Shown: positions 1 through 32,000 of the stretch, piece after piece
Numbering within the stretch: position 1 is the stretch's first letter
Layout of the letters: each line of letters starts with the position of its first letter
Assembly: GCF_016127575.1 (NCBI RefSeq)
Contig: NZ_CP066019.1
Coordinates: forward strand, 1,770,001-1,802,000
Direction: 5' to 3'
Source: Cupriavidus necator
Lineage (GTDB): Bacteria > Pseudomonadota > Gammaproteobacteria > Burkholderiales > Burkholderiaceae
DNA: 32,000 nucleotides
Program-made: the position numbers and the translations under genes
Notes under the pieces: model-generated
The model's input: the letters and a program-made list of their open reading frames with translations, nothing else
What the model was told of the DNA's origin: nothing
Database searches by the model: none

Positions 1-155
1 GCCATCGGGTTGATCGGGCCGGCGCCCGGCTCCCCAACGGCTTGCTGCACGCGGCCACTAAAGGCCTCCTGCGCATTCTTCAGGCGCTTTTGCAGCACCA
101 TGCCGGTCTTGAGGCCAACTTCACGCGCGTGCACCAGTTGCTTTGCTGCATCCAT
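1..155 (-). CDS. hypothetical protein, N-terminal part only (gene runs off the left edge)
   Basis: Minus-strand frame with no stop inside the window, so it is absent from the ORF track. ATG at 153-155 with GGAGAA (rc of 160-165) 4 nt upstream. An in-frame TAG further upstream limits the start. Translation MDAAKQLVHAREVGLKTGMVLQKRLKNAQEAFSGRVQQAVGEPGAGPINPM... has GC-rich third positions. No family recognised. Confidence 0.45.
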   Translation of the reverse strand, partial: MDAAKQLVHAREVGLKTGMVLQKRLKNAQEAFSGRVQQAVGEPGAGPINPM

Positions 156-399
156 GCCGTTCTCCGCTGCGAATCTTGTGACACGGTTGGCCAAGCGTGG
201 TAGCCCAGCCCCCGATGTGCATCTTGCTTCGAACTATAGCGTCGACCTTGGTCGCAATAGAACTGAATCTTTTCGGACGATGAGATAAGAAGGATTTCTT
301 TCCAGGACGGCAGGATGAATGACCATATCCTATTGGACTCTGCGTGCGCTATGCTGAACTGGCGCGGCGCACACACCGCGGACCCGCTGGAGAACGATC

Positions 400-921
400 A
401 TGCGTTATCGCCTGCCCGCCTGCGTGACTGTCACAGTGGCGGCCCTTGTGCTGGGCGCCTGTGCCACTCTCCGGCCCCTGGAAACCGCAGAGGGCATGCT
501 CGGCGGCCCGCAGCATGCCGTGCGCGATACGTTCGGCGCTCCCACGGAAACCTACCAGCTCGCTGATGGCACCACTCGGTGGATTTATTCGAAACAGCCG
601 CTCGGCTTCGAAGTCTACGCGGCAGACTTTGACGCCAACGGCAAGCTTACGAGCTTTCGGCAGATGCTGACCGAGAAAGAAATCTACGAGGCACGCCCGG
701 GGGTCTGGACCAAGCAGGATATTGCCGAGCGCTTTGGCCGTCCGCGCGAGCCCATCGAGTACTACCCGCTGATGAAGCGCGAGGCCTGGTCTTACCGGCT
801 CTATGCGGGCGCCTACATGCCAGCGCATTTCAGTGCCTACTTTGACGAACGCGGCGTGCTCGACCGGACCATGATCATCGTCGATGCGATCGGCGGCGAC
901 ACGCGAGACGGCAGCAAGTAA
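400..921 (+). CDS. lipoprotein, possibly SmpA/BamE-like fold, function unknown
   Basis: 173-aa ORF with signal peptide and lipobox LVLGAC (Cys21) and a balanced, soluble-looking mature sequence. It lies in a GC3-rich frame; the overlapping 349..1053 minus ORF is Arg/Ala-rich shadow. Confidence 0.8.
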   Translation: MRYRLPACVTVTVAALVLGACATLRPLETAEGMLGGPQHAVRDTFGAPTETYQLADGTTRWIYSKQPLGFEVYAADFDANGKLTSFRQMLTEKEIYEARPGVWTKQDIAERFGRPREPIEYYPLMKREAWSYRLYAGAYMPAHFSAYFDERGVLDRTMIIVDAIGGDTRDGSK

Positions 922-1324
922 GTCGGCCTCAGGCCGCATTGGACAAGAACACCACGATAAGGGCCGGAAGGAGCCGGAGTCCATCCGAAGCAACGCGAGT
1001 CGTCGTGCATCCATCAGATTTCGCGTGGAACTGTTCAGCGAACAGCAAAGCACAACGAAATCCGCCGACGGCAGAACCTCGTCGACGGATCAGGCGCTGG
1101 GTACCGTACGATCGATTCGTATTTTTCGATCGATCCCGGTGTTCCGTCCTTCTCGACCAGCCGCACGGTACTGCCGAGTCCGAGTCATAGACGATTGCCA
1201 GATGGCCCAGGCAAGGCTTTCGGGGCAGGGAATTTGCTTATGACAACAATGTCCTTCGCCCGCCCTAACCAAGGGTATACCCTCTCGTCTTTGCCTTTGC
1301 CGGCCGCTTTCCGGTTTCCCCCGC

Positions 1325-2263
1325 ATGCCTGCCTTCACCCTGCCCGCCCTGTCCGCCCGACTCCTCCGCGCCCGCCGCTCGCTGGCCGCCGTCGCCCTCG
1401 CCGCCATGTCCGCGGCCGCGCTGACGCCGGCACTGGCCAGCACCCAGAGCCCTGTGCTCGACAAGATCCGCGAATCCGGCACCATCGTGCTCGGTTACCG
1501 CGAGTCGGCGCTGCCATTCTCGTTTGCCGATGACAAGGGCCAGCCGGCCGGCTATGCGGTCGACCTTTGCCTGCGCGCCGCCGAAGCAGCACGCCAGCAA
1601 CTGGGCCTGAAAGACCTGAAGGTGCGCTGGATGCCGCTCACGCCGCAGAACCGCATTCCCGCCGTGGTCAACGGGCTGGTCGATCTGGACTGCGCGCCCA
1701 ACACCAATTCGCTTGAGCGCCAGAAGCAGGTTGCGTTCAGCGTCTCGCACTATGTGTCGACCGTGCGCATGCTGGTGCGCGCCGACTCCGGCATCCGCTC
1801 GTTCGGCGACCTGCGCGGCAAGACCGTGGTCACCAGCGCCGGATCGACCGGCGACCGCCACGTGCGCCGCATGAAGGCCCAGTACGGCTACCACGACGTC
1901 TACGCCAAGGACCATGGCGAATCGTTCCTGCTGCTCGAATCCGGCCGTGCCCAGGCCTTCGTCATGGACGATGTGCTGCTGGCTGGCCTGCGCGCCCGCG
2001 CCAAGGACCCGTCGCAATACGTGATCGTGGGCCCGGCGCTGTCGGTGGAGCAGAATGCGCTGATGCTGTCCAAGGCCGATCCGGAATGGAAGCGCCTGGT
2101 CGACCAGGCGCTGGCCAACACCTTTGCCGGCCCGGAGGTCACGGCGCTGCAGAAGCGCTGGTTCCAGCAGCCCATCGGCAGCCGCGGCATCAACCTGGCG
2201 CTGGCGCCGTCCGGCGAGGTGCGCGCGGCCTGGAAGCACCCGTCGGACGCGGTCACGGAGTAA
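1325..2263 (+). CDS. amino acid ABC transporter substrate-binding protein (family 3, GltI/glutamate-aspartate-like)
   Basis: 312-aa ORF with an N-terminal signal peptide ending ALAS. It shows typical SBP_bac_3 blocks (GTIVLGYRESALPFSF, GYAVDLC, VDLDCAPNTNSLERQKQVAFS, ALMLSKADPEWKRLVDQAL). No permease or ATPase gene is adjacent. Confidence 0.9.
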   Translation: MPAFTLPALSARLLRARRSLAAVALAAMSAAALTPALASTQSPVLDKIRESGTIVLGYRESALPFSFADDKGQPAGYAVDLCLRAAEAARQQLGLKDLKVRWMPLTPQNRIPAVVNGLVDLDCAPNTNSLERQKQVAFSVSHYVSTVRMLVRADSGIRSFGDLRGKTVVTSAGSTGDRHVRRMKAQYGYHDVYAKDHGESFLLLESGRAQAFVMDDVLLAGLRARAKDPSQYVIVGPALSVEQNALMLSKADPEWKRLVDQALANTFAGPEVTALQKRWFQQPIGSRGINLALAPSGEVRAAWKHPSDAVTE

Positions 2264-2451
2264 ACGGGCAAGCGGTCGCGAACCTCAATCGGGCTGGGGC
2301 CGCAATTCAGGGTTTCCATGAGGTCGTGGCGCCGGGGCAAGCCCCAAGTTGACAGCGACGTGAGATGTTGGCGACACTGGGCCAAGCCGTCCCGTGCAAG
2401 GGACAGGCCACATACACGACCGCCCGACGGCGGCATTTCTCAGGAGAAACC

Positions 2452-2763
2452 ATGAACAAGTTCGTCGCGACCGCGATCGCACTCTGCCTTGGCGCCGCTT
2501 CGCTGGCCGTGCAGGCACAGACCGGCGGCAAGAAGCAGTTCGATCCGTATTCCCAGGGCGCCAAGTCGGGTGAGAAGTTTGACCCGTACAGCCAGGGGGC
2601 CAAGGCCGGCGACAAGTTCGACCCGTACAGCCAGGGCGCGAACAAGAGCACCCGCAGCGACCTGACCGACGCTTCCGCGCCGGCCGCCGAGCAAAAGCCG
2701 GCCAAGAAGTCCACCAAGAAGAAGAGCAAGAAGAAGGCCGCTTCGGCGCCGGCTGCCAGCTGA
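2452..2763 (+). CDS. small secreted tandem-repeat protein (3 x FDPYSQGAK-type 13-aa repeats plus a Lys-rich tail)
   Basis: ATG at 2452 with AGGAGA at 2442-2447. Signal peptide MNKFVATAIALCLGAASLAVQA. Three 39-nt in-frame repeats at 2539-2655 (FDPYSQGAKSGEK / FDPYSQGAKAGDK / FDPYSQGANKSTR), then KPAKKSTKKKSKKKA. The upstream part of ORF 2365..2763 has no RBS. Confidence 0.8.
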   Translation: MNKFVATAIALCLGAASLAVQAQTGGKKQFDPYSQGAKSGEKFDPYSQGAKAGDKFDPYSQGANKSTRSDLTDASAPAAEQKPAKKSTKKKSKKKAASAPAAS

Positions 2764-2781
2764 GCCGCAAGCGCCTGACGC

Positions 2782-2808
2782 AAAAAACCCGCCTTGGCGG
2801 GTTTTTTT
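2782..2808. terminator. bidirectional rho-independent terminator between convergent genes
   Basis: AAAAAACCCGCC-TTGG-CGGGTTTTTTT: a GC stem flanked by an A-run and a T-run. It sits between the stop at 2763 (+) and the stop at 2832 (-). Confidence 0.85.
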
Positions 2809-2831
2809 GCTTCCTGCCCCAGCGCACAAGC

Positions 2832-3725
2832 CTATGGCGCTTGCGTGTCGCGCTCCAGCGCGGTGACATCCACGCGCTGCACCTTGTCATCCTGGCGCAC
2901 TTCGGTGCGCAGCACGAAGGCGTCGGCGGGGCAATACCAGTCGGTGACATGCATCACGGTCGGCTCAACCTGTACCACTTCTTCGCCAACCAGGACCGGC
3001 CCCAGCGAGGTGCGTTTCTCGTAGGTGACCGGCAGGCATTCCTTGCGCCCCAGGACGGTATTGATCGTCTGCCGCTTGCCGACGTGGCGCGAGCCGATAT
3101 AGATCGACGCATGCTGCGCCCGCATGTTGCTGACCACTTCATCCGATCCCAGCGGGTAGACCTTCAGCGAGACGCTCGACTCAAAGGTCTCGCCCTCCAG
3201 CGTGGTGCCCTCGCGCAGGTCCAGCCCGGCGTAGTTGAACACGCCCATGCCGCGGAAAGCCGCCTCGCCGTACATGCGCGCGTAGCGCGCGCGGGCGTTG
3301 ATGACGGCATGCTGGCTTTCGATGCTGGTCTGGCCGCCGGGCGAACGGCGGTCGATCACCACTTCATGCACCTGGGTGGTAATCACCGGCGGCCCCATCA
3401 GCGCCGACAGGGCAGTCTTGGAATTGATCTCCAGTTGCGCGCGGCAGCCGGTCGGACTGCGCACCACATCGCGCAGGGTCATGCTGACCGACATTGGCAT
3501 CACGCCGTCGCCTTCCATCTGCACATGCGAGCCGGAGCGGAACCATGGGGCACTGCACAGCACGGCCGCCGCCGCTGCCTGCGCCTGGCTTGCCGCAGCC
3601 TGCGCCACCGCCGCACCGGCGCCCGGCAGCGCCGCCGCACCCTGGGCGCCGGCATGCTGCGCCAGCGCCATGGCCACGCCCGCCACCAGGCCTGCCAGCC
3701 GGTCCCGCTGTGCCTTTTTCTTCAC
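2832..3725 (-). CDS. secreted hypothetical protein
   Basis: 297-aa ORF. It has an N-terminal basic and hydrophobic signal (MKKKAQRDRLAGLVAGVAMALAQHAGA), an Ala/Gln-rich low-complexity linker, then a ~230-aa domain with 4 Cys. The opposite-strand ORF 2841..3761 is His/Arg/Gly-rich shadow. Confidence 0.7.
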   Translation of the reverse strand: MKKKAQRDRLAGLVAGVAMALAQHAGAQGAAALPGAGAAVAQAAASQAQAAAAAVLCSAPWFRSGSHVQMEGDGVMPMSVSMTLRDVVRSPTGCRAQLEINSKTALSALMGPPVITTQVHEVVIDRRSPGGQTSIESQHAVINARARYARMYGEAAFRGMGVFNYAGLDLREGTTLEGETFESSVSLKVYPLGSDEVVSNMRAQHASIYIGSRHVGKRQTINTVLGRKECLPVTYEKRTSLGPVLVGEEVVQVEPTVMHVTDWYCPADAFVLRTEVRQDDKVQRVDVTALERDTQAP

Positions 3726-4160
3726 ATGAATCCCCGTCTAGAGTTTCCAGGCGCCCCCTGACCCTGCGCCCGGCCTGCCAGGCGACCGCCTGGACACTGA
3801 AATTATCGCGTTTTGTTGCATGTGTAACTCGGATTTTTCGCGCAGATCCTGTGGCAGCCGGTGGCCGGCGGGCAGCGGGCAGCAGCCGGCCTGAGCAGCA
3901 CTTTCTCTCCCCCGCGGCAATCCGGCGCCCCGCAGGCCGTCTCCAGCACCCGCCGGGGGCGGCCTGCCCACCGTGCTACCATTGCCCGCCTCGCGTGTGC
4001 CGAGGCGGCAGCGGCGTGCGAGGCGCATGCCAGCGTGCCAGCCGCGGGCGACTTGCCTCCCTGGTGTCCACCAACAGGCAAGGCCATGCGTTGTGATGGC
4101 TTCCCGTCACCGCGCGCCCCACGCAGGACCATCGATCCGTCGCGCTTTTCCAGGAGATCT

Positions 4161-5900
4161 ATGCGTAGTTCATCGACCTCGCGGGCTGCCGCGCTGTCCG
4201 TTGGAGCCACCACCGCCAGTGCGGTCGCACTGGCCAGCCTGTTTATCCTGCTGGTCTGGTTCGGCACCCTCGACATGCGTCACCTGCTGCGCTCCGATGA
4301 AGGCCGCTACGCCGAGATTGCCCGCGAAATGTTCGCTACCGGCGACTGGGTCACGATCCGCTACCACGAACTCAAGTATTTCGAGAAGCCGCCCTTCCAC
4401 CTGTGGGTGACCACGCTGGCCTACACGCTGTTTGGCGTGGGCGACTGGCAGGCGCGGTTGTGCGTGGCCCTGTCCGGCATCCTGGGGCTGGGCGTGTCGA
4501 TGCTGGCCGCGGCACGCTGGTACGGCCGGCGCGTGGCGATGCTGACGGGGCTGGTGCTGGTTTCCGCGCCGATGTGGAATATCGCCGGCCACTTCAACTC
4601 GCTGGACATGACGCTGGCCGGCGCCATGGCGTGCGTGCTGGCCTTCATGCTGCTGGCGCAGCACCCGGATGCCACCCGCGCCGAACGCCGCAACTGGATG
4701 CTCGCCTGCTGGGCGGCGATGGGCGTGGCGGTGCTGGTCAAGGGGCTGGTCGGGCTGGCGCTGCCGGGGCTGGTGCTGGTGGTCTACACGCTGGTGACAC
4801 GCGACTTCCGCTTGTGGTGCCGCCTGCATCTGCCGGGCGGCATCGTCGCCATGCTGGTGGTGACGGTGCCGTGGTTCTGGCTGGTGTCGGAACGCAATCC
4901 GGAATTCCTGCATTTCTTCTTTATCCACGAGCACTGGCAACGCTATACCTCGAACGTGCACCAGCGCGAAGGCGCGATCTGGTTCTTCGTGCCGCTGCTG
5001 CTGGCCGGCTTCCTGCCCTGGCTGGGCCTGGTTCCGCAAATGTGGAAGGCCGTGCGCGAGCGCGCCGGCGTCGCTCGCGGCACCTCGCCGCGGCCATTCC
5101 AGCCCGCCCTGCTGGCGGCGCTGTGGGCCGTGGCGATCTTTGTCTTCTTCAGCCTGTCCGGCTCCAAGCTGCCCGGCTATATCGTGCCGATCTTCCCGGC
5201 GCTGGCGCTGCTGGCCGGCGTGGCGCTGGACACGTTGACGGAACGCGCGTGGCGCTGGCAGGTCAATGCCATGATTGCCCTGGGCGTGGTCGGGCTGCTG
5301 GCGTGCCCGTTTGTCGGCATGATGGACAAGCCCAGCACGCCCAATGTGGTCTATCGGGAATTCGCAGCGTGGACCGGCGTCGCCTTCGCGGTGATGCTGG
5401 GCGGCGCACTGCTGGCGCGCCGGCTGCTGCGCACGCGTGGGGTGTTTCCCAGTGTGGTGGCCTATGCGCTGGCGATGTTCATCTGCTCCACGGTGGCGCT
5501 GCGCGGTCACGAAGCCATGGGCCGGCCCAGTTCCGGCGCGGACCTGGTGCCCGCCATCAATGCCGTGCTGACGCCGGACATGCCGCTGTACAGTGTGGGC
5601 ATGCTCGACCACACGCTGCCGTTCTACCTGCGCCGCACCACCATCATGGTGGCGCATCCCGATGAGCTGGAATTCGGCATCGGCCAGGAACCGCAGAAGT
5701 GGATCCCGACCATCGATGGCTTTATCGCGCGCTGGCAGGACGGCAAGCGCGCGGTAGCGATCATGTTGCCCTCGACCTACGACGCACTGGCTGCGCGCGG
5801 CGTGCCGATGCACAGGATCGCCGGTGACCGCCGCCGTGTGGCGGTCGCCAATTTCGCGCTGCCGGGCAATGGCCCGCAGACGCAACCCCCAGGACAGTAA
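4161..5900 (+). CDS. arnT: 4-amino-4-deoxy-L-arabinose (L-Ara4N) lipid A transferase, GT39/GT83-type (ArnT)
   Basis: ATG at 4161 with AGGAGA at 4152-4157. 579 aa, polytopic. N-terminal ArnT/PMT signature (RSDEGRYAEIAREMFATGDWVTIRYHELKYFEKPPFHLW). It heads an arn gene set. The track ORF starts at 3861, but that extension is Arg/Pro/Ala-rich and lacks an RBS. Confidence 0.88.
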   Translation: MRSSSTSRAAALSVGATTASAVALASLFILLVWFGTLDMRHLLRSDEGRYAEIAREMFATGDWVTIRYHELKYFEKPPFHLWVTTLAYTLFGVGDWQARLCVALSGILGLGVSMLAAARWYGRRVAMLTGLVLVSAPMWNIAGHFNSLDMTLAGAMACVLAFMLLAQHPDATRAERRNWMLACWAAMGVAVLVKGLVGLALPGLVLVVYTLVTRDFRLWCRLHLPGGIVAMLVVTVPWFWLVSERNPEFLHFFFIHEHWQRYTSNVHQREGAIWFFVPLLLAGFLPWLGLVPQMWKAVRERAGVARGTSPRPFQPALLAALWAVAIFVFFSLSGSKLPGYIVPIFPALALLAGVALDTLTERAWRWQVNAMIALGVVGLLACPFVGMMDKPSTPNVVYREFAAWTGVAFAVMLGGALLARRLLRTRGVFPSVVAYALAMFICSTVALRGHEAMGRPSSGADLVPAINAVLTPDMPLYSVGMLDHTLPFYLRRTTIMVAHPDELEFGIGQEPQKWIPTIDGFIARWQDGKRAVAIMLPSTYDALAARGVPMHRIAGDRRRVAVANFALPGNGPQTQPPGQ

Positions 5901-5936
5901 CCTGCAACTCCTGCAATTCCTGCACTACGCAGCGCC

Positions 5937-6308
5937 ATGACGCTCTCCACCTTCGCTTTCATCCTGACCGGCGTGCTGCTCAATGCGGCTGCGCAACTGT
6001 TGCTCAAGGCCGGCGTCAATGCCATCGGCGCGATCACGCTGGACCGTGGCACGCTGCTGGTGACGGCGCTGCGCGTGCTGACCCAATGGCCGGTGCTGGC
6101 CGGGCTGACGCTGTACGTGGTCAGCGTGGGGGTATGGATCGTGGGGCTGTCGCGCGTGGATGTGTCGATCGCCTACCCGATGCTGTCGCTCGGCTATGTG
6201 GTCAATGCACTGGCCGCCTGGTGGCTGTTCGGCGAGATGATCGGCCCCTTGCGCGTGGCCGGCATCCTGCTGATACTGGCGGGCGTCTTCCTGATCGCCC
6301 GCTCATGA
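5937..6308 (+). CDS. SMR/EamA-like small membrane protein, ArnE/ArnF-type undecaprenyl-phosphate-L-Ara4N flippase subunit
   Basis: 123 aa with four predicted TM helices and an SMR-like layout, located between arnT and arnB. Confidence 0.8.
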   Translation: MTLSTFAFILTGVLLNAAAQLLLKAGVNAIGAITLDRGTLLVTALRVLTQWPVLAGLTLYVVSVGVWIVGLSRVDVSIAYPMLSLGYVVNALAAWWLFGEMIGPLRVAGILLILAGVFLIARS

Positions 6309-6363
6309 CGCGCCTGCGCGCACGCCGCCAGTTCCGACACCGACCGTACTTCCTCGCCCTGCC

Positions 6364-7536
6364 ATGACCGCATCCGCCCCTGAGTTCCTGCCTTTTGTCC
6401 GGCCTGACATCGACGCCGCCGCCATTGCCGAAGTCAGCAAGGTGCTGGCCTCGGGCTGGATCACCTCCGGCCCGAAGATGCAGGCCTTCGAGGCCGCGCT
6501 GTCAGGCCTGTTCGGCGGACGCCCGGTGCGCACCTTCGCCAATGGCTCGGCCACGATGGAGATCGCGCTGCGCATTGCCGATATCGGGCCGGGCGATGAG
6601 GTCATCACCACGCCGGTCACCTGGGTCGCCACCGCCAACGTGGTGCTGGCAGTAGGCGCCCGGCCGGTGTTCGTCGATATCGACCCGCGCACGCGCAATC
6701 TCGACCTGGATGCCGTCGAGGCCGCGATCACGCCGCGCACGCGCGCCATCATGCCGGTGTACCTGTCGGGGCTGCCGGTGGACATGGACCGCCTGTACGC
6801 CATTGCCAGCAAGCACGGGCTGCGCGTGATCGAGGATGCCGCGCAGGCAATCGACTCGCGCTGGCGCGGCCAGCGCATCGGCGCCCTTGGCGACCTGGTC
6901 AGCTTCAGCTTCCAGGCCAACAAGAACATCACCACCATCGAAGGCGGCTGCCTGGTGATGAACACGCCCGAAGAAGCCGTGCGCGCCGAGCGCCTGCGGC
7001 TGCAGGGCGTGATCCGCACCGGTATGGACGGCATGGATGTCGAAGAGCCCGGCGGCAAGTTCAACCTGACCGACGTCAACGCCGCGGTCGGGCTGGCGCA
7101 GCTGGGCAAGCTCGACGCCATCACCGCGCGCCGCGCCGAGCTGGCCGAGACGTATTTCCGCTGTGCCGCCGACAGTGGCCTGGAGGCGCTGGGCATCGAG
7201 CTGCCGCAAGCGCTGGATGCACACGATGCCACCACCAACTGGCACATGTTCCAGGTGGTGCTGCCGACCGAGCGCCTGCAAGGCGGCCCGGCCCGGGCGC
7301 GCCAGCAGGTCATGGAGGCCATGCGCGAGCGCGGCATCGGCACCGGCGTGCACTACCCGCCCATTCATCTTTTTACCTACTACCGCTCGCTCGGCTGGCG
7401 CGAAGGCATGCTGCCGCATGCCGAACGCATCGGGCGCGGCATCGTCACGCTGCCGCTGTTCCCCGCGATGCAAGCCACCGATGTGGAGCGGGTCTGTGCA
7501 ATCCTCAGCGAAACATGCAAACGTCTCTCCAAATGA
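6364..7536 (+). CDS. arnB: UDP-4-amino-4-deoxy-L-arabinose--oxoglutarate aminotransferase (DegT/DnrJ/EryC1 family)
   Basis: 390 aa. PLP-aminotransferase blocks are present, including the Lys motif SFSFQANKNITTIEGG, plus VITTPVTWVATAN and GTGVHYPPIHL. Confidence 0.92.
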   Translation: MTASAPEFLPFVRPDIDAAAIAEVSKVLASGWITSGPKMQAFEAALSGLFGGRPVRTFANGSATMEIALRIADIGPGDEVITTPVTWVATANVVLAVGARPVFVDIDPRTRNLDLDAVEAAITPRTRAIMPVYLSGLPVDMDRLYAIASKHGLRVIEDAAQAIDSRWRGQRIGALGDLVSFSFQANKNITTIEGGCLVMNTPEEAVRAERLRLQGVIRTGMDGMDVEEPGGKFNLTDVNAAVGLAQLGKLDAITARRAELAETYFRCAADSGLEALGIELPQALDAHDATTNWHMFQVVLPTERLQGGPARARQQVMEAMRERGIGTGVHYPPIHLFTYYRSLGWREGMLPHAERIGRGIVTLPLFPAMQATDVERVCAILSETCKRLSK

Positions 7537-8504
7537 GCCCGGTCGAAGTCTCGGTCGTCATTCCGGTCTACAACGAAGAAGACGGGCTGCAAGCCCTGTT
7601 CGACCGCCTCTATCCGGCGCTGGATGGCCTTGGCGAGTCGTACGAGATCATCTTCATCAACGACGGCAGCGTCGACCGCTCGGCGCAGCTGCTGGCGGCG
7701 CAGTTCCACAAGCGCCCGGATGTGACCCGGGTGGTGCTGTTCGCCGGCAATTTCGGCCAGCATATGGCGATCCTGGCGGGCTTCGAGCAGACCCGCGGCA
7801 AGATCGTGATCACGCTGGACGCCGACCTGCAGAACCCGCCGGAAGAAATCCCGCGCCTGGTCGAAGCCATGCGCGCCGGCCACGACTACGTCGGCACCAT
7901 CCGCCGCCAGCGCAACGACACCGCGTTCCGCCGCTATGCCTCGCGCGCGATGAACCGGCTGCGCGAGCGCATCACCAAGATCCGCATGACGGACCAGGGC
8001 TGCATGCTGCGCGCCTATGACCGCAATGTGGTCGACACGATCAATGCCTGCCGCGAGGTCAATACCTTCATCCCCGCGCTGGCCTACACCTTTGCTTCCA
8101 ATCCGGTCGAAATCGAAGTCGGTCACGAACAGCGCCACGCAGGCGAATCCAAGTATTCGCTGTACCAGCTGATCCGCCTGAACTTCGACTTGGTGACCGG
8201 CTTTTCGATCGTGCCGCTGCAGTGGTTCTCGGCGATCGGCACGATCCTGTCGCTGCTCTCGGGCGTGCTGTTCGTGGTGCTGCTGGTGCGGCGCTTCGTG
8301 CTCGGCTCGGAAGTCCAGGGTGTGTTCACGCTGTTCGCAATGAACTTCTTCCTGATCGGCATCCTGCTGTTCGGCGTGGGCCTGCTGGGCGAGTACGTCG
8401 GCCGCATCCACCAGGAAGTGCGCGACCGCCCGCGCTACCGCATCAAGGCCGTGCTGGAAGCGGACCGGCGTGTCACGCCGGCTGCCGCTGGCGCGGAGCA
8501 ATGA
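7533..8504 (+). CDS. arnC: undecaprenyl-phosphate 4-deoxy-4-formamido-L-arabinose transferase (GT2)
   Basis: GT2 motifs VSVVIPVYNEE, INDGSVD and LDADLQNPPEEI, with two C-terminal TM helices. The ATG at 7533 overlaps the arnB stop (ATGA). An alternative in-frame ATG at 7515 would add 6 aa. Confidence 0.9.
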   Translation: MSPVEVSVVIPVYNEEDGLQALFDRLYPALDGLGESYEIIFINDGSVDRSAQLLAAQFHKRPDVTRVVLFAGNFGQHMAILAGFEQTRGKIVITLDADLQNPPEEIPRLVEAMRAGHDYVGTIRRQRNDTAFRRYASRAMNRLRERITKIRMTDQGCMLRAYDRNVVDTINACREVNTFIPALAYTFASNPVEIEVGHEQRHAGESKYSLYQLIRLNFDLVTGFSIVPLQWFSAIGTILSLLSGVLFVVLLVRRFVLGSEVQGVFTLFAMNFFLIGILLFGVGLLGEYVGRIHQEVRDRPRYRIKAVLEADRRVTPAAAGAEQ

Positions 8505-9445
8505 TGCGCGCCGTCGTCTTCGGCTACCACAATGTCGGCGACCGCTGCCTGCGCGTGCTGCATGCGCGCGGCGTGGAGGTTGCGCTGGTGATCACGCACC
8601 GCGACCGCCCCGACGAGAACATCTGGTTCCGCCGCGTGGCCGACACCGCCGCCGAGCTGGGCATCCCCTTCGTCTATGGCGAGGACCCTGCCGATCCCGC
8701 GATCGCCCAGGCCGTGCGCGACGCGCACCCGGACGTCATCTTCTCGTTCTACTACCGCGCCATGATCCCGGCGGGCGTGCTGGCGCTGGCCCCCGGCGGC
8801 GCCTTCAACATGCACGGCTCGCTGCTGCCCAAGTACCGCGGCCGCGTGCCGGTGAACTGGGCGGTACTGCACGGCGAGACCGAGACCGGCGCCACGCTGC
8901 ACGCCATGGAAGCCAAGCCTGACGCGGGCTATATCGTCGACCAGACCGCGGTGCCGATCCTGCCGGACGACACTGCGGGCGAAGTCTTCGAGAAAGTCAC
9001 CGTCGCCGCCGAACAGACGTTGTGGCGCGTCCTGCCCGCGATGATCGCCGGGCACACGCCGCAACACCCCAACCGGCTGGCCGAGGGCAGCTACTTCTCC
9101 GGGCGCAAGCCGGAAGACGGCCGCATCGACTGGAGCCGCCCGGCCGCCGAGGTCTACAACCTCGTGCGCGCCGTCGCGCCGCCCTATCCCGGCGCCTTTA
9201 CCGACCTTGCCGGGCACCGCTTCATTGTGGCGCAGGCGCGCCGGCCGCTGCCGGAGCTTGCGCTGGCGCTGCCCGCCGGCACGGCGCCCGGCCTGCATGT
9301 GCATGACGGCCAGATCATCGGCCTGTGCGGCGACGGCGGCCTGGTCATGGTCACCCGATTGCTGGCACAGGATGGCTCGGCTCTCACGCCGCAAGCCTTC
9401 GCCAAACTTATCCATACCGAATCATCCAACGAGGAAAGCCGATGA
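8501..9445 (+). CDS. arnA: UDP-L-Ara4N formyltransferase (stand-alone ArnA N-terminal domain)
   Basis: 314 aa starting MMRAVVFGYHNVG. Formyltransferase motifs are HGSLLPKYRGRVPVNWAV (catalytic His) and ATLHAMEAKPDAGYIVDQ. The start overlaps the arnC stop (ATGA at 8501-8504). The track ORF from 8222 is an out-of-context extension inside arnC. Confidence 0.9.
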   Translation: MMRAVVFGYHNVGDRCLRVLHARGVEVALVITHRDRPDENIWFRRVADTAAELGIPFVYGEDPADPAIAQAVRDAHPDVIFSFYYRAMIPAGVLALAPGGAFNMHGSLLPKYRGRVPVNWAVLHGETETGATLHAMEAKPDAGYIVDQTAVPILPDDTAGEVFEKVTVAAEQTLWRVLPAMIAGHTPQHPNRLAEGSYFSGRKPEDGRIDWSRPAAEVYNLVRAVAPPYPGAFTDLAGHRFIVAQARRPLPELALALPAGTAPGLHVHDGQIIGLCGDGGLVMVTRLLAQDGSALTPQAFAKLIHTESSNEESR

Positions 9446-10494
9446 AAAAGGTCCTGATTCTTGGCGTCAACGGCTTCATCGGCCATCACCTGACGCGCCG
9501 CATCCTGGAAACCACGCCGTGGGAGGTCTACGGCATGGACATGTCGTCGGACCGTCTCGGCGACCTCGTCGACCACCCGCGCATGCACTTCTTCGAGGGT
9601 GACATCACCATCAACAAGGAGTGGATCGAGTACAACATCCGCAAGTGCGATGTGGTGCTGCCGCTGGTGGCCATCGCCACCCCGGCCACCTACGTGCGCC
9701 AGCCGCTGCGCGTGTTCGAGCTGGACTTCGAGGCCAACCTGCCGATCGTGCGCGCCGCGGTCAAGTACGGCAAGCACCTGGTATTCCCGTCGACCTCCGA
9801 GGTCTACGGCATGTGCAGCGATGAAGAGTTCGACCCCGAGGCCTCGCCGCTGGTCTACGGCCCGATCAACAAGCCGCGCTGGATCTATGCCTGCTCCAAG
9901 CAGCTGATGGACCGCGTGATCCACGCCTACGGCATGGAGCAAGGCCTGAACTACACCCTGTTCCGTCCGTTCAACTGGATTGGCGCGGGGCTGGATTCGA
10001 TCTTCGAATCGAAGGAAGGCTCGTCGCGCGTGGTGACGCAGTTCCTCGGCCATATCGTGCGCGGCGAGCCGATCAAGCTGGTCGACGGCGGCGCCCAGCA
10101 GCGCGCCTTTGCCGATATCGCCGACGGCATCGACGCGCTGATGCGCATCATCGAGAATCCAAACGGCGTGGCCAGCGGCAAGATCTACAACATCGGCAAC
10201 CCGGGCAATATCCACTCGGTGCGCGAACTGGCCGAGATGATGCTGAAGATGGCGGCGGACTATCCGGAATACGCGGAGGAAGCGCGCAAGACGCAGATCA
10301 TCGAGACCTCCTCGGGCGACTTCTACGGCAAGGGCTACCAGGACGTGCAGCATCGCGTGCCCAGGATCGACAACACCATCGAAGAGCTGGGCTGGAAGCC
10401 CGGGATCAGCATGGAAGCGGCGCTGCGCCGCATCTTCGAGGCGTACCGCGGCAAGGTGGTCGAGGCCCGCACGCTGGTCGATTCGGCCAACTGA
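9442..10494 (+). CDS. arnA: UDP-glucuronic acid oxidative decarboxylase, NAD-dependent SDR (stand-alone ArnA C-terminal domain)
   Basis: 350 aa starting MKKVLILGVNGFIGHHL (Rossmann GxxGxxG). The SDR YxxxK is in YACSKQLMDR. ATG at 9442 overlaps the formyltransferase stop (ATGA). Confidence 0.9.
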   Translation: MKKVLILGVNGFIGHHLTRRILETTPWEVYGMDMSSDRLGDLVDHPRMHFFEGDITINKEWIEYNIRKCDVVLPLVAIATPATYVRQPLRVFELDFEANLPIVRAAVKYGKHLVFPSTSEVYGMCSDEEFDPEASPLVYGPINKPRWIYACSKQLMDRVIHAYGMEQGLNYTLFRPFNWIGAGLDSIFESKEGSSRVVTQFLGHIVRGEPIKLVDGGAQQRAFADIADGIDALMRIIENPNGVASGKIYNIGNPGNIHSVRELAEMMLKMAADYPEYAEEARKTQIIETSSGDFYGKGYQDVQHRVPRIDNTIEELGWKPGISMEAALRRIFEAYRGKVVEARTLVDSAN

Positions 10495-10507
10495 GCGCGC
10501 AACGCAA

Positions 10508-11404
10508 ATGGCACGCATTGCCCTGAAGGTCGACGTCGACACGCTGCGCGGCACGCGCGAAGGCGTGCCGAAGCTGCTGTCGATGCTGGCGGCTGCGCAA
10601 GCGCAGGCAACCTTCCTGTTCAGCCTCGGCCCCGACCATACCGGCTGGGCGCTGCGGCGCGTATTCCGGCCCGGCTTCCTGAAGAAGGTGTCGCGCACCT
10701 CGGTGGTGTCCAACTATGGCCTGCGCACGCTGATGTATGGCGTGCTGCTGCCGGGGCCGGACATCGGCCGCAAGGGCGCCGCCGAGATGCGCGCGGCGCG
10801 CGCTGCCGGCCATGAGTGTGGCATCCACACCTGGGACCACGTCTACTGGCAGGACAACGTGCGCGAGCGCGATGCTGCCTGGACGCGCCGGCAGATGCAG
10901 CAGGCGTTCGCGCGCTACACCGAGATCTTCGGCGAAGCGCCGGCCACGCACGGCGCAGCCGGCTGGCAGATGAACGAGGATGCGTTCCGCCAGATCGATG
11001 ACTGGGGCATGGCGTACGCGTCGGATGGACGCGGCACCGCGCCTTATGTTCCGACGATCGACGGCGTGCCCTGCCGGCACGTGCAGATGCCGACCACGCT
11101 GCCCACGCTGGATGAACTGATCGGCACCGACGACCTGACCGAAGACAACGTCCACACCGCGCTGCTGAAGCTGACCGAAGGCACGCGCGACCATGTCTTC
11201 ACGCTGCATACCGAGCTGGAAGGCGGCAAGCTGGCGCCGGTGTTCGAGCGGCTGCTGGCCGGATGGCGTGCGCAGGGGCACGAGCTGGTGTCGATGGCGA
11301 CGTGGTATCGCGGGCTGAATCGGCAGGGATTGCCGGAGTTGCCGGTAACGTGGGGGGAGATCCCGGGGCGCAGCGGGGAGTTGATCGTGCAGCCGCAGGG
11401 CTGA
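10508..11404 (+). CDS. arnD: 4-deoxy-4-formamido-L-arabinose-phosphoundecaprenol deformylase (polysaccharide deacetylase family)
   Basis: 298 aa starting MARIALKVDVDTLRGTREGVP. NodB-type His motifs (HECGIHTWDH). It is the last gene of the arn set. Confidence 0.88.
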   Translation: MARIALKVDVDTLRGTREGVPKLLSMLAAAQAQATFLFSLGPDHTGWALRRVFRPGFLKKVSRTSVVSNYGLRTLMYGVLLPGPDIGRKGAAEMRAARAAGHECGIHTWDHVYWQDNVRERDAAWTRRQMQQAFARYTEIFGEAPATHGAAGWQMNEDAFRQIDDWGMAYASDGRGTAPYVPTIDGVPCRHVQMPTTLPTLDELIGTDDLTEDNVHTALLKLTEGTRDHVFTLHTELEGGKLAPVFERLLAGWRAQGHELVSMATWYRGLNRQGLPELPVTWGEIPGRSGELIVQPQG

Positions 11405-11433
11405 CCGCGTGACTTCTCGTTTGCCGGCAAGCG

Positions 11434-13809
11434 CTAGCCGCGCCGCTCCGCCCCCACGCGCAGCCCGTTGAACACCACCAGCAGGCTCGCGCCCATATCG
11501 GCGAACACCGCCATCCACATCGTCCCCATCCCCAGCACCGTCAGCACCAGGAACACGGCCTTGATGCCGAGCGCCAGCGCGATGTTCTGCGTGAGGATGC
11601 CTGAGGTGCGGCGCGACAGGCGCACAAAGGCCGGGATCTTGCGCAGGTCATCGTCCATCAGCGCCACGTCGGCGGTCTCGATTGCGGTGTCGGTGCCGGC
11701 TGCGCCCATGGCGAAGCCGATATCGGCACGCGCCAGCGCCGGCGCGTCGTTGATGCCGTCGCCCACCATGCCGATGCGGCCGCCGCGCGCGTGGGCGGCG
11801 CCGGCAAGCGCCGCGATGCCGTCGGCCTTGTCCTGCGGCAACTGGTTGCCGCGCGCCTCATCGATGCCGACCTGCGCCGCAATGGCTTGCGCCGTGTGTG
11901 GATTGTCGCCCGACAGCATCAGCGTCCTGACGCCCAGTTCATGCAGTTCGGCAATCGCCTGCCGGCTGGTGTCGCGCACGGTATCCGCCACCGCGAACAG
12001 CGCCAGCGCCGTGGCGGCGCCGTGGCCGTCGACGCGCGCCAGCAGCACCACGGTCTTGCCCTCGCGCTCAAGCGCTTCGAGCCGCGCCTCCAGCGCCGGC
12101 GAGCAGGCGCCCATCTCATGCACCAGGCGATGGTTGCCCAGGCAGTACGCCACGCCCTGCACCTTGCCGCGCGTGCCGCGCCCCGCCAGCGCCTCGAAGT
12201 CGTCCACCGGCAGCGTGCCGATCCCGTCGGCCGCGGCCGCCGTGGCCACCGCGCGCGAAACCGGGTGGTCCGAGCGCGCCGCCAGGCTGGCGGCAATGGC
12301 GCGCGCCTGCGGCGCGTCCTCGGCCAGCAGCGCATGGTTGGTCTGCGCGGGCTTGCCGTGCGTGATCGTGCCGGTCTTGTCCAGCGCCACCCAGGCCAGG
12401 TGCCGGCCCTGCTCCAGGTACACCCCGCCCTTGACCAGGATGCCGCGGCGCGCGGCCGCGGCCAGCCCGCTGACGATGGTCACCGGCGTGGAGATTACCA
12501 GCGCGCAGGGGCAGGCGATCACCAGCAGCACCAGCGCCTTGTAGATCCAGTCGACCCAGGCGCCGCCCATGACCAGCGGCGGCACCACCGCAACCGCCAG
12601 CGCAAGCGCGAACACCGTGGGCGTGTAGATGCGCGCGAACTGGTCGACAAAGCGCTGCGTGGGCGCACGGCTGCCCTGCGCGGCCTCGACCGCGTGGATG
12701 ATGCGGGCCAGCGTGGAATCGCTGGCGGGCGCCGTCACGGTGTACTCCAGCTCGCCGGACTGGTTGATCGAGCCGGCGAACAGCGCATCGCCCTCGGTCT
12801 TGTCGACCGGCACGCTTTCGCCGGTGATGGGCGCCTGGTCCAGCGCCGACTGGCCGCGCACGACCTTGCCGTCGAGCGCGACGCGCTCGCCTGGCCGCAG
12901 CCGCACCAGCGCGCCCACGGCGACGCCGGCGGCAGGCACGGTCTCCCAGCTGCCATCGGCACGCTGCACCGTGGCCTGTTCCGGCGCCATCGCCATCAAG
13001 CCGCGGATCGCATTGCGCGCCCGGTCCAGCGAGGCTGCCTCGATGCGCTCGGCCAGCGCGAACAGCACCATCACCATGGCCGCTTCCGGCCACTGGCGCA
13101 ACAGCAGTGCGCCGGTGACGGCAATGCTCATCAGCGCATTGATGTTCAGGTTGCCATTGCGCAGCGCGATCCAGCCCTTGCGGTAGGTGGTCAGCCCGCC
13201 CAGCGCCACCGCCGCCAGCGCCAGCACGGCGGGCAGCCACGGCAAGCCCAGGCCCAGCCACTCCGCAGCTTCGGCACCCAAGGCGGCCACGCCGGCCAGC
13301 GCCAGCGGCCACCAGGGCTTGCTTGCCGTGGTTTGCGGCAAGACTTGCTGCGCGGCCTCGGTGCTCAGCGGCACCGGCTGCATGCCCAGGCTCTCGATCG
13401 CCCTGGCCACCGGCTCCGCCGACGGCAAGGTGTGATGCACCGTCAGCACCCGCTGGATCAGGTTGAACTCCAGCGCCGCCACGCCGGCCATGCCGCCCAG
13501 CTTGTTGCGGATCAGCGTTTCCTCGGTCGGGCAGTCCATCGCGTCGATGCGCCACGCAGCGGTCTGCGCGCCGGCGGGGATGTCGACCGGTGCGGCGGGC
13601 GTCAGCGCAACCGTGGACGAGCAGCCGCCGCCGCAGCAGGCGGAAGCCGCCGGTGCCTGCCGGGCCTCGGCATGGCCATGCCCATGATGGTCATGATCGT
13701 GGTCGTGGTGATGGTCGTGATCATGCCCGCCATGCCGGTGGGCGGCGCCATCATGCGCGTGGGCAGCGTGATCTTGAGGGAGTGCGTCCTCAGGTGACGT
13801 GCGAGCCAT
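11434..13809 (-). CDS. cadA: heavy-metal translocating P1B-type ATPase (Cd2+/Zn2+/Pb2+ exporter, CadA/ZntA type)
   Basis: 791 aa. Features are a His-rich N-terminus, a CCGGGC cluster, an HMA-like domain (DAMDCPTEE), the transmembrane CPC motif (IACPCALVISTP), the DKTGT phosphorylation site, the GDGINDAP hinge and an HP motif (SDHP). The gene symbol is a family-level guess. Confidence 0.95.
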   Translation of the reverse strand: MARTSPEDALPQDHAAHAHDGAAHRHGGHDHDHHHDHDHDHHGHGHAEARQAPAASACCGGGCSSTVALTPAAPVDIPAGAQTAAWRIDAMDCPTEETLIRNKLGGMAGVAALEFNLIQRVLTVHHTLPSAEPVARAIESLGMQPVPLSTEAAQQVLPQTTASKPWWPLALAGVAALGAEAAEWLGLGLPWLPAVLALAAVALGGLTTYRKGWIALRNGNLNINALMSIAVTGALLLRQWPEAAMVMVLFALAERIEAASLDRARNAIRGLMAMAPEQATVQRADGSWETVPAAGVAVGALVRLRPGERVALDGKVVRGQSALDQAPITGESVPVDKTEGDALFAGSINQSGELEYTVTAPASDSTLARIIHAVEAAQGSRAPTQRFVDQFARIYTPTVFALALAVAVVPPLVMGGAWVDWIYKALVLLVIACPCALVISTPVTIVSGLAAAARRGILVKGGVYLEQGRHLAWVALDKTGTITHGKPAQTNHALLAEDAPQARAIAASLAARSDHPVSRAVATAAAADGIGTLPVDDFEALAGRGTRGKVQGVAYCLGNHRLVHEMGACSPALEARLEALEREGKTVVLLARVDGHGAATALALFAVADTVRDTSRQAIAELHELGVRTLMLSGDNPHTAQAIAAQVGIDEARGNQLPQDKADGIAALAGAAHARGGRIGMVGDGINDAPALARADIGFAMGAAGTDTAIETADVALMDDDLRKIPAFVRLSRRTSGILTQNIALALGIKAVFLVLTVLGMGTMWMAVFADMGASLLVVFNGLRVGAERRG

Positions 13810-13842
13810 ATCTTGTTGTTCCCGCTGGTTTAGCCTGATGAC

Positions 13843-13873
13843 ATTGAAGACCCTGTAGCGACTACAGAGTCAA
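13843..13873 (-). promoter_or_regulatory. MerR-family (ZntR/CadR/PbrR-type) operator-promoter of the ATPase gene
   Basis: Minus strand reads TTGACT-CTGTAGTCGCTACAGGGTC-TTCAAT. The -35 is rc of 13868-13873, the spacer is exactly 19 bp, and the -10 is rc of 13843-13848. The spacer carries the dyad ACTCTGTAG-TCG-CTACAGGGT (8/9). The element ends about 33 nt upstream of the ATG at 13809. Confidence 0.8.
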
Positions 13874-13904
13874 GCGGCATGGCAGCGACTGCGCACCATG
13901 CCGC
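13874..13904 (-). terminator. stem-loop between the VOC gene stop and the ATPase promoter (possible insulator or terminator)
   Basis: GCGGCATGG (13874-13882) pairs perfectly with CCATGCCGC (13896-13904) around a 13-nt loop. It lies 10 nt after the VOC stop. There is no clear U-tract, so intrinsic termination is uncertain. Confidence 0.4.
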
Positions 13905-13913
13905 AGCGGCACG

Positions 13914-14324
13914 TCAGTGCTCGCAGTTGACCATCCAGGACATGCCGAAGCGGTCCACCAGCATGCCGAAGCCTTCGGCCCAGAAGGTCTTCTGGTACGG
14001 CACCACCACCTGGCCGTCTTCGCTCAGGCCGTCGAAGATGCGCTGGCCCTCGTCCTTGCTGACCGCCCCCACCGACAGGCTGAAGCCGCTGAACGCCGGG
14101 CGCTCCCCGCGCCGGCCGTCGGACGCCATCACCTGGTTCTCGCCGAACTGGATATTGGCGTGCATCACCTTGTCCTTCCAGTCATCGGGAACCTCCATGC
14201 CGGGGCTAGGCGGGGCATCCTTGTAGCGCATCGCGAACGTGACCTGCGCGCCCAGCACCTTGCCGTAGAAGGCCACGGCCTCATCGAAACGGCCGCCAAA
14301 ATCCAGATAGGGTTGCACCTGCAT
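13914..14324 (-). CDS. VOC (glyoxalase/bleomycin-resistance fold) family protein, PhnB/YjdN-like
   Basis: 136 aa: MQVQPYLDFGGRFDEAVAFYGKVLGAQV...FWAEGFGMLVDRFGMSWMVNCEH, the typical PhnB-like signature. Strong RBS AAGGAGA (rc of 14331-14337). Confidence 0.88.
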   Translation of the reverse strand: MQVQPYLDFGGRFDEAVAFYGKVLGAQVTFAMRYKDAPPSPGMEVPDDWKDKVMHANIQFGENQVMASDGRRGERPAFSGFSLSVGAVSKDEGQRIFDGLSEDGQVVVPYQKTFWAEGFGMLVDRFGMSWMVNCEH

Positions 14325-14426
14325 ATCGCTCTCCTTGTGAATGGTCGATCGGGCTGCATGGCATTGGCTGTTCGCCCGCGCGCCATTATGCGCGCGTGCC
14401 GGTCCGGTGCAAGCGCCCAGCCGGAT

Positions 14427-15884
14427 TCAGGAGACCGCGGCGGGGGCCGGCGCGGGCGGCGCGGCAGTGGCCAATGCCTCGGCGGGAAATTGCAGCGAGA
14501 ACATCGTTTCGCCTTCAACGCTGCGCACCGTCACGCTGCCGCCATGCAGCCGCATGATGGTGTCGACGATGGCCAGCCCCAGCCCGGTCGACGCCGCCGA
14601 GTTGCGGCGCGACGGATCGGCCCGGTAGAAGCGCCCGAAGATATGCGGCAAGGTCTCGGGCGGGATCGCCGGCCCGGCATTGGTCACGCGGAGGCAGGCC
14701 GTGCCGCTGACCGGGGCCGGGGCGCGCTCCACGTCGAGCCGCACCGTGCTGCCCGCCGGCGCATGGCGCAGCGCATTGTCGAGCAGGTTGGTGACCGCGC
14801 GGCGCAGCAGCGTCTGGTCGGCCTGCACCATTGCCGTACCGGTCACCGTCAGCGCGACCTCGCGGTCGGCGGCCACGGCATCGAAGTACTCGGCCATCTT
14901 GTCCAGTTCTTCGCGCGCGTCCAGCGTGCGGATGCCCAGCGCCACCTGCGCATGGTCGGCGCGCGCCAGGAACAGCATGTTCTCGATCATGCGCGCCAGG
15001 CGCTCGTACTCTTCCAGGTTGGATTCGAGCAGCGCCTCATACTCGGCCACGCCGCGGCTCTGCGCCAGCGTGACCTGGGTCTGGCCGATCAGGTTGCTGA
15101 TCGGCGTGCGGAAATCATGCGCCAGGTCCGCCGAGAACTCGGACAGCCGCGAGAAACTGTCCTGCAGCCGCGCCAGCATGTCGTTGAGGGCCGCCGCCAG
15201 CTCGCGCAGCTCGGCCGGCGCGCTGCCCACGTCAAGCCGCGTGGCAAGGCGACTGGTGGTGACCGCGGCGGCATCGGCGGCCATGCGCCGCAACGGCCGC
15301 AGCCCGCGCCGCGCCAGCACGAAGCCCAGGCCCGCCGCCACGGCAGCGCCGCACAGCGTGGCCCACAGCACCTGGTGGCGGTAGTCGCGGATCAGCGCCA
15401 CGCGGTAGCCGGCATCGCGCAGCACCACGATCTCCACGGCCTTGTCCGAATCCCCCAGCTGGCCCAACGCCGCAATGCCGCGCGAGGGCACGCCATTCTT
15501 GGGGTACCAGGTCTGCAACATGCTCTTCTCTGGCTGCGTGGTGGCGGGCAGCACGCGCAGCGGCGGCACCGATTCATTGCGCGGATTGAGCGTGACCAGC
15601 GGCTCGCCCTGGCGTGAGCGCACCACCAGGATCAGCCCCTCGTGGCCCATCGCAATATCGGCAAAACGGTGGGTATCGGCGCGTATCTCGGCCTCGCTGC
15701 GCACCTCGCGCAGCAGGTGGCGCACCAGCAGCACCTCGCCGACCAGCTCGCTTTCATCGCGCCCCTCCAGCTGCGCCGACAGCGCCCCGGACAGGTAGGC
15801 CGCCACGCTGGCGAGAATCACCGCCGTGGCCAGCCCGTACGCCAGCGCCAGCCGCGTGGTAAGCGAAGACGGCAGCCGCATCAT
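14427..15884 (-). CDS. heavy-metal sensor histidine kinase (CusS/CzcS/CopS family)
   Basis: 485 aa with two TM helices flanking a ~125-aa periplasmic domain. It has a HAMP domain, the H-box [17 protein letters not shown], an N-box (LLDNALRH) and G-boxes (GLGLAIV). Its start overlaps the response-regulator stop (ATGA at 15881-15884). Confidence 0.9.
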
Positions 15885-16570
15885 GCGTCCTGGTCCCGGT
15901 CCTCGCTGTCGTCCAGCACGTAGCCCATGCCGCGCCGCGTGTGGATCAGCTTATGCGGGAAGGGATCGTCGACCTTGGCGCGCAGGCGCCGGATCGAGAC
16001 ATCGACCACATTGGTATTGCTGTCGAAGTTGACGTCCCACACCTGCGAGGCGATCAGCGAGCGCGACAGCACCTCGCCGCGCCGGCGCGCGAGCAGGTAC
16101 AGCAGTGCGAACTCCTTGGAGGTCAGGTCGATCTTCTGGCCGGCGCGCACCACGCGGCGGCGGATGGCGTCGATCTGCAGGTCGGCCACTTCGATGAACT
16201 CGCTCTCGCGCAGCGGGCCGCGCCGCAGGATGGTGCGGATGCGCAGCACCAGCTCGGCAAAGGCAAAGGGCTTGACCATATAGTCGTCGGCGCCGAGCTC
16301 CAGCCCCTTGAGGCGGTCGGACAGCTCGTCGCGCGCGGTCAGGAACAGCACCGGGGTATCGCGCTCGCGGCGCAGCTCGCGCAGCACCTGCCAGCCATCC
16401 AGGCCGGGCAGCATCACGTCCAGCACGATCAGGTCATAGGGATGCTCGCGCGCATGGGCCAGGCCATCCGCGCCGTCGCGCGCCAGGTCCACCACGAAGC
16501 CGGATTCGGTCAGGCCCTTGTGCAGGTAGTCGCCCGCCTTGGGTTCGTCCTCGACAATCAGGATACGCAT
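15881..16570 (-). CDS. heavy-metal response regulator, OmpR/PhoB type (CusR/CopR/CzcR family)
   Basis: 229 aa from the ATG at 16568-16570 ([29 protein letters not shown]...). It aligns closely along its length with E. coli CusR as I recall it, including [16 protein letters not shown] and LTSKEFALL...[27 protein letters not shown]. The 36-aa track extension upstream has no support. Confidence 0.92.
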
Positions 16571-16646
16571 GATTCGATCACTTTCCGGGCGGCACCAGCG
16601 CCGCCATGGCGTAACGCTAGCCGAGGATGAGCGCCAATGGGCAAAG

Positions 16647-16662
16647 ATTTCACAAATGTCAT
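16647..16662. promoter_or_regulatory. weak CusR-box-like site in the intergenic region between the response regulator and the secreted-protein gene
   Basis: ATTTCACAAATGTCAT shares 11/16 positions with the better site at 17816-17831, including the entire right half AATGTCAT. The left half is degenerate. Confidence 0.3.
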
Positions 16663-16769
16663 CGCCATGCCAGGGCAATGCAGGCGAAAACCCCGGTAAA
16701 ATGCGCGATCATCACCGGCGTCGTGCCGGTTTGCGCCACCCTTTCCCCCATTCTGCCCGCCCCCCGCCG

Positions 16770-17213
16770 ATGAAACGCCTGCCGAATTGCCTGCTGCTGT
16801 CCCTCGCCATGCTTGCGCTGCCCGTCTCCGGCGCTGCAGCGGCAACGGCCACGGTATGCAGCGCGGTACAGGCAGCCGGGCTGTCGCTGCCGGAACGGCA
16901 TGCGGCCGCAAAAATGGAGGCGGAAGCGGCACTGGACGGCACCGGCCCGGGCACCTGCCGCGGCAGCGCGGTCCAGGTGATGGCCGAGCCTTCCGGCAGC
17001 GGCCATCCGCTGCAGCTGCACGATGCCGATGCGCCGCAGGCGACCGACCACGGCGCCACGCCGCTGGAGACGCAGCCATCGGCCGCGTCCGGCGTGCTGC
17101 GCGAACTGCCTGCGGAGGTGCTGGTGCATTGGGCGCACGCGGCGCCAATGGCCACGCCGGCGGTGTTCACCGGCACCCAGCCGCTGGAACGCCTGCTGCC
17201 CGCACGCTGCTGA
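16770..17213 (+). CDS. secreted hypothetical protein, divergent from the metal two-component system
   Basis: 147 aa from the ATG at 16770. Signal peptide MKRLPNCLLLSLAMLALPVSGAAAA. Third-codon positions are strongly GC-rich. The mature part contains 3 Cys and several His/Asp (HPLQLHDADAPQATDH). No family recognised, and there is no obvious SD sequence. Confidence 0.6.
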   Translation: MKRLPNCLLLSLAMLALPVSGAAAATATVCSAVQAAGLSLPERHAAAKMEAEAALDGTGPGTCRGSAVQVMAEPSGSGHPLQLHDADAPQATDHGATPLETQPSAASGVLRELPAEVLVHWAHAAPMATPAVFTGTQPLERLLPARC

Positions 17214-17326
17214 GCGCGTCGTAGCGGGCACAGCGCCCGCATCGCTTCCCTTCCGTTTTGCGGAATACCCCTGGCGCCGGCAAGGCGCGGCGGATTGTCC
17301 CGCCTGCGCGTCTTAGCCTGCGCGTT

Positions 17327-17647
17327 TTATTCGACGCGGAAGAATTCGATCGACTGCCCGGCGTTCACGGCCCGCTGCAGCCAGTCCGGATACTCGCCCT
17401 GCCCGTCCCAGCTCTGGCCGAGCGCATTGCGGTATAGCGGGCGCGCAGCGGCAGCCTTGGGGGCGGCCTGCGGGATAAGCTGGGCCACGGCTGGCGGGGC
17501 GTCAGGCGCCGGCTCAGGCCCGGCGTCGATGGCAACATGATCAAAGCACCCGGCGGCGACAAGATCGTCGAACGTCAGGGCATGACGGTCCATTTGCTCG
17601 CGGATCCACGCCACCGCAGCGAGTTTGGCTGAATCAGACTCGGACAT
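17327..17647 (-). CDS. H-NS-like nucleoid-associated DNA-binding protein (Burkholderiales H-NS/Bv3F type)
   Basis: 106 aa. It has an N-terminal helical oligomerisation segment, a Pro/Ala linker and a C-terminal H-NS DNA-binding signature: YRNALGQSWDGQGEYPDWLQRAVNAGQSIEFFRV. Confidence 0.85.
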   Translation of the reverse strand: MSESDSAKLAAVAWIREQMDRHALTFDDLVAAGCFDHVAIDAGPEPAPDAPPAVAQLIPQAAPKAAAARPLYRNALGQSWDGQGEYPDWLQRAVNAGQSIEFFRVE

Positions 17648-17815
17648 GACTCTCGTGAGAGGCCCGCTGCATTTCCGCGGGCAATGAAAAACCGGCGATG
17701 GAACCGCAGGCCGGTCGGATAGCCGTGATTCTACAGCCTTTGCCCGGCGCTGCTGCGTTTCCGTCGTGGGCGCGCGGCCAATTGCCGTGCGCTTGCCGCG
17801 CTCGTCCGCTGCCGA

Positions 17816-17831
17816 GTGACAGCAATGTCAT
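17816..17831 (+). promoter_or_regulatory. CusR/CopR-box-like dyad upstream of the small repeat-protein gene
   Basis: GTGACAGCAATGTCAT has the TGACA-N4-TGTCA core, with the same spacing as the E. coli CusR box ATGACAANNTTGTCAT. A TAGACT -10-like hexamer at 17865-17870 would put the dyad centre near -54. Confidence 0.45.
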
Positions 17832-17920
17832 GTGCCGGTCATGCTCGTGTGGGCACGCGCTGCCTAGACTTGCTTCACCGCCGCCCATTTCGGGCCGGCA
17901 CCCTTACGGAGAAGCGACTC

Positions 17921-18154
17921 ATGCAAGCACTCAGGCAAGTCTTTGTGGCCACCGCCCTTATTGCTGCCGTGGTCGGCACTGCGCAGGCTGCACCGCGCAG
18001 TGCCGATCCGTTCAGCGACGGGGCGCACAGCGCCACCGGCACCCGCAGCGCGTTCACGGACGGTGCGAACGCCGCAACGGGCCCGCGCAGCACCTTTACC
18101 GACGGCGCGCATAACCCCAACGGCCCGCGCGACAGCTTCAGCGACGGCGCGTGA
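17921..18154 (+). CDS. small secreted tandem-repeat protein (3.5 x 14-aa xxF(S/T)DGA(H/N)xxxGxR repeats)
   Basis: 77 aa from the ATG at 17921, with GGAGAA 7 nt upstream. Signal peptide MQALRQVFVATALIAAVVGTAQA. The mature 54 aa consist almost entirely of repeats: DPFSDGAHSATGTR / SAFTDGANAATGPR / STFTDGAHNPNGPR / DSFSDGA. Confidence 0.75.
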   Translation: MQALRQVFVATALIAAVVGTAQAAPRSADPFSDGAHSATGTRSAFTDGANAATGPRSTFTDGAHNPNGPRDSFSDGA

Positions 18155-18176
18155 CGGTAGCCGGCCGGGCAGCGCC

Positions 18177-19058
18177 TCAGCGCACCTCGCCGTAGATGCG
18201 GCGCGCATCGGCGGCGTCGGCAATCGGCCGGCCCAGCGTCAGGCCGCCTTGCACCGCCTGCGCCACCAGCGCATGGTTGCCGGCTGCGCGGCTGCCGTCG
18301 CGCAGCAGCAGGTTGTTCTCGAATCCCACCCGCACATGGCCGCCAAATGCGGCGGCCGCGGTCACGCAGGCATTCTCTTCGCGGCCGAAGGCGCAGATCG
18401 CCCACGGCAACGCGTCGCCGGACTCGCCCGCGGCCTGCAGGAACGGCAGCAGGTCGTGCGGCGACGACACCTGCCCGGCGGCATAGCGCCCCAGCACGTA
18501 CAGCACCGACCATGCGCCCGGCGGCACCATGCCGCGCTCGCGCATCGACTGCCAGCGCCGCACATCGGCCACGTCATACAGGATCACCTGCGTCATCACG
18601 CGCTCACGCGCCAGCCAGGCGAAGAACGCCGCCAGTTCGCTGTCCGGGATGTCTGGCACGGCGACTTCGCGCAGGCCCACCGAAACGGCTTCGGGCCGCA
18701 GCTCACGCACCATCGCCATCTGCTCCGCGGCCTGGTAGACGCCCGCGGCCTCGCTCGTCACCTGCACCAGCAACGCTTCGCCCACGGCCTGCTTCACCGC
18801 GGCCAGCGCGTCGCGGTAGGCCTGCACGTCGAGCGAGTGGCGGCCTTCGGCATCGCGCACATGCATGTGCATCATGGCCGCGCCGGCATCCAGGCAGGCG
18901 CGCGCTTCAGCGGCCAGTGCGGCGGCGGTCAGCGGCACCGCCGGATGGTCGCTGGCGCGCTTGTAGGCGCCGTTGGGCGCCACGGTGACGATCAGCGGCG
19001 CATCGGCCAGCGGCACGCGGGCCGCGGCTACGGGGGCTTGGGAAGGGGTCCGGGTCAT
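18177..19058 (-). CDS. beta-keto acid cleavage enzyme (BKACE, 3-keto-5-aminohexanoate cleavage enzyme family, DUF849)
   Basis: 293 aa with family blocks IVTVAPNGA, HMHVRD, and FGGHVRVGFENNL near the C-terminus. Its start overlaps the stop of the upstream dehydrogenase gene (ATGA at 19055-19058). Confidence 0.88.
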   Translation of the reverse strand: MTRTPSQAPVAAARVPLADAPLIVTVAPNGAYKRASDHPAVPLTAAALAAEARACLDAGAAMMHMHVRDAEGRHSLDVQAYRDALAAVKQAVGEALLVQVTSEAAGVYQAAEQMAMVRELRPEAVSVGLREVAVPDIPDSELAAFFAWLARERVMTQVILYDVADVRRWQSMRERGMVPPGAWSVLYVLGRYAAGQVSSPHDLLPFLQAAGESGDALPWAICAFGREENACVTAAAAFGGHVRVGFENNLLLRDGSRAAGNHALVAQAVQGGLTLGRPIADAADARRIYGEVR

Positions 19059-20023
19059 GGCTCGATCTCGGGCAGTTCAGGCGCGATCAGCGCCAGGCCG
19101 GCGCGCAGCAGGCTGTCATAGCGTGCGCGCTCGGCGGCAATGGTTTCGGGGGTCCACTGGTAGAAGCCTTCGCCGCGCTTCATGCCGTGGCGGCCGTCGG
19201 CGGCGCGCTCGGACAGGCAGCGCGCCGGATGGTCGTCGTTGCAGAAGGTCGGGTACATGGTGGCGCCGGCGGCCGCGTGCACGTCGATGCCCGCGTGGTC
19301 ACGCTGCAGCACCGGCCCGGCCGCCAGGAAGCGAAAGCCAAAGCCGAAGCGCACCGCCGCATCGACATCCTCGGGCGAGGCAATGCCGCGGTCGATCAGG
19401 CTGAATGCCTCGCGCGACAGCGCATGCTGCAGCCGGTTGGCAAGAAAGCCCGGCAGGTCCTTGCGCACCTTGACCGGCACCATCGCGCAGCGGCGCATGA
19501 AGGCGATCAGCGCGTCGGCACAGGCCTCGTCGCTGTCATCGCCCATCACCACTTCCACCAGCGGCACCAGGTGCGCCGGCATGAAGAAGTGCAGGCCGAG
19601 CATGCGCACACGCGAGTCGAGTCCCGCGCCGATGGCGCTGATCGGGAAGCTGGAGCTGTTGCTGGCCAGCACCGTATCGGGCCGCGCGCGCCGCACCAGC
19701 TCGGCAAAGAGCGCCTGCTTCAGGTCCAGCTGTTCCGGGATGCACTCGATCACCAGGTCCACGGTGGACCAGTCCACCGCATCCAGCGTCGCGGCCACCG
19801 CCAGGCGCTCCGCGCCTTGTTCACGGCCGATCGCGGCCAGGTTGCCGCGCACGCGCCCGGGCATGGCGCCGGCGCGGCCGGCATCGGGCTCGACCACGGT
19901 GGTGCGGCACAGCGCGCGGGTCAGCACCACGGCAACATCGGCGCCCATGGTGCCGCCGCCCACCACCACCGCATGCGCGGCGCCGGGGCGGCTCAGGATG
20001 ACCGGTGCGGTCGGGTTCGGCAT
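19055..20023 (-). CDS. NAD-dependent 3-hydroxyacyl-CoA dehydrogenase family protein (possibly an L-carnitine-dehydrogenase-like beta-hydroxy acid dehydrogenase)
   Basis: 322 aa from the ATG at 20021-20023, with GGGAGAA upstream. Rossmann motif VVVGGGTMGADVA. 3HCDH N- and C-terminal domain blocks are present (ECIPEQLDLKQALF, SNSSSFPIS, HFFMPAHLVPLVEV, FLANRLQHAL). The track extension to 20158 falls in low-GC intergenic DNA. Confidence 0.88.
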   Translation of the reverse strand: MPNPTAPVILSRPGAAHAVVVGGGTMGADVAVVLTRALCRTTVVEPDAGRAGAMPGRVRGNLAAIGREQGAERLAVAATLDAVDWSTVDLVIECIPEQLDLKQALFAELVRRARPDTVLASNSSSFPISAIGAGLDSRVRMLGLHFFMPAHLVPLVEVVMGDDSDEACADALIAFMRRCAMVPVKVRKDLPGFLANRLQHALSREAFSLIDRGIASPEDVDAAVRFGFGFRFLAAGPVLQRDHAGIDVHAAAGATMYPTFCNDDHPARCLSERAADGRHGMKRGEGFYQWTPETIAAERARYDSLLRAGLALIAPELPEIEP

Positions 20024-20133
20024 AGGTTCTCCCAGGGGATGCGACGTGGCGCGCACTCGCCATCGCGACAAATCCTGATGGCGGGGCATCGAATCCCGGC
20101 AGTGTAGAGAACTTGCTTTGATTGAAGAAGTCG

Positions 20134-20149
20134 ATTCTATGGATAGAAT
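20134..20149. promoter_or_regulatory. perfect palindrome with a T-N11-A core, candidate LysR-type regulator binding site
   Basis: ATTCTAT-GG-ATAGAAT (7+2+7, perfect). It sits in the low-GC divergent intergenic region between the dehydrogenase/BKACE operon and the LysR gene. Confidence 0.55.
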
Positions 20150-20211
20150 GATCCACAAATCAGATCAATCGTGTGATTCGGCCGGCGGACGCCGCCGGCC
20201 CGCTGCCGCAG

Positions 20212-21147
20212 ATGAAAATCAACCTGTCGATGCGCGACATCGAAACCACGCTGGTGCTTGGCCGCACGCTCAACTTCCGCCAGGCCGCCAGCCAGCTGCA
20301 CGTGTCGCAGTCCGCCCTGTCCACGCAGATCCTGCGCATCGAGGAATCCCTCGGCGTGCGCCTGTTCGACCGCACCACCCGCAACGTGCGCCTGACCGCG
20401 GCCGGCCAGGTCTTCATGCAGCAGGCCGCGCTGCTGCAGGCGGCGTTCCGCGGCGCCATCGACGCCGTGACCGGCATTGCCAGCGCCGAGCGCGGCCAGG
20501 TGGCGGTGGCGGCGCTGCCCTCGCTGGCGGCGCGCATGCTGCCGCGCGTGCTGATGGCCTACCACCAGGCGCGCCCGGAGGTGGCGCTGAAGGTATTCGA
20601 TACCCTCTCCGGCCCGGCCTTCGACCTGGTGCGCGCCGGCGACGTGGATTTCGCGCTGACCGCGGCCGACCCGCAACAGGCTGACCTGCAGTATGAGCCG
20701 CTGCTGTCGGACCGCTTCGTGCTGCTGATCCCGTCGGCGCACCCGCTCGCGCGCAGCCCCGGGCCGCTGCGCTGGGCCGATACCGCCAGCGCGCCGCATG
20801 TGTCGATGACGCACCCGAGCAGCGTGCGCCAGTACGCGGAATGGGCCTTCCTGCAGAACCGCATCCGCTTCCAGCCGGTATTCGAGGCCGAGCGCCTGGC
20901 CACCATCGCGGCCATGGTCGAATGCGGCTTCGGCGTGGCCGCGCTGCCAGAGATCGCGGCCGGAACGGTGCGCCAGCCCGGCATTGTCGAGCGCCTGCTG
21001 ACCGCGCCGGTGACCGAGCGCTCGATCGGGCTGGTGACCTCGCGCAACCGCAGCCTGTCGCCGGCGGCTGCCGAACTGGCGGCGGCGGTGCGCGCGCAGC
21101 TGGCGAGTCCGCCCGTCCAGGATACGGTGGACACGACGGCCCGGTGA
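20212..21147 (+). CDS. LysR family transcriptional regulator
   Basis: 311 aa from the ATG at 20212. The N-terminal wHTH is FRQAASQLHVSQSALSTQILRIEESLGVRLFDRTTRNVRLTAAG, followed by a LysR substrate-binding domain. It is divergent from the 19055-20023 operon. The GTG at 20173 is a possible alternative start. Confidence 0.9.
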   Translation: MKINLSMRDIETTLVLGRTLNFRQAASQLHVSQSALSTQILRIEESLGVRLFDRTTRNVRLTAAGQVFMQQAALLQAAFRGAIDAVTGIASAERGQVAVAALPSLAARMLPRVLMAYHQARPEVALKVFDTLSGPAFDLVRAGDVDFALTAADPQQADLQYEPLLSDRFVLLIPSAHPLARSPGPLRWADTASAPHVSMTHPSSVRQYAEWAFLQNRIRFQPVFEAERLATIAAMVECGFGVAALPEIAAGTVRQPGIVERLLTAPVTERSIGLVTSRNRSLSPAAAELAAAVRAQLASPPVQDTVDTTAR

Positions 21148-21235
21148 ACTAGCAGATGCTGGCTGGCCATGGCGCGCGGGCGACGCCGGCCTGGTTCCAA
21201 GCCAACCTGGTGCGCCCGCCGCTGCGCGGCGTCAC

Positions 21236-21273
21236 GGAAAACAAGGGCGGGCCCGGCACGGCGCCAGGCCCGC
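21236..21273 (-). terminator. rho-independent terminator of the small membrane protein gene
   Basis: Minus strand reads GCGGGCCTGGC-GCCGT-GCCGGGCCCGC, an 11-bp stem with one G-U pair, followed by CCTTGTTTTCC. It starts 6 nt after the stop at 21279. Confidence 0.7.
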
Positions 21274-21278
21274 AACCC

Positions 21279-21449
21279 TCAGGAGGGATCCTTTGTACGG
21301 GTACGCGAGACCGCCGCCATGATGCCGATGCCAAGCACGATCAGGCAGGCAATACCGATATACACGGGCGCGAGGCCAGCGGTTTCCATGCCCCAGGGAA
21401 CGCCGGCAACCAGGACCAACAGGCCGATAATGTATAGCGCGAATGACAT
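21279..21449 (-). CDS. small two-TM membrane protein, function unknown
   Basis: 56 aa from the ATG at 21447-21449, with AAGGAG upstream. Sequence is MSFALYIIGLLVLVAGVPWGMETAGLAPVYIGIACLIVLGIGIMAAVSRTRTKDPS. It has its own terminator. Confidence 0.65.
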   Translation of the reverse strand: MSFALYIIGLLVLVAGVPWGMETAGLAPVYIGIACLIVLGIGIMAAVSRTRTKDPS

Positions 21450-21602
21450 GAGTCGGCTCCTTGCGGTGGTGCAACCTGGCTTCAATGTAGGCAGGGCGCG
21501 AGGCGCAAGGGATAGGACAAGGGCGGAAGCTGGCGTAGGCGGGTTCTGACCTTGTGGTGTTGTGCGCGGCGGTCAGCTCCGGCGGCAAAGCCTCTCCGGG
21601 GC

Positions 21603-22958
21603 TCACCCCTCCACCTGCGCCGGCATCTCTGCCAGCCGCTGCACCGATGCCCGCAGACCCTCCAGTATCGTGTCCGCCACCTTCTGCGGAAAACCCGCGG
21701 GCAGTGCTGCGCCGACCTCGGCGATCACCGCCGGGGTCCGCGCGATGATGCGCCCGATCAGCGCCTCGGCATCGGCACCCAGGAAACAGCGCGGTGCCAT
21801 CGCATTGAAATGGCGGCGCTGGATATCGCGCAGGCCGTAGTGCCGGCTGCGGCCGGCGACCGCCATGGCCAGCTTGGCCTTGTGCCAGGAGAACTGGTTG
21901 GCGCCCTGGCCCACCACCGGCCAGATCGACATCACGTCGTACAGCGGCGTCATGCGGTAGCGCCCGCCGGCCAGCAGGCGGATGCTGAAGTTCTTGGCGT
22001 GCCCGTCCGGTGCCGCCAGCAGCCAGAACAGCAACTGCGCGGCCAGCAGCGTCTGCAGATCATCGGCCTGGGCCACTGAGTTGCGCAGCACCGTGGCGAT
22101 CTCGATCATGCCGGGCCCGCCATCGGCCTCGTATTTCTGCAGCGGGCTGTGGCCGAACACCTGGCAGAAATCTTCCTGCAGCAGCCGCAGCAGCCAATTG
22201 CCTGACGGATGAGGCTGGCGGTCGAAACGCGTGACGCTCAGCACCTTGCGGCGGCCGAACGTCAGCATCTCGCAATCGGCCACCGGCAAGCCATAGGCGG
22301 CAAGGATCTTCAGGCACAGCCATTCGTTTTCCACCGACGTGCTCAGGTCGGCCCTGCGGTTTCCCACCAGGCCCAGTGGCAGCTTGAAAATATGTGTGGT
22401 CGGGGTGGCGCCATGCGGCCGCAGCCATTGGCCGTCATGGCGCAGCAGCGCCGTCTTCTCCTGCGCGCCGGCGATGGAGATGCGGAAGTCGTCGTCGTGC
22501 TCATGCCGCCCAAGCGCGGGGGTGGCGACGATATCCTCCAGCCAGCGCTCGATCTGCTCGTCCGATAGCGGTTCGCCTTCGATCCGGTCGATGCCCGCAG
22601 GCGCTTGGTCTTCGCCCAGGATCTGCACCGCGCCCACGCAATCGCGGCCGATGGCGGCGAGCAGCTCGAAGGCTTCCACCGAGCCGGTCTGGAAGCGCAG
22701 CGCCAACCGGCGCCGGATGGCCTCGCTGTCCGGCAACAGGTTGTCGAAGTAGTTGCGCACGGCATCCCCACGCACCACGCGCCGGTTGCCCAGGCCATAC
22801 CCGAGCGACAGAGACAGGGGCCGCCCGGCTTCAGAGCGGATCCAGTCCTCGTCGTATTCCAGTTCCATCCCGGTACCGGACGGCTGGCGCCAGGTGCCCA
22901 CGCGCTGCCCGTTGGCCCAGACCGACAACGCCGGCGTACGTGACCTGCGTGCCACCAT
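21603..22958 (-). CDS. hipA: type II toxin HipA, serine/threonine kinase
   Basis: 451 aa from the ATG at 22956-22958. It has a HipA N-terminal coupling domain (LSVWANGQRVGTW...), the ISIAGAQEKTAL P-loop-like motif and the catalytic motif APDGHAKNFSI. The track ORF extends to 23276 only by reading through hipB in another frame. Confidence 0.92.
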   Translation of the reverse strand: MVARRSRTPALSVWANGQRVGTWRQPSGTGMELEYDEDWIRSEAGRPLSLSLGYGLGNRRVVRGDAVRNYFDNLLPDSEAIRRRLALRFQTGSVEAFELLAAIGRDCVGAVQILGEDQAPAGIDRIEGEPLSDEQIERWLEDIVATPALGRHEHDDDFRISIAGAQEKTALLRHDGQWLRPHGATPTTHIFKLPLGLVGNRRADLSTSVENEWLCLKILAAYGLPVADCEMLTFGRRKVLSVTRFDRQPHPSGNWLLRLLQEDFCQVFGHSPLQKYEADGGPGMIEIATVLRNSVAQADDLQTLLAAQLLFWLLAAPDGHAKNFSIRLLAGGRYRMTPLYDVMSIWPVVGQGANQFSWHKAKLAMAVAGRSRHYGLRDIQRRHFNAMAPRCFLGADAEALIGRIIARTPAVIAEVGAALPAGFPQKVADTILEGLRASVQRLAEMPAQVEG

Positions 22959-22960
22959 GA

Positions 22961-23212
22961 TTACCACGCCACGTCGGACACCTCGGCGGCCCCCGTGGCC
23001 CGGTCCTGAACCACCAATTCCAGCCCGAGCGCGCCGACCAGCGCCAGCAACTGGTCGACGCTGATGGTGTCGGGGTTCAGCTCCATGTGCGACATCCGGC
23101 TCTGGCTGATATTCAGCCGCGCGGCGGCCTCGGTCTGGTTCAGGCCGGCCGCCTTGCGCGCTGCCTGCAGGATCTGGCCAAGCTGCCAGGGAGTGGAGAC
23201 GATTTGCTTCAT
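22961..23212 (-). CDS. hipB: antitoxin HipB, XRE-family HTH protein
   Basis: 83 aa. The Cro/C1 HTH is LGQILQAARKAAGLNQTEAAARLNISQSRMSHME. Its stop lies 2 nt before the hipA start. Confidence 0.9.
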   Translation of the reverse strand: MKQIVSTPWQLGQILQAARKAAGLNQTEAAARLNISQSRMSHMELNPDTISVDQLLALVGALGLELVVQDRATGAAEVSDVAW

Positions 23213-23223
23213 CGTGCCGATGG

Positions 23224-23296
23224 AATACCAATATGATAGGTATTTCTATTTTAGCGACAACATGGGTATTTTTCAAATACCTATTTCATAGGTATT
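23224..23296 (-). promoter_or_regulatory. hipBA promoter flanked and overlapped by two 21-bp palindromic operators
   Basis: Operator 1 at 23224-23244 is AATACCAAT-ATG-ATAGGTATT (8/9). Operator 2 at 23276-23296 is AATACCTAT-TTC-ATAGGTATT (perfect). The centres are 52 bp apart. There is an extra half-site GGTATTT at 23265-23271. On the minus strand, -35 TTGAAA (rc of 23271-23276), a 17-bp spacer and -10 TAAAAT (rc of 23248-23253) lie between and overlap the operators. Confidence 0.75.
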
Positions 23297-23512
23297 TCCT
23301 ATTTAACGATGTCATGACTATATGTGCCCGAAGCCGCATTCTGTAGCGCAGCATCGTGCCGGGCTCTGTATCTGTCCCCCGCCCCCGCGCCCCCGTATAC
23401 TCTGGGGCCGGAGGCGGCCCAGCCGTCCCGCCGGCGGAGGACCCTGGCGTGGCATCACGCAAACGGGGCCGCGCCTCACCGATCCCAAACATACAAGCAA
23501 CGGAGCAGCAGC

Positions 23513-24391
23513 ATGCGTGTCGCATTTCTCGGACTGGGCGTCATGGGTTTCCACATGGCCGGCCACCTCGCCACCAAGGGGCACGAGGTCACCGTGTACA
23601 ACCGCACCGCCGCCAAGGCGCAGGCCTGGGTCGGGAAGTTCGGCGGCAAAGCGGCTCCCACGCCGGCACAGGCCGTGCGCGATGCGCAGGTGGTCTGCTC
23701 CTGCGTGGGCAATGACGACGACCTGCGCGCGGTGCTGACCGGGCATGACGGCGCCTTCTTCAGCGCGCCCAGCGGCTGCATTTTCGTGGACCACACCACC
23801 GCCAGCGCCAACGTGGCGCGCGAACTCCACGCCGCCGCGCGCGAGCACGGCCTGCACTTTGTCGACGGCCCGGTCTCCGGCGGCGAAGTCGGCGCGGAGA
23901 AAGGCATCCTGACCATCATGTGCGGCGGCGATGCCGACGCCTATGCGCGCGCCGAACCGGTCATTGCCGCCTACGCACGCGCCGTCACGCGCATCGGCGA
24001 ATCCGGCGCCGGGCAACTGGCCAAGATGGTCAACCAGATCAGCATCGCCGGGCTGATCCAGGGCCTGTCCGAGGCCATCGCCTTTGGCGAGCGCGCCGGG
24101 CTGGACATGCGCCTAGTGCTGGACGTCATCAGCAAGGGCGCGGCCGGCTCATGGCAGCTCGAGAACCGCGGCCCCACCATGATCGACAACAAGTTCGACT
24201 TCGGCTTCGCGGTGGACTGGATGCGCAAGGACCTGGGCCTGTGCCTGGACGAGGCGCGCCGCAACGGCGCCGGCCTGCCGGTGACGGCGCTGGTCGACCA
24301 GTTCTATGCCGACCTGCAGCAGATGGGCTGCGGCCGCGCCGACACTTCTTCGCTGATCAAGCGCCTGCGCCAGCACGCCGGCGTCGCCTGA
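23513..24391 (+). CDS. NAD(P)-dependent beta-hydroxyacid dehydrogenase (3-hydroxyisobutyrate / tartronate semialdehyde reductase family)
   Basis: 292 aa from the ATG at 23513, with GGAG upstream. It starts MRVAFLGLGVMGFHMAGHL (GxGxxG). Family blocks are FVDHTT, DGPVSGGEVGAEKGILTIMCGG, GAGQLAKMVNQ and KDLGL. Confidence 0.9.
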   Translation: MRVAFLGLGVMGFHMAGHLATKGHEVTVYNRTAAKAQAWVGKFGGKAAPTPAQAVRDAQVVCSCVGNDDDLRAVLTGHDGAFFSAPSGCIFVDHTTASANVARELHAAAREHGLHFVDGPVSGGEVGAEKGILTIMCGGDADAYARAEPVIAAYARAVTRIGESGAGQLAKMVNQISIAGLIQGLSEAIAFGERAGLDMRLVLDVISKGAAGSWQLENRGPTMIDNKFDFGFAVDWMRKDLGLCLDEARRNGAGLPVTALVDQFYADLQQMGCGRADTSSLIKRLRQHAGVA

Positions 24392-24534
24392 CGCCACCGC
24401 TGCGCCACCTGCGTCGTCCGATTCCTACAGCGCAATCGGCGTGTCTCGGAGAGGCCCCTGCCCGGCATGGGCCTAAGCTGGACACATGGGGCCGGTTGCC
24501 TGCAACTGGCCCGCCAACGATGCAGGAGACCATC

Positions 24535-24711
24535 ATGTGGAAACTCGCAGGTGCACTACTGGTAAGCGCAAGCATGGCGCTGGCCGGCTGTACGGCGGCG
24601 GGCGCGGTGGCCGGCGGCGTGGCCGGACACGAGCTGACTGACGGCAGCGCCGCCGGGACCATCGGCGGTGCCGTGGTGGGCGGCGTGATTGGTCACGAAC
24701 TGGGCAAGTAA
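24535..24711 (+). CDS. small glycine-zipper lipoprotein (OsmB/YMGG-like)
   Basis: 58 aa from the ATG at 24535, with AGGAGA at 24523-24528. Lipobox LAGC. The mature peptide is Gly/Ala/Val-rich with a duplicated GHEL motif (GGVAGHELTDG...GGVIGHELGK). Confidence 0.75.
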   Translation: MWKLAGALLVSASMALAGCTAAGAVAGGVAGHELTDGSAAGTIGGAVVGGVIGHELGK

Positions 24712-24738
24712 GCAAACCCTGGCCCCTGGGCCCAACAA

Positions 24739-24776
24739 GCAGAAAGGCCGCTTCGCGCGGCCTTTCTGCTTCTTTT
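24739..24776. terminator. bidirectional rho-independent terminator
   Basis: Perfect 13-bp stem GCAGAAAGGCCGC (24739-24751) / GCGGCCTTTCTGC (24757-24769) with loop TTCGC, then TTCTTTTG. It lies between convergent stops at 24711 (+) and 24783 (-). Confidence 0.85.
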
Positions 24777-24782
24777 GCGGGT

Positions 24783-25637
24783 TCAGGCTTTCGGCCGGCA
24801 CGACGCGTCGCCGGCCGCCCGCCGCAGCCGCTGCCACACCAGGACAGGCAGCCGCAGCATGAAGCCGGCCAGCAGCCGCAGGTGCATGCCGGTCAGCAGC
24901 AGGTTGTCGTGCAGATAGCGGAAGTGCGACACCCCACCCTCGCGCTGGCCGAAGTAGCGCACCGGGGCGTCGGCATTGATGGGGCGCACGCCGCGCCAGC
25001 ACAGCCGCACCGCCACTTCCGGGTCGAAGTCGAAGCGACGCATCCAGCGGCTCTCGCGCATGACGGCGCGCAGCGGCGCGATCGGGTAGACGCGAAAGCC
25101 GTACAGGGAATCCCCGATGCCCGCCCATAGCGTCTCGACATCCGCCCAGAAGTTGGACATGCGCCGCCAGTAGACCCGCTCGCGCGGCGCGCTGGCGTCG
25201 AAGACGGGCCGGCCCAGCACCATGGCGCCCGGGTTGCGCTGTGATATCGCCATGAATTGCGCAATCAGGTGCGCGGGGTGCTGCCCGTCCGAATCCATCA
25301 CCAGCACATGCGTGAAACCGGCCGCGGCGGCGGAATCGATGCCATGCAGCACCGCGGTGCCCTTGCCCTGGTTGTGCGGCAGCACCAGGACGCGCAGCCC
25401 GGGATCGATGGCTGCCTGCGCCAGCAGCCACTGGTCGCTGCCATCGGTGCTGCCGTCCACGACCACCCAGACCGGTGTCCAGGCGGCGCGCGCCGCGCGC
25501 AGCACCTCATGCAGGCGCACGCCGGGGTTATAGCTGGGGATCAGCACCAGGTGCGTGGCGGACGGCTCGGCGTCACCCATCGGGCAGGCGCTGCCGCCGG
25601 CTACCAGTGCGGGCCCGGGCATGGCTTGCTGCGGCAT
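24783..25637 (-). CDS. family 2 glycosyltransferase (aryl-polyene-cluster-type GT)
   Basis: 284 aa from the ATG at 25635-25637. GT2 motifs are LVLIPSYNPG, VVVDGSTDGS, NQGKG and VMDSDGQH. It lies downstream of the ACP gene on the same strand. Confidence 0.85.
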   Translation of the reverse strand: MPQQAMPGPALVAGGSACPMGDAEPSATHLVLIPSYNPGVRLHEVLRAARAAWTPVWVVVDGSTDGSDQWLLAQAAIDPGLRVLVLPHNQGKGTAVLHGIDSAAAAGFTHVLVMDSDGQHPAHLIAQFMAISQRNPGAMVLGRPVFDASAPRERVYWRRMSNFWADVETLWAGIGDSLYGFRVYPIAPLRAVMRESRWMRRFDFDPEVAVRLCWRGVRPINADAPVRYFGQREGGVSHFRYLHDNLLLTGMHLRLLAGFMLRLPVLVWQRLRRAAGDASCRPKA

Positions 25638-25692
25638 GTCGTGCTCCGGTCCTGGCTTTGGAAAGGGGGGAAGGTTGGGTGCGGCTGCCGAA

Positions 25693-25953
25693 CTAGCGCG
25701 TACGGTGTTCCGCCAGATAGTTGGCCAGGCTGCCCAGCGAGGCGAAGATGGTCTTGTTGTCGGGGTTGTCCGAACGCAGTTCGACCCCGTACTTGCGCGA
25801 CACCAGCAGTGCGATCTCGAGGATATCGATGGAATCCAGCCCGAAGCCTTCGCCATAGAGCGGCGTGGCGGCGCTGATGTCCTCCAGCCGTAGCTCGGCA
25901 ATTTCGAGTTCGTCGATGATCAGGCGGGCAAGTTCGGTTTCGAGTTCGGTCAT
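25693..25953 (-). CDS. acyl carrier protein
   Basis: 86 aa: MTELETELARLIIDELEIAELRLEDISAATPLYGEGFGLDSIDILEIALLV..., with the phosphopantetheine Ser in GLDSIDILE. It is the C-terminal part of the spurious 402-aa track ORF 25693..26901. Confidence 0.88.
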   Translation of the reverse strand: MTELETELARLIIDELEIAELRLEDISAATPLYGEGFGLDSIDILEIALLVSRKYGVELRSDNPDNKTIFASLGSLANYLAEHRTR

Positions 25954-26220
25954 GTCGCTAGGTGGCTGGAATGCCGCTGCGGCATGGGTCCGGGCAAGGT
26001 TGTCCAGGCCGCATGGCAGGGCAACCGATGCTATCAAAAGGGGCAAATCCCAGCCAGTTGAGAGAAGTTTAGTAACAACAAAGGCAGGCCTTTTGGGAAT
26101 CATCACCACGTCGGGCCGGTCTTTTGGGGTATAAAGCGTTCGCTTCGCGCACCACGCGGCGCCATTTCCGGCAACGCCGTGCACCAAGCGACTTACGCTA
26201 CACACAATATACCCTCGCAG

Positions 26221-26955
26221 ATGCCATCGAGCCAGCAATTCGACCGCCCCTCCACGCCCGCCGCGCCAGCCACGCCTGTACGGCAGGATGCCGTGCCGGC
26301 AGGCCGGCGCCATGGCTGGATTGCAGCGGTGGCCGCCTTTGTCGCCTACGAATCCGCCCTGCACCATGCGGCACACCAGCCAGGTGCCGAAGTCGCCGCG
26401 CTGTGGCTCGGGGCGGCGCCGTTCCTGCTGATCGGCTTCCTTGCCTGCCTCCGCACTTGGGGGCGCCTGCCCGCAATGGCCGCCTTGCTGGCCGCCTGCG
26501 CCGCCCTGTGGATCTGGCGCATGCCGTTGGCCGCGCATTTCGGCTGGACCTATTTCCTGCAGCACGCCGGCATCAATGCCGCGCTGGGCGTGATGTTCGC
26601 GCTGAGCCTGCGTCCCGGCCGCACGCCACTGTGCACGCAGATCGCGACGGCAATCCATGGCCAGCTGCCCCCCGCGCACCTGCGCTACACGCTGCGCGTG
26701 ACCCAGGCCTGGACGCTGTTCTTTGCCGCGATGGTAGGTGTATCGACGCTGCTGTTCGTGCTCGCGCCGGTGGCGACCTGGTCCAGCTTCGCCAACCTGG
26801 CCACGCCGCTGCTGATCGCGCTGATGTTCGTGGGCGAAGCCGTGTGCCGCCGCGTTGCCTTCCCGGGCATGGCCCACGGCGGCCTGCTGGACGCGGTGCA
26901 TGGCTATCGCGCAGTCATGGCTGCCCGTGCGGACCGGCCCGGTTTGCCGCGCTGA
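26221..26955 (+). CDS. integral membrane protein of the lipid cluster, function unknown
   Basis: 244 aa from the ATG at 26221 (a GTG at 26179 is possible). It has about 5 hydrophobic helices (WIAAVAAFVAY, ALWLGAAPFLLIGFLACL, MAALLAACAALWIW, TLFFAAMVGVSTLLFVLAPV, LATPLLIALMFVG). It is the first gene of the plus-strand operon. Confidence 0.7.
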   Translation: MPSSQQFDRPSTPAAPATPVRQDAVPAGRRHGWIAAVAAFVAYESALHHAAHQPGAEVAALWLGAAPFLLIGFLACLRTWGRLPAMAALLAACAALWIWRMPLAAHFGWTYFLQHAGINAALGVMFALSLRPGRTPLCTQIATAIHGQLPPAHLRYTLRVTQAWTLFFAAMVGVSTLLFVLAPVATWSSFANLATPLLIALMFVGEAVCRRVAFPGMAHGGLLDAVHGYRAVMAARADRPGLPR

Positions 26956-27004
26956 CGCGCCGCAAACCGGCCCCTACACTGGCAACAGGCACAGGCTCAG
27001 CCCC

Positions 27005-28720
27005 ATGACCATGCTCCCGATCGTCGCGCATGCCTCGCCCGAAGACATCATCGCCTGGGCGCACGGACGGCCTGTCAGCGTGCGCCAGTTCCTGGCAGAT
27101 GCGTCCAGCCTGGCCGATGCGCTGCCCGCAGGCGGGCACGTATTCAACGCCTGCACCGACCGCTACCGCTTCACCGTCGGCCTGTGCGCCGCGCTGCTGG
27201 CGGGCAAGGCCACCCTGCTGCCGCCATCGCATACGCCGGAGATGGTGCGCCAGCTGGCCGACTTTGCCCCGGACGCCTTCTGCCTGCACGACCAGCCTGA
27301 CGCGGCATTCGCCATGCCGGCGTTCCACTATCACGACGGCCTGCGCGGCGCGGCCACGGACGGGCCGGTCGAGATCCCGCGGATTGCCGCGACCCAGGTC
27401 ATGGCGTACGTGTTCACGTCAGGCTCGACCGGCACGCCGGTGCCGCACCGCAAGACCTGGGGCGCGATGGCCCGGTGCGCGCAGGCCGCGGCACAGCGGC
27501 TCGGCCTGCTGGACGGGCGTGCCTGGACCGTGGTGGGCACGGTGCCGCCGCAGCATATGTTCGGGCTGGAGGCCACGGTCATGCTGGTGCTGCAGGGCCG
27601 CGCGGCCCTGGTGTCGGCCCCGGCCTTCTATCCTGCCGACGTGCACGATGCCCTCGCCTCGGTGCCGGCCTCGCGTGCGCTGGTCAGCTCGCCCGTGCAC
27701 CTGCGCACGCTGGTGCAGTCGGGCATGGCAATGCCGCCGGCAGACCTGGTGCTGTGCGCGACCGCCCCGCTTGGCCGCCAGCTGGCGGGCGAGACCGAGA
27801 CCCTGTTCGGCGCTCCGCTGTGCGAGATCTACGGTAGCACCGAGACCGGCCAGATCGCCACGCGCCGCACCGCGCAGGCTGATGCCTGGACACTGGTGCC
27901 GGGCGTGCGGCTGCAGGCACGCCAGGGCGCCGGCGGCGCCGAGACCTGGGCCGAAGGCGGCCATATCGAGCAGCCGGTGCCGCTGGGCGACGCCATCGCG
28001 CCGCTGGATGCCGGCCACTTCCTGCTCCATGGCCGCAAGGCCGACATGCTGAATATCGCCGGCAAGCGCACCTCGCTGGCTTACCTGAACCACCAGCTCA
28101 CGGCCATCGACGGCGTGCGCGACGGCGCGTTCTTCATGCCCGATGATGCGCACGAAGGCGACACGCATGGCCACGTGGTGCGGCTGGTGGCCGTGGCAGT
28201 GGCGCCAGGCGTCGCCCCGGCGCAGCTGCAGCAGGCGCTGCGCGCGCGCATCGACCCGGCCTTCCTGCCACGCCCGCTGCTCTTTGCCGACAGCCTGCCG
28301 CGCAATGCGGCCGGCAAGCTGCCGCGCGAGGCCCTGGCGGCGCTGGTCGCAAGGCTTGCCGGGGCGCACCACGGCGATAGCGCGGCAAGGCCCGGCTTTG
28401 TCATCGACGCCGATCACCCGGCCATCGCCGGCCACTTTCCCGGCCATCCGATCGTGCCGGGGGTGGTACTGCTGGACCACGCGGTGCTGGCACTCGGCAT
28501 TGCAATGGGCCGCCGCCTTGCCGTCACCGAGGCCGGCACCATCAAGTTCCTGAGCCCGGTGACCCCGGGCGAGCGCGTTGAGATCCTCCACCAGGCCGAC
28601 GCAGCGGCCGATGGCGGCGTGAGTATCCGCTTCACGCTGCGCAGCGCCGGACGCGACGTCGCCAGCGGCACGCTGCAGGTGCGCGGTGCCGCGACGCACG
28701 CGGGGGCATCGGCATGCTGA
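27005..28720 (+). CDS. fusion protein: ANL-superfamily adenylating enzyme (acyl/aryl-AMP ligase) plus a C-terminal FabA/FabZ-like hotdog dehydratase
   Basis: 571 aa from the ATG at 27005. Adenylation cores are FTSGSTGTPVPHRKTW, EIYGSTETG, HGRKADMLNIAGKRTS and NAAGKLPR. From about residue 440 there is a hotdog motif, DADHPAIAGHFPGHPIVPGVVLLD. It overlaps the next gene by 7 nt. Confidence 0.85.
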   Translation: MTMLPIVAHASPEDIIAWAHGRPVSVRQFLADASSLADALPAGGHVFNACTDRYRFTVGLCAALLAGKATLLPPSHTPEMVRQLADFAPDAFCLHDQPDAAFAMPAFHYHDGLRGAATDGPVEIPRIAATQVMAYVFTSGSTGTPVPHRKTWGAMARCAQAAAQRLGLLDGRAWTVVGTVPPQHMFGLEATVMLVLQGRAALVSAPAFYPADVHDALASVPASRALVSSPVHLRTLVQSGMAMPPADLVLCATAPLGRQLAGETETLFGAPLCEIYGSTETGQIATRRTAQADAWTLVPGVRLQARQGAGGAETWAEGGHIEQPVPLGDAIAPLDAGHFLLHGRKADMLNIAGKRTSLAYLNHQLTAIDGVRDGAFFMPDDAHEGDTHGHVVRLVAVAVAPGVAPAQLQQALRARIDPAFLPRPLLFADSLPRNAAGKLPREALAALVARLAGAHHGDSAARPGFVIDADHPAIAGHFPGHPIVPGVVLLDHAVLALGIAMGRRLAVTEAGTIKFLSPVTPGERVEILHQADAAADGGVSIRFTLRSAGRDVASGTLQVRGAATHAGASAC

Positions 28721-29688
28721 GCTGGCTGTGGAGGCGGCAGCCGCCGCTGGAATCCGAATGGTCGCGCCGCCAGGAGCGCGGCAGCATCACGCTGCTGCGC
28801 GTCATGACGTGGATCTCGCTGGCACTCGGCCGCCCCGTCGGGCGCGTGGTGCTGCGGGGGATTGCGGCGTACTTCATGCTGTTCGCGCCGGCGGCACGCC
28901 ATGCCTCGCGCGCCTACATGGGCCGCGCCCTCGGGCGCGATGCCAACTGGATCGATGGCTACCGGCATGTGTTCACCTTCGCCTCGACCATCCATGACCG
29001 CATCTACCTGCTCAACGGCCGCTTCGACCTGTTCGATATCCGCCTGCACGGAGAGGAACAGCTGGAAGCCGCGATGGCGCGCGGCCGCGGCGCAATCCTG
29101 CTGGGTGCGCACCTGGGCAGCTTCGAGGTGGTGCGCGCGCTCGGGCGGCGGCACCCGGACATGGAAGTCGCGATCACCATGTACGAGGAAAACGCGCACA
29201 AGCTCAATGACGTGCTGACGTCGATCAACCCGGCGATGCGCCAGGACGTGATCGCGCTGGGCCGCTTCGACACCATGCTGCGGGTGCGCGACTACCTTGA
29301 CCGCGGCTACATGATCGGCATGCTGGCCGACCGCACGCTGTCGCAACGCGCCACCGACCCGGTGCAGCAGTGCAGCTTCCTCGGCACGCCGACCGGCCTT
29401 CCGACCGGCCCGCTACGCATGGCGGCGATGCTGCGCCGGCCGGTGTTCTTCATCACCGGCCTGTACCGCGGCGGCAACCGCTACGATGTGCACTTCGTGC
29501 CGCTGGCCGACTTCACCGAAACCGCACGCGGCCAGCGCGAGGCAGCCGTGCAAACCGCGCTGGCCGAATACGTGCGCCTGCTGGAACAATTCTGCCGCAG
29601 CGCCCCGTACAACTGGTTCAACTTCTACGATTTCTGGCACGCCGGCCCGCCGCTGTCTGAACAGCCGCCGCCGGGCAACGAGCCATGA
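28714..29688 (+). CDS. lysophospholipid/lipid A-type acyltransferase (LpxL/HtrB-like LPLAT)
   Basis: 324 aa with an N-terminal membrane anchor and an HX4(D/E) catalytic motif in GAHLGSFE. The length and layout match late acyltransferases. Confidence 0.8.
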   Translation: MLSWLWRRQPPLESEWSRRQERGSITLLRVMTWISLALGRPVGRVVLRGIAAYFMLFAPAARHASRAYMGRALGRDANWIDGYRHVFTFASTIHDRIYLLNGRFDLFDIRLHGEEQLEAAMARGRGAILLGAHLGSFEVVRALGRRHPDMEVAITMYEENAHKLNDVLTSINPAMRQDVIALGRFDTMLRVRDYLDRGYMIGMLADRTLSQRATDPVQQCSFLGTPTGLPTGPLRMAAMLRRPVFFITGLYRGGNRYDVHFVPLADFTETARGQREAAVQTALAEYVRLLEQFCRSAPYNWFNFYDFWHAGPPLSEQPPPGNEP

Positions 29689-29712
29689 CCCGCGAGCCCT
29701 GAGCAGCCCCTG

Positions 29713-30312
29713 ATGCCCCTTTCCAGACGCCCTTTCCGCTTCCTGCTGTCGATGCTGCTGGCCGGCGCCATGCTTGCGCTGGCCACGCCGTCCGGCGCCG
29801 CCACATTTGGCGTCGACCAGCTGATGTCCACCCTGGCGCAGCGCAAGTCTGGGCGCGTGCTGTTCACCGAGACCAAGTACCTGGCGATAGTCGACAAGCC
29901 GGTGCAGTCGTCCGGCGAGCTGCTGTTCACGGCGCCCGACCACCTGGAGAAGCGCACACTGTCGCCCAAGGCCGAGAACATGGTGCTCGACGGCGACATG
30001 CTGACGGTCGAGCGCGACGGCAAGCGCTACACCATGCCGCTGCAGAACTACCCCGAGCTGGCTGCCTTTATCGAAAGCATCCGCGGCACGCTGGCAGGCA
30101 ACCGCCAGACGCTTGAGCGCTACTACAAGCTCGGCCTGGAAGGCCGTGCCAGCCGCTGGACGCTGACACTGACTCCGGCGGACTCGCGCATGGCCGCGGT
30201 GGTCAGCCAGGTGCGCATCGACGGCAGCCAGGATGCGCTTGACCGCGTCGAGATCCGGCAGGCCGACGGCGACCGCTCGGTGATGAAGATCCGACCTGCC
30301 GGCCGCCCATGA
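29713..30312 (+). CDS. LolA-like outer-membrane lipoprotein carrier family protein
   Basis: 199 aa. Signal peptide ending ATPSGA-AT. The LolA-like pattern is FTETKYLAIVDKPVQSSGELLFTAPDHLEKRTLSPKAE..., and the genomic context matches. Confidence 0.8.
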   Translation: MPLSRRPFRFLLSMLLAGAMLALATPSGAATFGVDQLMSTLAQRKSGRVLFTETKYLAIVDKPVQSSGELLFTAPDHLEKRTLSPKAENMVLDGDMLTVERDGKRYTMPLQNYPELAAFIESIRGTLAGNRQTLERYYKLGLEGRASRWTLTLTPADSRMAAVVSQVRIDGSQDALDRVEIRQADGDRSVMKIRPAGRP

Positions 30313-32000
30313 GCGCAGCGCCGCCCGCAACGATGCGCCCAGCGATGCGCCGGCTCGCGCTGGCACTGTGGATCTTCGCCATGCTCGCCTGCGCGGCTGT
30401 GATCAGCCGCACCACCTTCACGGCCGACCTCTCGGCCTTCCTGCCGCGCCTGCCCAGCGCCGAGCAGCAATTGCTGGTGAACCAGCTGCGCGACGGGCTG
30501 GTATCGCGCCTGGTCCTGGTCGGGATCGAAGGCGGCGATGCCGATGGCCGCGCCGCGGTGTCGCGTGCCATGGCGGCACAGCTGCGCGGCGACCCCCGCT
30601 TCACGGCGATCCAGAACGGCGAGCCGGTCAACCAGGATGCAGACCGCCAATACGTGTTTGCGCACCGCTACCTGCTCAGCCCCGCGGTCACGCCCGAGCG
30701 CTTCAGTGAACGCGGCCTGGCGCAGGCGCTGAATGAATCGTTCGAGCTGCTGGCCTCGTCCGCCGGGCTCTTCACCAAGTCGCTGCTGCCGCGCGATCCC
30801 ACCGGCGAAGTGGCCGCGATGCTGGCACAGCTGGATGCCGGGCAGCGCGTGCCCATGCACGCCGGCGCCTGGGCGTCGCGCGACGGCAAGCGCGCGGTGC
30901 TGCTGGCGCAGACCGCCGCCGCGGGGTCTGACACGGATGCGCAGGCACAAGCCATCGGGGCCGTGCGCGAGGCGTTTGCCAAGGCTGCGATCGCTGGCAA
31001 GTACCAGCTGGCGATGACCGGGCCGGGCGTGTTCTCCGTCAATGCACGCGACACCATCCGCCATGATGTGGAGCGCCTGTCGACCATCGGCGTGGCCATC
31101 ATCGTCACGCTGCTGCTGCTGGTCTACCGCTCGGTGCCGCTGCTGGTGCTGGGGCTGGTGCCGGTACTGAGCGGCGCGCTGGCGGGCATTGCCGCGGTCA
31201 GCCTGGGCTTCGGCGGCTCGGTGCACGGACTGACGCTGGGCTTCGGCACCACGCTGATCGGCGAGGCGGTCGACTATTCGATCTACCTGTTCGTGCAGTC
31301 CGCGCAGTACACGCGCGACGGCCGGCGCGACGAGCGCGCCTGGCTGGGCGGCTTCTGGCCGACGGTGCGCCTGGGCGTGCTGACCTCGGTCTGCGGCTTT
31401 GCCTCGCTGCTGCTGTCGGGCTTTCCGGGGCTGGCGCAGCTGGGGCTGTATTCGATTGCCGGGCTGGCGACCGCGGCGCTGGTGACGCGCTTCGTGCTGC
31501 CGCAGTTGGTGCCGGCCACGCTGCACCTGCGCGACGTGGCGCCGCTGGGCCGCCGGCTGCAGTGGCTGGCGGCGCGCGCGCACCGGCTGCGCTGGCTGGT
31601 GCTCGTGCTGGTGGTGGCAGCCGCCACGGTGCTGGCCATGCACCGCGGCACGCTGTGGGGCCGCGAGCTGCAGGCGCTGAGCCCGGTGTCGGCCAGCGAC
31701 CAGGCCCTCGATACCAGGTTGCGCGAGGATCTTGGCGCGCCCGACGTGCGCTACCTGGTGGTGCTGTCCGGGCCGGACCAGGAATCCGTGCTGCAGGGCG
31801 CGGAGCGCGTGGCCCGTGAACTGGACCCGCTGGTGGCACAGAATTTCATCGGCGGCTACGAGAGCCCGGCGCGCTACCTGCCCAGCGCGGCGACCCAGCG
31901 CGAGCGCCAGGCCAGCCTGCCGCCGCCCGACGAGCTGGCGCAGCGCCTGGGCGCCGCCATCGCCACGCAGCCGGTGCGCGCGTCACTGTTCGCGCCTTTC
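30309..32000 (+). CDS. MMPL/RND-superfamily membrane transporter (partial, continues past the right edge)
   Basis: This frame stays open from the ATG at 30309 to the window end (564 codons), so it is not in the ORF track. Its ATG overlaps the LolA-like stop (ATGA). It has an N-terminal TM helix, a ~230-aa periplasmic loop, then an MMPL-type TM bundle (STIGVAIIVTLLLLVYRS, GLVPVLSGALAGIAAVSLGF, GFGTTLIGEAVDYSIYLF, GVLTSVCGFASLLLSGFPGLAQLGLYSIAGL). Confidence 0.85.
   Translation, partial: MSAAPPATMRPAMRRLALALWIFAMLACAAVISRTTFTADLSAFLPRLPSAEQQLLVNQLRDGLVSRLVLVGIEGGDADGRAAVSRAMAAQLRGDPRFTAIQNGEPVNQDADRQYVFAHRYLLSPAVTPERFSERGLAQALNESFELLASSAGLFTKSLLPRDPTGEVAAMLAQLDAGQRVPMHAGAWASRDGKRAVLLAQTAAAGSDTDAQAQAIGAVREAFAKAAIAGKYQLAMTGPGVFSVNARDTIRHDVERLSTIGVAIIVTLLLLVYRSVPLLVLGLVPVLSGALAGIAAVSLGFGGSVHGLTLGFGTTLIGEAVDYSIYLFVQSAQYTRDGRRDERAWLGGFWPTVRLGVLTSVCGFASLLLSGFPGLAQLGLYSIAGLATAALVTRFVLPQLVPATLHLRDVAPLGRRLQWLAARAHRLRWLVLVLVVAAATVLAMHRGTLWGRELQALSPVSASDQALDTRLREDLGAPDVRYLVVLSGPDQESVLQGAERVARELDPLVAQNFIGGYESPARYLPSAATQRERQASLPPPDELAQRLGAAIATQPVRASLFAPF

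What the first reader, a model, noticed from the sequence alone, without database searches (positions are those of the whole stretch)
17921..18154. Second secreted repeat peptide (xxF(S/T)DGA(H/N)xxxGxR x3.5), paralogous in motif to the 2452 gene and adjacent to the metal two-component system
The mature 54-aa product is nearly pure repeat: DPFSDGAHSATGTR, SAFTDGANAATGPR, STFTDGAHNPNGPR, DSFSDGA. The period is 14 aa, against 13 aa in the other gene, but both share the core aromatic-(S/T)-(D/Q)-G-A followed by His, Asn or Lys.
The window therefore holds two divergent members of one motif family. This one sits ~1.3 kb from a CusRS/CzcRS-type system and directly behind a CusR-box-like dyad. The regularly spaced Asp/His/Asn side chains could be low-affinity metal or cell-wall ligands, but that is speculation.
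Basis: partly seen in the sequence, partly recalled or inferred. Interest (0 to 1): 0.65.

Follow-up and report, generated by a model that had tools for sequence, protein, structure and literature searches.

The report
Known metal-stress peptide MmmQ/PrsQ2 ortholog
The small secreted repeat peptide is a real gene, but it is the ortholog of an already described Cupriavidus metal-stress peptide (MmmQ / PrsQ2 / CzcJ2 of the CopQ family), and it sits in its usual place behind the regulator binding site that was mapped experimentally in a sister species.

Summary
Window 17921-18154 (+) encodes a 77-aa protein: a 23-aa signal peptide and a 54-aa mature part built from four R-x-x-F-(S/T)-D-G-A motifs spaced exactly 14 aa apart.

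The gene is real. At least 15 Cupriavidus genomes carry it in the same frame, as 63, 77, 89 or 91 aa, all ending in DGA-stop. Median dN/dS is 0.27. A near-identical relative differs by a clean 42-nt indel.

It is not new. It lies in the cluster zntA - ubiG-like - czcS2 - czcR2 - czcL - hns - peptide. That cluster is published for C. metallidurans CH34 (mmmQ, Rmet_4461) and for symbiotic Cupriavidus (czcJ2). The published PprsQ2 promoter fragment and EMSA primers from strain NA4 match the region upstream of CH34 mmmQ.

The extra half-site and a -10-like element are conserved too.

Both motif genes belong to signal-peptide repeat families of Cupriavidus/Ralstonia. The kinship with the 2452 gene is only partly supported: it rests on intermediates and a weak profile match. 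The biochemical role of CopQ-family peptides is still unknown. His is not conserved in the repeat, whereas Phe, Asp and Gly are nearly invariant.

The parts
17921..18154 (+). CDS of the 77-aa CopQ-family peptide, ortholog of MmmQ/PrsQ2/CzcJ2 (stop codon included)
   Evidence: ORF. Orthologs of 63/77/89/91 aa. dN/dS about 0.27 and highest GC3 in this frame. 44.6% identity over the full length to pMOL30 CopQ.
17921..17989 (+). Signal peptide, 23 aa (MQALRQVFVATALIAAVVGTAQA); cleavage after AQA is inferred
   Evidence: Read from the sequence. AF2 helix at residues 3-18. The AQA|AP junction is conserved in the orthologs.
17990..18151 (+). Mature 54-aa peptide with four R-x-x-F-(S/T)-D-G-A motifs at a 14-aa period, ending in DGA
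   Evidence: motif positions 7, 21, 35 and 49 of the mature part. (no predicted structure; pLDDT 44-54 by 10-residue block).
18009..18151 (+). DNA tandem repeat, period 42 nt, 3.4 copies
   Evidence: A 42-nt in-frame indel separates the window from Cupriavidus sp. UYMSc13B.
17816..17831 (+). 16-bp inverted repeat GTGACAGCAATGTCAT, an AgrR/CzcR/CopR-type response-regulator box (consensus ATKACANNNNTGTMAT)
   Evidence: The TGAC and TGTCAT bases of the box are identical in all 16 orthologous promoters aligned. It aligns with the prsQ2 box whose C and G were mutated in PMC7380067.
17838..17843 (+). [quoted passage not shown]
   Evidence: Invariant. Its GT>CA mutation reduced AgrR-dependent activation of PprsQ2.
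17865..17870 (+). -10-like element TAGACT; the start of transcription is inferred near 17878
   Evidence: CTAGACT in 15 of 16 promoters, CTAAACT in CH34. The position fits the published -65 to -35 footprint. No full sigma-70 consensus was found, as expected for an activator-dependent promoter.
17908..17911 (+). Shine-Dalgarno GGAG, 9 nt before the ATG
   Evidence: ACGGAG is present in 14 of the 16 promoters aligned; CH34 and L018 differ.
17327..17647 (-). H-NS-like gene (hns), divergent from the peptide gene
   Evidence: Pfam Histone_HNS. It is syntenic in 20 of the 41 related loci fetched.
16770..17213 (+). czcL ortholog, an exported protein of unknown function
   Evidence: 39% identity to CH34 CzcL, E = 3e-12. 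No Pfam family.
16646..16661 (+). Second box, ATTTCACAAATGTCAT, in the czcR2-czcL intergenic region
   Evidence: Conserved in 8 species together with a downstream TAAAAT. The CH34/NA4 equivalent region binds AgrR in EMSA.
15881..16570 (-). OmpR-family response regulator, CzcR2 ortholog
   Evidence: Pfam Response_reg and Trans_reg_C. 92% identity to CH34 CzcR2.
14427..15884 (-). Sensor histidine kinase, CzcS2 ortholog
   Evidence: Pfam CusS sensor, HAMP, HisKA and HATPase_c. 76% identity to CH34 CzcS2.
13914..14324 (-). 'ubiG'-like gene of the cluster (3-dmu-9_3-mt / glyoxalase fold)
   Evidence: The same gene is present in CH34.
11434..13809 (-). Heavy-metal P-type ATPase (zntA-type) with a His-rich N-terminus
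2452..2763 (+). The other repeat gene: signal peptide, three FDPYSQGA(K/N) units at a 13-aa period, and a Lys-rich tail. It belongs to a separate conserved family with a related motif.

Best explanation
The gene is the ortholog of C. metallidurans mmmQ (CH34, Rmet_4461), which is prsQ2 in strain NA4 and is called czcJ2 in symbiotic Cupriavidus. It is a member of the CopQ family of small metal-stress-induced proteins with signal sequences.

Proposed mechanism:
- Under metal stress, an OmpR-family metal response regulator binds the conserved 6-4-6 inverted repeat at 17816-17831 and the extra half-site at 17838-17843. The likely regulators are AgrR, as shown in NA4, and probably the adjacent CzcR2, whose own promoter region carries the same type of box.
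- The regulator recruits RNA polymerase to a promoter that has a -10-like TAGACT and no good -35.
- The 77-aa precursor is exported by Sec and cleaved after AQA.
- The 54-aa mature peptide, which has no predicted structure, accumulates in the periplasm. There it contributes to tolerance of Ag+ and other metals.

Shown here: the gene is real and under purifying selection, the orthology and synteny hold, and the operator and promoter elements are conserved.

Shown elsewhere, for the ortholog: 507-fold AgrR-dependent induction, direct AgrR binding (Kd 1.6 uM), dependence on the box bases, and loss of silver resistance on deletion.

Inferred: the export and cleavage site, control by CzcR2, and the biochemical action. 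My best guess for that action is weak, multivalent cation buffering or envelope shielding by the invariant Asp carboxylates, held in a fixed F-x-D-G-A turn.
For: Synteny: zntA, ubiG-like, czcS2, czcR2, czcL, hns and the peptide gene lie in the window in the same order as in CH34. The HK-RR-hns-peptide core of that order recurs in 17 of the related loci, and the order is as published (PMC2864759; PMC7060636).

Identity with prsQ2: the prsQ2 EMSA primers hit L001 at 5693-5712 and 5880-5899, just upstream of CH34 mmmQ. The PprsQ2 gBlock sequence equals the CH34 hns-mmmQ intergenic region.

Family membership: tblastn gives 44.6% identity over 100% of the query to pMOL30 CopQ, with all 36 matching records in Cupriavidus or Ralstonia. 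A profile search finds 547 proteins; every organism named among the 120 listed is Cupriavidus, and many are annotated CopQ. [quoted passage not shown]

Coding: 17 loci hold an intact ORF in this frame; 15 (L003-L017) are 69-86% identical, and L018 at 46% is still syntenic. Indels are in frame. Median dN/dS is 0.27 over 54 pairs. The repeat phase is fixed.

Regulation: the box, the half-site and the -10-like element are conserved across 16 promoters, while the surrounding intergenic DNA has diverged. Published EMSA, footprint and mutagenesis data apply to the orthologous site.
Against: No expression or protein data exist for this organism. CopQ itself was not detected in a CH34 proteome (PMC11647595), although small secreted peptides are easily missed.

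The window box has G rather than A at its first position, which is one mismatch to the consensus.

Which regulator acts here is unknown. In CH34, CzcR2 and AgrR were reported not to be involved in czc regulation, and the target promoters of CzcR2 are not established (PMC10127602).

Direct metal binding is unproven. The peptide has no Cys or Met, and its His is not conserved, which argues against specific Ag+/Cu+ coordination.

The low-confidence AF2 model rests on only 7 sequences, so the lack of predicted structure is only suggestive of disorder.
Confidence: 0.9

Rival explanations
1. The peptide is a periplasmic regulatory partner of the sensor kinases CzcS2, AgrS or CzcS rather than a metal buffer. 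It would be a feedback modulator in the manner of small accessory proteins of two-component systems.
For: The gene is tightly and stably linked to czcS2R2 in most species. It belongs to the same regulon as czcS2, czcR2 and czcL in NA4S (supplementary table). The soft-metal ligands that direct Ag+ binding would need are absent, and His is not conserved. Cross-talk among CzcRS, CzcR2S2 and AgrRS is documented.
Against: CH34 alone has 21 copQ homologues, several of them not linked to any regulator. In C. necator A5-1 the gene and its box persist without the neighbouring hns and czcRS. No binding data exist.
Confidence: 0.15
2. The ORF is a by-product of a 42-nt DNA tandem repeat in G+C-rich DNA and is not translated.
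For: Long spurious ORFs overlap the region on both strands. There is no Pfam or NCBIfam model. The exact protein, and those of 8 orthologs, are absent from a collection of about 15 billion proteins, so gene callers usually skip it.
Against: dN/dS is about 0.27 and GC3 is highest in this frame. All length changes are in frame, and every ortholog ends in DGA-stop. The signal peptide, Shine-Dalgarno site and ATG are conserved. Deleting the ortholog prsQ2 has a phenotype in C. metallidurans.
Confidence: 0.02
3. The peptide is a precursor that is cut into short DP(F/Y)TDGA-type signalling or modified peptides (RiPP-like or pheromone-like).
For: The repeat units are near-identical and preceded by Arg, which could serve as protease sites. 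Copy number varies from 3 to 5.
Against: There is no maturation enzyme, protease or exporter next to the gene in the window or in the syntenic loci. The neighbours are BKACE, 3-hydroxyacyl-CoA dehydrogenase and hns.
Confidence: 0.03

Closest known systems
MmmQ (Rmet_4461) of C. metallidurans CH34, which is PrsQ2 (v1_pm0620) of strain NA4 and CzcJ2 of C. neocaledonicus STM6070 and other symbiotic Cupriavidus
   Same: The genomic position is the same: after czcS2, czcR2, czcL and hns. The promoter architecture is the same, with the box, the half-site and TAGACT. The mature N-terminus APRSADPF(S/T)DGA and the C-terminal RDxF(S/T)DGA-stop are shared. Both have a signal peptide and F/Y-(S/T)-D-G repeats.
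   Different: Identity to the CH34 protein is only 51-53%. The CH34 protein has irregular spacers, whereas this clade has a strict 14-aa period. CH34 carries an IS element between czcL and hns. The window allele has 4 motifs, against 3 in its closest relatives and 5 in most species.
CopQ (Rmet_6121) of the pMOL30 cop cluster, prototype of the CopQ-like family (CzcJ, MmrQ, MmtQ, MmsQ, PrsQ1)
   Same: The size is the same (78 vs 77 aa). Both have a signal peptide, four R-D-x-(F/Y)-(S/T)-D-G-(A/G) motifs followed by H, and a C-terminal SDGA. Identity is 44.6% over the full length. The family is restricted to Cupriavidus and Ralstonia.
   Different: CopQ has an 11-13-aa period and sits in the plasmid cop cluster next to copL and copH, not behind czcRS-hns.
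The 2452-2763 product family (FDPYSQGAK repeats), named 'amino acid ABC transporter permease' in NCBI records
   Same: Both have a signal peptide and a tandem aromatic-(S/T)-x-G-A motif. Most named members are from Cupriavidus or Ralstonia, with a few records from other genera. Both show repeat-number variation.
   Different: It has Gln instead of the invariant Asp, a 13-aa period and a Lys-rich C-terminal tail. No regulator box was identified, and it lies next to an amino-acid-binding protein gene. Similarity to the MmmQ group is detectable only through intermediates.
E. coli CusR / Cupriavidus CopR-CzcR-AgrR operators
   Same: A 6-4-6 inverted repeat of the ATKACA-N4-TGTMAT type lies upstream of a weak promoter. 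My recollection of the E. coli CusR box, AAAATGACAANNTTGTCATTTT, is not a tool result.
   Different: Which paralogous regulator uses this site in this organism has not been determined.

Membership tests
CopQ-like small metal-stress proteins (Janssen et al. 2010, PMC2864759) | N-terminal signal sequence | tested here: met
   A positively charged N-terminus, a hydrophobic core and AQA|A are read from the sequence. AF2 models a helix at residues 3-18. No dedicated signal-peptide predictor was available.
CopQ-like small metal-stress proteins (Janssen et al. 2010, PMC2864759) | Common motif RDXXTDG repeated 3 to 4 times, joined by spacers of defined length | tested here: met
   There are four motifs: RSADPFSDG, RSAFTDG, RSTFTDG and RDSFSDG. 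They are spaced 14 aa apart, with S/T and D/S/N variation at two positions.
CopQ-like small metal-stress proteins (Janssen et al. 2010, PMC2864759) | Detectable sequence similarity to the prototype CopQ | tested here: met
   tblastn gives 44.6% identity over 100% of the query, E = 2e-7, to pMOL30 180358-180591, which is the gene between copH and copL.
CopQ-like small metal-stress proteins (Janssen et al. 2010, PMC2864759) | Restricted to Cupriavidus and Ralstonia | tested here: met
   Among plasmid and chromid records, 23 are Cupriavidus and 13 Ralstonia, with no others. Of 39 genome loci, 38 are Cupriavidus and one is a record titled Ralstonia pickettii. Every organism named among the 120 listed profile hits is Cupriavidus.
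CopQ-like small metal-stress proteins (Janssen et al. 2010, PMC2864759) | Transcription induced by heavy metals | not testable with these tools
   The only support is indirect: the activator box is conserved, and published data exist for the ortholog.
MmmQ / PrsQ2 / CzcJ2 orthologous group | Position in the cluster zntA - ubiG - czcS2 - czcR2 - czcL - hns - gene | tested here: met
   CH34 is. The HK-RR-hns-peptide core recurs in 17 of the related loci.
MmmQ / PrsQ2 / CzcJ2 orthologous group | Promoter with the AgrR box, the proximal half-site and a -10 element | tested here: met
   The alignment of 16 promoters is. The positions mutated in PprsQ2 (C and G of the box, GT of the half-site) are present in the window.
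MmmQ / PrsQ2 / CzcJ2 orthologous group | Needed for the enhanced silver resistance of agrS mutants | not testable with these tools
   This has been reported only for C. metallidurans NA4S.
One family with the 2452-2763 product | Significant sequence or profile similarity beyond the signal peptide | tested here: inconclusive
   Neither single-sequence search listed a protein that the other did. hhalign on the mature parts gives 47% probability, P = 2e-4, over 36 columns. Intermediates P0006, P0005, P0082 and P0088 bridge the two sets.

The most novel reading that the evidence does not exclude
The strictly periodic MmmQ alleles and the FDPYSQGAK proteins (the 2452 type, now mislabelled as ABC transporter permeases) may be two branches of one wider superfamily of secreted '(F/Y)-(S/T)-(D/Q)-G-A' repeat peptides of Burkholderiales. 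In that superfamily, repeat number would change quickly by 39/42-nt slippage and would tune periplasmic capacity. One branch would be metal-induced and the other would have no evident link to a metal regulator. The superfamily would reach slightly beyond Cupriavidus and Ralstonia: the 2452-type search returned records named Paracidovorax, Janthinobacterium and Serratia.
Probability: 0.4. Interest if true: 0.35.

Novelty: already known. Interest (0 to 1): 0.2.

Why it matters
There is little to discover here. The gene, its family, its locus and its operator are all in the literature for sister species.

The practical value lies in annotation. The exact proteins of the window ORF and of 8 orthologs from other Cupriavidus genomes are absent from a collection of about 15 billion proteins. 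This suggests automated pipelines routinely miss this metal-stress gene in the species carrying the close orthologs (C. necator, C. oxalaticus, C. neocaledonicus and relatives).

The alignment of natural alleles with 3, 4 and 5 motifs shows which residues are constrained. Phe, Asp and Gly are nearly invariant and Ala is largely conserved, whereas His is not. This narrows the hypotheses about how CopQ-family peptides act, which remains an open question.

Tried and rejected
- Pfam and NCBIfam scans of both peptides gave nothing usable. The best match was rodlin at E = 0.11.
- The PDB sequence search gave no hit at E <= 10.
- Rfam on 16500-18500 gave only chance-level matches.
- The sigma-70 consensus scan found no promoter in 17300-18500. 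This fits an activator-dependent promoter and is not evidence against transcription.
- The AF2 model showed only the signal helix, with mean pLDDT 51.7. I did not run a fold search on it because the model is too poor.
- The first attempt to scan genomes with the 9-sequence alignment failed for lack of a conserved stretch. It worked with 4 close sequences.
- The Mijnendonckx 2019 Metallomics paper, the first description of PrsQ1 and PrsQ2, is not held in the library.
- My first Pfam scan of czcL used the wrong frame. I repeated it in the right frame.
- Rejected: a spurious ORF, a RiPP-like precursor, and His-based metal coordination as the conserved feature.

Full report
**1. What is in the sequence**

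Window 17921-18154 (+) is an ATG-initiated ORF of 77 codons. It reads MQALRQVFVATALIAAVVGTAQA | APRSADPFSDGAHSATGTRSAFTDGANAATGPRSTFTDGAHNPNGPRDSFSDGA.
- A GGAG lies 9 nt before the ATG.
- The N-terminus looks like a Sec signal peptide with an AQA|A cleavage site. This is inferred from the sequence; AF2 models residues 3-18 as a helix and nothing else.
- Tandem Repeats Finder reports a 42-nt repeat with 3.4 copies at 18009-18151. It also reports the 39-nt repeat of the other gene at 2537-2639.
- In a six-frame scan, only these two genes hold clusters of the motif.

**2. Is it a real gene?**

Yes.
- A scan of one genome per species found 39 related loci: 38 in Cupriavidus and one in a record titled Ralstonia pickettii.
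- Seventeen of the loci hold an intact ORF in this frame, and 15 of these (L003-L017) are 69-86% identical to the window protein. The lengths of those 15 are 63, 77, 89 or 91 aa, and all end in DGA-stop. The more distant syntenic ortholog L018 (46%, 90 aa) ends in SGN.
- Length differences are whole repeat units. Against Cupriavidus sp. UYMSc13B, whose flanking DNA is nearly identical, the window has one extra 42-nt unit inserted cleanly in frame.
- Nei-Gojobori dN/dS is 0.23 for the window against C. necator A5-1. The median is 0.27 over 54 pairs of 91-aa alleles. GC3 is highest in this frame.
- Across 83 repeat units, F is present in 82, D in 83, G in 83 and A in 77. The motifs are exactly 14 aa apart in 17 of 18 proteins.
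- The residue after D-G-A is H in 44, R in 11 and N in 10 units, so His is not a conserved ligand.

**3. What it is**

The neighbours are as follows:

| Window coordinates | Strand | Gene |
|---|---|---|
| 11434-13809 | - | ZntA-type P-type ATPase |
| 13914-14324 | - | 'ubiG'-like gene |
| 14427-15884 | - | CusS/CzcS-type kinase |
| 15881-16570 | - | OmpR-type regulator |
| 16770-17213 | + | exported protein, 39% identical to CH34 CzcL |
| 17327-17647 | - | H-NS-like gene |

This is the published cluster. It is written 'czcSRL | hns mmmQ' for C. metallidurans CH34 chromosome 2 (PMC2864759). It is written 'czcJ2 hns czcLRS ubiG zntA' for C. neocaledonicus STM6070 and other symbiotic strains, where the last gene is described as 'a small stress responsive protein' (PMC7060636).

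I read the CH34 locus directly (L001). It shows czcS2, czcR2, czcL, an IS transposase, hns, and then an 88-aa ORF: MRTIKQ...ANAAPRSADPFTDGARV...GKRDVFTDGA. That ORF shares the mature N-terminus and the C-terminus with the window protein. [quoted passage not shown]

The HK-RR-hns-peptide core of this order recurs in 17 of the related loci, and the full order appears in an annotated close relative.

The window protein also matches the family prototype, pMOL30 CopQ. Identity is 44.6% over its whole length, and CopQ has the same four-motif layout and the same SDGA end.

The family definition in the CH34 genome paper is a signal sequence plus RDXXTDG repeated 3-4 times with spacers of defined length, restricted to Cupriavidus and Ralstonia. 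All of these features are met here.

**4. The promoter**

I aligned the hns-peptide intergenic region of 16 species. Most of it is diverged, but one block is conserved in nearly every base: (A/G)TGAC(A/G)(G/T)CA(A/T)TGTCATG - 5 nt - GTCATG - about 20 nt - CTAGACT. The ribosome-binding site follows.

In the window these elements are:
- the box at 17816-17831;
- the half-site at 17838-17843;
- TAGACT at 17865-17870.

[quoted passage not shown] It lies upstream of promoters with a fair -10 and a poor -35.

The supplementary table of that paper gives the PprsQ2 fragment and the EMSA primers.
- Both primers match CH34 just upstream of mmmQ, at L001 5693-5712 and 5880-5899.
- The fragment is the CH34 hns-mmmQ intergenic region.
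- So prsQ2 of strain NA4 is mmmQ, and the window gene is its ortholog.

The bases whose mutation abolished or reduced AgrR-dependent activation are the C and G of the box and the GT of the half-site. All are present in the window.

For prsQ2 the paper reports:
- 507-fold up-regulation in the agrS mutant NA4S;
- direct AgrR binding with Kd 1.6 uM;
- a footprint from -65 to -35;
- loss of silver resistance when the gene is deleted.

A second box, weaker on its left half (ATTTCACAAATGTCAT, 16646-16661), sits in the czcR2-czcL intergenic region. It is conserved together with a TAAAAT element. The equivalent NA4 region also binds AgrR, more weakly. In NA4S, czcS2, czcR2, czcL and prsQ2 all rise together.

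**5. How it most likely works**

- Shown for the ortholog and inferred here: a metal-responsive OmpR-family regulator activates the gene from the box. AgrR is one such regulator. The adjacent CzcR2 is plausible because it is a close paralog and its own promoter region carries the same type of box.
- Inferred: the precursor is exported and cleaved after AQA. The 54-aa product has no predicted structure, with pLDDT of 44-54 by 10-residue block on a shallow alignment.
- Unknown: what the peptide does. It has no Cys or Met, and its His is not conserved. This makes specific Ag+/Cu+ coordination unlikely.
- The nearly invariant F, D and G (and largely conserved A) suggest a fixed local turn that presents an Asp carboxylate. 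I favour weak multivalent cation buffering or envelope shielding.
- A role as a periplasmic partner of the sensor kinases is the main rival.

**6. The second gene (2452-2763)**

It has 93 homologues, nearly all named ones from Cupriavidus or Ralstonia, with 2 to 4 or more FDPYSQGA(K/N) units. Many are wrongly named 'amino acid ABC transporter permease'.
- Neither single-sequence search listed a protein that the other did.
- hhalign on the mature parts gives 47% probability, P = 2e-4.
- Intermediates exist. P0006 and P0005 were found with the MmmQ query, and P0005 is annotated CopQ. P0006 is 66% identical to P0088 and 49% identical to P0082, both found with the 2452 query.

A shared origin is plausible but not demonstrated, so the claim of one motif family is partly supported.

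**7. Verdict**

The regulatory inference is right. The family link to the 2452 gene is partly supported, and the ligand idea is not supported for His.

The feature is already known as MmmQ/PrsQ2/CzcJ2 of the CopQ family, so interest is low. Two side results are worth keeping:
- The exact proteins of the window ORF and of 8 orthologs are absent from a collection of about 15 billion proteins, so the gene is usually not called in this clade.
- Repeat number changes between near-identical genomes.

Noticed in passing
window 17921-18154; L003, L004, L007, L009, L011, L013, L014 and L016 at 3501-3776: The exact proteins of the window ORF and of 8 orthologs are absent from the collection of about 15 billion proteins, although the ORFs are intact in those genomes. 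The CH34 ortholog is present there. The gene seems to be routinely missed by automated annotation in the species carrying the close orthologs (C. necator, C. oxalaticus, C. neocaledonicus and relatives).
   Followed up: partly
window 2452-2763: A 103-aa secreted repeat protein with three FDPYSQGAK units and a Lys-rich tail. It belongs to a conserved, mainly Cupriavidus/Ralstonia family that NCBI and UniRef records name 'amino acid ABC transporter permease'. The name looks like an error carried over from the neighbouring solute-binding protein gene at 1325-2263. Repeat number varies among homologues from 2 to 4 or more.
   Followed up: partly
window 16646-16661 and 16698-16703: A second regulator box, ATTTCACAAATGTCAT, and a TAAAAT element lie in the czcR2-czcL intergenic region. 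Both are conserved in 8 species. The left half-site is degenerate, which fits the weaker AgrR binding reported for this region in C. metallidurans.
   Followed up: partly
window 18059-18100 against L043 and L006: A clean 42-nt (one repeat unit) in-frame indel separates the window allele (4 motifs) from Cupriavidus sp. UYMSc13B and UYPR2.512 (3 motifs). The flanking DNA is nearly identical. Most other species have 5 motifs.
   Followed up: yes
L003 (C. necator A5-1), upstream of 3501: The peptide gene, its box and the downstream BKACE and dehydrogenase genes are present. However, hns, czcR2 and czcS2 are not found within 3.5 kb upstream. The conserved block therefore travels with the gene rather than with the two-component system.
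   Followed up: no
L017 (Cupriavidus sp. amp6), about 3290-3360: The hns-peptide intergenic region carries an expansion of a short repeat of the CTTGCCCTGCG type, just upstream of the box. The other species lack it.
   Followed up: no
L001 4128-5360 (CH34): An IS transposase gene sits between czcL and hns in CH34, as the literature states (IS1088). The window and the other species lack it.
   Followed up: yes
window 13650-13809 (- strand; N-terminus of the ATPase): The ZntA-type ATPase begins with a long His-rich stretch (HAAHAHDGAAHRHGGHDHDHHHDHDHDHHGHGH) ahead of its metal-binding domain.
   Followed up: no
window 17875-18513 (-) and 17943-19121 (+): Long ORFs of 212 and 392 aa overlap the peptide gene and the BKACE gene in other frames. 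They look like the usual artefacts of G+C-rich DNA, and they may be one reason why gene callers skip the short true ORF.
   Followed up: no

Follow-up and report, generated by a model that had tools for sequence, protein, structure and literature searches.

Our reading of this locus, to which we give a probability of about 0.75, is an 11-gene aryl-polyene (APE) lipid cluster of the xanthomonadin/arcuflavin type in Cupriavidus necator H16, on AM260480.1, which we take to be chromosome 2 of that strain. The region from position 24783 to the end of the window (the whole 32,000-nt stretch of DNA analyzed here) is the first part of this cluster, about half to two-thirds of it. Clusters of this kind are already known to make and export a pigment-like aryl-polyene membrane lipid, a role predicted here from the genes, and the H16 copy is ordinary apart from the loss of its own ketoreductase (KR) and two accessory genes. 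The window and AM260480.1 agree over 12,288 nt with 0 mismatches, and the original guess of a Cupriavidus-like source was right. The minus strand carries a GT2 glycosyltransferase and an ACP, and the plus strand carries, in order, an ApeG-like protein, an ApeH-ApeI fusion, an acyltransferase of the ApeJ C-terminal type, ApeL, ApeM, a CE4 deacetylase, ApeO, ApeC, and ApeP. In AM260480.1 the ApeP-like gene marks the 3' limit of the cluster and is followed by convergent homogentisate-pathway genes. The original prediction, an APE/xanthomonadin-type cluster that runs past the edge of the window, is borne out by the Ape matches and by the continuation of the genes in AM260480.1, and domain searches and gene calls place its seven genes where it had put them. 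The divergent operon pair it described is also present, with a 267-bp intergenic region (25954-26220) between the start codons of the two opposite-strand genes. Both promoters presumably lie inside this region, in which a simple scan found no sigma-70 consensus or terminator. The two gene overlaps it listed were read directly in the sequence, 7 nt (ATGCTGA) at 28714-28720 and ATGA at 30309-30312. Strong domain matches, together with conservation of the syntenic block in >580 genomes, indicate that the arrangement is not due to chance.

Every protein in this part of the window has its best Escherichia coli CFT073 match inside the Ape cluster. The GT2 glycosyltransferase (24783-25637, minus strand, 284 amino acids; PF00535, E=1.4e-16) contains a DSD motif, and its mechanical open reading frame extends to 25901, with the start called at 25637. 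It aligns with residues 9-242 of E. coli ApeJ (39% identity, E=2e-52), is the putative counterpart of the N-terminal half of that protein, and shares with it the top NCBIfam match, PpgS; it resembles the PpgS/ArnC-like enzymes that add a sugar to a lipid phosphate. The acyltransferase (28714-29688, plus strand; Lip_A_acyltrans, PF03279, E=6e-14), an LpxL-type enzyme with an H-X4-E motif (GAHLGSFE), overlaps the preceding fusion gene by the 7 nt given above and aligns with ApeJ residues 247-550 (28.5% identity, E=8e-38), making it the likely counterpart of the C-terminal half. ApeJ is therefore split in H16 into two genes on opposite strands. This acyltransferase had been named ApeD, an assignment that we reject given the alignment to ApeJ and the lack of any match to the PlsC-type ApeD of E. 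coli.

The ACP (25693-25953, minus strand, 86 amino acids; PF00550) carries its phosphopantetheine serine within GLDSID and scores 136 bits against NF006617 (cut-off, 70), a model that E. coli ApeE also matches (89.5 bits); E. coli ApeF matches NF003757 instead. With 39% identity to ApeE (E=1e-18) and a weak match to ApeF, it is predicted to be a dedicated ACP of the ApeE type only, and the single ACP seen in the window proves to be the only one in the full cluster. The adjacent polytopic membrane protein (26221-26955, plus strand, 244 amino acids) has no Pfam or NCBIfam match but is ApeG-like (31% identity to E. coli ApeG over 94 amino acids, E=2e-9), and most related loci have an ApeG-like gene at this position between the ACP and the ligase.

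The 571-amino-acid fusion (27005-28720, plus strand) joins an AMP-binding domain (E=1.9e-14) to a FabA-like hotdog domain, for which a precomputed match to PF22818 (ApeI-like) is available. It scores 105 bits against TIGR02372, the model that E. coli ApeH matches at 75 bits, and aligns with CFT073 ApeH (E=1e-21) and ApeI (E=2e-3); single-sequence methods give only weak matches to ApeI and, for the last gene of the cluster, to ApeP. The motifs TSGSTG, YGSTETG, the GK lysine, and HFPGHPIVPGV are all present, and we assign the protein as a putative ApeH-type aryl-acid adenylating (ACP-loading) enzyme joined to an ApeI-type dehydratase. Ligase and dehydratase form one fused gene in Burkholderiaceae, whereas 48 other loci encode them in two neighboring genes. 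Next come a predicted ApeL-type LolA-like periplasmic lipid carrier (29713-30312, plus strand; LolA_3, PF19574, E=1e-22) and a predicted ApeM-type MMPL/RND exporter. The carrier matches E. coli ApeL (E=4e-8) and, below the cut-off of 125 bits, the flexirubin-associated model NF053544 LolA2_flexi (56 bits, E=2e-15), and the N terminus of its translation looks hydrophobic and signal-peptide-like. The exporter (807 amino acids in full; PF03176, E=4e-16) runs on the plus strand from 30309 beyond 32000 to the equivalent of window position 32732 and matches E. coli ApeM across its full length (26% identity, E=2e-23).

Past the window, AM260480.1 encodes a CE4 polysaccharide deacetylase, an ApeO-type ketosynthase (KS), an ApeC-type chain-length factor (CLF), and an ApeP-type dehydratase, the last three all lying no farther than 4.2 kb from position 32000. 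The KS and the second dehydratase lie just beyond 32000, as had been expected, and inside the ~10 kb that the original prediction allowed for KS or KR genes, but the KR expected alongside them is absent. The KS has an intact Cys-His-His triad, scores 550 bits against NF006618 (above the curated cut-off, and also matched by E. coli ApeO), and aligns with E. coli ApeO at E=2e-75; its best PDB matches are ApeO of Acinetobacter baumannii and Xenorhabdus. The CLF (domain Ketoacyl-synt_2) matches ApeC at E=5e-10, and among solved structures the KS and CLF both lie closest to ApeO:ApeC complexes (7f28 and 6qsp). In a profile search the last gene product matched 6qsr_B of the Xenorhabdus dehydratase complex (4.5e-10). 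The CE4 enzyme occurs throughout the cluster family, retains the motifs TFDD, HSxxH, RxPxG, and LLLHD, and has NodB as its top NCBIfam match.

The gene order had been described as rearranged, and it does differ from that of E. coli, but it is standard in the xanthomonadin/arcuflavin-type family. Across 80 fetched loci the order is ACP, ApeG-like, ligase, dehydratase, acyltransferase, LolA-like carrier, exporter, and deacetylase, with KS, CLF, dehydratase, and in some cases KR. The H16 layout agrees with the published arc cluster of Azoarcus and that of Variovorax. We compared it with the clusters of Azoarcus sp. BH72 (arcA-X), Variovorax paradoxus S110/B4, and Burkholderia, and with Xanthomonas pig/xan by description. 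As in H16, clusters of this type run from the ACP through the deacetylase and then encode a KS, a protein with an N-terminal KS domain, and a dehydratase, with a single ACP and GT2 as its own gene; Variovorax apparently shares the ligase-dehydratase fusion, and Burkholderia cenocepacia and Ralstonia solanacearum have the same operon with ~60% protein identity to H16. The clusters of B. cenocepacia and B. ambifaria are listed in Schoner et al. 2014 (PMC3949708), where a XanB2/FkbO-type chorismatase is the criterion for the label; that study also reported that Azoarcus arcK and arcT mutants lose their yellow pigment and that ArcT adenylates hydroxybenzoates (PMC3949708). Relative to this type, H16 lacks a methyltransferase and halogenase as well as three genes that its relatives carry, namely the XanB2/FkbO-type chorismatase, the cluster KR, and the PlsC-type (arcD/ApeD-like) acyltransferase. 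Judged by its gene content, the H16 cluster is a reduced version from which these three have been lost.

The APE clusters of E. coli, Xenorhabdus doucetiae, and A. baumannii are more distant, with H16 identities to the E. coli type of only 22 to 42%. H16 has homologues of ApeC, E, G, H, I, J, L, M, O, and P, shares the suborders G-H-I, L-M, and O..P with the E. coli-type clusters (ApeA-R), and has a KS, ACP, ligase, and GT2 that match the same NCBIfam models as those of E. coli. It differs in lacking ApeA, B, D, F, K, N, Q, and R, in the split ApeJ and fused ApeH and ApeI, and in the extra CE4 deacetylase. In the E. coli type the aryl polyene passes from an ACP to a hexosamine-phosphate lipid for export, and the logic in H16 is likely the same. 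The Xenorhabdus lipid has a second branch, a conjugated fatty acid, which H16 seems to lack, as the joint loss of ApeF and ApeD suggests. In that solved lipid an ester bond links the polyene to GalNAc-phosphate-glycerol, and the proposed role of ApeJ is to attach first the sugar and afterwards the polyene (bioRxiv 10.1101/2020.12.19.423268). Flexirubin clusters of Bacteroidota share with H16 the LolA-like carrier, exporter, acyltransferase, GT2, and type II polyene synthase, but the H16 locus lacks their tyrosine/histidine ammonia-lyase and dialkylresorcinol genes.

We propose that the adenylation domain of the fusion would load hydroxybenzoate onto the ApeE-type ACP. The H16 locus contains no chorismatase or tyrosine ammonia-lyase for starter supply, and since the XanB2 gene is absent, ubiquinone metabolism probably provides the starter in the form of 4-hydroxybenzoate. 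ApeO-ApeC (KS/CLF) would then lengthen it with malonyl units, a reductase encoded outside the cluster would reduce the β-keto groups, and the ApeI domain and ApeP would dehydrate the products to a conjugated polyene. The GT2 enzyme would add N-acetylhexosamine to a lipid phosphate. The CE4 enzyme, which is membrane-anchored, would probably strip the acetyl group off the sugar, and the LpxL-type acyltransferase would move the polyene from the ACP to the sugar. Export to the outer membrane would involve the ApeG-like protein, the MMPL pump, and the LolA-like carrier. The anchor steps are modelled on the Xenorhabdus lipid, and we infer the deacetylase role and the attachment chemistry solely by analogy. 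In the ArnC/ArnD, NodC/NodB, and LpxC/LpxD systems a GT2 enzyme joins an amino sugar to a lipid phosphate, a CE4-family deacylase acts on the lipid-linked sugar, and acyl transfer follows; the H16 GT2-CE4-acyltransferase set may be functionally analogous, with no claim of membership.

Against our main reading stand the missing KR, the lack of starter-supplying genes, the weak ApeI and ApeP matches, and the fact that H16 is not known to be yellow-pigmented. We followed the cluster to its end in AM260480.1 and found no KR; the site between GT2 and ACP at which relatives carry it is a 55-bp gap. Nor does the H16 clade appear to have an orthologue elsewhere, with no necator, taiwanensis, or oxalaticus sequence among the best 120 matches to the Cupriavidus cluster KR (all at least 75% identical) and no KR match above 60% on Cupriavidus plasmids. 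Together with the loss of XanB2 and ApeD, and with the failure of housekeeping FabG to replace ApeQ of A. baumannii in vitro (PMC8041823), this would fit an active cluster with a different product, in which a de-N-acetylated hexosamine phospholipid bears an acyl or aryl-acyl chain that is short or reduced in another way; the purifying selection on all remaining genes and the intact, family-wide, NodB-like CE4 enzyme fit it too. We nevertheless consider this unlikely. The KS, the CLF, and both dehydratase components are kept and constrained, and the dehydratases would be useless without a β-hydroxy intermediate, which calls for a reductase acting in trans; moreover, KR-bearing sister clusters otherwise match it gene for gene, which argues for the same chemistry in H16. 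If the product were not a polyene, deacetylation might free the nitrogen to carry the chain, by the logic of NodB-NodA or LpxC-LpxD.

That the locus is an inactive remnant heading for loss, its pathway broken by the disappearance of KR, chorismatase, and ApeD, seems quite improbable. The three missing genes and the short GT2-ACP gap could be read in this way, and H16 is not described as yellow-pigmented, with no pigment report known to us. Against this, all 11 reading frames are intact, catalytic motifs are preserved in the KS, CE4, GT2, acyltransferase, ACP, and ligase, and all 11 genes are under purifying selection (dN/dS of 0.08 to 0.37 among the four species of the KR-less Cupriavidus clade, at dS of 0.27 to 1.0). 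The KR-less state also persists elsewhere; in a tree of Burkholderiaceae clusters the KR is missing on four separate branches, the other three being a Ralstonia pickettii-like group and two Paraburkholderia branches.

The notion that these are housekeeping envelope-lipid enzymes (late lipid A acylation, ornithine lipid, or Arn-type modification), to which the Pfam family of the acyltransferase and the ArnC-ArnD-like logic of the GT2-CE4 pair might point, is effectively refuted: the acyltransferase, at 38 bits, falls far short of the NCBIfam cut-offs for acyltransferases of lipid A and PIM (209 to 273), adenylase and acyltransferase are best matched in E. coli CFT073 by ApeH and ApeJ and not by the housekeeping enzymes that would have spoken against the original prediction, and the genes sit with a dedicated ACP, KS, CLF, and dehydratases. 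The window also has its own complete, separate arn operon at 3861-11404, whose ArnC and ArnD bear no more than a remote resemblance to the GT2 and CE4 enzymes of the cluster and are not their close paralogues.

The window matches AM260480.1 (assembly GCA_000009285.2), which we take to be the second chromosome of H16, a strain of Cupriavidus necator (Ralstonia eutropha): it shares 12,288 nt with L001, the stretch fetched from that record, and shows 0 mismatches there (window coordinate = L001 coordinate + 19,712). The nearest homologues are all from Cupriavidus. The seven genes named in the original prediction of a cut aryl-polyene (APE) or xanthomonadin-type cluster were all found in place: a glycosyltransferase (GT2; 24783-25637) and an acyl carrier protein (ACP; 25693-25953) on the minus strand, and on the plus strand a 244-aa polytopic membrane protein without a Pfam match (26221-26955), a 571-aa fusion of an AMP-binding ligase and a hotdog domain (27005-28720), a Lip_A_acyltrans acyltransferase (28714-29688), a LolA_3 protein (29713-30312) and an MMPL transporter (from 30309, cut by the window end, 807 aa in full). 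The 7-nt overlap (ATGCTGA) and the ATGA overlap claimed among them can both be read in the sequence. The source record continues on the plus strand with a CE4 polysaccharide deacetylase whose top NCBIfam match is NodB, under its cut-off (L001 13017-13865), a ketosynthase outside the window (KS; L001 13932-15134), a Ketoacyl-synt_2 protein (L001 15143-15955) and a 162-aa hotdog protein that is the last cluster gene (L001 15948-16436). Among the genes predicted to lie just past 32000, the KS and the second dehydratase (DH) are present; the ketoreductase (KR) is not, and the cluster ends at the hotdog gene. The original prediction was to fall if neither KS nor KR lay within ~10 kb, and of this pair it has the KS alone.

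The end of the cluster faces convergent fumarylacetoacetase and homogentisate 1,2-dioxygenase genes. These genes of tyrosine/homogentisate catabolism occupy L001 16443-19162 on the minus strand, equivalent to window positions 36155-38874, and any tie between them and the supply of an aromatic starter would be speculative. A scan of the divergent intergenic region for sigma-70 promoters and terminators detected none. The original H16 GenBank annotation has a 136-aa ACP (L001 5981-6391) and begins the MMPL gene at L001 10621, 24 nt further on; in other assemblies of this sequence the ACP is 86 aa long (L002 5981-6241) and the ATGA-overlapping start is used. Of these calls, the short ACP and the early MMPL start fit the homologues better.

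At least 587 genomic stretches matched an alignment of the fusion protein; 80 loci were fetched, and their layout was read by tblastn of all C. necator and E. coli cluster proteins. The recurrent order across the 80 loci is ACP, ApeG-like, ligase, DH, ApeJ-C acyltransferase, LolA-like, MMPL, CE4, KS, chain-length factor (CLF) and ApeP-like, usually followed by the KR, with a GT2 and often an ApeD-like gene and a XanB2-type chorismatase nearby. Members of this family occur in Burkholderiaceae, Rhodoferax, Polaromonas, Methylotenera, Noviherbaspirillum, Aromatoleum/Azoarcus, Thiomonas, Steroidobacteraceae and Acidithiobacillus, and the family is the one described by Schoner et al. 2014 as xanthomonadin/arcuflavin-type (PMC3949708). 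In Azoarcus sp. BH72, arcV to arcN encode an ACP, a hypothetical protein, an AMP-ligase, a DH, an acyltransferase, lolA, an exporter, a further hypothetical protein and a polysaccharide deacetylase, while arcK to arcH encode a KS, a protein with an N-terminal KS domain, a DH and a KR; Variovorax paradoxus S110 has the same order with ligase and DH apparently fused (PMC3949708). The H16 cluster shares the order of arcV to arcN, of arcK to arcI and of Variovorax Vapar_2669-2679. An arrangement that had looked rearranged against E. coli is thus the family norm, in the 80 loci as in Azoarcus and Variovorax, and the CE4 deacetylase and single ACP, being present in Azoarcus/Variovorax-type clusters, are family traits rather than oddities of the locus. 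Insertions in arcK and arcT abolished the yellow pigment of Azoarcus, ArcT adenylated 3-hydroxybenzoate and 4-substituted benzoates, and the B. cenocepacia and B. ambifaria clusters were already labelled xanthomonadin-type in Table S7 of the same study (PMC3949708).

Ligase and DH form a fusion in every Burkholderiaceae locus checked, one fragmented draft excepted, and also in a few metagenomic genomes; 48 other loci have them as separate adjacent genes. This fusion is a trait of the lineage. A small ORF of 85-109 aa without a Pfam match directly follows the ApeP-like gene in Burkholderia, Paraburkholderia and Ralstonia clusters (loci L088, 19366-19695, and L089, 19380-19637) and is missing in C. 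necator H16.

Individual proteins were compared by BLASTP with the characterised cluster of E. coli CFT073 (L087 23728-38749), with ape gene names from PMC8253772. The GT2 aligns to ApeJ residues 9-242 (39% identity, E=2e-52) and the acyltransferase to ApeJ residues 247-550 (28.5% identity, E=8e-38), so that both halves of ApeJ are separate genes here. The GT2 has the same top NCBIfam match as E. coli ApeJ, a polyprenyl-phosphate GalNAc synthase. The acyltransferase had been taken for an LPLAT of the ApeD kind, but it has no match to ApeD: E. coli ApeD is PlsC-type (TIGR00530), whereas the H16 protein is LpxL-type. ApeD is absent from H16, and an ApeD-like gene adjoins the GT2 in many relatives. 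The gene annotated "lysophospholipid/lipid A acyltransferase" is better described as the detached acyltransferase half of ApeJ, neither ApeD nor a lipid A enzyme. The original prediction would have been abandoned had the adenylase and this protein grouped with lipid A or ornithine-lipid enzymes. Such a housekeeping role is excluded by scores far under the curated cut-offs (37.6 bits against a cut-off of 273 for the top model of lipid A acyltransferases, the LpxL/LpxM kind), by best matches that are Ape proteins, here ApeJ, and by a separate arn operon elsewhere in the window.

The KS resembles ApeO (42% identity, E=2e-75; to ApeR 35% only) and scores 550 bits against NF006618 (cut-off 407; E. 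coli ApeO, 556), whereas E. coli ApeR matches NF006587 instead; it is an ApeO-type elongating KS. The Ketoacyl-synt_2 protein matches ApeC (27.5% identity, E=5e-10) and PF13723 (E=1e-23). We assign it as a CLF of the ApeC type, which consists of an N-terminal KS domain only, without the active-site cysteine. The closest solved structures of both proteins are 7f28 and 6qsp, the ApeO:ApeC complexes of A. baumannii and Xenorhabdus (PMC8358021), with the KS matching 7f28_B (7e-76) and 6qsp_A (3e-72) and the CLF 7f28_A (3.5e-7) and 6qsp_B (2.8e-5). The ACP matches ApeE (39% identity, E=1e-18) and NF006617 (136 bits), which E. coli ApeE also matches, while ApeF matches NF003757; the proposed ApeE/F assignment therefore stands for ApeE, with one such ACP present, and not for ApeF, as there is no second ACP of that type. 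This lack is also typical of xanthomonadin clusters (PMC8253772).

The ligase part of the fusion carries an AMP-binding domain and matches ApeH (26% identity, E=1e-21) as well as TIGR02372 (105 bits), the top model for E. coli ApeH too, and we assign it as an ApeH-type adenylating enzyme with a predicted specificity for aryl acids. Its hotdog part matches ApeI (29% identity over 52 aa, E=2e-3), the FabA-like domain (E=6e-6) and the ApeI-like family PF22818, the last at E=3e-3, under threshold in the local Pfam search though listed in the precomputed matches. The final hotdog gene gave nothing by single sequence, with no blastp match to E. coli ApeP, a local Pfam E=0.14 and a PDB phmmer E=0.77 to an unrelated hydratase. 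We call it ApeP-like on the strength of an 18-sequence family profile, whose top match is 6qsr_B (4.5e-10), from a Xenorhabdus dehydratase complex, and which aligns to E. coli ApeP with an hhalign E=1.3e-4; with the ApeI domain of the fusion it completes the pair of hotdog DHs. The membrane protein matches ApeG (31% identity, E=2e-9), the LolA-like carrier ApeL (22% identity, E=4e-8) and the MMPL exporter ApeM (26% identity, E=2e-23); the LolB-like ApeN (DUF3261) is absent from the H16 locus. Relative to the APE core set of Grammbitter et al. 2020 (KS apeO/R, ACP apeE/F, CLF apeC, DH apeI/P, KR apeQ and transporter apeM), the missing component is an ApeQ-type KR: there is no SDR gene in the H16 locus or the window, and the KR is present in sister clusters.

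The minus-strand genes vary between species. They comprise GT2, XanB2-type chorismatase, KR and ACP in B. cenocepacia, GT2, KR and ACP in R. solanacearum, and GT2, ApeD-like, XanB2, KR and ACP in C. basilensis, whereas H16 has only GT2 and ACP, 55 bp apart. Queries with KR, XanB2, ApeD, ApeR, ApeK, ApeB and ApeN found no further tblastn match in the 32-kb window. Many Cupriavidus species are among the best 120 database matches to the cluster KR (all at least 75% identical), and none of these matches is from necator, taiwanensis or oxalaticus; tblastn of PLSDB plasmids with the same query gave no Cupriavidus match above 60%. A XanB2/YjgF-type chorismatase gene has served to label the xanthomonadin/arcuflavin subfamily (PMC3949708); an FkbO_Hyg5-like gene is absent from H16, as from Ralstonia and several Paraburkholderia loci, and is found in the B. 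cenocepacia locus and many others.

When the KS, MMPL, acyltransferase and fusion proteins were concatenated for a neighbour-joining tree, the KR-less state fell on four separate branches: the necator/neocaledonicus/consociatus clade, which adjoins KR-containing Cupriavidus; a Ralstonia pickettii-like group, sister to R. solanacearum; Paraburkholderia sp. A1BS-2L, sister to P. silvatlantica; and P. kururiensis. Across genera the cluster KR is 76-89% identical, against about 55-65% for other cluster proteins; this gene, found between GT2 and ACP in loci L010, L011, L028, L088 and L089, is thus more conserved, yet repeatedly lost. Within the KR-less Cupriavidus clade, dN/dS is 0.08-0.37 in 11 of 11 genes (dS 0.27-1.0), which indicates that purifying selection persisted after the KR was lost. 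Such constraint is notable because FabG of A. baumannii was unable to replace ApeQ in vitro (PMC8041823), and in H16 either a reductase must act in trans or the product must differ.

One alternative to a working polyene pathway is that the cluster functions but makes something other than a polyene; this is disfavoured, since both DH components and the KS-CLF pair are kept under constraint. That the locus is a decaying remnant is unlikely, given this constraint, the intact reading frames and the intact motifs: the Cys-His-His triad of the KS, DSD in the GT2, H-X4-E in the acyltransferase, the ACP serine in GLDSID, the ligase core motifs, HFPGHPIVPGV in the hotdog domain, and TFDD, HSxxH, RxPxG and LLLHD in the CE4.

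Taking the gene identities, conserved synteny, intact motifs and selective constraint together, we infer a pathway in which the ligase domain would charge the ApeE-type ACP with a hydroxybenzoate. The simplest choice of starter would be 4-hydroxybenzoate from ubiquinone synthesis, since neither XanB2 nor an ammonia-lyase is present, and the same source has been proposed for E. coli (PMC8253772). ApeO-ApeC would extend the chain, an unlinked SDR would reduce each beta-keto group, and the ApeI domain and ApeP would dehydrate it to a polyene. In the only solved product, from Xenorhabdus, an ester bond joins the polyene to O-6 of the GalNAc of a GalNAc-phosphate-glycerol lipid; the proposal there was that ApeJ adds first the sugar and next the polyene, and that ApeF and ApeD serve a second, conjugated-fatty-acid branch (bioRxiv 10.1101/2020.12.19.423268). 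A simpler H16 lipid with the sugar-linked polyene only fits the retention of ApeE and both ApeJ halves and the absence of ApeF and ApeD. The GT2 would transfer the sugar onto a lipid phosphate, in keeping with its top match to a polyprenyl-phosphate GalNAc synthase. Two N-terminal hydrophobic segments in the CE4, with basic residues on both sides, suggest that its catalytic domain faces the cytoplasm, and by analogy with ArnC/ArnD, NodB/NodA and LpxC/LpxD we propose that it may remove the N-acetyl group from the lipid-bound sugar, either ahead of acylation or following it. Transport of the lipid to the outer membrane would then fall to the ApeG-like protein, the MMPL pump and the LolA-like carrier, which bears a signal peptide.

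A further reading, that the 11-gene form without KR, chorismatase and ApeD is a distinct working variant that recruits an unlinked reductase or makes a different lipid, draws on its occurrence in at least four Burkholderiaceae branches and on purifying selection; we consider it improbable, at roughly one chance in seven. Recruitment of a housekeeping or other unlinked reductase would contradict the in vitro FabG finding for APE synthesis. If the lipid differs, the CE4 might free a hexosamine amine and so give an N-linked or free-amine anchor, in contrast to the GalNAc ester seen in the one APE lipid whose structure is solved.

In Gram-negatives, aryl-polyene clusters belong to the most common types of biosynthetic gene cluster; they protect cells from oxidative stress, and to our knowledge the full APE lipid product has been solved for one subtype only. 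As an industrial chassis, C. necator H16 is amenable to genetics, and its pared-down cluster could provide a minimal test case for asking which genes the pathway truly needs, whether a trans-acting reductase can serve it and what the conserved xanthomonadin-type deacetylase does to the sugar anchor. Our literature search found nothing specific to the H16 locus or on a cell-bound aryl-polyene chromophore in H16. One genome survey reported 'aryl polyene' clusters for all Ralstonia strains tested, and in a second survey 'arylpolyene' is one of the cluster classes named in the legend to a figure on C. necator H16 and Xanthobacter sp. SoF1. The kind of cluster is well known, and sister clusters were catalogued in 2014; the H16 locus is a new member, with its reduced set (without KR, XanB2 and ApeD), fused ligase-DH and split ApeJ. 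Repeated KR loss under continued constraint and a puzzling deacetylase shared by the whole family are curiosities of modest weight that lend themselves to testing.

Elsewhere in the window, a complete-looking arn operon for lipid A 4-aminoarabinose (3861-11404, plus strand) has its own GT2 and CE4 pair: ArnT (Arnt_C; 3861-5900), ArnB (DegT aminotransferase; 6364-7536), ArnC (GT2; 7515-8504), an ArnA-like epimerase/dehydratase (9325-10494) and an ArnD-like CE4 deformylase (10508-11404). We rejected the idea that the GT2 and CE4 of the cluster are recent paralogues of ArnC and ArnD, as they are not closely related on comparison, and likewise a role of the cluster in Arn lipid A modification, for which the separate, only remotely related operon exists. 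ARAGORN called a 90-nt tRNA-Gly(GCC) at 13627-13716 (plus strand), which lies inside the reading frame of a minus-strand P-type ATPase gene (11434-13809; E1-E2_ATPase E=4e-55) and is probably a spurious call caused by GC-rich coding sequence. A toxin-antitoxin pair of HipA (Couple_hipA/HipA_C, 451 aa) and a HipB-like HTH protein (83 aa) lies at 21603-23212 on the minus strand, ~1.6 kb away from the cluster on its GT2 side.
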